Positions 1 to 45,102 of a stretch of DNA of 45,102 bases are shown in pieces (positions within the stretch are counted from its first letter, which is position 1; each line of letters begins with the position of its first letter). Made by a program: the position numbers and the translations under genes. The DNA is from a virus (Duplodnaviria; Caudoviricetes), in the IMG/VR virus record IMGVR_UViG_3300046779_001827, positions 1-45,102 of that record; one strand, 5' to 3'. The notes beneath the pieces are model-generated. The model was not told the DNA's origin and did no database searches. It worked only from the letters and a program-made list of their open reading frames with translations.

Positions 1-2
1 GA

Positions 3-52
3 CCAAACACGAGTCCCATCCCGAGCGAAGCGAGGGATGGGCGAGTGTTTGG
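3..52. repeat. Long imperfect inverted repeat (hairpin) with GCGAAGC at its tip
   Basis: CCAAACAC..CCCATCCC-GAGCGAAGCGA-GGGATGGG..GTGTTTGG; the arms pair directly. Confidence 0.8.
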
Positions 53-53
53 A

Positions 54-99
54 TAAAAGGGGGGTGTCCCCCGAAGAGAACTGAGTCTCTCCGGGGGAC
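54..99 (-). terminator. Probable intrinsic terminator after ORF 118-504
   Basis: GTCCCCCG-AAGAGA-actgag-TCTCT-CCGGGGGAC stem, followed on the minus strand by ACCCCCCTTTTAT. Confidence 0.55.
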
Positions 100-117
100 G
101 ATGGAAGCAGATGACCG

Positions 118-504
118 CTAGAAGGCGTCGTCGATGATGACGGTCGCGGGCGCATCGTCGAACTCGTCGATGATGACGGTCGGAGCGATGGGGGCCGGAG
201 CCTGTCGACGAACGGTGCCGTTGAGCCACACGGTCTGGCGGGGCTTCTTGAGAGCCACGATGGAACCGTCCTCGGCGATGTAGTCGGTCTCGACGTCCTC
301 GAACTTGAACGAGTCGGTGACGAGACGGTGCCACTTCGCGAGGGGCTTAGCGGGGTTGAACATGCCGAGGTCGATGAGCGTCGAGAGCGTGATCATCTTG
401 TCGACAGCGTCGCACATGAGGAGGACCTTGGTCTTGCCGGAGTCGGTGACCTGGTCTTCGCAGATGTGCGTGACGGTGAAGGTGAGTGGGGTGGATGTGG
501 ACAT
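118..504 (-). CDS. Hypothetical protein, 128 aa, with acidic duplicated tail (possibly SSB-like)
   Basis: AGGAGG RBS; beta-rich body; C-terminus TVIIDEFDDAPATVIIDDAF ends acidic plus Phe, like SSB tails (inference). Confidence 0.75.
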   Translation of the reverse strand: MSTSTPLTFTVTHICEDQVTDSGKTKVLLMCDAVDKMITLSTLIDLGMFNPAKPLAKWHRLVTDSFKFEDVETDYIAEDGSIVALKKPRQTVWLNGTVRRQAPAPIAPTVIIDEFDDAPATVIIDDAF

Positions 505-724
505 GTTGACCTCCTGGTCGGTTGTGGGCGGGATGCCCTTCTTTTCACTCGATGTGAACCTTTTGCGATTTTGGTTCTAGTCGAATGCATGGGGTCTGTT
601 TAGAAAGACCCTGCGATAGAGACCTATGGTCTATTGAGACTTGAGGTCTTTGCTCTACCATAAAAGAAAAGACCCCACCACACTGGCTGTGTGGCAGGGC
701 TTTTCCTGTAGATGGTCCGTCTGG

Positions 725-3064
725 TTAACGGTTGGTCTTTTGGTGGTCCTTCAGTGCTCGAATGAACCAGTCAACCGGCTGCTTCTCGATCTTTGCAGAG
801 AACGAGTACAGCCACTTGTCATGGTTGTTCGACGGGAACTTGTCCTTAGCCTCGAAAGCTGCACGAACCAGGATCAGAATCTTGCGATTCGTATACTGTT
901 CGCCCATCTCGGCATCAGAACGCTCCAGCATCTTCACGAAATCCTCGGCCCACGTCTTGGTGGACGCCTGGAAACGCTTGATTCTGGCAAGCTCACCCTT
1001 CATAGACGCAGTCTCTGCAGGAGTGAACTCGATGTTCTCGATGACGTCAGGCATAGTGATGTTGTTGTTCACCCAATCCACCATTTCAGAGATAGAACTC
1101 TTGACAAGAGCCTCTCGTTCACGGTGTAGAGCGATCCACTTTGAATCACTGATTTCACCCGAGTAAAGACCGAATTCCTCGGCGAGTTTGTCGAACAGTC
1201 TGGTTTCATACCAGAAAGCATCGATTTCTCCACCGGTTTCTTCAGCAATGATCTCGAATGTGTCTTTCACATTCTGTGCGATCAATGCAATGTCTTCGGA
1301 TGTGCCTGAGCCAGTCTGAAGAGTGTCGATGATGTCTTCGTTAGAACACACCTGATACTCTATGTGTCCGCCAACAAGGGCTGCATGCAACATCTTTGGG
1401 ATGGTTGCACCGCCAGTGCCAGCAGGAAACAGTCGACTAGCAGACCTGACTCTCTCTTCATCTTCAAGAGAGTAGATCTCGCCAAGCTTGAGGGACTTGG
1501 TACCGGGAAGTTCTCCAATATCCAACGTGTCCTCCACAGTGCTGTACTGAGGAACGAGCCTTTGCAGCTCATCCAAGTCCAGCTCTGGTGGATTGTCCGT
1601 GTATGTATGGAAAACCGGACCTGGCTTAACTACGGGGATGAAACTCCACTCACCAAATGCATTTGGATTGCGAAGGATCATTGCACCGAGTTGACCTTTA
1701 TTCGTACGAATCAAGATCTTGCCAGTATCGTCCTCATCCCAGCCACCATGGTTGGAGTAGTTCGCCTCGAAGAATTCGCCAGGAACCGCGAAACAGTGAG
1801 TCTTCTCATGAAAGAAGCCCCAAGGTTTCTTGGTAACAGGGAACCCAAAGAGTTGAAGTACCTCATGGGTGACCACGTGAGCGGCATAAGCCCAAGGCAC
1901 AGGGAACCAATGCCTAGACTTGTCTTCCCAAGACTCCAGTTTGCGGAAGTGTCCGTTCTCGTCCTCAACCGTTTTCTTGGTCAAGAGCTGCATCTTCAAA
2001 CCGTTCACGCTGTAAAACATGAGGGTCTGGCTAGCAGTGAGAGGGACGCCCAACTTGTCAAGTCGAGCAACCGCATTCTGGATGTGGTACACGAGACCAC
2101 GACCTGTATCGAACTTCTCTTCGATATCCTCATGAAGGATTTCGTCCTGATGTTCAATCAGCTTGGTAAGCCACTCGGAACGCTTGCCACTCTTCACATC
2201 TTCAAAGAATGCATTGAGCATGCTCTTCAGAGTGTTAATGAGCGAGGCGTCGTCGTAGAGCCCTTTCACACGCCAGTAGATGGAGTGAGACAGATCGTCC
2301 GACTTAACCGGAATTGCACCGTAAGAAGGATTGATCGTGATCCACTGCCATCCGCTAGTGTAGATTTCAGGCTTGATGTTCGGCTCAAACGTGAGCACAT
2401 CGAAACCCTGCATCTGCTTAGCTGGCAAGACCAAGGCGTTACCCTTGATCAAACCATACGGCGTGAGCATTCGGATTTCCACAACGGCTGTTACACCGGT
2501 GTGAATCTTCCAAATTTGTTGAGCCCTCCAGCGAGCTGAAGCGTTCGTGTTGGATTGGACACATCTGATAGCAAGGTTGCGGCTGATTGCCGAGATGCCA
2601 TCGACATACTTCTCAGGGAAGTTGTGGATAGGCATACCAACCTTGATCGAACCGTCCTCATCGAACAGCCAAGCACATGCCACGCGAGACAATTCTGCCA
2701 ATCGCTTAGACATTTTCTTGGAGTTCTTGATGAACAGTCCAATCTCCTTGAAGGAGCTGAGCCAGCCTTTGGTTCCCTTGATTCGGAGAACATACTGGTC
2801 AGATGCTGTGGACCACCGGATTTCCTCAGAGGAAAACTGGCAGTTGGTCGTAGCGGCGGGATCGCTCTTGAAACGACCCCATCGCTTTGGGTGAATCTTC
2901 CTCACTTCAAGCCGGTAACGATCCGGAAAGAAGTGGTTGAGGAAGGCGGGTTCGTAACTCCCGCTGTTGAACTCCTCAAGAACCTGATCGTTCTCGAGAA
3001 GCGGAGCTGACGTCAGCAGCCGAAGCCACATCTTTCCTCTCCTTACGATGCCGTGAAATGGCAT
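725..3064 (-). CDS. Putative single-polypeptide double-psi-beta-barrel RNA polymerase (YonO/RDR-like), 779 aa
   Basis: VDGISAIS...EIRMLTPYGLIKGNALV resembles the RDR/YonO DGxGxIS...QIRxxGxKG motifs; NHGGWDEDD resembles the catalytic GGxDxDGD; ILRNPNAFGEW resembles xRNPxxxxGD; AGGAGG RBS. Confidence 0.65.
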   Translation of the reverse strand: MPFHGIVRRGKMWLRLLTSAPLLENDQVLEEFNSGSYEPAFLNHFFPDRYRLEVRKIHPKRWGRFKSDPAATTNCQFSSEEIRWSTASDQYVLRIKGTKGWLSSFKEIGLFIKNSKKMSKRLAELSRVACAWLFDEDGSIKVGMPIHNFPEKYVDGISAISRNLAIRCVQSNTNASARWRAQQIWKIHTGVTAVVEIRMLTPYGLIKGNALVLPAKQMQGFDVLTFEPNIKPEIYTSGWQWITINPSYGAIPVKSDDLSHSIYWRVKGLYDDASLINTLKSMLNAFFEDVKSGKRSEWLTKLIEHQDEILHEDIEEKFDTGRGLVYHIQNAVARLDKLGVPLTASQTLMFYSVNGLKMQLLTKKTVEDENGHFRKLESWEDKSRHWFPVPWAYAAHVVTHEVLQLFGFPVTKKPWGFFHEKTHCFAVPGEFFEANYSNHGGWDEDDTGKILIRTNKGQLGAMILRNPNAFGEWSFIPVVKPGPVFHTYTDNPPELDLDELQRLVPQYSTVEDTLDIGELPGTKSLKLGEIYSLEDEERVRSASRLFPAGTGGATIPKMLHAALVGGHIEYQVCSNEDIIDTLQTGSGTSEDIALIAQNVKDTFEIIAEETGGEIDAFWYETRLFDKLAEEFGLYSGEISDSKWIALHREREALVKSSISEMVDWVNNNITMPDVIENIEFTPAETASMKGELARIKRFQASTKTWAEDFVKMLERSDAEMGEQYTNRKILILVRAAFEAKDKFPSNNHDKWLYSFSAKIEKQPVDWFIRALKDHQKTNR

Positions 3065-3210
3065 GTGTACCTCCTGGTACTATGGTGTGCCGAGGCCGTC
3101 GACACGCGGTTTTGGGCATATACAGAGACTTGAGGTCTTGTATCTACCAAAAAAGAAAAGACCTCCGTAGAGGTCTCTTCTCACCTTGTCTCGAAAGACT
3201 CAGTTGTTGG

Positions 3211-3897
3211 TCAGCAGGCGTTCTTCGCCTTGATGAGCTTGAGCTTGTCGATGGCTGCGGAAGCCCAGGTGATGGACTTGATTTCCGTGCCGTCGATGTG
3301 TCCGCGCATGGCCTTGACGAGGTTGTTGATCTCGTCCTCGGTCATGTGCTCCTTGACCTGCTTGAACAGATCGCGGATGAACTTGATCTGCGGCTCGCTC
3401 ATGGAACGAGTGCTCGACTGCTTGGTACCGGTACCCTTGCAGGTGAAGCACTTGCCGATGGAGCCGTCCTTGAGCGGGACGTTGTACAGACCGGTGCCGG
3501 AGCACTTCTGACAGGTGTTGGGTGCCATGGTGGTGGCCTCCTTCTTGTTGTTGTTGATGGGCGTGTCGAAGCCGTCCTCGATGATCACGATGACTTCTTC
3601 CTTGGGCTGGATTGCCTTCACGTTGTCCTCCTTGATGGACTTGTTGGTGGTCTTTTCTGCCGCCTTGGCCTTCTTGGCCTTCTCCTTCTGGAGAGCGATG
3701 TTGTTGCTGATGGCGTCCTCGATCATCTTGATCGTGGCTTCACCCTGCTCGAACGAGAAGATCTCGGTACCTGCGGTGTGCCGTTCGACTGCGCTACGCA
3801 AGTTGTTCATCTGACGTCCGTTGAACAGCTCTGCTGCACCCTGGTCGTCGAGGTACTGAAAGATCGTTGCGATCTGCTCGTTGGTCATTGCCTTCAT
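3211..3897 (-). CDS. Protein with DnaJ-type CxxCxGxG zinc finger and helical C-terminal domain (paralog of 4004-4474)
   Basis: CQKCSGTG...CFTCKGTG; start placed at the ATG after AAGGAGAAAACTACC. Confidence 0.85.
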   Translation of the reverse strand: MKAMTNEQIATIFQYLDDQGAAELFNGRQMNNLRSAVERHTAGTEIFSFEQGEATIKMIEDAISNNIALQKEKAKKAKAAEKTTNKSIKEDNVKAIQPKEEVIVIIEDGFDTPINNNKKEATTMAPNTCQKCSGTGLYNVPLKDGSIGKCFTCKGTGTKQSSTRSMSEPQIKFIRDLFKQVKEHMTEDEINNLVKAMRGHIDGTEIKSITWASAAIDKLKLIKAKNAC

Positions 3898-4003
3898 GGT
3901 AGTTTTCTCCTTGTTGTTTGGGCCTTGTGGCCTTGGTTCTACCAAAAAAGAAAAGACCCCATGAGGGGTCTTCTCTCATCATGCCCGAAGGCTTGATTGT
4001 TGA

Positions 4004-4474
4004 TTAGGCGTTGTTTGCCTTGATGGTCTTGAGCTTGTCGATGGCCGAGGATGCCCACTTGATCGACTTGGTCTCAGTGCCGTTGATGTGTGCCTGCATG
4101 GCCTTGACCAGGTTGTTGATCTGGTCTTCAGTCATGAACTGCTTGACGTCTCGGAAGAGGTCACGAATGAACTTGACCTGCTTGTCGGTCATGTTCTTGT
4201 CGTTCACCATCTTGGTGCCGGTGCCCTTGCAGGCAAAGCAGTTACCGATCGAACCGTCCTTGAGCGGAACGTTGTACTTCCCGGTACCCAGGCACTTCAT
4301 GCAGGGGTTGGTGTTGGTGGACATGGTGTTGGATGCCTCCTTGTTGGTTGGCTTGTTGTCGAGCAGGTACTCCCCGCAGATGTCGCAGTTCACCAAGTGT
4401 TCCTTGATGTTGCGAGTCCACGAATTGTGCTTGCACTCGGTGGTTGGCGTTGATGCCGTCATGGTTACCCCCAT
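4004..4474 (-). CDS. Paralogous CxxCxGxG zinc-finger protein (start may be 4462)
   Basis: CMKCLGTG...CFACKGTG; C-terminal ~100 aa closely match 3211-3897 (YNVPLKDGSIG, KFIRDLF, AIDKLK). Confidence 0.85.
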   Translation of the reverse strand: MGVTMTASTPTTECKHNSWTRNIKEHLVNCDICGEYLLDNKPTNKEASNTMSTNTNPCMKCLGTGKYNVPLKDGSIGNCFACKGTGTKMVNDKNMTDKQVKFIRDLFRDVKQFMTEDQINNLVKAMQAHINGTETKSIKWASSAIDKLKTIKANNA

Positions 4475-4569
4475 GGTTGTGAGACTTGGGTTAAGGTCTC
4501 TGGACTACCCATAAAGAAGAAACCCCCGAAGGGGTTGCTTCTCACCGTGTCCGAAGACTTGGTTATTTG

Positions 4570-4782
4570 TCAGTCGAACAGTGTCGGCTGACGCTTGATG
4601 TAGGCACGCTTGCTTGTGCCCTTGTTCTTGTTTGTCTGACGTGTGCGTGCACAGTCTGCGCAGAAAGTGTCCCATCCCTTAGGGCCCTTTGCGTCCGCAT
4701 TGACAAAGAGTCGAAACCCGTTGCCTTTGTAGACGAACTCTCCGCACTGACGACAGTGTCCGTTGTAGTCATTCCAAGCCAT
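4570..4782 (-). CDS. 70-aa zinc-finger protein with C-terminal QPTLFD (beta-clamp-binding-like)
   Basis: AAAGGAG RBS before MAWNDY; CRQC...CADC. Confidence 0.75.
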   Translation of the reverse strand: MAWNDYNGHCRQCGEFVYKGNGFRLFVNADAKGPKGWDTFCADCARTRQTNKNKGTSKRAYIKRQPTLFD

Positions 4783-4801
4783 TTCTGGCTCCTTTCTTTG
4801 G

Positions 4802-5017
4802 TTAGGCGATGTAGTCGTTCTTGCGCAGCCACATGTTGAGCCACGCACGAGCCGATTTTTCATCGGTTACGCCATCTTGCTTCTTGGGAGACTTGGTTTC
4901 TCCATCTACGACAGCGAAGAAGCCGATTGTATTGCTCCACTTGAGAACAACCAGTGTCTTTTCTTCTCCAGGAACACGAGGCCCCACCTTCGCAGAAGCG
5001 ATGATCTTTGTTGTCAT
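4802..5017 (-). CDS. Hypothetical protein, 71 aa
   Basis: Same AAGGAGAAAACTACCATG leader as the gene starting at 3897. Confidence 0.8.
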   Translation of the reverse strand: MTTKIIASAKVGPRVPGEEKTLVVLKWSNTIGFFAVVDGETKSPKKQDGVTDEKSARAWLNMWLRKNDYIA

Positions 5018-5139
5018 GGTAGTTTTCTCCTTTGTTCGGACCTTGCGGTCTTTGATCTACCAAAAAAAAGAAGATCCCTTTCGGGATCTCCTTCTTCATC
5101 CAGACACTTAAGTCCGGGAATGTCACCAGCTTTCTTTAA

Positions 5140-5466
5140 CTAGCTGTTAGGGCACTTGCCTTCGACGAGGAAGCGCTTGCTACGCATGCATCCGTACTCC
5201 TCGATTCGACCCACAACCTTGCGGTAGTGGATTCCATCTCCCGGAATTCGAACGTATGGCTTCTGCAGGATTCCTCCGACAATTCTGCCGACACCCCATG
5301 CAATGTCAGACAGCTCGTCTTTGAACTCATCCATGTTCTTGACTTCCAGAAGCTCGTAGAATTCTCCACGTAGCTTACCGTCAACCAACTCACGGCTGAA
5401 GAGGTCAGCGACCCCATCCTTCCAAGAACGGACGTCCATGCATCCGCACCAGTGAACCTGTTTCAT
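5140..5466 (-). CDS. MazG-like all-alpha NTP pyrophosphohydrolase-like protein
   Basis: GEFYELLE...EFKDELSDIAW resembles the ExxE...ELxD pattern; AAGGAG RBS. Confidence 0.5.
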   Translation of the reverse strand: MKQVHWCGCMDVRSWKDGVADLFSRELVDGKLRGEFYELLEVKNMDEFKDELSDIAWGVGRIVGGILQKPYVRIPGDGIHYRKVVGRIEEYGCMRSKRFLVEGKCPNS

Positions 5467-5572
5467 GGTTCTCCTTTTGTTTGGGTCAGGCCTTGTGGCC
5501 TAGTTACTACCCAAAAAGAAGAGACCCCCTAAGGGGCCGCTTCTCACCATGCCTCGAAAGGCTAGGTTGTTG

Positions 5573-6124
5573 TCAGTTGAGTGATGGATTGAACGGAAGA
5601 TCTCCGAATTCTTCGTCAACGAAGTATCCGCAGTGACAGCCGTCATCATCCAATGGTCGAATCGCTGTGCACATTGGGCACGTCCAGTGACAATCACAGT
5701 ACAACTTCTCTTCTGAACGAAGTTCTCCACAGGTCATGCAGAAAGACATGCCTTCGATTTGCTTGCAGCGTGGAAAGCTTTTGTTCATTCGATCTTCTTC
5801 ATACTTGGCAATTTCATTCGCCACTTGAATGAGAAGATCTCGATCAGTCACCCATGTGCTTCCGAAGTCCTTGACCAGGGAACAGTGCACTTCGTCGTAG
5901 TTGTGGTAATCCACCAACCACAGAGAGAAGTTCCATTTCTGGTCCTCACCTCCAAATGCCTTGTCCCACGATTGGACGACGACATGGTGTCCCATGTATC
6001 CGTGATCCATCCACAGTCTTGGAAAAGCGGTGAATCCCAACTTGGTCAAGCTCTCGTCACCGATGTCTGTCTGACGAAGGCCGAGAACAACCTCTCGTAG
6101 TTGCTTCCATCTAGGTACCCACAT
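5573..6124 (-). CDS. Hypothetical protein with C-terminal Cys-rich zinc ribbons, 183 aa
   Basis: CMTCG..CDCHWTCPMC..CHCG; AGGAGG RBS. Confidence 0.8.
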   Translation of the reverse strand: MWVPRWKQLREVVLGLRQTDIGDESLTKLGFTAFPRLWMDHGYMGHHVVVQSWDKAFGGEDQKWNFSLWLVDYHNYDEVHCSLVKDFGSTWVTDRDLLIQVANEIAKYEEDRMNKSFPRCKQIEGMSFCMTCGELRSEEKLYCDCHWTCPMCTAIRPLDDDGCHCGYFVDEEFGDLPFNPSLN

Positions 6125-6224
6125 AGTGGTTCCTCCTTTTCTTTGGGTTAGACCTTTGTGGCCTATTTACTACCCAAAAAAGAAGAACCCGACTCTGCAC
6201 AGCCGGGTACTCCTTTTTATTTAT

Positions 6225-6605
6225 TTATTTGTTGTTGTTCCAGCTGACAACTGGACGGATGTTTCCGTTGAAGTCAGCGTGTTGCTGTACACCTGACCAA
6301 CGCCAGATGTCGCCTTTGCCACCGTGTCCCATCTCTGGATCACCGCCCGTCTGAGCAATGATCTGCAAGATGAATGCAGGGTTGAACATGATTGGTCCAA
6401 CCACTTCGGCAAGGGTGCGTTCACCGCCATTGGCATGGACATACATGCTGCGAATGACAGTGTTCACGTAGTGAGGCTCTTCCAACACAAAGACCTCGTA
6501 GAACATTGGGCGATGAACTCGCGCAATGAACTCTTCGTTGTCTCCTGCAATGGAGAGGATGGTTTGAATGAAGGCGTAGATAGCCTTCGGGGTTTGTGGT
6601 GCCAT
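6225..6605 (-). CDS. Hypothetical protein
   Basis: AGGAGGAG RBS before MAPQTP; fills one repeat-bounded unit. Confidence 0.75.
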   Translation of the reverse strand: MAPQTPKAIYAFIQTILSIAGDNEEFIARVHRPMFYEVFVLEEPHYVNTVIRSMYVHANGGERTLAEVVGPIMFNPAFILQIIAQTGGDPEMGHGGKGDIWRWSGVQQHADFNGNIRPVVSWNNNK

Positions 6606-6777
6606 GACTCCTCCTGAGTATGGTCTGTGATGAGATGCGCTCATCGACGCAGGCTAATGCACGTGCAGGTGCAGCATTTAAAGATCTAAGATCTACCTAA
6701 AAAGAAGAAACCCCTTTCGGGGCTCCTTCTCCAGGAGATCGCGACTCTCCCTAGTTGTGAATGAAGTTTTGTTTACT

Positions 6778-7059
6778 TCAGCTGTTGCTGACGAACTCGT
6801 CGTACTTCGAACGGAGTTCCTTGTGTCGAGAAACGATCTTCTCGAGCTTGATCGATGCCTGACGGTTGCTTTCCTTGGCTGCGTTGAGCATTGCCTCGTA
6901 CTTGGCCAGTTCCTCGCCGGTCATCAGTTCCATCTCGTTGGTGATCTCTTCGATCTCCTGAGCTGTCACATCGACTGTGAGCTGCATCTTCTTCTGCTGA
7001 GCCCATGCCTTCAGGATCGAATCCTTCATTGCCTGGACGTATGCCTGCTGAATGTTCAC
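6778..7059 (-). CDS. Coiled-coil hypothetical protein, 93 aa
   Basis: GGAGGTAAAAC-GTG start; heptad-like sequence. Confidence 0.8.
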   Translation of the reverse strand: MNIQQAYVQAMKDSILKAWAQQKKMQLTVDVTAQEIEEITNEMELMTGEELAKYEAMLNAAKESNRQASIKLEKIVSRHKELRSKYDEFVSNS

Positions 7060-7180
7060 GTTTTACCTCCGTGAATCTTTGGTTTAAGTGGCCGGATGGC
7101 TACCCAGAAAGAGAAAACCCCTTTCGGGGTCTCCTCCTTCTTCCAAACACTTAAGTCTGGGAATGTCGTGATGCGTCAGG

Positions 7181-7540
7181 CTACGAACGCGAAGCGATCG
7201 TGATCTTTGCCTTGAGGGCAGCTGCCTTGCGCTTCTGTGCCTGGAGCTTCTCGCGGGTGCTCAGCATGCTCTCTTCGTACATCTGGATGTCCTGCTGGAG
7301 ATCGTTGATGTGGTCGAGCAGCTCGTTCTCGGTGGGGAGAACTGCCTTGCCGTCGAAGACCATGACGGTCTTGATGCCCTTCTTGACGCGGAACAGCTTG
7401 ACGATGGACTCGTCGAGAGCCTTCTTGGAGTCCTCGATCAGCTGCGTGAGGACCGCGATGTCCTTCTGCAACGGCTCGACGTGCTCCTGCTCGTAGCTGT
7501 TCTTCTGCTGGGTGAGTTCCCAGATCTTCTTGATGTCCAC
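7181..7540 (-). CDS. Coiled-coil hypothetical protein, 119 aa
   Basis: Same GGAGGTAAAAC-GTG start; upstream leader nearly identical to that of 6778-7059. Confidence 0.8.
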   Translation of the reverse strand: MDIKKIWELTQQKNSYEQEHVEPLQKDIAVLTQLIEDSKKALDESIVKLFRVKKGIKTVMVFDGKAVLPTENELLDHINDLQQDIQMYEESMLSTREKLQAQKRKAAALKAKITIASRS

Positions 7541-7673
7541 GTTTTACCTCCGTGGTTTGTTGGTTTAGGTGGCCGGATGGCTACCCACAAAGAAAGAACC
7601 GTGCTGGCTGCACGGCTCTTTCATTCTCGTTGGTTGAATAGGACAAAGGTTTCGGTTTCCCTACTTCCTGAAG

Positions 7674-8234
7674 TTACCTCGAAGATACGACCTTCACCTC
7701 AAACTTCTTGCGAAGCTCTGATGACGGAACGACATTCTCCCAGATCTCGCGTTCACCAGTCACGAATGTAACAGGTGCCGAGTTGAAGAATTCGTTGCTC
7801 TCTAGGATGGCAGTGGTTGTGGCCACTGCGTCCTCGCGGTCATACCACATGTTGACGGGACACGAATCCTGATTCTTCTGAAGGAATTCTGACCACTCGT
7901 TCTTGGGAATCGAGTTCAGCTTTCCTTCCGAGAAGGTCTTGATATAGTGTCCAGCCAGGCTCCGGCTCAGCTTTGTAAACATCTCGTTAGCATAGAGATC
8001 CTGCATTGCTGAGTGGTCCATGAGGTAGCCGAACTGCCGAAGCAGCTGGGCTTTCTGGATGCCTGCCTTGGCAGCCGTAATAAACGCTGTGTCCACCACG
8101 TGCTTGGAGAAGTACAGCACAGGGATTGCGCCGTTCTCCGAGATTTCGTTCTCCACGTCCATCAGAACGTCGAGTCCGTCGTGGCGGTACACGACATTTA
8201 CGTCGGGCACCAGCAGGCGAAGAGTGCCTTTCAT
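7674..8234 (-). CDS. PIN-domain (VapC-like) nuclease-like protein, 186 aa
   Basis: LLVPDVNVV (cf. vlDTNvl), DREDAVATTTA (cf. D..Da.i.A.A), VTFVTGERE (cf. lvTxD). Confidence 0.55.
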   Translation of the reverse strand: MKGTLRLLVPDVNVVYRHDGLDVLMDVENEISENGAIPVLYFSKHVVDTAFITAAKAGIQKAQLLRQFGYLMDHSAMQDLYANEMFTKLSRSLAGHYIKTFSEGKLNSIPKNEWSEFLQKNQDSCPVNMWYDREDAVATTTAILESNEFFNSAPVTFVTGEREIWENVVPSSELRKKFEVKVVSSR

Positions 8235-8360
8235 AGCATTCTTCCCCTTTCGGTTGTGACCACCTGGGTTATTTGTGGTCTGGTTACTACCCATAAAGAA
8301 GAAACCCACCAGTCCGCGTGGACGACCGATGGGCTCCTTCTTATCTGTTTTTGTTAGTGA

Positions 8361-8534
8361 CTACGAAAAGTCGCGGTCACCCTCTAGTGCTGCGTTCACG
8401 ATCAAACGCTGTAGATCCTGCAGCATGTTGAGATCATGCTTTGAATCTTTGATTTGTTCTTCGATTGCTTGCTTCTGGGCTTCCAGCAGATTGATCTCTG
8501 CTTTTCTCGCCTGAATGCGGCTCTCTAGGTTCAT
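8361..8534 (-). CDS. Small coiled-coil protein, 57 aa (not in ORF track)
   Basis: Read manually: MNLESRIQARKAEINLLEAQKQAIEEQIKD...; AAAGGGG RBS; fills one unit. Confidence 0.75.
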   Translation of the reverse strand: MNLESRIQARKAEINLLEAQKQAIEEQIKDSKHDLNMLQDLQRLIVNAALEGDRDFS

Positions 8535-8660
8535 TGTTTGCCCCTTTCAAAGACAAACCACGCTGTTGGGCAGCCGACCTCTTTTGAGGTCTACAAGCTA
8601 CCCATAAAGAGAAAACCGCACTGGATGTACGGTTCTCTCTCCTGAGGATGCAGTGTTAAA

Positions 8661-9167
8661 CTACTTCTTCAGCTTTGACTTGACGCCCCACTCGTGGCCA
8701 CGGTAGTGGTCAGTCTTTGTGGCGATGCTGTCTTGGATCTCGAAGAGGAGCTCTTGAGCTTCTTCGATTGCTTCTTCAGCCTTCTGCTGCTGGTCGTTCC
8801 AGAAAGCAATCATTTTCATTGCCTGCTGTGACTGAGTCTTGTCGCTCATGTCGTACGTCCAGCTGTCGAATCCCACGAAACAGCAAACCAGTTGATTGGT
8901 CTGCGTGTTGTAGTGGAACACGGGCTGAGCCTTCTTTGGGCGAGGAATTGCACGCTTTGCGACAGGAACCACGATGGGTTCGTCGATTGACTGCCATTCT
9001 CCGACCAAGTCGGCGACCATCTCAGCGAGTTGGTTGGTACGTGCGATTGTCGGAGTAATCGTCTTGTCGACGACCTCCTGCAGCTCGGCACGGAACATCC
9101 ACCTCATGACTGGGATGGTGATGAGCATCAACAGCGCGTAGGCTGCGATGAAGGTGATGGTTGCCAC
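8661..9167 (-). CDS. Membrane-anchored hypothetical protein, 168 aa
   Basis: N-terminal hydrophobic helix; AAGGAGG RBS with GTG start. Confidence 0.8.
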   Translation of the reverse strand: MATITFIAAYALLMLITIPVMRWMFRAELQEVVDKTITPTIARTNQLAEMVADLVGEWQSIDEPIVVPVAKRAIPRPKKAQPVFHYNTQTNQLVCCFVGFDSWTYDMSDKTQSQQAMKMIAFWNDQQQKAEEAIEEAQELLFEIQDSIATKTDHYRGHEWGVKSKLKK

Positions 9168-9298
9168 GATGGGCCTCCTTTTTTTGTTGGTTTATCTGAT
9201 GACAGATAGGCCACCCTTTTGGGTCTTAAACCTACCCATAAAGAAAGAACCCCATTTGGGGTCCTTTCTCCGGGATCGTTATCCCTGGTCGTGAGTTG

Positions 9299-9688
9299 TC
9301 AGCTCTTCTCGAACTCGAGCTTTGCCTTCTTCTCCTTGACGACCTTGATCTGCGCCAGCTTTGCTGCGTCGAAGCACTGGTTGATCCAGAGGACTCGACT
9401 TTGGTAGCTCTCGGCATCCGAGACTTCGTGCCTGGCTCCGTCGAACCAGTGTCCGAAGGTCCTGGAGCTGACGTCGGCGAGACCGAAGATGTGTGCGTTG
9501 AAGCTCTTGTCGTAGACCTTCCATGCCTTCTCTTCGTAGTCGCGAGCCTTCTCCATGTTGGAGTTGGCGTTGCGTGCGATCATCATCAGGATCGACAGGA
9601 GGATCTCCTGAACCTTCTTGATATCGCTGTAGAGCTCGAATGCGGACTGGTACTCCGCCTCTGCTCGCTGGATGGATGAGTGACGCAT
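9299..9688 (-). CDS. Helical hypothetical protein
   Basis: GGAGG RBS before MRHSSI. Confidence 0.8.
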   Translation of the reverse strand: MRHSSIQRAEAEYQSAFELYSDIKKVQEILLSILMMIARNANSNMEKARDYEEKAWKVYDKSFNAHIFGLADVSSRTFGHWFDGARHEVSDAESYQSRVLWINQCFDAAKLAQIKVVKEKKAKLEFEKS

Positions 9689-9831
9689 GTTTATTACCTC
9701 CATGCGGTTATCTGAGTGGCAAGATGAGGTTCTTCCACATCTTGGGGCTTGTTTACTACCCATAAAGAAGAAACCTTCTCACACCGCGCGAACGTGTGAA
9801 AAGGTTCTTCTTGTCGATGATCAGCTAATTG

Positions 9832-10041
9832 CTAGCTGACCTTGTCGTGCGAACGACCGCAGGCCTCGCACTTCATGTCGTCGGATGACCAGACGACGGG
9901 GGTGGACAGCTTGTTTGCTGCGTCACCGAGGTTCTGCTTCAGAACCTGGAGGTGCCAGGTGCAGAGAAGCAGGTTCAGGGCATCCGCGTCCTTGCGGAAG
10001 TGGATGCTGTGGATGGGACGGGTGTTCTTGCTTGAAGCCAT
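9832..10041 (-). CDS. Small putative zinc-binding protein, 69 aa
   Basis: AAGGAGG RBS; CTWH...CEAC. Confidence 0.75.
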   Translation of the reverse strand: MASSKNTRPIHSIHFRKDADALNLLLCTWHLQVLKQNLGDAANKLSTPVVWSSDDMKCEACGRSHDKVS

Positions 10042-10163
10042 GATGGCCCTCCTTGTTTGCAAGATCGCGCTGTTGAATAGGCAGGTCCTCCCTTTGAGGA
10101 CTTAAAACTATTCATAAAAAGAAAAACCACACTGGCTGTGTGGTATTCTTTTTGTAGAAGCCT

Positions 10164-10304
10164 CTACTTGTGGTTGCGGGGCTTCACGTTGTGGTTGGGG
10201 ATGTGCCTCCAGTGGCGGCGGGTCTCGAAGCAGTCGTGCTCCTTGAACCTGGGGTGGACGGGCTGCTGGAACGGCAGCACCGGGTTGTTCTTCTTGTACG
10301 CCAC
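10164..10304 (-). CDS. Small basic His-rich protein, 46 aa (not in ORF track)
   Basis: Read manually: MAYKKNNPVLPFQQPVHPRFKEHDCFETRRHWRHIPNHNVKPRNHK, after GGAGGTAAAAC-GTG. Confidence 0.7.
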   Translation of the reverse strand: MAYKKNNPVLPFQQPVHPRFKEHDCFETRRHWRHIPNHNVKPRNHK

Positions 10305-10418
10305 GTTTTACCTCCGTGGTTCGGGTCAGACCTTTTGGTCTATTTACTACCCATAAAAAGAAAACCCCCGGGAACCGAAGTCCCCAGGGGAAAGATTTTC
10401 TTTTTTTGTTCGTGCTTG

Positions 10419-10649
10419 TTAGCACTTGCCCAGCATGATGTCCTCGAGGTGACGACGAAGGGTGCTCTTGTACGAGGGCTCAGCCTCTTCGACCATCTTG
10501 TCAGCGATGGCGTACGCCTGCTTGGACATGATGATGCTGCGGAAGAAGTCCTTCTTCTTGAAGTACTCCTGCTGCATTGCGAGAGACCACCTCAGTGACT
10601 CGAAAGTCGCTTCGATTGTCTCCTCACCGGGAGTGATGAATGTTGCCAT
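10419..10649 (-). CDS. Hypothetical protein, 76 aa
   Basis: AAGGAG RBS; fills one unit. Confidence 0.8.
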   Translation of the reverse strand: MATFITPGEETIEATFESLRWSLAMQQEYFKKKDFFRSIIMSKQAYAIADKMVEEAEPSYKSTLRRHLEDIMLGKC

Positions 10650-10802
10650 GGGTATTTTCTCCTTTTTGTTTCAGGGGCCTTAGCCCTACCCATAAAAGAA
10701 AAACCTCCAAGGATTACTCCTCAGAGGTATTTCTTTTGTGCACTTGTGAGTAATAGAGGTGTGCAATTCCTCCAGATAGGGTATTAGCCCTACGCGACAC
10801 GA

Positions 10803-10988
10803 CTAGCGGTTGAGCATCTCGATGCTCCAGCGGTACGTGAGGGGCGTCTTCTCGTTGAGAGCGAGAATGCGTCCCTGTCCGTGCTGCTGACACGCGTCGT
10901 TCCAGCCATTCCGGCAGGTGCAAGCGTCGTAGTTAACGCCATCGCACTCTGCGCAGCAGGTGGCCGAATCGCAGTGGATCTTGGTCAT
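10803..10988 (-). CDS. Small Cys-rich protein, 61 aa
   Basis: AAGGAGGTG RBS; CCAEC, CTC...C..HG. Confidence 0.75.
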   Translation of the reverse strand: MTKIHCDSATCCAECDGVNYDACTCRNGWNDACQQHGQGRILALNEKTPLTYRWSIEMLNR

Positions 10989-11114
10989 TTCACCTCCTTT
11001 CCTTTGCTATAGGTGAATGAATGATCCCTTCTTGATAGATGACCTACATGATCTACAATCTATCTACAAAAGAAAAACCCCGGTTCTGTACAACCGAGGT
11101 AATTCTTTTGTTTA

Positions 11115-11390
11115 TTAGGCGTCGAGCTTGTCCGTCAGCCACGCCCATGCACCGGTCCAGGCGCATGCGATGAGCGTACCGACGAACGGCACGAGGGCCC
11201 ACCATGCGGAGGTGGAGTTCTCCGAGATGTGGACCGCCACGCCGATGAAGATGGCGATGAGCGGCAGGAACGTGAAGAACCCGACGAACCCGGTCACCTT
11301 GGCGCGGATGTTGTTGGTGTCGATCGTGCCGATCAGGCCGATCATGATGTTGAGAGCGATCGCGTACACGATCAGGAAGGTGTTGGACAT
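11115..11390 (-). CDS. Small membrane protein (about 3 TM)
   Basis: AGGAGG RBS before MSNTF; three hydrophobic segments. Confidence 0.8.
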   Translation of the reverse strand: MSNTFLIVYAIALNIMIGLIGTIDTNNIRAKVTGFVGFFTFLPLIAIFIGVAVHISENSTSAWWALVPFVGTLIACAWTGAWAWLTDKLDA

Positions 11391-11628
11391 GATTCCTCCT
11401 AGGAACATGTTAATGCGTAAACACGGGATGTGGATACGACTACTTGTACTATCAGTTGCCCGTTAGGGTCCAGTTTGTACTATCGCTAGTTATAAGCGCC
11501 TTTTTTATGGTTGAAATGGTAAACCGTTACGTGCGTACAGGCACGGGATAAAGGTCGTTAACCTACCCATAAAAAGAAAAAGCGTAAAACTACACTGGCT
11601 GTGTAGCATACGCTTCTTCTTTATTTAA

Positions 11629-11964
11629 TCAAGCTGTCTTACGAATCGACTGCTCGAAACGGTACATGTCCGAAGACACAACTCGCATTCTACGAGAAGC
11701 ACGGCGAAAATCAATTACGCAATTGATGATCATGATTACTGCAAACACGATTGCAGCAACGCCAGCAACGCCATGGAACAACAGGAAGAACATGCCTTCT
11801 GTTGAAACTGTGTATCCAAAGTACAGGTAGCTAGTGATAGCAACCAAAGCTGTACCGAGGAACATCATAACGATAGCGGCAATAGTATTCTCTTTCACGC
11901 TATACATCTCTGCATTTGCGCGATTGATATCTTGCCTTACCATTTGGATTGTGAAAATGTCCAC
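11629..11964 (-). CDS. Membrane protein (about 2 TM), 111 aa
   Basis: AGGAG RBS with GTG start; two hydrophobic segments. Confidence 0.75.
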   Translation of the reverse strand: MDIFTIQMVRQDINRANAEMYSVKENTIAAIVMMFLGTALVAITSYLYFGYTVSTEGMFFLLFHGVAGVAAIVFAVIMIINCVIDFRRASRRMRVVSSDMYRFEQSIRKTA

Positions 11965-12171
11965 TGTTTTCTCCTAATTAGGAATGCATATATACACGAT
12001 GTATATATGACTACTTCTGTACGACGCCGAAGCCAGCGTGCTGCTTAGCCCATAAAGGACACGGACGCACCGTAAGTATGGCCTTAGCCCTACCCATAAA
12101 AGAAAAACTCCTTTCGGAGTCTTTCTCTTCTTCCAGGTACTTAAACCCGGGATGATCCATACTGATAAATA

Positions 12172-12474
12172 TCAGTACTCTGCTGCTTCTTCGCAAGACG
12201 CACACCAGTCGCCATAACTGACAACAGGTGTTTCATCACACTTGTAGCATTTTGCAGCACATGCAACGTGCTCAGCTAAGAACTGTGTCTTTGCTTCGTG
12301 AGAAACAGGGACGTAGTAATCGTCCTCATCTTCCCACTGCAAAACTTCAGTCGCAAACCTGGAACCACAATTGCAGATCCATGTTACTGGCGCAAGGCGT
12401 CCCTGCGAGTCGTACTCAGACTCTGGATAACGCCCTATCCGTGTTGCATGGATGGATTCCGAAAGTGTGTACAT
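12172..12474 (-). CDS. Zinc-finger hypothetical protein, 100 aa; first gene of the leftward block
   Basis: AAGGAG RBS before MYTLSE; CNCG, CYKC, CASC. Confidence 0.75.
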   Translation of the reverse strand: MYTLSESIHATRIGRYPESEYDSQGRLAPVTWICNCGSRFATEVLQWEDEDDYYVPVSHEAKTQFLAEHVACAAKCYKCDETPVVSYGDWCASCEEAAEY

Positions 12475-12569
12475 TGCACACTCCTTTTCTTTCAGTATTT
12501 GAACGCAACTGAAACAGCGTAGATACCCATACCCCGGTGGCCTCGTTAAAGGTTTGCGGGACAACGTAT

Positions 12570-12680
12570 ATCCATAGGTACCCCCCTGAAAATTTTCCCT
12601 AAATTCCATAGGGTATGAATTTTATATAACCCTTTATAGGTTCAAAAATTTTTCCTAGAAATTTCCCCATATAGGTTGCA
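12570..12680. repeat. Imperfect tandem duplication with A/T tracts at the GC/AT boundary
   Basis: ATAGG at 12574, 12608, 12636 and 12671; unit ATAGG..AAAATTTT(T)CC..AAATT(T)CC..ATAGG occurs twice with a period of 62-63 bp. Confidence 0.7.
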
Positions 12681-12756
12681 AGGCCGGCGAAACACTGATA
12701 GTTTTTCTCTCACTGGTAACAGCCAGTAAAAACCACTACAAACAAAGGAAAACAAA

Positions 12757-12918
12757 ATGGCCCGCAAAAAGACACAAGTAGAAGATATGCCAATCTTAGA
12801 ATCTATTGAAGAGATAGAAGACTTCGTAGAGGCTTATACCATCGGAGGTTTCGATGCCTATAGAGATGCCTATGATGACATGAACTTCGATATGGACAAC
12901 TACGGATACGATTACTGA
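12757..12918 (+). CDS. Small acidic protein, 53 aa (not in ORF track)
   Basis: Read manually: MARKKTQVEDMPILESIEEIEDFVEAY...DY; AAAGGA RBS. Confidence 0.65.
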   Translation: MARKKTQVEDMPILESIEEIEDFVEAYTIGGFDAYRDAYDDMNFDMDNYGYDY

Positions 12919-12970
12919 TATCCCCATAGATTTTTTTATTCAATTAAAACAAACGTAGAAAGAAAAACAA

Positions 12971-13522
12971 ATGACCACAATGCCTAATAACACAATGGTA
13001 GCTTCAAGTAAACTTTTCAGAACAAAAGCACCATGGAGAATTAATGGATCCCTAATGGGACAGATAACAAAAGACCATGATGTCATATTGTTTAGTCATG
13101 ACTCAGGAGAGACAACATACGAACATATGTCAAAAAAAATAGGTAGATACCTCTACCACAGAGTTCAAAGAGAAGTTCAACATCTAACCTTTGTAGGTTA
13201 TGAACATGAGTGTAGATTAGTGTCTGATCTGTATGTAACTATGGGATTCAAGTTTGATACTGCGATTTTGATCAACAACATTCATCCACACTCTGTTTAT
13301 GATGCGATCTTGGGTCACACAAAGATTTATAACTTCTGGACAAAGACAGATGACTCATATGGTCCAATCAATGGAGCTGAAGAGAATCAGTACGTAAAAA
13401 CACTGATGCCAGCCCACATGTCCAATAGGCTGGCATCAGAGGTTAGTGGTTGTTTGATCTATGGCTCTTATGAAAAGAACTACTTAGAAAACAACAAACC
13501 TGTATTCAATTATGTAAGCTAG
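12971..13522 (+). CDS. Hypothetical protein, 183 aa (possible degenerate alpha/beta-hydrolase fold)
   Basis: ORF; HLTFVGYEHE...FDTAILIN resembles the hydrolase strand pattern but lacks the catalytic Ser. Confidence 0.65.
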   Translation: MTTMPNNTMVASSKLFRTKAPWRINGSLMGQITKDHDVILFSHDSGETTYEHMSKKIGRYLYHRVQREVQHLTFVGYEHECRLVSDLYVTMGFKFDTAILINNIHPHSVYDAILGHTKIYNFWTKTDDSYGPINGAEENQYVKTLMPAHMSNRLASEVSGCLIYGSYEKNYLENNKPVFNYVS

Positions 13523-13839
13523 AAATCGTCCTCATCACTTGGTGGACCGAGCTCGATCTCATCATCGCTAACGATATACACGTTAGGGCTGGTGGGGTCG
13601 AGCTCTCTTACTATGTCCTCTGTTGATTTGTTCATGAACTTAGCCATGTCTTCAACTAGTGACCATTGTTCGGGATCAAACATGGTAAGAACTAGATTGT
13701 CATCTTTGTCAGTATGAAACGTAGCGTAGTAATCACGCTCTAGTGAGCCAGAAGTAAAATCTACTTCCAGCATTTCGTCAGACTCAACAGATCTGACAGA
13801 CTCCATCAATCTTTTCAAGATGTCCCAGAAAGATTCCAT
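13519..13839 (-). CDS. Acidic hypothetical protein, 106 aa
   Basis: ORF track; convergent 4-bp overlap with the previous gene. Confidence 0.7.
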   Translation of the reverse strand: MESFWDILKRLMESVRSVESDEMLEVDFTSGSLERDYYATFHTDKDDNLVLTMFDPEQWSLVEDMAKFMNKSTEDIVRELDPTSPNVYIVSDDEIELGPPSDEDDF

Positions 13840-13911
13840 ATAGTTTTACTACCGTTTCTCTAAATTTAAAAAAAATATTAGGCCCGAAAAATTTGGGCGC
13901 GGTTTTGAACC

Positions 13912-14061
13912 TTATAGTACCTTTGAATCCTGGTGTTCGTAGATAAATATTAAAAGATCATCAATAGCTTTGTGTATTCTAGATAAAGACTTTTCTAATC
14001 TAAAAAGAAAAGATTCTGATTGAGAAAAATCTACAAAGACAACGTTGTCATCATCATTCAT
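13912..14061 (-). CDS. Small hypothetical protein, 49 aa
   Basis: Read manually: MNDDDNVVFVDFSQ...; GAGG RBS; coupled to the upstream gene. Confidence 0.5.
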   Translation of the reverse strand: MNDDDNVVFVDFSQSESFLFRLEKSLSRIHKAIDDLLIFIYEHQDSKVL

Positions 14062-14212
14062 CTATAACCTCTATCCAGTTATCTCCACACTCTCGGCATT
14101 CTACTCCAAATCTTAAACAGCTTTGTTCTTTTGAAGGAAGTGTCTTGATAATGAAGTTTGTTGGAACTGGACAATCAGGACAAGGATCAGGCTTGGGGAT
14201 TTTGTCCGACAA
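14054..14212 (-). CDS. Small zinc-ribbon protein (start 14212 TTG or 14224 ATG)
   Basis: Read manually: CPDC...CRECGDNW; overlaps the recA 3' end. Confidence 0.6.
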   Translation of the reverse strand: MSDKIPKPDPCPDCPVPTNFIIKTLPSKEQSCLRFGVECRECGDNWIEVIDE

Positions 14213-15191
14213 CTTGAATCTCATCCTTGATTTGATTGAAAAGCGTTTCGTTTTCTTTTAGCTGTGATAAAGCGTTTTCTCTGCCTTGAGCAAAGAGTTC
14301 TCCATGGTAATAGATCCATGCGCCCTTTTGCGTAAAAAGACCTTCTTCTATTGCGACATCAAGAACACATCCGTATTCATCAATACCTTTTCCATAAAGA
14401 ATATTAAACTCAGTAATCTTCATTGGGGGTGCCATCTTATTTTTGATGATCTTAGCTTTAGATACAATTCCTATTGCGTTGCCAGACTTATCTTTGATAT
14501 CTTCTTTCTTTCTGATATCAATTCTTACTGACGCTGCAAACTTAAGTGCCATACCACCAGGAGTTGTTTCTGGATTGCCGAACATCACACCAATTTTATT
14601 TCTTAATTGATTGATGAATATAAGAAGTGTTTTATGCTGATTAGCTAGACCGACAAGTTTACGCATTGCTTTAGCCATCATACGGGCCTGAAGACCCATC
14701 TGCTGAGACTCCATCTCTCCTTCAAGCTCTGCTTTTGGAATAAGAGATGCAACGGAGTCGATAACAATAACGCCAAGCTCACCAGTTCTAATAAGCTTGT
14801 CTACGATTTCTAGTGCTTGTTCGCCATAGTCTGGCTGAGCAAGTAATAGGTCATCTAAATTGATTCCAACAGCTTTCATATAAACTGGGTCTAATGCGTG
14901 TTCTGCATCGACGTATGCACAACGAATGCCAGCCTTTTGTGCCTGTGCAACAACTGACAGTGCTAAAGTAGATTTGCCAGATGATTCTGGTCCATAAACT
15001 TCTACTACTCTACCCTTTGGCAATCCTCCAATTCCAAGGATTCTGTCCAATGACATTGCGCCTGTTGGAATTGCCGGCCATGACTCAAATTCCGAAGAAC
15101 CAAGTCTCATAACTGAGCCGGAGCCAAATTGTTTTTCGATCTGAGCTATAGCTAATTCAAGCTGCTTAGATTCATTGGTAGTTTCTTTCAT
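14187..15191 (-). CDS. recA: Recombinase RecA
   Basis: GPESSGKST Walker A, YVDAEHALDP, IDSVA, FINQLR, GNPETTPGG. Confidence 0.98.
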   Translation of the reverse strand: MKETTNESKQLELAIAQIEKQFGSGSVMRLGSSEFESWPAIPTGAMSLDRILGIGGLPKGRVVEVYGPESSGKSTLALSVVAQAQKAGIRCAYVDAEHALDPVYMKAVGINLDDLLLAQPDYGEQALEIVDKLIRTGELGVIVIDSVASLIPKAELEGEMESQQMGLQARMMAKAMRKLVGLANQHKTLLIFINQLRNKIGVMFGNPETTPGGMALKFAASVRIDIRKKEDIKDKSGNAIGIVSKAKIIKNKMAPPMKITEFNILYGKGIDEYGCVLDVAIEEGLFTQKGAWIYYHGELFAQGRENALSQLKENETLFNQIKDEIQVVGQNPQA

Positions 15192-15406
15192 TGAGAATCT
15201 TTCTGTGAATGGTTTGCATCCATTTTAGCATACTGTGTGCTAGAGATCTCTTTGATCTTCTCAACTATCTTGTCTGCCATTTCTTTCATTTCTGATCTAG
15301 TTTTGTAGTCTGCACCTAGTGAGGTTGATCTAACTTTTTCTAACAGATCATATAGTTTCTTTAGTTCCCTGTTTGCTCCAGAATTATTTACTGACATTTT
15401 GTACAT
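15188..15406 (-). CDS. Hypothetical protein, 72 aa
   Basis: ORF coupled to recA (ATGA overlap). Confidence 0.7.
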   Translation of the reverse strand: MYKMSVNNSGANRELKKLYDLLEKVRSTSLGADYKTRSEMKEMADKIVEKIKEISSTQYAKMDANHSQKDSQ

Positions 15407-15467
15407 CGTCTTTCCAATCTTTTTAAATGATATAATAGAGGCGACAATTATACACTAGGAAACGAGA

Positions 15468-15632
15468 ATGAAAAAGAGAACTAACAGCCAAATTGATTCA
15501 AATCCAGATTATCTTCGAGCTAAGCTGCTTTTGAAAAACAAAATACACACCCCATTTGATTTGATTGTCTTCTGGTCCTTTTCAGGTCCATGTAGAGAGC
15601 CACATCCTTCAATAGAAGATATTTCAGAATAA
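15468..15632 (+). CDS. Small hypothetical protein, 54 aa
   Basis: Read manually: MKKRTNSQIDSNPDYLRAKLLL...; AGGA RBS; TGATATAAT extended -10 upstream. Confidence 0.5.
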   Translation: MKKRTNSQIDSNPDYLRAKLLLKNKIHTPFDLIVFWSFSGPCREPHPSIEDISE

Positions 15633-15633
15633 T

Positions 15634-15730
15634 TTGACACACAGCTTGACACTTATGCTATACTGGGTATTAGAGAGCCTAGATAGCATAGGTGTCCACA
15701 GTTGACAAAAACTGGTAAAGCAACTATAAA
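15634..15730 (+). promoter_or_regulatory. Sigma70/SigA-like promoter elements
   Basis: TTGACA at 15634, 15646 and 15702; extended -10 TGCTATACT at 15656; TTGACA-17bp-TATAAA at 15702-15730. Confidence 0.5.
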
Positions 15731-15817
15731 AAAATACGGTTCCCCAGATACAGTATCCTTAGTTACAATTTTTTTTTAAGTTACTATTAGGTTAGTTATA
15801 ATTAAATGTAGGTTGTT

Positions 15818-17309
15818 ATGAGGATATATCAAATATTTGTTCCAGAGCTAGGCACATTTGTAAAGTACAAAGTTCTCGAGCAAGAAGAAATAAAAGACTT
15901 CATAGATACAATTTCTCTAGACAGAGAAATCTTAAGTGAGCAAGAATACTTTCTTTCTTTAAGAAAGACAATATTAGAAAATTTTATTTTTAATCTTAAG
16001 AGCGATGTATCAGAAGCATTGCGAGAGATGTCTCGCAAATCAGCTGAGAACTGCCTTAATGCATTATACTCACGGAGCAATAATGCTGAACCCATCTTTA
16101 GATGTGGATACTTGGATTAATATATCTTATTCAACTACACCTAAAAACTCAGATGATGAAGATTTATTAGATGATGCAGCAGCACAAGCTTTTTTTAAGG
16201 CTTTTAGAAAATCAACAAAAGATTCTAAAATGCCAAAGTTTGATGAAGAAGACTTTCCTTTCCTTCAAGACAAAAAGACAAAAAGAACACCCAAACCAAA
16301 AGCTATTACTAAGCAAAAGTTTTTAGGACTAGAGAATCATCTTAAAACCTGCATAATAGGGCAAGATACCGCAATAGATGTTATTGTGAATGCACTAAAG
16401 AGATCTCAAGCAGGTCTTGGGGATTTAGATAGGCCAATAGGAGTTTTTTTATTTGCAGGATCTTCAGGCGTTGGAAAGACTCACCTAGCAAACTCTTTGC
16501 ATAGGTATTTATTTGGGGCAGACAACCCAATGGTAAGAATTGACTGCGGAGAATTTCAACACAAACACGAAAACCAAAAGCTAATTGGCTCTCCGCCAGG
16601 ATACGTTGGCCATGATGAAGGTGGTCAACTTGTTAATTTGGTAAAGCAAAATCCTAACACAGTTGTTTTGTTAGACGAAGTTGAGAAAGCTCACCCAGAT
16701 CTTTGGAATACTTTTTTAAGAGTATTTGATGATGGAATATTAACAGACGCCAAAGGTGAAGTGGTAGATTTTAGAAACACAATTATAATCATGACCACTA
16801 ACCTTGGAAATGATAAAACCGCAGAACATCTTCTTTCCGGCGGTGCCGGTTTTACAAAAGATGTTAATTATAAAACAAAAACAAAAGTAATACCAGATAA
16901 AAGTGTCATTGAAAGAAATACAAATGATGCAATTAAAAAGCACTTTAAACCAGAGTTCATAAATAGAATAGATAAAACAGTAATATTTAATTATTTGTCT
17001 GAAAAAGATTGTCAGAAGATAGCAAGACTAGAAATGTCTGTTGTAATTGATAAGCTGTCAAGAAAAGGTTTCCAAGTTGAATATAGTGATAGTGTCATCA
17101 GCGCCCTTATAGAAAAAGGCATCGACAGCATTAAAGGGGCAAGAGGCTTGTCCCAAATAAGAAGAGAGCAAATCGAAACAAGGATAGCTGATACTTTAAT
17201 AAGCTCACCAGTTCCAAGAGGAACTACTTTTCATATTGATTTTGAAGAAAATGATTTTAAATTTAATGTTCAAAAACCAAAGAAAGAACTAGAAGTACCT
17301 AAAAATTAA
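15818..17309 (+). CDS. ClpA/B/C-family AAA+ ATPase (D2 domain only), interrupted by a +1 frameshift at CGGA 16073-16076
   Basis: IIGQD, FLFAGSSGVGKT, KLIGSPPGYVG, VLLDEVEKAHP, FKPEFINRID, GARGL; two ORFs joined at TCA-CGGA-GCA. Confidence 0.9.
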
Positions 17310-17350
17310 GTATTACTATTTTAATATACACCCTTGAAAGGACGCACACT

Positions 17351-17588
17351 ATGCCAAGAATGTCTCCAGGCGGAGCCGCTAAAAGAGGAAAAGCCTTTGC
17401 AGGTAAAGTTGCAGGATCAAAAATCGGCAAATCTATAGGAGCTTACGCATCCGCTAATCCAAAGAAAGCTGTAGCAATGGGAATGACCGGAGCAGCTGGA
17501 ATGGGGCGGAATAATGAAAAGAAGAGGTCCGGGAGTAAGTAGGAAATTTGCTAACGGCAGAAGATCAACATCAATCTATAAGTATTAG
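17351..17588 (+). CDS. Small basic Gly/Ala-rich protein with a probable +1 frameshift at CGGA 17507-17510
   Basis: Frame 0 stops at 17542; the +1 frame continues GIMKRRGPGVSRKFANGRRSTSIYKY to 17588, ending 11 nt before the next ATG. Confidence 0.6.
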
Positions 17589-17599
17589 GAATATTTAAA

Positions 17600-17929
17600 A
17601 TGAATGCATTTATGAGAGGCGCAGCAAAAGCTATGAGAATGGACAGCTCACGTGCTGCCTCATATCTTGGTAAAGGCTCAAAGAACGCAACAAGGTTAAT
17701 GGACAGGGCTGCAACAGCATCCGCAAATGCCATAGCCGCGGGAAGAACTGGAGCACAGTACGCCCCACATAATATGGCAATTAGGGCTAGGCAAATGCAG
17801 TTAGGAACTAGATATGCAGCCGGTGCCGTAGGAGTTGGAGTTTTAGGTTCACAGGGAAAGAATAGATCATCTTATAGACCACCAAGGCCAATGACTCAAG
17901 CTCCTTCTGGTTCTGGAAGATTCGCTTAA
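17600..17929 (+). CDS. Basic Ala/Gly/Arg-rich protein, 109 aa (possible internal virion protein)
   Basis: ORF composition; AGGA RBS. Confidence 0.7.
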   Translation: MNAFMRGAAKAMRMDSSRAASYLGKGSKNATRLMDRAATASANAIAAGRTGAQYAPHNMAIRARQMQLGTRYAAGAVGVGVLGSQGKNRSSYRPPRPMTQAPSGSGRFA

Positions 17930-17949
17930 AAAAAAAGAAAGTGTGATAT

Positions 17950-18363
17950 GTGATGAATGATTGGAAAAATTTTATTAATGAAAATGGCGACTTTGAGCTG
18001 CCAAATTTTCTTTATAAAACAATAACAGATTTAATGAAACAATCTTTGGATATGGGAACCCTTCTTTCTTCAGATCAACATAAGTTGAGGGCCTATAAAG
18101 AACAAACTAAAAAAATGTTCAAAGCAAGATGGTATGACATAGCAAAAGCTTTAGAGTATTTTAATATTATAGACCCCTGCATCTGTTCTTCAGATGATAG
18201 AGAAGTTTACTGCGATATATGTAAGGGCGCTAGGTATATTATTAGCTCAACACTAACAGCTGACCAAATGAGAGAGATTGGCCTGTTCACTAATGCAGGA
18301 ACAAGTATAGATATTATTGAGAAACTTCAAAAAAGTTTAAACGAAATAATACTAGAGGGATAA
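17950..18363 (+). CDS. Hypothetical protein with zinc site, 137 aa
   Basis: CIC...CDICKGARY. Confidence 0.75.
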   Translation: MMNDWKNFINENGDFELPNFLYKTITDLMKQSLDMGTLLSSDQHKLRAYKEQTKKMFKARWYDIAKALEYFNIIDPCICSSDDREVYCDICKGARYIISSTLTADQMREIGLFTNAGTSIDIIEKLQKSLNEIILEG

Positions 18364-18367
18364 AGTT

Positions 18368-18541
18368 TTGCAGTGCCCTCGATGTTCTTACAAACTTGAA
18401 AACGTTATTGAGTATTATCAACAGGAACCAAATTTTATTTATACCAAAGAATATTACTGCACAAAATGTAAAAGCTCAGTAATAGAGTATTTCGATGAAC
18501 AAGGATTGTTCGCTTCAGAATGGATTGATTTCAATGTCTAA
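18368..18541 (+). CDS. Small zinc-ribbon protein, 57 aa
   Basis: Read manually from TTG: CPRC...CTKC; GAGG RBS. Confidence 0.65.
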   Translation: MQCPRCSYKLENVIEYYQQEPNFIYTKEYYCTKCKSSVIEYFDEQGLFASEWIDFNV

Positions 18542-19253
18542 TATAGAAAAATCAGATGACAAAAATTCTTTTATGAAAAATTTTGAGTCTTTAAGACCAG
18601 ATTTATTCTTTCCAGAAACTTGGACAGATGAAGATAAAGAAAAAGCAATAGATTTAGTTAGACCACAAAAAACTAGAAACTCTATGTTTTCTTCAATACC
18701 CATGAATTGCGAAGCCGAGAAATGCATTTTTGCATCTACTTGCCCACTACTTAAAGAAAGTCTTGCTCCCAAAAATAATCCATGTCCAATTGAGATGTCA
18801 ATGGTTTCCCAATTTACAGCAGAGTATATGCAACAATTAGATGTCAATCCAAATAATCTTGTAGAAGTTTCTATGGTTAGAGATTTGGTAGACCAAGAAA
18901 TACAGTACATGAGAAAAACAAAACTTTTAGCAAAAGAACATTTCATTCAGGAAAATGTTATTGGAGTAGATCAAGATGGTCAACCAATTCTTAAGAAGGA
19001 ACTTCACTTAGCAGTTGAGCTAGAAGATAAGCTTCACAAAAGAAGAAAAGATCTAAGAAACCAACTTCTTGCAACTAGAGAAGCTAGAGCAAAAGTTGGT
19101 CAAGTACAACTTGATACAGCCCAAGCTATATCTGAGATTATTGATAAAGTACAGGCAATTGAAAATCAAAGAGATAAACTTCTTAAGCAAAAACTAGGAA
19201 CATACGAAGTTGACGACTACATAGAAGCGCAAACGGTTTCTGAAGATGGCTAA
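18534..19253 (+). CDS. Hypothetical protein with Cys cluster and coiled coil
   Basis: C..C..CP..CPIE motif; start placed at MSNIEK, coupled to the previous gene. Confidence 0.75.
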   Translation: MSNIEKSDDKNSFMKNFESLRPDLFFPETWTDEDKEKAIDLVRPQKTRNSMFSSIPMNCEAEKCIFASTCPLLKESLAPKNNPCPIEMSMVSQFTAEYMQQLDVNPNNLVEVSMVRDLVDQEIQYMRKTKLLAKEHFIQENVIGVDQDGQPILKKELHLAVELEDKLHKRRKDLRNQLLATREARAKVGQVQLDTAQAISEIIDKVQAIENQRDKLLKQKLGTYEVDDYIEAQTVSEDG

Positions 19254-22200
19254 TTTATTTGATCTGCACGCACAAGGCCTAATTAAGCCATTATCTCAAA
19301 TGAGAAATATGGGATCTTCTTTACCAGTTGATGCAGCTTCTATGATAGCTAAAAATATGGATAAACCAGTTTCATCTGGGCTTGGATTAACAGAGATTTG
19401 GGGCACTCCCGATATATTTTTAGAAAAATACAAAAATATTAATGATACATATTTACAATTATTAGATCAAGAATTAACAGCTCCTGGCATTAGTGAAGTA
19501 AAAAGAAGAATGTTAGAAGTGCACAAAAATGCGCCATCTATGAACTTTAGAGTTCTTTCATATCAAAATCAGCAAACGATGAAAGAGATGCTTAGAGGTA
19601 CCGATGGAATGAATATAGAAGCATTAATAGCACAACATGGAGCACCAGGAATGCTTCTGCCGTCAGAAAACCAGTATAGGTTAAATGGAAGAATTTTAAC
19701 CGACAACAGTAGGGGACGTCATCCCTTTATTGAATTTTTAAATTCTCTTCATTTTAGTACGGACACTCGCATACCGGGAATTAATTCAATAGACATAGGT
19801 TATTCAAATCTTCCAAGTTATGAAGCATTAAAGTCTGCCTATGAGCAGGGCCCAGATCTTACAAAGGTAATGCAACAAATTCAAAATTCAAGAAGAGCAG
19901 CAAAACTTTTTATTTATGACACAGAAACAACAGGGCTTGGTGTTTTTTCAAAAGTTAGAAACTTAGGAGCAGTTTCTACAACAGTAAACCTTAGCCCTTC
20001 AGGAGCAATGCAGTTTGGAAATATGAATACAATAATTAGCACTCATATGGCATCTTCTGAAATGGCAGAAATGATAGCTGTACAGCCAGGTTCTAGAATG
20101 AAAATACCATATTCTGAATACGCTTTTGGAAAAGAGAAAGTTCTTCCAACAGATGAGCTTTTTGACCTTTCAACCAAAGAAGGAAGACTAAAGTCCGTAA
20201 ATGCATACAAAAACTTTTTTGAATCAGCACTTCAGCATGATTATATTGTTGGTCACAATATAAATTTTGACATTCAAAAAGTGATGATGTCTGCTTCTCT
20301 AATAGAAGAATTTCACGCTGATGATGATGCAGTAAGGTTAATGGTTGATTTTGCGGAAAAAATAAAAAGAGGAGAAGTAATCAATACTTTGGACCTACTA
20401 CGTGGAAGCCAGATGCAACAGGCTCTTGAATCGGCAAGAGCAGCTGGACTTACGGGAGCAGATGCAGATAGGTTTGCAGAAAAGTTGATTGGCACAGTAT
20501 TTAGTGAAAAGTCTTTGGGTAAAATGGGCTTTGCAAATGTTGCTCCAGCATCAATAGAAAATGCACTATTGAGCTCTAATCTTATAGACTTAATTGAAGC
20601 TGATGGCACAGAAGGAGCTGATCTTGTTAAAAGGCTAGCTGCAGGAAAAACTCACGAGTCAATTACAGACGCAAAAATAACCGGATATATTTTAAGGTTT
20701 GTTCAAAATGGAGATTTAAGATGGGGGTCTCCGAGCACAAGTCCAAACGCAAATAAAGCAGCGTTGGCAGTAATGAAATCATCCGCTTACGTTTCTACAA
20801 CTAGCTATTCAGATGTTCAGGAGATGACAGGAGCAGCATTAAGGTACTCTCAAACAGATGAAGGAATGAGAGGTGCAAGGATTTATGATGATGCAAGAGG
20901 AGAAATAATTTCATATAACAAAAATAAAAAACAATGGACAGGAAGAAGGTTAGGTTTAGATGGATCAACTATAGAAAATATTATTCCAGATTCTGTTGCA
21001 GAACCTAAAGTTAAGGCTGCAATTGAAGCTTCAAGACTTGGTAACGATTCAGAATTATTTAATTTTAATTTTGGTTTCCTACAAGCGTCTAGAGCAGAAC
21101 AAGTGTTGGATAATGTTGGAGTAATAGCATCAAACATATCAGCAACGGTAGGAAGTGGAGCAGGTAGAGTAAGAGCAACAGCTTCAGGACTTTTAGCGGG
21201 CGGAGATACCGCGTTAGACGACGCATTTATTAGAGCTCTTGGTTCTACTCAAGAAGAAATTGGTTTTAATTTTTATTATGATTCTCATACACTTCCATCA
21301 GCAATGAGACAAGCAATGAATGAGCCGTTTGAAGTTACAAGCGCAGCACAAAAAGCTGCATATGTTCAAAGATTAGCAGAAGGGGGAATAGCTAACTCGC
21401 TGCTAGATCCCACTATAAGAAGGTCTGCAGTAGAGTTTGCTAGAATTACTAGTCAGGTTCCTTACCTTAATAAAAATATAGATGCAACCGGAGCTGTAAG
21501 AAGAAAAATTACTAAAAAATTTGAAGCAGAAGTAGCAGCTGGGGCGATGCAGCAAGATCAGCTCGATGAACTGATTTCCCTATCAGACGAAGACTTTAAT
21601 GCAAAGTACGCAACTGCAATATCTACCTATAATACAAACGCTGCTCAAGTTTCTAGAGCAGCAGCGGAATTGGGAGGAGGCTTTCTTCAGACTCAAAAAT
21701 CTGTTCAAATATTTAATAGAACTGGAGGAATATCTGTCATAGCAATACCTGAACAAATAGCTAGTCAAATAAATGTTACTGTCGGAGGAAGGCAAATAGG
21801 ACTTTCAAGCGATGAATTTCTTAAAGACAGAAGTTTAAATAGATTTAGAGTTTCAATAGCAGAAACAGAAAACGCAAAGTACGCAAACATAGTGATGGGC
21901 GATCATATGGCAGATACAAAAATTGAAAGAAAAATGGCACAAGAAATATCAGAACAATATCTTCAGATATTAAAGGACACAATTGAATCAACTGATGAAG
22001 TTGATCTTTTAGAAAGTGGAATGTTTGTTTCTTCTGAGCAAGTAAAAGAAGTCAGAGCAGCTTTGTCTACAAAAGAATCAATGGATCAAATGGCATCCGA
22101 TATTGCAGATTCTATTTCTGAACGAGGATTTATACGCGCAACAATTGGTGGAGACGTAGGAACAGCAGAATATGACGTTGCGTCCGCACTGCAAACAATG

Positions 22201-22869
22201 GTGCGAGAAAAAGGGGAAGGCATTGCAAACGATACAAAGGCGCTTTCAGAAGGATTTGAATTTGAAATGACTAAAGTCGGAAAATATTCAACAGAACTAC
22301 AAATAAGGGTTTCAGATGCAGAAATAGGAATGATTCGAACAGCAAATCCAGCAGTAGCTGATTTCATAGAAGGAACTGGAGCGTCGCCAAGCATGGCTGA
22401 AACAGTTTCGGAACAAAGAGCAGCTTTGATGGAAAGAGCAGACGCAGATAGGGCATTTGCGCAAAGGGTTATAAGAGAAGATCAAATAAGATCTGGAACT
22501 AAAAGGGGCGTTATCTCAACGCTTTTAGGAAGGTCTGCAGATAGAGACGCAGAGCTAGTCGCTAAATATCGCAGACTTAAACCAAAAATTGGCTATGGAG
22601 CTTTGGCTGTCGGTGTGCTTGGTGCCGGTTACTATATTAATAAAAAAAGAAAAGAAAATAATTTATATGACGAAACAGTTGAGCAGCAACCATATGAAAA
22701 AACTGGATTTGTTTCTCAGCAAAATGATGGTTTTGTTCAAATAAATTCTCCAATTTCTTCAAGACGAGATCCATTAACTACAGCAGGTGTAGTTGGCACT
22801 CTAGATAGAAATAAAGTCGGTCACACTCAAATGGGGCCAAATAAGTACAATCATTTATATGGAAGATAA
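19246..22869 (+). CDS. Large 1207-aa protein with a DEDDh (DnaQ-like) exonuclease domain and a C-terminal hydrophobic segment
   Basis: IYDTETTGL, IVGHNINFDI, HESITD; IGYGALAVGVLGAGYYI near the C-terminus. Confidence 0.8.
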   Translation: MANLFDLHAQGLIKPLSQMRNMGSSLPVDAASMIAKNMDKPVSSGLGLTEIWGTPDIFLEKYKNINDTYLQLLDQELTAPGISEVKRRMLEVHKNAPSMNFRVLSYQNQQTMKEMLRGTDGMNIEALIAQHGAPGMLLPSENQYRLNGRILTDNSRGRHPFIEFLNSLHFSTDTRIPGINSIDIGYSNLPSYEALKSAYEQGPDLTKVMQQIQNSRRAAKLFIYDTETTGLGVFSKVRNLGAVSTTVNLSPSGAMQFGNMNTIISTHMASSEMAEMIAVQPGSRMKIPYSEYAFGKEKVLPTDELFDLSTKEGRLKSVNAYKNFFESALQHDYIVGHNINFDIQKVMMSASLIEEFHADDDAVRLMVDFAEKIKRGEVINTLDLLRGSQMQQALESARAAGLTGADADRFAEKLIGTVFSEKSLGKMGFANVAPASIENALLSSNLIDLIEADGTEGADLVKRLAAGKTHESITDAKITGYILRFVQNGDLRWGSPSTSPNANKAALAVMKSSAYVSTTSYSDVQEMTGAALRYSQTDEGMRGARIYDDARGEIISYNKNKKQWTGRRLGLDGSTIENIIPDSVAEPKVKAAIEASRLGNDSELFNFNFGFLQASRAEQVLDNVGVIASNISATVGSGAGRVRATASGLLAGGDTALDDAFIRALGSTQEEIGFNFYYDSHTLPSAMRQAMNEPFEVTSAAQKAAYVQRLAEGGIANSLLDPTIRRSAVEFARITSQVPYLNKNIDATGAVRRKITKKFEAEVAAGAMQQDQLDELISLSDEDFNAKYATAISTYNTNAAQVSRAAAELGGGFLQTQKSVQIFNRTGGISVIAIPEQIASQINVTVGGRQIGLSSDEFLKDRSLNRFRVSIAETENAKYANIVMGDHMADTKIERKMAQEISEQYLQILKDTIESTDEVDLLESGMFVSSEQVKEVRAALSTKESMDQMASDIADSISERGFIRATIGGDVGTAEYDVASALQTMVREKGEGIANDTKALSEGFEFEMTKVGKYSTELQIRVSDAEIGMIRTANPAVADFIEGTGASPSMAETVSEQRAALMERADADRAFAQRVIREDQIRSGTKRGVISTLLGRSADRDAELVAKYRRLKPKIGYGALAVGVLGAGYYINKKRKENNLYDETVEQQPYEKTGFVSQQNDGFVQINSPISSRRDPLTTAGVVGTLDRNKVGHTQMGPNKYNHLYGR

Positions 22870-22871
22870 TT

Positions 22872-23522
22872 ATGGCTATTTTAGGAACAGTAGGACGATC
22901 ACTAGGGTCATTTGTTGGTAGCAAAAAAGTTTCTGTCCCCTTGATTGCAGGGTCTCTTTTAGCTGGTTTTGTAGGAAAAGGTTCTGAAGGCGCAGTTTCT
23001 AATATGATGGATGTTTCTTTTGGAACTCCAGACGCAGACAACTACATGCTAGGAGGTAGAGATTTAACTCCATCTATGGCCATGGGCGCACTAGCTCCAG
23101 GATTTCTTGGAACAGCAGGAAGAATAGCAAATGTTGCAGATCTTGGTGGGTATGGAACATCTAACGCAATGTTAGGAGGAATGGGGGTTGGGGCTTTAGC
23201 TGGAACTGGAATTGGAGCATATGCAGGAATAAAGGGCGCAGGAAGAGCCATGAAAACAATATCTGGAGGAAGAGGAGCTATAGCAAAAACCTTTGGAGGA
23301 GCCGTTGCAGGAATAACGGGAGCATTAGGCCCAGCAATTGGTGGGGCAATTGGAGCAGGAGTTGGAGCAGGAGTTGGAGCTTTTGGAGCAACAACTCCAT
23401 ATAGAAGGAATAAACAATTATTCAATAACTCGCCTTACTACAATACATCACTTTCTAATGCAGAGAGACTAAACGCAAGTGGAGACATTGTTCTCGGAAT
23501 GCATAACTCGAGGAGAGGTTAA
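22872..23522 (+). CDS. Gly-zipper membrane/virion protein, 216 aa
   Basis: GxxxG repeats (GGAIGAGVGAGVGAFG). Confidence 0.75.
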   Translation: MAILGTVGRSLGSFVGSKKVSVPLIAGSLLAGFVGKGSEGAVSNMMDVSFGTPDADNYMLGGRDLTPSMAMGALAPGFLGTAGRIANVADLGGYGTSNAMLGGMGVGALAGTGIGAYAGIKGAGRAMKTISGGRGAIAKTFGGAVAGITGALGPAIGGAIGAGVGAGVGAFGATTPYRRNKQLFNNSPYYNTSLSNAERLNASGDIVLGMHNSRRG

Positions 23523-24958
23523 TGCCACTTAATCCAATGACTGGTCAATTTGAGTATGGCGGAGAGTCATACAATATGCCCACTATGGGTGCTGGTATGG
23601 CTGCTGCCGGAATGGAAACCGTTGGCGCAGACATTCCATTAGCTTTTAGGCTTATGGAAAACATGCCAGGAATTACAGCTATGGCATTATTTAATGCTAG
23701 GCGTTTCGCCAATACAATGCAAAAAGGTGGATATAGAGACGTTTTGGATCCAGATGCAAAAGTCTCTAGAGGAAAAATGAGAAGGGCTAAAAGGGTTGGA
23801 GCTTTTCTTCCTGATGGTTCTGGAGGAGTTGCTCAAACAACAGATGCCAAAAGGTTTATGTTCGGATCAAGAAGAGACTTAACTGGAAAAACGCCATTTC
23901 TTAAATCCTCCTTAGCAACTAACAATCCTTTTAGGCTTAGGAATCTTTTTAGAAATCCAACACTAGCTCACTTAAGTGGCATGGCATCTGGTGGACAATA
24001 TACGCCATATCAAGGCATGAGCATGATGGATAGGGCGCTAAAAAATAGACCATTTATGAAGCAGGCTCGCACAAATATGGCAGGATTAGGAGTGACAGAT
24101 GATACTCCAATGTTGTCAGGAGGAGTTTTGGGTAGGTTGTCGACAATGGGTCGAGCTTATAAAGCTGAGCTTATGGATCTAAAAGGCGCAAGAATGCAAG
24201 CGAGAAAGCCATTGTTTAGAAAAGCAACAATGGGCGGAATCAGAGGCAGAAGAATGCAAGCTAAAGCCGCTAAAATTACTAGCGGAATAGATAGAAGCTT
24301 AGATCTTCTAGGTCAAAGCGCAAGAGGTCCACTAATGCCTGGCAGAGTAGTGCCCTATGATAAAAGTATGAACACAAGAATTGCAATGACGTCAGGAGGA
24401 AGATTTACGTCTGGCTTCCTAGAAGATGTTGGAACTATCCTAGACTCAGACCTAATGAAAAAAGGTGCAGCACCAAAAGCAAGAAATCCTCTGTCTCAAC
24501 AAAGGTATAGGGATATGTTTGAAAAAGTTTTAGGAGGACCAGGATCAGAGGTTACCAAGGCAATGACGGATCTTGATACAAGAACTGTTAGGAATTTAGC
24601 AGGAAAAGCTTTTCAAGCTGGAGAAAGAAAAATAGGCTTTCAACTAGCAGGAAGATACAGCGCTGCGCAATTTGTAAAAGCATCTGGACCTTTAAATATT
24701 ATAGGAACTGCAGCAGTCGTATATGATCTAGGTAAAATGGCTGCTACAGCAGTTGTTGGAGCTGGAAACTTTGCTAAAGAAGCTGTAAAATCTATGCAGG
24801 GATCTATGCGCAAACCTTTGTTTGGAATGGGATACCAAGATAACGAAGTTGCAGCAACATCTAGATCAAGAGGAGTTATGGCTATACAAAATTCACGCTT
24901 AAACGCCAGATCAATGCTAGGCTCAGAAGCAGGAATGATGGCAGCCCATTTTGGATAA
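23522..24958 (+). CDS. Basic Gly/Met-rich protein, 478 aa (possible internal virion/ejection protein)
   Basis: ORF composition; coupled to neighbours. Confidence 0.75.
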   Translation: MPLNPMTGQFEYGGESYNMPTMGAGMAAAGMETVGADIPLAFRLMENMPGITAMALFNARRFANTMQKGGYRDVLDPDAKVSRGKMRRAKRVGAFLPDGSGGVAQTTDAKRFMFGSRRDLTGKTPFLKSSLATNNPFRLRNLFRNPTLAHLSGMASGGQYTPYQGMSMMDRALKNRPFMKQARTNMAGLGVTDDTPMLSGGVLGRLSTMGRAYKAELMDLKGARMQARKPLFRKATMGGIRGRRMQAKAAKITSGIDRSLDLLGQSARGPLMPGRVVPYDKSMNTRIAMTSGGRFTSGFLEDVGTILDSDLMKKGAAPKARNPLSQQRYRDMFEKVLGGPGSEVTKAMTDLDTRTVRNLAGKAFQAGERKIGFQLAGRYSAAQFVKASGPLNIIGTAAVVYDLGKMAATAVVGAGNFAKEAVKSMQGSMRKPLFGMGYQDNEVAATSRSRGVMAIQNSRLNARSMLGSEAGMMAAHFG

Positions 24959-24960
24959 AT

Positions 24961-26839
24961 ATGTCAAATACAATAAAAAATAAAACTATTAAATTTAGAA
25001 AAGCTTTAGAAAACCTATCAAGAGAAGATCTTTTAGAAATAATTAAACTACAAGATGTAGATACAGTAAAAGAAATAAACAGAATTGAATGGGTTTTTGA
25101 AAATAAACTAAAGCACTTAAACTGGGCAGATGGTTCCACTGTTACGGAAAGACCTTTAACAAATAGAGAATTAGCTCTTTTGATTGACGAGCCATTTGAA
25201 GTTGATTATGATTTAGTTGACGCGCGGAATAACAGCAGAACAACAAAGGCAGTTACACTTAGCTAAAGACCCGTGTGTTTGGGCTAGAGAATTTTTGGAC
25301 GCAAGAACAAGAGTCTATCAGACTCTAATATTAAGAGATCCTTCTTTAAGAAAGGTTCTAAGAGCTGGTCGTCGTTTAGGTAAAACTTTTAGTATGGCAA
25401 TTTATTTGCTCCACTATAGTTACACGCACAAAGATGGAAGATGTTTGGTTATTGCGCCGATGAAATCTCACGTAGAATTAATCTATCAAGAAATAGTTAG
25501 ATTAGCTTCTAAAAATGAGATAGTTCTTAATTCAATTACAAGAAAAGTTACTTCTCCGCAGTTCATGATTCAGTTTTCTAACGGATCAACAATCAGATTC
25601 TTTACTTCAGGCATGAGATCTGGAGGCAAGTCCGACGTAGCTAGAGGTCAAGAAGCTCACGTTATCGTTCTTGACGAAATGGACTATATGCACGCAGATG
25701 ACTTAGATGCTCTTTATGCAATGCTGCAGAAAACCGCAGAAGATCAACCAGATAAAGTTTTGATTGGGGCATCAACTCCAACTGGTAGGAGAGAAAGATT
25801 CTGGGAATGGTGCAGGAGTTCTAGATTTAAAGAGTTTTGGTTTCCATCATACTGCAATCCTTATTTTTCTAAAGAACAAGAAGATGAATTTAGAGAGCAA
25901 TATTCTGATGTTGGCTATAGACACGAAATCGAAGCTGACTGGGGCGAAGACGCGGAAGGTGTTTATCCAAGAAAGTTTATAGATATTGCATTTATGGATC
26001 CAGGTTGGAGGTATGAGCCAGAAATGCAGTCAGCAAGAAGCTTCTTTACAATAGGCGTAGACTGGGACAAATATGGCGCAGGAACAAATATTGTTGTTTT
26101 AGAAGTGTGTGCACATAACTATGAAGAAGAAAGATTCAGAAACAAAGTAAGAGTAGCTTACAGAGAAGAAATTGAAAGATCTGAATATACTTTAACCAAA
26201 GCAGTGAGCAGGATCGTAGAACTAAATGACATTTTTCAGCCTAAGCACATTTACGTTGACAGAGGCTATGGAGAAGTTCAGGTAGAACTGCTTCATAAGT
26301 ACGGTGTAGAAAATCCAATATCTGGATTGAAAACAAAAGTTAAAGGAGTTAGCTTTAGCGAAACAATAGATATTAGAGATCCATATACAAAGCAATTGGT
26401 TAAAAAAGAAATTAAACCATATATGGTTGATAACCTAAGACAATATTTGGAAAAAGAAACTATTCTATTTCCTGCAGAAGATGATGAGCTTTATGTTCAG
26501 TTAATATCTTATATTGTTTTAAGAACAACTCAAACTGGCAGACCAGTTTTTGAGGCTGGTGGATCAGCGGTTGACCACGCACACGACGCTCTAATTTTGG
26601 CATTACTATCAATAACAGAAAATTACAGCGATCTTCATAGGGCTAGATTTGCTTCAAATACTGAAACGTTTTCAAACACCTTCTTTATGCCAAAACAAAG
26701 CTCTGGAGAAGACGAAGAAATAGATCATAGTTCAAGATTTGTTTCAGGAAGAAATTCAAGCTTAGTTAAAAACAAAATAGGCTATAATAGAGGGTTCTCT
26801 AGAAAAAGCGGATCATCAATTAAAAGAAAGATATTCTAA
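24961..26839 (+). CDS. terL: Terminase large subunit, interrupted by a +1 frameshift at CGGA 25225-25228
   Basis: AGRRLGKT Walker A, IVLDEMD Walker B, ASTPTG motif III, IGVDW and DHAHDAL nuclease motifs; 101-aa upstream ORF joined at GCG-CGGA-ATA. Confidence 0.9.
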
Positions 26840-26844
26840 ATATT

Positions 26845-28419
26845 ATGTCAGTATATGGTTTAGGAAAAAATACAAACGTAGACAATATATTTAATGATAC
26901 TGTTTCAAAAGAAGGTTCTTTTTTAGATACTGAACAAAGAGAAGCTGCAGCCCAATTTGATTCTTCAATTAATTTAATTAATAATCTTAGTGACGCAAGA
27001 TCAAGCTTAGAAATAGATCATGCTAGAGCTTATGTTTTTAATGCGTACAATACAATACAAGGAATGATGCAGGAGATAGATTCTAATCTTTCTCAAGTTG
27101 TTATTGACCCATATGCAAATTTAGATTTAGAAACAGCTCACAGAGCAGTATGGAAAGACGCTACAAAACATAAAGACAGCGCAAAAGAATTAGCAGAACC
27201 CTCATTTATATGTTATGAACAATATCAATTTGCCGAGAAACACAAATGCAGGGCATGCAGGTCTTTTATTAAAGAATATGAACTAACTGTTAGTCATAGC
27301 AGTTTTGGTCATTTGATAGAAGTAAAGAAGAGTTTGTCTTATCTTTTAAACGAGGCTACTCTTTTAAGAAATATTGTTATCAATTATTTAGGGGATGATT
27401 ATGTCGATGAAACAGAGCTACAAATTGCAAAGTACATCACAGACTGGGCGAACTCAGCAACGCACTATACGCAACAATTTGCCAAAGAAATCACAGCAAA
27501 ACCAATCGCGATTCCGCAGTCCGAATTGGATCAAATCTCCAAAAAACAAGCAGCTCAATTTCAAGCATTTTTTTCGATCAAAATAAACTCTTTACAGATA
27601 GAGCTACAAACTCTTCTTAGTTTAATAAAAAGAGATAGCGTTGATCTTGGGGAAACATTTTATTCAAACTATTTGTTACCAGCTCTTAACTTTAAATCTA
27701 AAGTTGTTGACCCACTAATGCTAGAAGTGTCGACTACTGACTTAAAAACAAAAGCTCCAAAACTAATGCAAGAGATGTACGTTGCAAACAGTGCAATAAC
27801 AGGAAACTTAGGTTCTGTAACTGCTGACTTTTTAGAAAGAAATAATCAAGTCTATAAAAGGTTTGATGCATTCCTACAAGCAATAAGACTAAAAAGAAAA
27901 TATGTCAATTATTTGAGCCAGCTAGAAACTATGGGTGTTAATAGAAACCTTGTTTTAATAACTGATGAAATAGAAGACTTAGAAAAGTATAAGCAAACAT
28001 TTAAGACTATATATGTTGATAATTCAAAGAGAGAATCGCTGAGATCATCTCATGGAGAATTGGACGATATAGACGAAGACGCACACCCACAGTATCTTAG
28101 AAAAGATGGCGGAACAATAACAGGTGATTTGTTTTTTGCTGAAGGAGTAAAAATAGCAGGAATAGACTTGTCAAATCATAGCCATAGCGGAGAAGACGGC
28201 AGTGCTCCAATACCAGCTAATGCCATAGACTACACAGCAGCAAGAGCTTTTTATGCACAAGACGATACTGATAGACCATATGGTCAGTTGACTTTGGTTT
28301 CTCTTGAAGAAACTGGTTTAGTTGGCGGAGTTAGGCAATTTGAAGCAGTCGTAGAAATAGAGATAGAAGACGACAAACAAGACACCTATGAATTTGAAAT
28401 TTTGTATAAAGAGTTATAA
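26845..28419 (+). CDS. Putative virion structural protein, 524 aa
   Basis: C-terminal DAHPQYLRKDGGTITG and HSHSG motifs typical of tail/fibre proteins. Confidence 0.7.
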   Translation: MSVYGLGKNTNVDNIFNDTVSKEGSFLDTEQREAAAQFDSSINLINNLSDARSSLEIDHARAYVFNAYNTIQGMMQEIDSNLSQVVIDPYANLDLETAHRAVWKDATKHKDSAKELAEPSFICYEQYQFAEKHKCRACRSFIKEYELTVSHSSFGHLIEVKKSLSYLLNEATLLRNIVINYLGDDYVDETELQIAKYITDWANSATHYTQQFAKEITAKPIAIPQSELDQISKKQAAQFQAFFSIKINSLQIELQTLLSLIKRDSVDLGETFYSNYLLPALNFKSKVVDPLMLEVSTTDLKTKAPKLMQEMYVANSAITGNLGSVTADFLERNNQVYKRFDAFLQAIRLKRKYVNYLSQLETMGVNRNLVLITDEIEDLEKYKQTFKTIYVDNSKRESLRSSHGELDDIDEDAHPQYLRKDGGTITGDLFFAEGVKIAGIDLSNHSHSGEDGSAPIPANAIDYTAARAFYAQDDTDRPYGQLTLVSLEETGLVGGVRQFEAVVEIEIEDDKQDTYEFEILYKEL

Positions 28420-28421
28420 TA

Positions 28422-29381
28422 ATGAGCTGGTTTACTTACACTGACGCATCTTCTGGTACATTTTACGCACCAGTAAGAAGGGAAATATTTTTTCCAAATA
28501 TAGATGAAAACCTTAAAGTTGGAGATTGGATATTTGTATCTTTAGCAGATATTAATATTGGAAAAGTTTTTTCAGTTGATGGAAGCACAATAGACGAATC
28601 TTTTGATAGCGATTCGTATTTAGTTGTTTATGAAGAAGCAGGAAGTAACACTGCAACTTACAGCTTAATTGATTCTAATCTAAATCTATATTTCAAATCA
28701 GTAACAGCCGTTTCTAGTGGGGCAAAACCAGTAGGAAAATATTATGTCTACTATCACGCAGACAACATTCAGTATATAGAATTATCTGGATCAAACTACC
28801 TAAAGACGACTCCGCCAGGCGGGTCAAACTTTATTGGAAGCTTAACCAGCACTGGTGCGAATGGGGTTAATTATTATTCTAATGAAGTTTTAGGAAACTC
28901 ATCAAATACAAGAATAGCCGCAATAGGTTATATCTCTTCTACTGGATCTTGGAGCGAGTTAACTAGTACTAATCCAGGAGATAAAGTAGTGGGAACTTTT
29001 AACGGTCCTGTACTAAAAATATACGGAGACAAAAATACAGAATCAGGAACCGTAAAGATTAAGATAATTAAAACCTCTTCTTCAGGAGTTGGACAAAAAG
29101 TCATGAAAGAAGAAGAAGTCGATCTTTACAGTGCATTAGCTCTTTCTGATACGGTCATATATTCTGTAGACACAGAAACATATACAGAACTAGAAGATTA
29201 TGAAGATATTTATGGTTCTTTTTCTTTTGAAATAGAAGTTTTAGATAAAAAAAATCTTTCCTCTACAAACAAAAAATGTAAAATAAGTAAGTACGCATTT
29301 TCTAAGAATTATAATCTTTCTATAAGAAAAGAAGAAATAAAAGAAGACATATCATTTGTCTCAACAGGAGTAGTAAGATAA
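28422..29381 (+). CDS. Putative tail-associated beta-rich protein, 319 aa
   Basis: ORF; Ser/Thr/Tyr-rich; structural gene context. Confidence 0.65.
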   Translation: MSWFTYTDASSGTFYAPVRREIFFPNIDENLKVGDWIFVSLADINIGKVFSVDGSTIDESFDSDSYLVVYEEAGSNTATYSLIDSNLNLYFKSVTAVSSGAKPVGKYYVYYHADNIQYIELSGSNYLKTTPPGGSNFIGSLTSTGANGVNYYSNEVLGNSSNTRIAAIGYISSTGSWSELTSTNPGDKVVGTFNGPVLKIYGDKNTESGTVKIKIIKTSSSGVGQKVMKEEEVDLYSALALSDTVIYSVDTETYTELEDYEDIYGSFSFEIEVLDKKNLSSTNKKCKISKYAFSKNYNLSIRKEEIKEDISFVSTGVVR

Positions 29382-31465
29382 TGGCAACAATAAGAAAAAC
29401 AGTCAGTGGCTTAAAGCCAGATTCAAATTATCTTTTTGCGGTAAAGCCAAAGAATACAGAAATATCTGCATCAGATTCAATTCCTGATTCAATAAGAATA
29501 AAGACCCCTTCTTCGACTTCTATCCCCAGTACAATTACTTCTTTTAATATTTATTGCAACTTTGAATCTGTGATGTTTGTTTTTCAACCAGTTACAGATC
29601 AAGACTTTTCTGAATATGAATATGAAATCTATGATGGGTCAACAACTTCTTCTAATTTAGTTTCTACAGGAAGAAAAAGATCAACAGTATTTGTTGTTTC
29701 GGTTGAAAATAGCAGCAGAACTGTAGATCCATCAACAAACGCAGAAACTGTTACAAATAAAAAATACTATGGAAGAGTCAGGGCGATAAATACTTCTGGA
29801 AACGCAGGAGCTTGGACAGCTTTGGTTACTCACAGCGGAAATATTCCTTTGATCGCTGACCAATATATTGGGTCATTGACAGCTGCAAAAATAACTTCTG
29901 GCTTAATAACAGCACAAGAAATAATACTACAACAACCTTCTGGAACAACAACTTCCTACACTCCCCCATCTGCTACTTCTGTTTTAAGATCTTCAAACTA
30001 TGTCTCTGGGCCTTCGGGAACTGGTGCAGGGTGGTTAATTAGAGGTGATGGTTACGCAGAGTTTGATGCCACTAACATTAGAGGGTCATTAACTGCATCA
30101 TCAATAGCTCTTAATACCTACAACTATTGGAGGTCTGAAACTTCTCCTGGAACTGGTTATGAATTTGAAGTTGGAAATGGAAATGACAAATTACTTAAGT
30201 GGAATACAACAACTGGAGTTTTGACAATAAAAGGGCAAATATCTGGAGGAAGTGTTGGTGGCCTTTCTGTAGACACTGGCAAGATATATTTAGGAGGAAC
30301 AGGAGACTACGACAATGTAAACACTGCCTTTTATGTAGATAGCGCAGGAAAATTTTCTCTTAAAAGAAAATTAACTTGGGATGGAAACACACTAACTATT
30401 GATGGAACAGTAACTATAGGAGGATCTACAGCATCAACAGTTGTAGCTAATGCTAACGGTGCTATTCAGTCTGGGGGAGCTGCCACAGACATCAATAATA
30501 ATACAACAACTATTAGCGGAGGAAAAATAACCGCAAATACTATAAACGTAGATAGGTTAATTGCCGGAACTTTAACTGGTTATAGAATACAAAATGCAGC
30601 CTCAAATCAAACATTTTTAGTTACCTCAGATGGAAACGTTGCAATGAATAATATTCTTGCAACTGGCAGCTTAGGCGGTAGCGATACTGGACTTCAAATT
30701 AGGGCCGATGGATACACTCTTGGATCCGGAGATAATGCTGTCACTGCTACTTCTGGATCAATATTTATATATCATGGTTCGCAATCTACTCATCAAATTA
30801 GATTGGGAGAGTCTACTCAATACTTTTATATTAACCAATTAAAAAATCAAACAGAAGGTCCAGTTAATGTTACGAGACTACAGAGTTCTACCAACGCAAT
30901 TCAAATTGACGCTACATACACTGGAATAGGAGGAAGACCCTCTAATGCCAGAACACTATTTGTTCATGGAGATATTCTTTTGGGCGATGAACCCAATAAT
31001 GATTATTTAAGTGCGGCAATTTCTGCAAATTCAGTTGCGGGACAACCAATTCACTATAAAACAATATCAGGAGGAACAGGCCTCTTAGGGTTTACCTCGT
31101 TAAGATCCGGTAAGAATGATATTAAAAATATAGATGATCCAATCTCAATAATTAAAAAACTACAACCACGTCAATACACGGTTAAACCAGACGAACCAGA
31201 CAATGAATTAGAAGCTACACTAAAATCGCTTGACATTAATTATGGTTTTGTTGCTGAAGAAATAGAGGAATCAGTACCCCACCTTGCCGTATATAAAGCT
31301 ACTAAGAAGTTTCAAGATTCGTGGCCAAATGTAGATATTAGTGACATTATGGATTTTGAGCTTGTATATTATAAAGAGACAGCAATTTTATCTTTGTGCG
31401 TTGCAACGATTCAAAATCTTTTGTCTCGTATTGAAAATCTAGAATCACACAGTGCAAGCCAATAA
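29381..31465 (+). CDS. Tail fibre/host-specificity protein with Fn3-like N-terminus and C-terminal S74-like chaperone domain
   Basis: VSGLKPDSNY, YYGRVRAINTSGNAGAW, LTAAKITSG; C-terminal SLRSGKNDIKNI...YGFVAEEIEESVP. Confidence 0.75.
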   Translation: MATIRKTVSGLKPDSNYLFAVKPKNTEISASDSIPDSIRIKTPSSTSIPSTITSFNIYCNFESVMFVFQPVTDQDFSEYEYEIYDGSTTSSNLVSTGRKRSTVFVVSVENSSRTVDPSTNAETVTNKKYYGRVRAINTSGNAGAWTALVTHSGNIPLIADQYIGSLTAAKITSGLITAQEIILQQPSGTTTSYTPPSATSVLRSSNYVSGPSGTGAGWLIRGDGYAEFDATNIRGSLTASSIALNTYNYWRSETSPGTGYEFEVGNGNDKLLKWNTTTGVLTIKGQISGGSVGGLSVDTGKIYLGGTGDYDNVNTAFYVDSAGKFSLKRKLTWDGNTLTIDGTVTIGGSTASTVVANANGAIQSGGAATDINNNTTTISGGKITANTINVDRLIAGTLTGYRIQNAASNQTFLVTSDGNVAMNNILATGSLGGSDTGLQIRADGYTLGSGDNAVTATSGSIFIYHGSQSTHQIRLGESTQYFYINQLKNQTEGPVNVTRLQSSTNAIQIDATYTGIGGRPSNARTLFVHGDILLGDEPNNDYLSAAISANSVAGQPIHYKTISGGTGLLGFTSLRSGKNDIKNIDDPISIIKKLQPRQYTVKPDEPDNELEATLKSLDINYGFVAEEIEESVPHLAVYKATKKFQDSWPNVDISDIMDFELVYYKETAILSLCVATIQNLLSRIENLESHSASQ

Positions 31466-31510
31466 GATAGCTGGTATAATCTATCAGTAATTTCTATACT
31501 AGGAGAAATA

Positions 31511-31693
31511 ATGCAAGAATCTAATTTGGATGTGAATCTAATTATTCAATCATTTCAAGAAAAAGTTAACCAGCTTATGACAGAGCTAGTTGTTAAAGAA
31601 GCAACAATTAAACAACTAGTGTCTCAAATTCAGCAGGCGTCAGAACAAAAAGAAGATTTTTCAGTTCCAGAAACAACAAAGAAAGAAAAGTAA
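31511..31693 (+). CDS. Small coiled-coil protein, 60 aa
   Basis: AGGAG RBS; TGGTATAAT extended -10 upstream. Confidence 0.7.
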   Translation: MQESNLDVNLIIQSFQEKVNQLMTELVVKEATIKQLVSQIQQASEQKEDFSVPETTKKEK

Positions 31694-31694
31694 A

Positions 31695-31883
31695 ATGTCA
31701 GAAGAAACAACCACGGAAACCTCAGTAGAAGCTCCAAAAGAGTTCACAATTAGCATCAGTATCAGCGAAGCAAACCTCGCCTATAAGAGTGACTTCTCTG
31801 AGCCAGAAACAATTTTTTGGCTTGAGGCAGTAAAGAATATTATTCTTAATAAAGCATTTGAAGCAACTGGCCTTAAAAGCTGA
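31695..31883 (+). CDS. Small hypothetical protein, 62 aa
   Basis: ORF tightly packed after the previous gene. Confidence 0.7.
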   Translation: MSEETTTETSVEAPKEFTISISISEANLAYKSDFSEPETIFWLEAVKNIILNKAFEATGLKS

Positions 31884-31943
31884 ATATATTAAATAAAAAA
31901 CTGTACTATACAGAAATAAACTAAACTCTGGAGTACAACCCTC

Positions 31944-33590
31944 ATGCCCATACGTCAGTATTTACCTTTTCAGCAGTCTTCTAATCAAGAGTTTGAATTT
32001 ACTGCTGCCCAATTAGACGCCACGCAAATCAGTGGCTTAGCTAAAACAATGAAAGTTGCTGCCCTAGCACTTGGCTATCAAGGCACTAACTATTTCTATA
32101 CTGGCAGAAGCAACTTTGAGCCATCTCCTTACGACTTTGATCGCATTATTCAAGCGGTTGATACAGACTCTTATGTTAAGCAAGCTGTAGCAAAGTATAA
32201 GGACCTCTTTTGGAAAGAAGGATGGCAAATAGTAGGAGAGAATCCAGAGGCAGTCGAATACTTGTATCAAAGAATCGACTATATGGAAATGGCAATGAAG
32301 AGGCCTTTCCTTGAATTTTTAATAGATTTATCTGATCAATTATTTAAGTTTGCAAACGTATTTATTGTCAAAGCAAGAGGAGATCTTTCTGAGTATTTCC
32401 CATCACAAATTGAGCCAGTAAATGCAACACAGCCAGTTGTTGGATACTATCTAATTCCAACAGAACAAACTAGAATTTTAAGAGATAAATATAATAAGCC
32501 AAAATCTTATCAGCAACAGACAGATCCTTTGACTTATGCGCCAACAGATAGGGATCCAGTTTGGTCGGCAGAAAGAGTTATCCATCTCTTCTTTGATAGA
32601 AAACCTGGAAGAGCTTTTGGTACTCCATTTATGTCAAACGTATTAGATGACGTTGTTGCCTTAAGGCAGATGGAAGAGGATATACAGAACTTAGTTCATA
32701 GAGAATTATTCCCTCTTTACAAGTACAGAATTGGAACAGCGGATCAGCCAGCAGAGCCAGAAGAGATAGACCAAGCAGCATCTGAGATAGAAAACCTTAG
32801 AGCAGAAGGTGGTCTAATACTTCCATTTAGGCATGATGTTGACGTCATTGGCGCAAATAATGCAGCACTAGATGCAAGTGCATATCTTGATCACTTTAAG
32901 GAAAGAGTGGCAATCGGACTAGGAGTTGCTCCACATCATCTAGGTATGACGCTAAATGGTGGCAATAGAGCAATGACAGAAAGACTGGACACCGCTCTGT
33001 ACGACAAGATTAAGCAGTTCCAAAAGCAATTTGCAGAAATGATAAGGCTTCATATATTTAATGAGCTTTTGTTTGAAGGCGGTTTTGATCCAATCACTAA
33101 TCCAATTGGGCAAGAGACATCAGACAGATGCTACTTTAAGTTTAATGAAATAGATGTTGATACTCAAGTTAAAAAAGAAACACATATTATACAAAAATAT
33201 GTTAACAATCTTATTGGTTTGACCGAAGCAAGAATTGCACTTGGAGTAGATCCAGAAGCTGAAGAAGATGATTTGTTCCAAGCAAAACAAGGTAAAGTTC
33301 AAATGGACATGGCAAAAGCTCAGGCAAAAATCACTCAAGATGTTCAACAAAAAAATCAAAAAGATGTAGTAGCAGATGGCGATAAGCAACAGCCAGCTCA
33401 AAAGGGGCAAAGAAATCTTCCTTCAAATAGAAGGGGTCCAGGAAATGCTGTTAGGCCACAAAATCAACAAGGAAGAAATACTTCTCCCAACATAAAGAGA
33501 TCAGATAATTCATGGTTGGGTCTTGTTGAAAATTTGCTAGAAGACGAGTATAATATATATCCAGTAGACATTGAGACAAAAAACAGTTAA
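31944..33590 (+). CDS. Portal protein
   Basis: Size and position upstream of the protease and capsid; VIHLFFDRKPGRAFGTP, LGVAPHHLG, LIGLTEARIALG. Confidence 0.8.
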   Translation: MPIRQYLPFQQSSNQEFEFTAAQLDATQISGLAKTMKVAALALGYQGTNYFYTGRSNFEPSPYDFDRIIQAVDTDSYVKQAVAKYKDLFWKEGWQIVGENPEAVEYLYQRIDYMEMAMKRPFLEFLIDLSDQLFKFANVFIVKARGDLSEYFPSQIEPVNATQPVVGYYLIPTEQTRILRDKYNKPKSYQQQTDPLTYAPTDRDPVWSAERVIHLFFDRKPGRAFGTPFMSNVLDDVVALRQMEEDIQNLVHRELFPLYKYRIGTADQPAEPEEIDQAASEIENLRAEGGLILPFRHDVDVIGANNAALDASAYLDHFKERVAIGLGVAPHHLGMTLNGGNRAMTERLDTALYDKIKQFQKQFAEMIRLHIFNELLFEGGFDPITNPIGQETSDRCYFKFNEIDVDTQVKKETHIIQKYVNNLIGLTEARIALGVDPEAEEDDLFQAKQGKVQMDMAKAQAKITQDVQQKNQKDVVADGDKQQPAQKGQRNLPSNRRGPGNAVRPQNQQGRNTSPNIKRSDNSWLGLVENLLEDEYNIYPVDIETKNS

Positions 33591-33599
33591 AGGAACATA

Positions 33600-33920
33600 A
33601 TGAGTTTTATGATCGAATCAGAGATATCTAAGCAATATCTCAGAGAAGAAGACGCAGTAGAGGGTTTTAGAGAAGCAGTAGAAAATGGTCAAGTAAGATT
33701 AGCTCTGCAAATTCTCGTAGATATAGTGGAAGCTTTTGCCGACATCTTTGACGCACTTACTGAAGACGAAGATGGCGATGAGCAAGTAATCGAAGAAAAA
33801 AAAGAAGAAGTCAAAGAAGTAGAAGCTAAAAAAACTGAGCAAGAAGTTGTTGCAGACAAAGCAGAAGCACCTGCAAAAAAGACTGTTAAGCAAGAAAAGC
33901 CTGATACGCAGGAAGTATAA
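33600..33920 (+). CDS. Acidic hypothetical protein, 106 aa
   Basis: AAGGA RBS; coupled to the next gene. Confidence 0.7.
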   Translation: MSFMIESEISKQYLREEDAVEGFREAVENGQVRLALQILVDIVEAFADIFDALTEDEDGDEQVIEEKKEEVKEVEAKKTEQEVVADKAEAPAKKTVKQEKPDTQEV

Positions 33921-34699
33921 TGAAAGTTTTAATTGGTTGTCCAATTTATAAGAGAAGCTGGATATTCCCCTTATGGGCGTCAGCAATCGAAAGACAATCT
34001 ATTCCTCTATCTGACATTGGTTTTATTTTTGAAACCTCTCCAGATGATGAGCAAACAATAGCTTTCTTAAAGCATTTTGCAAATACGCACCCAGATATTG
34101 CGCATTATGAAATAACCATCAGAGAAGACATTCCTCATTTTGAGCACTCTGCAAACTCAAGACAATGGACGATGTCAAAATACCATAACATGGTTAATCT
34201 TAGAAATTCTCTTTTAGAAAAAGCAAGAGAAATAAGTCCTGATTATTATTTTAGTTTAGATTCTGATATAATAATTAAACATCCATCAACAATAGAACTT
34301 CTTACATCGCACATCAATGATGGAGCAGATGCAGTAAGTCCGCTAATGTTTATGACTCCATTTGACACTAAGTTTCCAAGCGTAATGTCATGGAAAGATG
34401 ATGAACCAAATAAAGCTTATAGACAAGAGTCTTATCCTATTGGAAGTTATTTTAAAGCAGACATAATCATGGCTGCAAAGATGATGTCCAAAAAGACATA
34501 TGAGAATGTTAATTATGAATTTCATTCTCAAGGAGAAGATTTGGGCTGGTGCCTTGATGCAAAAAGAAAAGGAATGAACCTTTACAGCGCATCTTATATT
34601 TATGCACCACACTTGATGCACGAAGAGCTTCTTCAAAAGTTCTTAAAAGAAGGGGATCAAAGAGAGTCTATTCTTTTTGAAAACTATATAAAAACGTGA
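33920..34699 (+). CDS. GT-A fold glycosyltransferase
   Basis: KVLIGCP, LRN, YYFSLDSDII (DxD), GEDLGWC, terminal H. Confidence 0.8.
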   Translation: MKVLIGCPIYKRSWIFPLWASAIERQSIPLSDIGFIFETSPDDEQTIAFLKHFANTHPDIAHYEITIREDIPHFEHSANSRQWTMSKYHNMVNLRNSLLEKAREISPDYYFSLDSDIIIKHPSTIELLTSHINDGADAVSPLMFMTPFDTKFPSVMSWKDDEPNKAYRQESYPIGSYFKADIIMAAKMMSKKTYENVNYEFHSQGEDLGWCLDAKRKGMNLYSASYIYAPHLMHEELLQKFLKEGDQRESILFENYIKT

Positions 34700-34774
34700 T
34701 ATCTTTGTATAAAATTGTTTAATGTTATAAAACTAAATTACTATATATTTTGATCTAATAAAAATGGAGTAAAC

Positions 34775-36395
34775 ATGGCTTTTGACTTTGTTGAAAACTT
34801 TACAGTAAAACTACCTGATTTTTCTCAATCAGACTTTTCTTTTGAAGAGGCAAATAATCTTAATCAGGGGCTAATTATAGAAGTCGCCGCAATTCATGAG
34901 GGCTTGACACGGAAACTATAATAACTATTCAGCCACTGAATTAGAAAAGGCTCTCCAATCTTGGGTTGAGCCATATCCAAAGCCAATTATTCTAAATCAT
35001 GATTTAAACTCTGAGCCTATTGGCAGAGTTATGGCTGCAAAAATGGACAAAGAACAGGATGGATCATCCTATGTTAGATTGCAGATAGCAATCACAGATC
35101 CAGTAGCTGTTCAAAAAGTTTTAGACAAAAGGTATTTGACCGGCTCAGTAGGCGGAAGAGCAAATAAAGCAATTTGTTCGATCAGCGGTGCAGACCTTGC
35201 AAAAGAAACTGAAGCAGGAAGGCCACCTCTTTCAAAATACAGAAGAGGTCAAGTTTATAAAGGCAAACTAGCATATGTTGATATGCAGGATATTTCTTTT
35301 AAAGAATATTCTTTTGTTAATCAGCCAGCAGACTCAAAGTCAAGCGTTAGATCTGTAAAAGGTCCAGATGCTGGCAATGTTGCAACAACCGATGGCGAGT
35401 GGGTTGCAAAGAGTTCTGCTTTTGTTCTTCACATGAATGAAGAAGATATAGTATCAATTGAGGAAAATGAATCAGTTCTTACTTCTCTTAAAAAGAAGGA
35501 ATCAAAGCCCCTTTATCTCCATCTTAAGGGCTCTTTCTTGACAGCACTTTCAATCCACGAAAGTGAAGATTATAATAATAACAATAACTCATTACTATCT
35601 GATGGAGATGAAAAAATCAGTACTGATTCTCAGGAGATTAAAACAATGGACAATGTTGAAACACAAGAGGACATCCTTGCTGTAGCAGAAGAGCTTAGCA
35701 ACGATTTGTCCTCAATTGCCTCAGAATCTGGCGAAGAGCAAGAGCAACCAAAGGCTGAAGAGCAGACCGCTGATCCAGAAGGTTCAGAAGAAGCACCAGC
35801 TGACGAAGATGCCGCAGAAAAGCCAGAGGCTGAAGAGAAGGTCTCAGAAGACAATTCAGACAAGGCGGATGTACAAGCCGAAGAAGCTGTTGATTCCGAA
35901 AAAGCTGAAAAGTCAGAAGAGAAGTCTGAGGAAACTCAGGCTGTTTCCGAAGAGGAGAAAAAGGAAGACTCACTCAACGACAATAAAGAAGAAGTCGCTG
36001 AGACCGATGAAACTGCTTTGCTACAAAGAGTAAAGCTCCTTGAGGAAGAAAATGCGAAACTTAAGAAGGCTCTACACAGAACTCTAGTAGAAAGAGTTGT
36101 TGACGCAAAAATTTCTGCAGGAGTAGAGAGCGCTGATGCTAGAGAAAGTTCAATTGAGGATCACTCAAATAGAACAGCATCTTCATTGGCTGATTCTTTA
36201 AGAGATTTGGCAAAGATGCCAGCAGTTAAGTCTGCTAAGTCTGCAATGCCAGAAATGAATTCTGAGACAGAAGTTGTTGAGGGTGAGAGCAATGTTCTTA
36301 CCGTTGATGGCGAAGTTAAAGAACAAAAAGAAGAAAAAGCCCCAAGCATCGAACAAGTTTTTGTAGATGCTCTTATGGGTCGCCGTAAACTTTAA
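34775..36395 (+). CDS. Prohead maturation protease/scaffold fusion, interrupted by a +1 frameshift at CGGA 34910-34913
   Basis: GGAG RBS with ATG at 34775; frame 0 stops at 34921; +1 frame gives GNYNNY..PYPKPIILNHD..PIGRV into the 35031 ORF (TGSVG, EYSFVNQPAD, acidic scaffold). Confidence 0.85.
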
Positions 36396-36424
36396 ACCAA
36401 TACTTTGCTTAAGGAGAAAAACAA

Positions 36425-37201
36425 ATGAGCTTAGCAAAATTTCGTAAGGTAGGGACTAAAACTGGTTCTGGTCGTCTTGTGGTTTCTGAGGGTATCGCCC
36501 CAGCCGCATACCTCCTTCCAGCTGCAGGTCTTCCAACCTGGTATCTAGATAGCGAAGACGATCGCTTTGAGATCGTCATTCCTAAGGGAACAATTCTTTC
36601 TGTAGTGGCTAATGCAACTACAGGTGACGCAGAAGTAGTTCCAGCTAATGGCACTTCATCAGCAGTCACCTGGGGTGACAGCATGCCCTCCAGCTGGGAT
36701 CCACTTGATGGTGCAACCCCAAGCTACAGCTCGGGTGCCACTGACACAGTTCAGGTTCCTGCAAGATCAGTTCCAATTGGCGTCGCACAGTATGATCTGT
36801 ACCGCCCATTCGACAAGGGCACCTCACAAGGTGCAGGATTTATCACACATGGCTACATTGAGTATCCAATGGTATCAACCATTAATGACACTCTTGCTGT
36901 AGGTGATATCGTTCGTTCCGATCACATGGGACGTCCAGTAAAGGCAGCTGCCTCTGACTTCTTGTCAAGCAGTAATGTATATTCTTACCTCCAGGTTGGT
37001 AAGGTTATAGAGGTAGAAAAGTTTGCAACCAACTTTGATGATGGTCTTCTTTCCTACATGCAGCTTCCTTCAGATCCAGGTGCACTAAAGACAGTATTCG
37101 AGCTCACTAGAGCTGGAAGCTACTCTGGTAAGCTTGGTATCCGTAGCAACCTGGATGTCCACAACGTAATTGGCGCGTTCCGCGTTAATCTCACAATATA
37201 A
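36425..37201 (+). CDS. Capsid decoration/minor capsid protein
   Basis: Between scaffold and major capsid; strong AAGGAG RBS; highly-expressed-type codon use. Confidence 0.65.
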   Translation: MSLAKFRKVGTKTGSGRLVVSEGIAPAAYLLPAAGLPTWYLDSEDDRFEIVIPKGTILSVVANATTGDAEVVPANGTSSAVTWGDSMPSSWDPLDGATPSYSSGATDTVQVPARSVPIGVAQYDLYRPFDKGTSQGAGFITHGYIEYPMVSTINDTLAVGDIVRSDHMGRPVKAAASDFLSSSNVYSYLQVGKVIEVEKFATNFDDGLLSYMQLPSDPGALKTVFELTRAGSYSGKLGIRSNLDVHNVIGAFRVNLTI

Positions 37202-37229
37202 TCAATAACACAGGAGGAATAATCCTAAG

Positions 37230-38294
37230 ATGAGTAAGACAATCCAAGAGCTCCTCTCGGGTCTCCCAGCTTGGGAAGCCGCGCTGGCCGAGGATGGACA
37301 CATTGACGAAGACAACAGAGTAACTATTAAGGAAGCGTTTGCATCGCCAGATGCAGCAATACTCTTCCCTAAGATTATCTCTCGCACTCTTAAAGAAGCA
37401 GCAGAGCCACAATTGTTGGTAACGCCACTTCTTTCAACAGTTCGCCTCGGAAAGGGACGCTCTTTGGAGTTCCCTGCAGTAAACGCTATCCAAGCAGCAG
37501 AGATCCCAGAAGGACAAGAGTATCCAGAGCAAGCACTCGCTTTTGCAAAGCAAATCGAGGGCAAAGTCTCTAAGAAGGGCGTTAAGCTTGCATTTACCGA
37601 AGAAGTCATTGCCGACTCACTTTGGGACATTGTTGGCCTTCACGTAAGAGCTGCAGGGCGCGCAATGGCTCGCCTTAAGGAGCAGATTGCACTAAGCCGT
37701 TTCAAGGACGCTGCAACAATCGTCTTTGACAACGACAGCGGTTCATATGATGACACAACTGGTCGTAACATCGATGGTGCCTACAACCAGACCGTTACAT
37801 GGGATGACATCATTGACATGGCTGCTGTTTTAATGGCAGAAAATCACGTTCCAACTGACTTCATTCTGCACCCACTCATGTGGTCTGTATTCCTTAAGGA
37901 TGCAATCTTCCACACAGGTGGTTCAGCAGCTGCAGTCAACACCAGCTGGGGCTATCGCCCTCAGTCCAAGGAAGCAGCACTTAATTCAACTGCTCCCATG
38001 GGCCTTAACGTAATCGTTTCACCTTTCGTAAGCTTCACTGCAAAGAATGGTTCCACCCCCGCTAAGTCAGATCTATTCTTGATCGACCGCAACGAGGTTG
38101 GCACACTTCTTGTCAAGGACGACATGAGCACCGATCAGTTCGATGATCCAAGCCGTGACATCCGCTCAATGAAGATGAAAGAGCGCTACGACATCGTAAT
38201 GCTTGGTGACGGTGAGGGTATCACTGTTGCTAAGGGTGTTAGACTAGCACGCAACTACGAGGTTCAGGTTACAAACGACGTAGCTTTGAGCTAA
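37230..38294 (+). CDS. Major capsid protein (HK97 fold)
   Basis: AAEIPEGQEYP, KKGVKLAFTEEVIADS, PTDFILHP, MKERYD; AGGAGG RBS; terminator follows. Confidence 0.85.
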   Translation: MSKTIQELLSGLPAWEAALAEDGHIDEDNRVTIKEAFASPDAAILFPKIISRTLKEAAEPQLLVTPLLSTVRLGKGRSLEFPAVNAIQAAEIPEGQEYPEQALAFAKQIEGKVSKKGVKLAFTEEVIADSLWDIVGLHVRAAGRAMARLKEQIALSRFKDAATIVFDNDSGSYDDTTGRNIDGAYNQTVTWDDIIDMAAVLMAENHVPTDFILHPLMWSVFLKDAIFHTGGSAAAVNTSWGYRPQSKEAALNSTAPMGLNVIVSPFVSFTAKNGSTPAKSDLFLIDRNEVGTLLVKDDMSTDQFDDPSRDIRSMKMKERYDIVMLGDGEGITVAKGVRLARNYEVQVTNDVALS

Positions 38295-38330
38295 TAAACC
38301 TTAGGGTGTTATAGTTACGATACCCGGGGC

Positions 38331-38367
38331 AAAGGGAGTGGTGTAAAAGCCACTCCCTTTGTTTATT
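38331..38367 (+). terminator. Intrinsic terminator after the major capsid gene
   Basis: AAAGGGAGTGG-tgtaaaag-CCACTCCCTTT followed by GTTTATT. Confidence 0.85.
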
Positions 38368-38416
38368 ATCCTATGTTTTTTTGTTACTAATATTTATAAA
38401 TGATTAGGAGATAAAT

Positions 38417-39187
38417 GTGGCGCTAAATCTGATAGAGCACGCAGAAATAAATTTAAATACTGCAATAATTAAATTTGGAAGAACAATAAAAATATCTTCT
38501 TTAAAGAATGAAAACTTTATTGTTCAAACAACAGCAGCTACTCCAAGTGTTGTTACTAATCCGTTTTTAACGATTAATACAATAACTGATTATAACCAGG
38601 TTTCTAGAACGCTCACACTTTATTGGGATACTGTTCTTCAAAGCGAAACAGAATATAAAATAAGAGTACTTAATTTTCTTGATGCGGCAAATGAGCTAAT
38701 AGCAGAAGAGCAAGTTTTATTTGAGACAACCGAAGCAGCTACGCCTTCTAGCTTTTCTTCTATTAGAGTTCCAGAAATTCAAGAAGTATACATTGAAGAT
38801 TACTCAATCAGGACTGACGCATATACTTCTGTTCAAATAATAGCTAAAAATCCTAATTTTTATATAGCATCTGTAGACCCATCTAATGGAGATTTTTACT
38901 TAGATAATTCATACAACAATGGAAGGGTCACTATTACTTTTAGTTCTAGACCAGCATCAAACTTTCTAAATAATTTCTATTTTAAAGCTCAAAGAAAAAA
39001 GATACAAAGATCACCATCAAGATGGGAAAACATATCCGCGAATGTATCGATGCACTCATGGAAACCAGAGGTATATGTCGACTTTCCCTCAGATGATGCT
39101 ACACCAGTTTATAACGAGGAAGACGCAACATATTATGAATCTGGATATAAATACAGAATTATAGTTTCTAAAGATGTTGGTGTTTAA
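38417..39187 (+). CDS. Virion protein with Ig-like beta domains, 256 aa
   Basis: AGGAG RBS; IASVDPSNG...VTITFS and YKIRV/YRIIVS patterns. Confidence 0.65.
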   Translation: MALNLIEHAEINLNTAIIKFGRTIKISSLKNENFIVQTTAATPSVVTNPFLTINTITDYNQVSRTLTLYWDTVLQSETEYKIRVLNFLDAANELIAEEQVLFETTEAATPSSFSSIRVPEIQEVYIEDYSIRTDAYTSVQIIAKNPNFYIASVDPSNGDFYLDNSYNNGRVTITFSSRPASNFLNNFYFKAQRKKIQRSPSRWENISANVSMHSWKPEVYVDFPSDDATPVYNEEDATYYESGYKYRIIVSKDVGV

Positions 39188-39597
39188 TGGCTAATTTTAT
39201 TTATAAAAAAGCAAAAGAGTCTTTTTTAAAAGGTGAAATTAATTTATATTCAAACACAATTAAAGTATTAATACTAAATAATAGTTATACGCCCAATGTA
39301 AATACACATCAATTTGTTTCGGACATTAGTTCGTCTTGTATTGAAGATAGAAGTTCTGGACTGTCTAACAAAACTGTAACAGATGGAATATTTGACGCTG
39401 ATGATATAACAATCTCAAACTATTCCGGCAACTCTTTTAATGCAGTAGCATTATATTCAGACAGTGGCTCCGATGCGACTTCTAGATTAATAGCATACTT
39501 AGATACGTCAACAGGCTTACCGTTTTCTAGCGCAAATGTCCAAGCCCCTGTTACTATAGTGTGGAATAATGATTCCACTAAAATCATAGCTTTATAA
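39187..39597 (+). CDS. Virion structural protein, 136 aa
   Basis: FDADD...LIAYLD...VTIVWN pattern typical of phage tail-associated proteins. Confidence 0.7.
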   Translation: MANFIYKKAKESFLKGEINLYSNTIKVLILNNSYTPNVNTHQFVSDISSSCIEDRSSGLSNKTVTDGIFDADDITISNYSGNSFNAVALYSDSGSDATSRLIAYLDTSTGLPFSSANVQAPVTIVWNNDSTKIIAL

Positions 39598-39605
39598 GGA
39601 ATATC

Positions 39606-39944
39606 ATGGCAACAAATTATCCAGCTTCTCTAGACAATCTAGTGAATCCTACCGCAACAGATACTTTAAACTCTAATACAGTACCACACCATTTGCAACA
39701 CGCAAATGCAAACGACGCCATAGAAGCTCTACAAACGGTTTTGGGTGTTAGTCCAGCAGGATCTCATTTAACTGTCAAAGACAGAATTATTGCAGCAGAA
39801 CAAAGTATATCTAATCAGTCTATTTTAAATGGGTTAACTGATGTTACTATAAGTGAAGCAGCAAATGGAAACATATTACGCTACAACGGCTCTCAGTGGG
39901 TCAACTACGCTGAAGGCAACCTTACCGATGGAGGAAACTTTTAA
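39606..39944 (+). CDS. Fibre-associated protein, 112 aa
   Basis: MATNYPASLD, LTDVTI..ILRYNGSQWVN, terminal DGGNF. Confidence 0.7.
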   Translation: MATNYPASLDNLVNPTATDTLNSNTVPHHLQHANANDAIEALQTVLGVSPAGSHLTVKDRIIAAEQSISNQSILNGLTDVTISEAANGNILRYNGSQWVNYAEGNLTDGGNF

Positions 39945-39946
39945 AA

Positions 39947-42634
39947 ATGGCAAATACAATTAGAATCAAAAGAAGGGCCTCTGGTGATTCCGGTGCTCCG
40001 GCGAGTCTACAGAATGCAGAGTTAGCATATAATGAAGTTAATGATGTCCTTTATTATGGTAAGGGCACAGGTGGAGCAGGCGGAACTGCAACGACAGTTG
40101 AAGCTATTGCTGGACTAGGTGCTTATGTCGGTCTTTCTGGCACTCAAACAATTACTGGAAGTAAAACACTTTCAGGAACAACCACATTTTCAGGAGCAGT
40201 TTCACTTGGGTCTTCTGCTACGGCCACCACTCAAACATCGGGAGACAATAGCACCAAAGTTGCAACAACAGCATTCGTAACTGCCGCAGTAAGCGCAGTA
40301 TCAGGTTCTTTTACCTTAGCTGGAGATGATGGATTAGCTCAGACAATTAGTCTTGGTGATACATTAACAATTTCTGGTGGAACAGGACTAACTGCTACAG
40401 CTGGTGCATCTGATAAGGTTACAATAAATCTTGACAACACAGCAGTAACAGCAGGTTCCTATGGTTCTTCTAATTCTATTCCAACTTTTACAGTCGATGC
40501 CCAAGGTCGCTTAACCGCAGCTGGTTCTGCATCAATTTCAACATCTTTTACACTTGATGCAGATAGCGGTTCAAATTTAACAATTTCTGGTGGAGATACT
40601 CTTACAGTAGTTGGTGGCACAGGCTTAACATCGGTAGCTTCTGAAACTGACACTCTTACCATTAACCTTGATAACACTGCAGTAACAGCAGGATCTTACG
40701 GTGGCGCAGCTAAAGTCGGAACTTTTACGGTAGACGCTCAGGGTCGTTTAACTGCAGCTGGTGAAACAACTATAGAAATTGCACTCGGAACTAATACTAG
40801 TGGCTCTTATGTTTCTAGTTTAGTTGCAGGAACTGGAGTCACGCTTAGTAACAACTCTGGAGAAGGTGCAACGCCAACAATCGCAATTGGCCAAAGCGTA
40901 GCAACTAATGCTAGCCCATCATTTAATGGCCTTAATCTAAACGCAGCTGGAACAATAGTTTTTGAGGGAACTACAGACGATTCTTACGAAACAACATTAT
41001 CTGCTGGAGATCCAACTGGAGATCGTACATTAACACTGCCAGATGCAACTGGAACTATAGCTTTAACTAGTGACATTACAACCGCAGTCAATGCAGTTCC
41101 GACTACTTTTACTGTTGCTGGCGATGGTGGCTCAAACCAAACTGTTACATTAGGTGATACATTGACCATTTCTGGTGGAGTAGGATTATCTTCAGCAGGT
41201 TCTGCAACAGATACAATTACAATTAATCTTGATAACACAGCTGTTACAGCTGGATCTTATGGTTCATCGACAGAAGTAACATCGCTCACCGTAGATGCAC
41301 AAGGACGTTTGACTTCTGCAAGCAACACGAGCATCAGAACTGCTACAACGTCACAAACAGGTTTAGCTTCTTTTAGTTCTTCTGATTTCGCAGTTAGCAC
41401 AGGTGAAGTAACAATTAAATCTGGCGGAGTTGACAACGCACAACTCGCAAACTCAACAATTACTCTTGGTAGCTCAACTTTAACATTAGGTTCTACTACA
41501 ACTTCAGTAGCTGGAATTACAGAACTTACTGTTGATAATATTAATGTTAACGGAAATACAATTTCTTCAACAGACACAAACGGAAGCATTGTTCTTAGTC
41601 CTAATGGAACTGGTCATGTTGACGTAGCTAGCTCAAGAATTATTCAGGTATCAGAACCAGTTGACAGCACCGATGCAGCAACAAAAGGTTATGTTGACAA
41701 TAAGGTTAGCGGTCTTACCTGGAAGAGTGCAGTCAATTTAATTGCTACAAGCAACGTATCATTAACTGGAACAACTAGTACACTAGTTATAGATGGTCAT
41801 GCTGCGTTGGATTCAGGAGATAATGGAATATATAGAATTTTGTTAACAGCTCAATCAACTGGTTCACAAAATGGTATTTACACATATACTGATGATGGAT
41901 CTAACTACACTTTAGTAAGAGCAACAGACGCAGACGTATATACTGAATTAATTGGAGCATCTGTTTATGTTGCTGAGGGTACTACGTATCAAAAAACTGG
42001 ATGGGTTCAATCTAATCACTACCTAACAGATTTTTCAAGTCAAAGTTGGGTTCAGTTTGCTGGCGCAGGAGCGTATGGTGCTGGCGATGGTTTAAGTTTA
42101 ACTGGAACTACATTTGCAGTTAGAGTAGCAACATCAGGTGGAATTGAGATTGCTGATGACCAACTCCAATTGAAGTCTGGTGTAGCTGGTGCAGGATTGA
42201 CATACTCCTCTGGAGTTATAGCAGTTGGTGGAACAGCAGATAAAATCACAGTTGATGCAGATGCAATAACAATTGCCTCAACATACGCTGGCCAAAACTC
42301 AATTACAACTTTAGGAACAATTGCAACTGGAACCTGGCAAGGTACAGCTGTTGGGCTATCTTATGGTGGAACAGGTGCAACCTCAGCCTCAGACGCTAGA
42401 ACTAATCTTGGATTGGCAATTGGCACTAACGTACAAGCTTATAATGCAAATCTTGCAGCAATTGCAGGACTTACTTCAGCATCCGATGCTCTTCCATATT
42501 TTACTGGATCTGGAACCGCAGCAGTCACAACATTAAGTTCTTTTATTAGAGGACTTCTTGACGATACAGATGCAGCAACAGCTAGAGCTACTCTTGGGGT
42601 CGACACATATACAATTGATGGTGGAACATTCTAA
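39947..42634 (+). CDS. Long fibre protein with internal repeats, 895 aa
   Basis: Three copies of GDTLT..GG.GL...INLDNTAVTAGSYG...TVDAQGRLT; DAATKGYVD; terminal IDGGTF. Confidence 0.85.
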   Translation: MANTIRIKRRASGDSGAPASLQNAELAYNEVNDVLYYGKGTGGAGGTATTVEAIAGLGAYVGLSGTQTITGSKTLSGTTTFSGAVSLGSSATATTQTSGDNSTKVATTAFVTAAVSAVSGSFTLAGDDGLAQTISLGDTLTISGGTGLTATAGASDKVTINLDNTAVTAGSYGSSNSIPTFTVDAQGRLTAAGSASISTSFTLDADSGSNLTISGGDTLTVVGGTGLTSVASETDTLTINLDNTAVTAGSYGGAAKVGTFTVDAQGRLTAAGETTIEIALGTNTSGSYVSSLVAGTGVTLSNNSGEGATPTIAIGQSVATNASPSFNGLNLNAAGTIVFEGTTDDSYETTLSAGDPTGDRTLTLPDATGTIALTSDITTAVNAVPTTFTVAGDGGSNQTVTLGDTLTISGGVGLSSAGSATDTITINLDNTAVTAGSYGSSTEVTSLTVDAQGRLTSASNTSIRTATTSQTGLASFSSSDFAVSTGEVTIKSGGVDNAQLANSTITLGSSTLTLGSTTTSVAGITELTVDNINVNGNTISSTDTNGSIVLSPNGTGHVDVASSRIIQVSEPVDSTDAATKGYVDNKVSGLTWKSAVNLIATSNVSLTGTTSTLVIDGHAALDSGDNGIYRILLTAQSTGSQNGIYTYTDDGSNYTLVRATDADVYTELIGASVYVAEGTTYQKTGWVQSNHYLTDFSSQSWVQFAGAGAYGAGDGLSLTGTTFAVRVATSGGIEIADDQLQLKSGVAGAGLTYSSGVIAVGGTADKITVDADAITIASTYAGQNSITTLGTIATGTWQGTAVGLSYGGTGATSASDARTNLGLAIGTNVQAYNANLAAIAGLTSASDALPYFTGSGTAAVTTLSSFIRGLLDDTDAATARATLGVDTYTIDGGTF

Positions 42635-42674
42635 ATATTAATGATACAATATATCATTTAAGCATGGAGAAGTT

Positions 42675-43061
42675 ATGGCCATTAATAGTGGAGGAAATAC
42701 ATCAGGACCAAGAAAAAATGATGTTCCAAACATAGTTGGAGATGACTCTACTGTAGCGGAACCAAAAATTACAGATGCAGGGTTTGATGTTGGAATAGTT
42801 AGCACAACGCCACTTGACGATCCCAATGGTGGAAACTTATCTTTGTTAGATGATGTAACATCTCAAACGCCAGCAGCAAATGCAGTATATCCAAGGAAGG
42901 AAGACGTTGATTACACTAAATATTCTCCTTATTTTCCCCCTTATTTTCCTCCTTATTTTCCACCCTATTTTCCGCCATACTTCCCCCCATATTTTCCGCC
43001 GTATTTTCCACCGTACTTTCCACCATTCTTTCCGCCGTATTTTCCACCAGTATTTAAGTAG
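42675..43061 (+). CDS. PASTA-like domain protein with (PPYF)n tail
   Basis: VPNIVG..A..ITDAGF..VTSQTPAA; Pro/aromatic repeat at the C-terminus. Confidence 0.75.
   Translation: MAINSGGNTSGPRKNDVPNIVGDDSTVAEPKITDAGFDVGIVSTTPLDDPNGGNLSLLDDVTSQTPAANAVYPRKEDVDYTKYSPYFPPYFPPYFPPYFPPYFPPYFPPYFPPYFPPFFPPYFPPVFK
42924..43055 (+). repeat. 11 x 12-bp coding tandem repeat (PPYF)
   Basis: CCNCCNTAYTTY units with synonymous divergence. Confidence 0.95.
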
Positions 43062-43067
43062 GTTAAA

Positions 43068-44654
43068 ATGGCAAATACTATAAAAATAAAAAATAGTGGA
43101 ACATCTTCAAATGTGCCTGCGTCTCTGCAACATGGCGAATTAGCGATTAACTACGCCGACGGAAAATTATATTATAAAAACAGCTCTAATAATATAGTAG
43201 AATTTACTAGCGCTGTTAGTTTAGCAGGGACTGTTTACAACACCACAATAGGCGATGGAACAAATACTTCATATACAATAACTCATAATTTTGGAAGTAG
43301 AGACGTTAGCGTTACCGTAAGAGAAGCATCTTCACCATATGGTTTAATCTTAACTTCTTGGGAAGCAACTTCTGGAAATGAAATAACAGTTTATTTTGAT
43401 TCTCCACCATCGTCCAATTCTATTAGAGTCTCTGTATATATTGCCGTAGCAGGCCTTGAGGTCGGGCCAACTGGCCCTACAGGCCCAACTGGCCCCACAG
43501 GTCCTACAGGAGCAGCTTCAACTGTTCCAGGGCCTACAGGGCCCACTGGGCCTCCAGGTCCAACTGGCCCAACTGGCCCAACTGGACTTACAGGTGCAGA
43601 CTCAACGGTTCCTGGACCTACTGGCCCCACTGGTCCAACCGGCCCTCCTGGCCCCACGGGACCAACAGGCCCAACTGGACCAGACGGTCCAACAGGCTTA
43701 ACTGGTCCTACGGGGCCAACTGGTGCTACAGGCCCAACTGGTCCGAGCGCAAATATTTCTGCAACTAATACGGTTGTTACTGGAAAACTATCTGGAGATC
43801 AGTCAATTGCAAGCAACACAAATGATGTTCTTATTTCTTTTGTCGACGACTTTGATCCCAATAACTGGTGGGATGCAACCACTAAACAGTTCACGCCAAC
43901 AATTGCCGGATATTACAACATTTCGCTCCATGCATGGTGGACTGCTGCTGGAGTAACAACAAATCAATATAATATTCAGATTAGAAAAAATGGCAATACT
44001 TCTGCAATATTCCAAAACCAAACAGTAACGGGTTCTGGTTCTTCGCAGGGCGGAAGCAGGGTTATTTATTTAAATGGAACTACTGACTATGTTGATTTCA
44101 CTGCATATAACGGAGACTCTTCTTCTAGAAGTATTCAATGGGGTGGAGCAGGTCAAGGAACTTGGTTTTCAGCATCATTACAAACTACTGGTACGGGACC
44201 AACTGGACCGACTGGACCTACTGGATCTACTGGTTCTCCAGGACCGACGGGATCTCCAGGACCAACAGGGCCAGAAGGGCCAGCTGGTTCAACTGGTCCT
44301 ACAGGACCTACTGGGCCCACTGGCCCTACTGGAGCATCAGCAAGTACTACTTTAACAATAAACCAACAGACAGCAAGCTATACCATAGTTTTAAGCGATC
44401 AAGATAAAATAGTAGAGATGAACAATGGTTCAGCAAACAACCTAACGGTTCCTCCTGATTCTTCTGTAAACTTTGCAGTTGGATCTCAGTTGACAATACT
44501 TCAAACTGGAACTGGTCAGACAACTCTCGTAGCAGGTTCCGGAGTTACAATTAATGCTACTCCAGGACTAAAGTTGAGAGCTAGATGGTCATCTGCGACC
44601 CTTATAAAGAGAGCAGCAGATACATGGGTTGCTTTGGGTGACCTTCAAGCTTAA
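43068..44654 (+). CDS. Collagen-like (GPT)n fibre protein with a C1q-like beta domain
   Basis: Two G-P-T tracts flank [11 protein letters not shown]...[11 protein letters not shown]; N-terminus paralogous to the gene at 39947 (MANTI.IK...ELA.N). Confidence 0.85.
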
Positions 44655-45102
44655 TTGATTTTTGTTACAGTATAGAATGCTGGAGTGGTATATCTATGTC
44701 CAGAAATTATTTTCTTAACACCGTGTAAATAATATATGTCTCCAGGATGGGCTACAGCAAGTCCTGGTTTTGGTTTGATTTCTAGATCAAATTCAGGATA
44801 ATACAATTCTCCACCAGTAAAATTATCATTGTAATAAAATAAAGAATTGATATCATAATCAGGGAATGGATTTGGACTTCCATCATTCAATTGCTTGTCA
44901 GCATGAGGCTGTTGTTCAGTGCCGGGATTCCACTTGATAACTACAGGTGGTCTTTCGCTTAATTCAACCTTGTAGTACTCTTGCATTGCAAGTTTCATTT
45001 TTTTTATATATTTATCAATTAAATAATATATCTCTGGATTAATTTTTAATAGAATTTCACCACTACATTGTCGATTAGCCCAGTATGAAGCATCATATAT
45101 AC
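44651..45102 (-). CDS. 2OG-Fe(II) oxygenase (prolyl-4-hydroxylase-like), 5' end outside the window
   Basis: HADKQ (HxD), [22 protein letters not shown]; frame open to the window edge. Confidence 0.85.

Follow-up and report, generated by a model that had tools for sequence, protein, structure and literature searches.

An array of exchangeable gene units separated by terminator-linked, putative restart promoters in an uncultured lake myovirus

The array and its junctions

The window analyzed here, a stretch of 45,102 nucleotides, is part of the ~200-kb genome of an uncultured, contractile-tailed lake phage (myovirus), for whose family a literature search confined to papers without their supplements found nothing. 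Comparison of three sequencing runs with the stretch gave one 40-nt partial match, which speaks neither for nor against expression. The left part of the window carries 22 co-oriented genes on the minus strand, from 12474 down to 118, in agreement with the approximately 22 counted in the first-pass annotation. Besides the gene for polymerase A (725-3064, 779 aa) and the last gene (118-504, 128 aa), these comprise 20 small cargo genes (3211-12474) without a convincing Pfam or PHROG name, which differ in third-position G+C (0.46-1.0) from the structural half (0.18-0.48). The array genes are likely the first to be expressed by the phage.

Upstream of the array lies a single-copy head element (12525-12550, minus strand), composed of TTTAACG..CCAC and a G/C run, AT and a further G/C run. 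Homology to close relatives stops at this element, which may represent a genome end or a primary start site. The octamer TATGGGTA at 12524-12531 had initially been taken for a terminator-free copy of the junction core; however, it has neither TTT nor AGRYC, ends without the G, differs in 2 of the 3 close relatives aligned, and is the right half of the head element.

All array genes except the first (12172-12474) and 4570-4782 come after a junction, and a terminator-like hairpin is predicted at all 20 junctions, which supports the proposed joining of a terminator to a conserved core ahead of nearly every gene. The order of elements is fixed: the hairpin is followed by a 10-nt T tract, TGGGTAG, 5 free bases and AGRYC. 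Junction 1 (12080-12119, minus strand like all others, G of TAG at 12090) consists of the hairpin, the T tract and TATGGGTAG-N5-AGGCC and precedes the gene at 11629-11964. With the position of the TAG G and the gene that follows in brackets, it is succeeded by junctions 2 at 11553-11614 (11563; 11115-11390), 3 at 11050-11099 with the variant core TGTAGATAG (11060; 10803-10988), 4 at 10676-10727 (10686; 10419-10649), 5 at 10337-10390 (10347; 10164-10304), 6 at 10098-10144 with the variant core TATGAATAG (10108; 9832-10041), 7 at 9746-9804 (9756; 9299-9688), 8 at 9222-9261 (9232; 8661-9167), 9 at 8588-8632 (8598; 8361-8534) and 10 at 8277-8333 (8287; 7674-8234). The series continues with junctions 11 at 7571-7615 (7581; 7181-7540), 12 at 7090-7129 (7100; 6778-7059), 13 at 6683-6722 (6693; 6225-6605), 14 at 6160-6207 (6170; 5573-6124), 15 at 5497-5537 (5507; 5140-5466), 16 at 5047-5089 (5057; the two-gene unit 4802-5017 and 4570-4782), 17 at 4495-4536 (4505; 4004-4461), 18 at 3929-3977 (3939; 3211-3897), 19 at 3134-3182 (3144; the polymerase A gene) and 20 at 645-699 (655; 118-504).

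A weight matrix of positions -18 to +10, run on both strands of the 45,102 bases, returned exactly these 20 junctions (655-12090) and none elsewhere, matching the number first reported from inspection. Leave-one-out scores ranged from 19.7 to 37.0 bits, whereas 100 block shuffles of positions 1-13000 reached at most 16.4 and gave 0.02 matches per shuffle. TTT at -10 to -8 and TAG at -2 to 0 were found in 20/20 junctions, with AGRYC at +6 to +10, while GGTAG occurs in 18 and GGGTAG in 13. The short hairpin described downstream of the core is common but not universal, since 2 sites in the window fold to 0 kcal. Within positions 1-13000, terminator-like sites were enriched (37 compared to 12.7 expected), whereas sigma-70-type sites numbered 4 compared to 8.4 expected. 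None of the latter lies inside a junction, consistent with the earlier impression that sigma-70 boxes are missing there, and a T at the position equivalent to -7 is present in only 5/20 junctions; recognition through sigma-70 or sigma-A was accordingly rejected.

The junction is likely to be a restart promoter, which raises the question of the enzyme that reads it. The main rival reading, which we regard as rather unlikely, is that a SigB/SigF-type sigma factor directs host RNA polymerase to GGGTAG, which would act as a -10 element lacking a normal -35; the enzyme that has just terminated may re-initiate there. Polymerase A would then read a second motif, and its paralogue C would serve another purpose. 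GGGTAG is the -10 element of 3 Streptomyces SigB-family promoters in Table 2 of PMC8346170, next to variants such as GGACAT and GGTAAG, and an actinobacterial host is probable: the best RecA matches, at 55-61%, are to Acidimicrobiia, probably the host class as judged from sequence comparison, and WhiB is present in genome G003. Two Ilumatobacteraceae genomes encode ~260-aa sigma factors that match the SigBFG model below its cut-off; however, in 5/5 genomes no match was found above it. Furthermore, none of the window sites (0/20) has GTTT or GGWWT at a distance of 13-17 nt upstream of the hexamer, neither the invariant TTT nor T(-2) figures among SigB features in the available part of PMC8346170, and cores such as GCCAATAG are devoid of the G run. 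In 4 of 5 Acidimicrobiia genomes, TTTWTGGGTAG occurs 0-1 times; the fifth has 17 copies compared to 6 for the control. As for phage-encoded factors, Sigma70_r2 had no match in 5 phage records, while a sigma-like ORF of ~190 aa, located outside the early region and weakly matching region 4, is conserved in G001-G003 and could conceivably read late promoters.

Exchange of units among related phages

Comparison with relatives yielded 167 distinct junction sites from 20 loci; near-identical pairs among the loci compared cause the counts given here and below to overstate independence. TTT is conserved in 99-100% and TAG in 94-99% of sites; a hairpin is present in 159/167 and ends at -18 in 126/139. 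Most of the 8 sites scored hairpin-free clearly lack a hairpin and retain the T tract and core. Thus, the proposed separability of core and terminator is supported by these sites, though not by 12524-12531. Purines are conserved 6-8 nt downstream, in keeping with initiation by a host sigma factor as well. In complete genomes, the junction motif forms one cluster at the polymerase gene (9/11, 14/15 and 21/21 matches), while single matches to the 19-mer in 10 unrelated contigs have neither a hairpin nor any match to polymerase A. A search for structured RNA families in Rfam gave one match (E 0.063) below the gathering threshold. An obligatory N4-like hairpin downstream of TAG was considered and rejected, as pair covariation is weak (best z 4.1) and some sites are unfolded.

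Close relatives add, drop and reorder whole units, with crossovers inside the core. For example, L088 lacks the unit of junction 3 (10803-10988), and a comparison of L284 with L286 reveals that terminator and core arrive together with a unit. A partner switch was detected at 47/70 junctions with a shared half, compared to 4/40 mid-gene controls; 5 of the 47 are clean chimeras, and 9 of the other 42 are borderline. In a strict test, 22/75 block ends lay ≤25 nt from a site (8.8% expected), with many ends not being true breakpoints. These comparisons, which document gene gain and loss at base level, confirm the junctions as recombination points for gene shuffling, as had been suggested from the single sequence, and show that exchange of whole units between related phages takes place at the common core. 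The fixed register could itself stem from common descent by recombination, which counts against our preferred explanation.

It is improbable, in our view, that the core is exclusively a recombination signal or an RNA-processing site, with one long RNA that starts at the head element being cleaved at each junction into single-gene RNAs protected by hairpins at the 3' and 5' sides. The location of crossovers would agree with this, as would the uninterrupted row of genes that relatives without junctions keep between head element and polymerase and the stability of the 25 nt downstream of the core (-4.5 compared to -2.3 kcal for shuffles). However, a hairpin with a T tract has the canonical shape of a terminator, core and terminator are gained as one, and the core is retained at sites without a hairpin. 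Moreover, conservation skips +1 to +5 and returns at +6 to +10, which homogenisation alone would not yield.

Polymerase A, its second motif and its paralogues

The array had been described as containing an RNA polymerase-like gene, and structure prediction upholds this. The model of polymerase A (pLDDT 91.7) has the predicted fold of a single-subunit two-barrel RNA polymerase with the RdRP/gp64 core: Foldseek retrieved QDE-1 (E 1.5e-7), and alignments were obtained with RDR2 (Z 12.8, 572 residues, rmsd 5.9) and with P23-45 gp64 (Z 9.6, 400 residues, rmsd 5.1) and gp96 (Z 8.0), with isolated DPBB matches at ~130-245. Look-alikes in an atlas search were RdRPs at 0.83-0.87, which serves as a lead only. 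Sequence searches of Pfam, PHROG, NCBIfam and PDB gave no match, nor did tblastn against 50,697 GenBank phage records. The catalytic DxDxD is absent; instead, the loop of the single chain carries D443-x-D445-D446, with all 3 aspartates invariant, followed by R465-x-P467. Among family representatives, this DxDD form is found in 127/151 and DxDGD in 2/151. The A' clade, whose enzymes occupy the same slot and are 21-23% identical to A, carries DxDGD and thereby links the DxDD and DxDxD forms.

Just past the array, a second motif, AAWAGAAGGG, was found at 29/31 A loci compared to 0/18 A' loci, and in the 2 A loci without it, the sequence stops ~200 nt or less from the gene. Throughout L001-L027, it is always downstream of polymerase A and co-oriented, while A' subclades carry AAAATAGGGG, AAAAGGGGG or GAATAAGT in its place. 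In the window, its first copy, AAAAGAAGGG (536-545, minus strand), is a likely polymerase A promoter; the gene at 118-504 thus has both motifs upstream, and its homolog in G001 comes after polymerase A.

These data bear on the initial proposal that the 779-aa enzyme itself reads the junction, for which it would be packaged or first made by read-through. Gene A does lie in the array behind a junction, and an exact scan found the motif together with an A-family gene in 9/11 contigs. However, A tracks the second motif, and the junction cores TATGGGTAG and TATGRCTAG each occur with A and with A'. The motif is hence kept in arrays with A', and conversely L014 and L015 keep polymerase A without junctions, as does G031 with 0 junctions genome-wide; the separation of array and polymerase that had been named as refuting the proposal is hence seen in part. 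Furthermore, with a row of terminators ahead of gene A, the enzyme would have to be packaged in order to transcribe its own gene for the first time. As far as sequence comparison can tell, polymerase A very probably does not read the junction, and its doing so is the least probable of the readings considered here.

Three paralogous polymerases were identified in each of 8 genomes. Gene B has AAWAGAAGGG upstream in 3/3 genomes, and no distinct motif was found after it. Gene C lies among the tail genes, between those for sheath and baseplate, a position that suggests that its product is carried in the phage particle. A deep profile matched C across both barrels (E 4e-11, 2e-10 and 7e-6), and G(G/T)FDLDD..R.P was present in 11/11 genomes examined by motif. 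Its model (pLDDT 67.8) lends weak support to the fold, with a weak match to QDE-1 (Z 4.3, 388 residues, rmsd 6.0) and none at E ≤ 0.001 in Foldseek, and hhalign gave a probability of 34.9. Two further candidates were rejected. For a 3,450-aa tail-module protein, considered as a fourth polymerase, the word GGDxDD is present in only 58/120 homologues, hhalign probability remained <1% in 5 windows, and PHROG matches were to an endolysin-labelled family; for the 1207-aa gene of the window, a DxDxD word seen in one relative proved not to be conserved.

We consider it nearly an even question, inclining slightly against, whether C is the reader of the junction. Covariation of the junction core with C was not seen: the C cores that accompany TATGGGTAG share only 20-22% identity (G020 compared to G001-G004), whereas A and A', about equally distant, have different motifs. 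The terminase entry of G020, a wrong ORF, was left out of this comparison. G031 (97% complete) has C and no junction, which likewise counts against C. Persistence of the core through the replacement of A and the deep divergence of C would, in turn, suit a host sigma factor.

Proposed mechanism and known systems

Our preferred explanation, which we advance with slightly less than even confidence, is that the junction joins a predicted terminator to a phage-specific restart promoter read by a probably virion-carried paralogue of polymerase A, with units exchanged at the core. Polymerase C would enter with the DNA and recognize TTT-N-TGGGTAG, with the conserved purines 6-8 nt further on as the probable start point. 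It would halt on reaching the next hairpin with its T tract and restart immediately, such that every gene would be transcribed separately. The last units would yield polymerase A, which, as its covariation with AAWAGAAGGG strongly suggests, would read this motif over the next ~14 kb, gene B included. Crossovers within the ~19-nt core lead to gain, loss and reordering of units, each of which comes with its own 5' leader and 3' terminator. More tentatively, and with considerable doubt, this may be extended to a family of ~200-kb lake actinophages with a relay of 3 paralogues that have a shortened DxDD active site, in which the injected one fires the array, including the gene of the second, the second reads its own 10-mer to produce the third, and a late motif, TTACTATA, is read by this last enzyme, with the second enzyme being swapped with its promoters as a set.

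The natural swaps represent testable enzyme-promoter pairs, A with AAWAGAAGGG and A' subclades with 3 other motifs, which could inform on promoter recognition by sigma-free two-barrel polymerases and on the activity of the DxDD loop. Moreover, as the terminator and the putative start site keep a constant distance of 17 nt, coupling between termination and re-initiation becomes testable.

Several known systems share parts of this arrangement. Like the SigB/SigF promoters of Actinobacteria (PMC8346170), the junctions have a -10-like GGGTAG, which fits GGG-N-A-N, at a likely start distance; unlike these, they have no -35 at the right distance and an invariant upstream TTT. QDE-1 and RDR2 (PF05183 fold) are the best structural matches to polymerase A over nearly the whole chain, although identity is ~10%, a Pfam match is lacking, and the catalytic loop is shortened in most representatives. 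The PeSL elements of the T4-type phages RB49 and phi1 are intergenic promoter and terminator elements around single small early genes (PMC2839356); as in the array, genes are swapped by crossover inside the element and a stem-loop terminator is predicted. However, PeSLs, as far as that report is available to us, have sigma-70 -35/-10 boxes and a stem-loop of varying position, whereas the array lacks such boxes, keeps a single register, shares a 19-nt core and counts a phage polymerase gene among its units. The Thermus phage P23-45 possesses a virion (gp96) and a non-virion (gp64) RNA polymerase as well as a cluster of ~20 pre-early genes in which 14 start sites carry an AT-rich motif, and this cluster likewise includes the gene of the non-virion two-barrel enzyme, which reads a second motif over the next region (PMC10770324, accessible part). 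In contrast to P23-45, there are 3 paralogues instead of 2, DxDD instead of DxDxD, canonical hairpin-T terminators where P23-45 has a 26-nt motif, and a candidate virion enzyme encoded by a separate tail-module gene of a contractile-tailed phage, a gene not known to be that of the tape measure; sequence similarity was not found. Thus, PeSL-type shuffling and a P23-45-like polymerase relay, known from separate phages, appear to be united in one abundant uncultured family.

The phage and its junction array

The right part of the window, a single virus record of 45,102 bases, encodes RecA, a ClpX-like ATPase, terminase, portal, major capsid and fibre proteins, and IMG/VR phages of approximately 200 kb, several of them complete, are colinear with it. 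One of these relatives (G003) encodes a tail sheath, baseplate J, DnaE, WhiB and an Rpf-like transglycosylase. Among the matches listed, the best genome matches of the window RecA are mostly Acidimicrobiia, which together with the WhiB and Rpf-like genes of the relative makes an actinobacterial host likely, judged from sequence. G+C is higher in the left 12.5 kb of the window, as is the third-position G+C of the array genes. Among the fibre genes, a small protein (42675-43061, plus strand) matches a PASTA domain. The 1207-aa protein encoded 5' of terminase (19246-22869, plus strand), for which a family search returned no match, contains the word YDTETTG, which we take to resemble a DEDD exonuclease motif. 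In G003, adjoining ThiF, JAB and AAA genes (84604-91773 region, locus L054) form a ubiquitin-like conjugation cluster in a phage; six 2OG-Fe(II) oxygenase genes in a row and two glutathione peroxidase-like genes lie beside the tail module (160555-169716, L058); and a conserved sigma-like ORF of approximately 190 aa (41860-42450; L052 1860-2450), 82% identical in the relative G002, gives weak region-4 matches.

The minus strand carries 20 junctions from 12090 to 655, and a weight matrix run over the whole window returned the same 20 without a further match, with leave-one-out scores of 19.7-37.0 bits versus a shuffle maximum of 16.4. With the G of TAG set to 0, the register consists of a hairpin ending at -18, a T tract (-17 to -8), TGGG or a variant, TAG, 5 free bases and AGRYC (+6 to +10). 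Conservation across 167 distinct sites (20 loci) is 99-100% for TTT and 94-99% for TAG; of 139 sites that were folded, 126 have the hairpin end at -18, and the T tract and core are kept in the 8 of 167 sites scored without a hairpin. Within three complete or near-complete relatives, a single co-oriented cluster at the polymerase gene accounts for 9 of 11, 14 of 15 and 21 of 21 matrix matches. When 2.9 million viral contigs were scanned for exact matches, 11 were hit, all from the window's phage group (9 with the polymerase, 1 ending before it and 1 with a replaced polymerase). TTTWTGGGTAG also occurs 17 times in an Acidimicrobiia genome (G014), versus 6 for the reversed control, several copies being near contig ends.

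The first-pass annotation had additionally counted TATGGGTA (12524-12531) as a junction core; it is instead the right half of a single-copy head element (12525-12550, minus strand) that reads TTTAACG-W-G-S-CCAC and then two G-or-C runs flanking AT. This element was found once each in 33 of 50 loci, including loci without junctions, and phased A/T tracts and CCTAT repeats lie upstream of it (12560-12680). Four combinations of its G/C runs exist, of which two are reverse complements (L003, L005, L008, L015, L016, L280, L286 and others), which suggests a genome end, a packaging or cut site, or an inversion site. The element may also be a primary transcription start.

Exchange of units at the junctions

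The proposal that junctions serve as recombination points for gene shuffling was borne out. L088, a relative with a 99% identical polymerase, lacks unit 10803-10988 of the window; the one junction it has at that place joins the hairpin of site 11060 to the leader of site 10686. Among four close genomes, 101 junction comparisons yielded 23 that were the same, 5 clean chimeras, 42 sharing one half only (9 of them borderline on reading the rows) and 31 sharing nothing, whereas 91 mid-gene controls comprised 36 continuous, 4 one-sided and 51 unshared cases. Unit order also changes among relatives. From the L088 chimera, these comparisons and the order changes, we infer that the exchange unit runs from core to core, with the leader in front and the terminator behind; ordinary short-homology recombination is assumed to mediate the exchange. 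Some relatives have 0 junctions and an unbroken gene run, and one member of a close pair gained a terminator and core along with one unit.

Two adjoining paralogous cassettes (3211-3897 and 4004-4461, minus strand) with a CxxCxGxG zinc-finger-like segment (68-86% identical in DNA to their copies in relatives) are read as a unit duplication. The cores at 1628 and 1655 of locus L091 are separated by 27 nt and enclose no gene, which makes the pair an empty cassette scar.

Polymerases and candidate readers of the motifs

Family searches returned no match for the 779-aa protein A (725-3064, minus strand), which is encoded within the array; 126 homologues and, by profile, 276 clusters were found. 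Its predicted model (pLDDT 91.7) matches QDE-1, RDR2 and P23-45-type gp64, and its catalytic loop is an invariant DxDD, a form also present in 127 of 151 family representatives, with DxDGD in a sister clade. RNA polymerase activity is predicted from fold and conservation. That sister clade, the distant enzyme A' with canonical DxDGD, takes the slot of A in G007 (20308-22959; L094, P0201) and in L280-L297. Two further paralogues occur in relatives: B (approximately 850 aa, 22-24% identical to A), encoded approximately 14-16 kb beyond A, and C (1,250-1,770 aa), encoded among tail genes. All three are present in G001-G004 and G031-G034, the other records in this census being fragments. C retains the catalytic loop and a downstream R-x-P, and its fold gives a weak structural match. 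Many C homologues are single pieces of approximately 1,750 aa; in G002, G003 and G004, a second ORF in the tail module, overlapping the first, encodes the C-terminal part (e.g. L059 5906-9976 and 9927-11165), possibly reflecting a frameshift or split. A 3,450-aa tail-module protein suspected to be a fourth paralogue was rejected.

A second motif, AAWAGAAGGG, begins directly 3' of gene A (545-536, minus strand); all its matches in L001-L027 are downstream of A and co-oriented, and gene B has it upstream in 3 of 3 genomes. Of 31 loci with A, 29 have the motif, versus 0 of 18 with A', although many loci form near-identical pairs, which lowers the number of independent cases (a quick tree has 17 rows for A and 9 for A'). 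At its place downstream, A' subclades have other motifs (AAAATAGGGG, AAAAGGGGG and GAATAAGT). Long branches part A from A' in the tree, and both enzymes are found with the junction cores TATGGGTAG and TATGRCTAG. Because the second motif follows the replacement of A by A' and junction cores occur on both sides, A appears to track this motif rather than the junction. Tandem copies of the motif were observed in L005 (13481-13556, four copies at 25-nt spacing) and L016 (14406-14475). For a third motif, TTACTATA, which fits TANNNT, 29 of 75 cases lie 5' of a co-oriented gene, compared with 4 of 69 when the word is reversed; genome-wide, it is as frequent as in the shuffles.

The pre-early genes of P23-45, that of the non-virion polymerase among them, are preceded by an AT-rich motif that the virion polymerase reads; the non-virion polymerase itself reads a different motif (PMC10770324). 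By this logic, C would be the best candidate for the junction reader. Against C, however, one junction core is shared by phages whose C cores are 20-22% identical, and G031 has C and 0 junctions. Reading by a host SigB-family sigma factor is a real alternative, as GGGTAG is a SigB-family -10 (PMC8346170), but no -35 is in place at the junctions.

Relation to known systems

Literature searches, with most subscription papers outside their coverage, found no paper on the window's phage family. The array resembles the PeSL cassettes of T4-type phages (PMC2839356) in its shuffling and the P23-45 pre-early region in its transcription logic. Unlike the former, it has no sigma-70 boxes, and unlike the latter, the window family has no DxDxD in A and has three enzymes. 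Therefore, the array belongs to neither type as defined.
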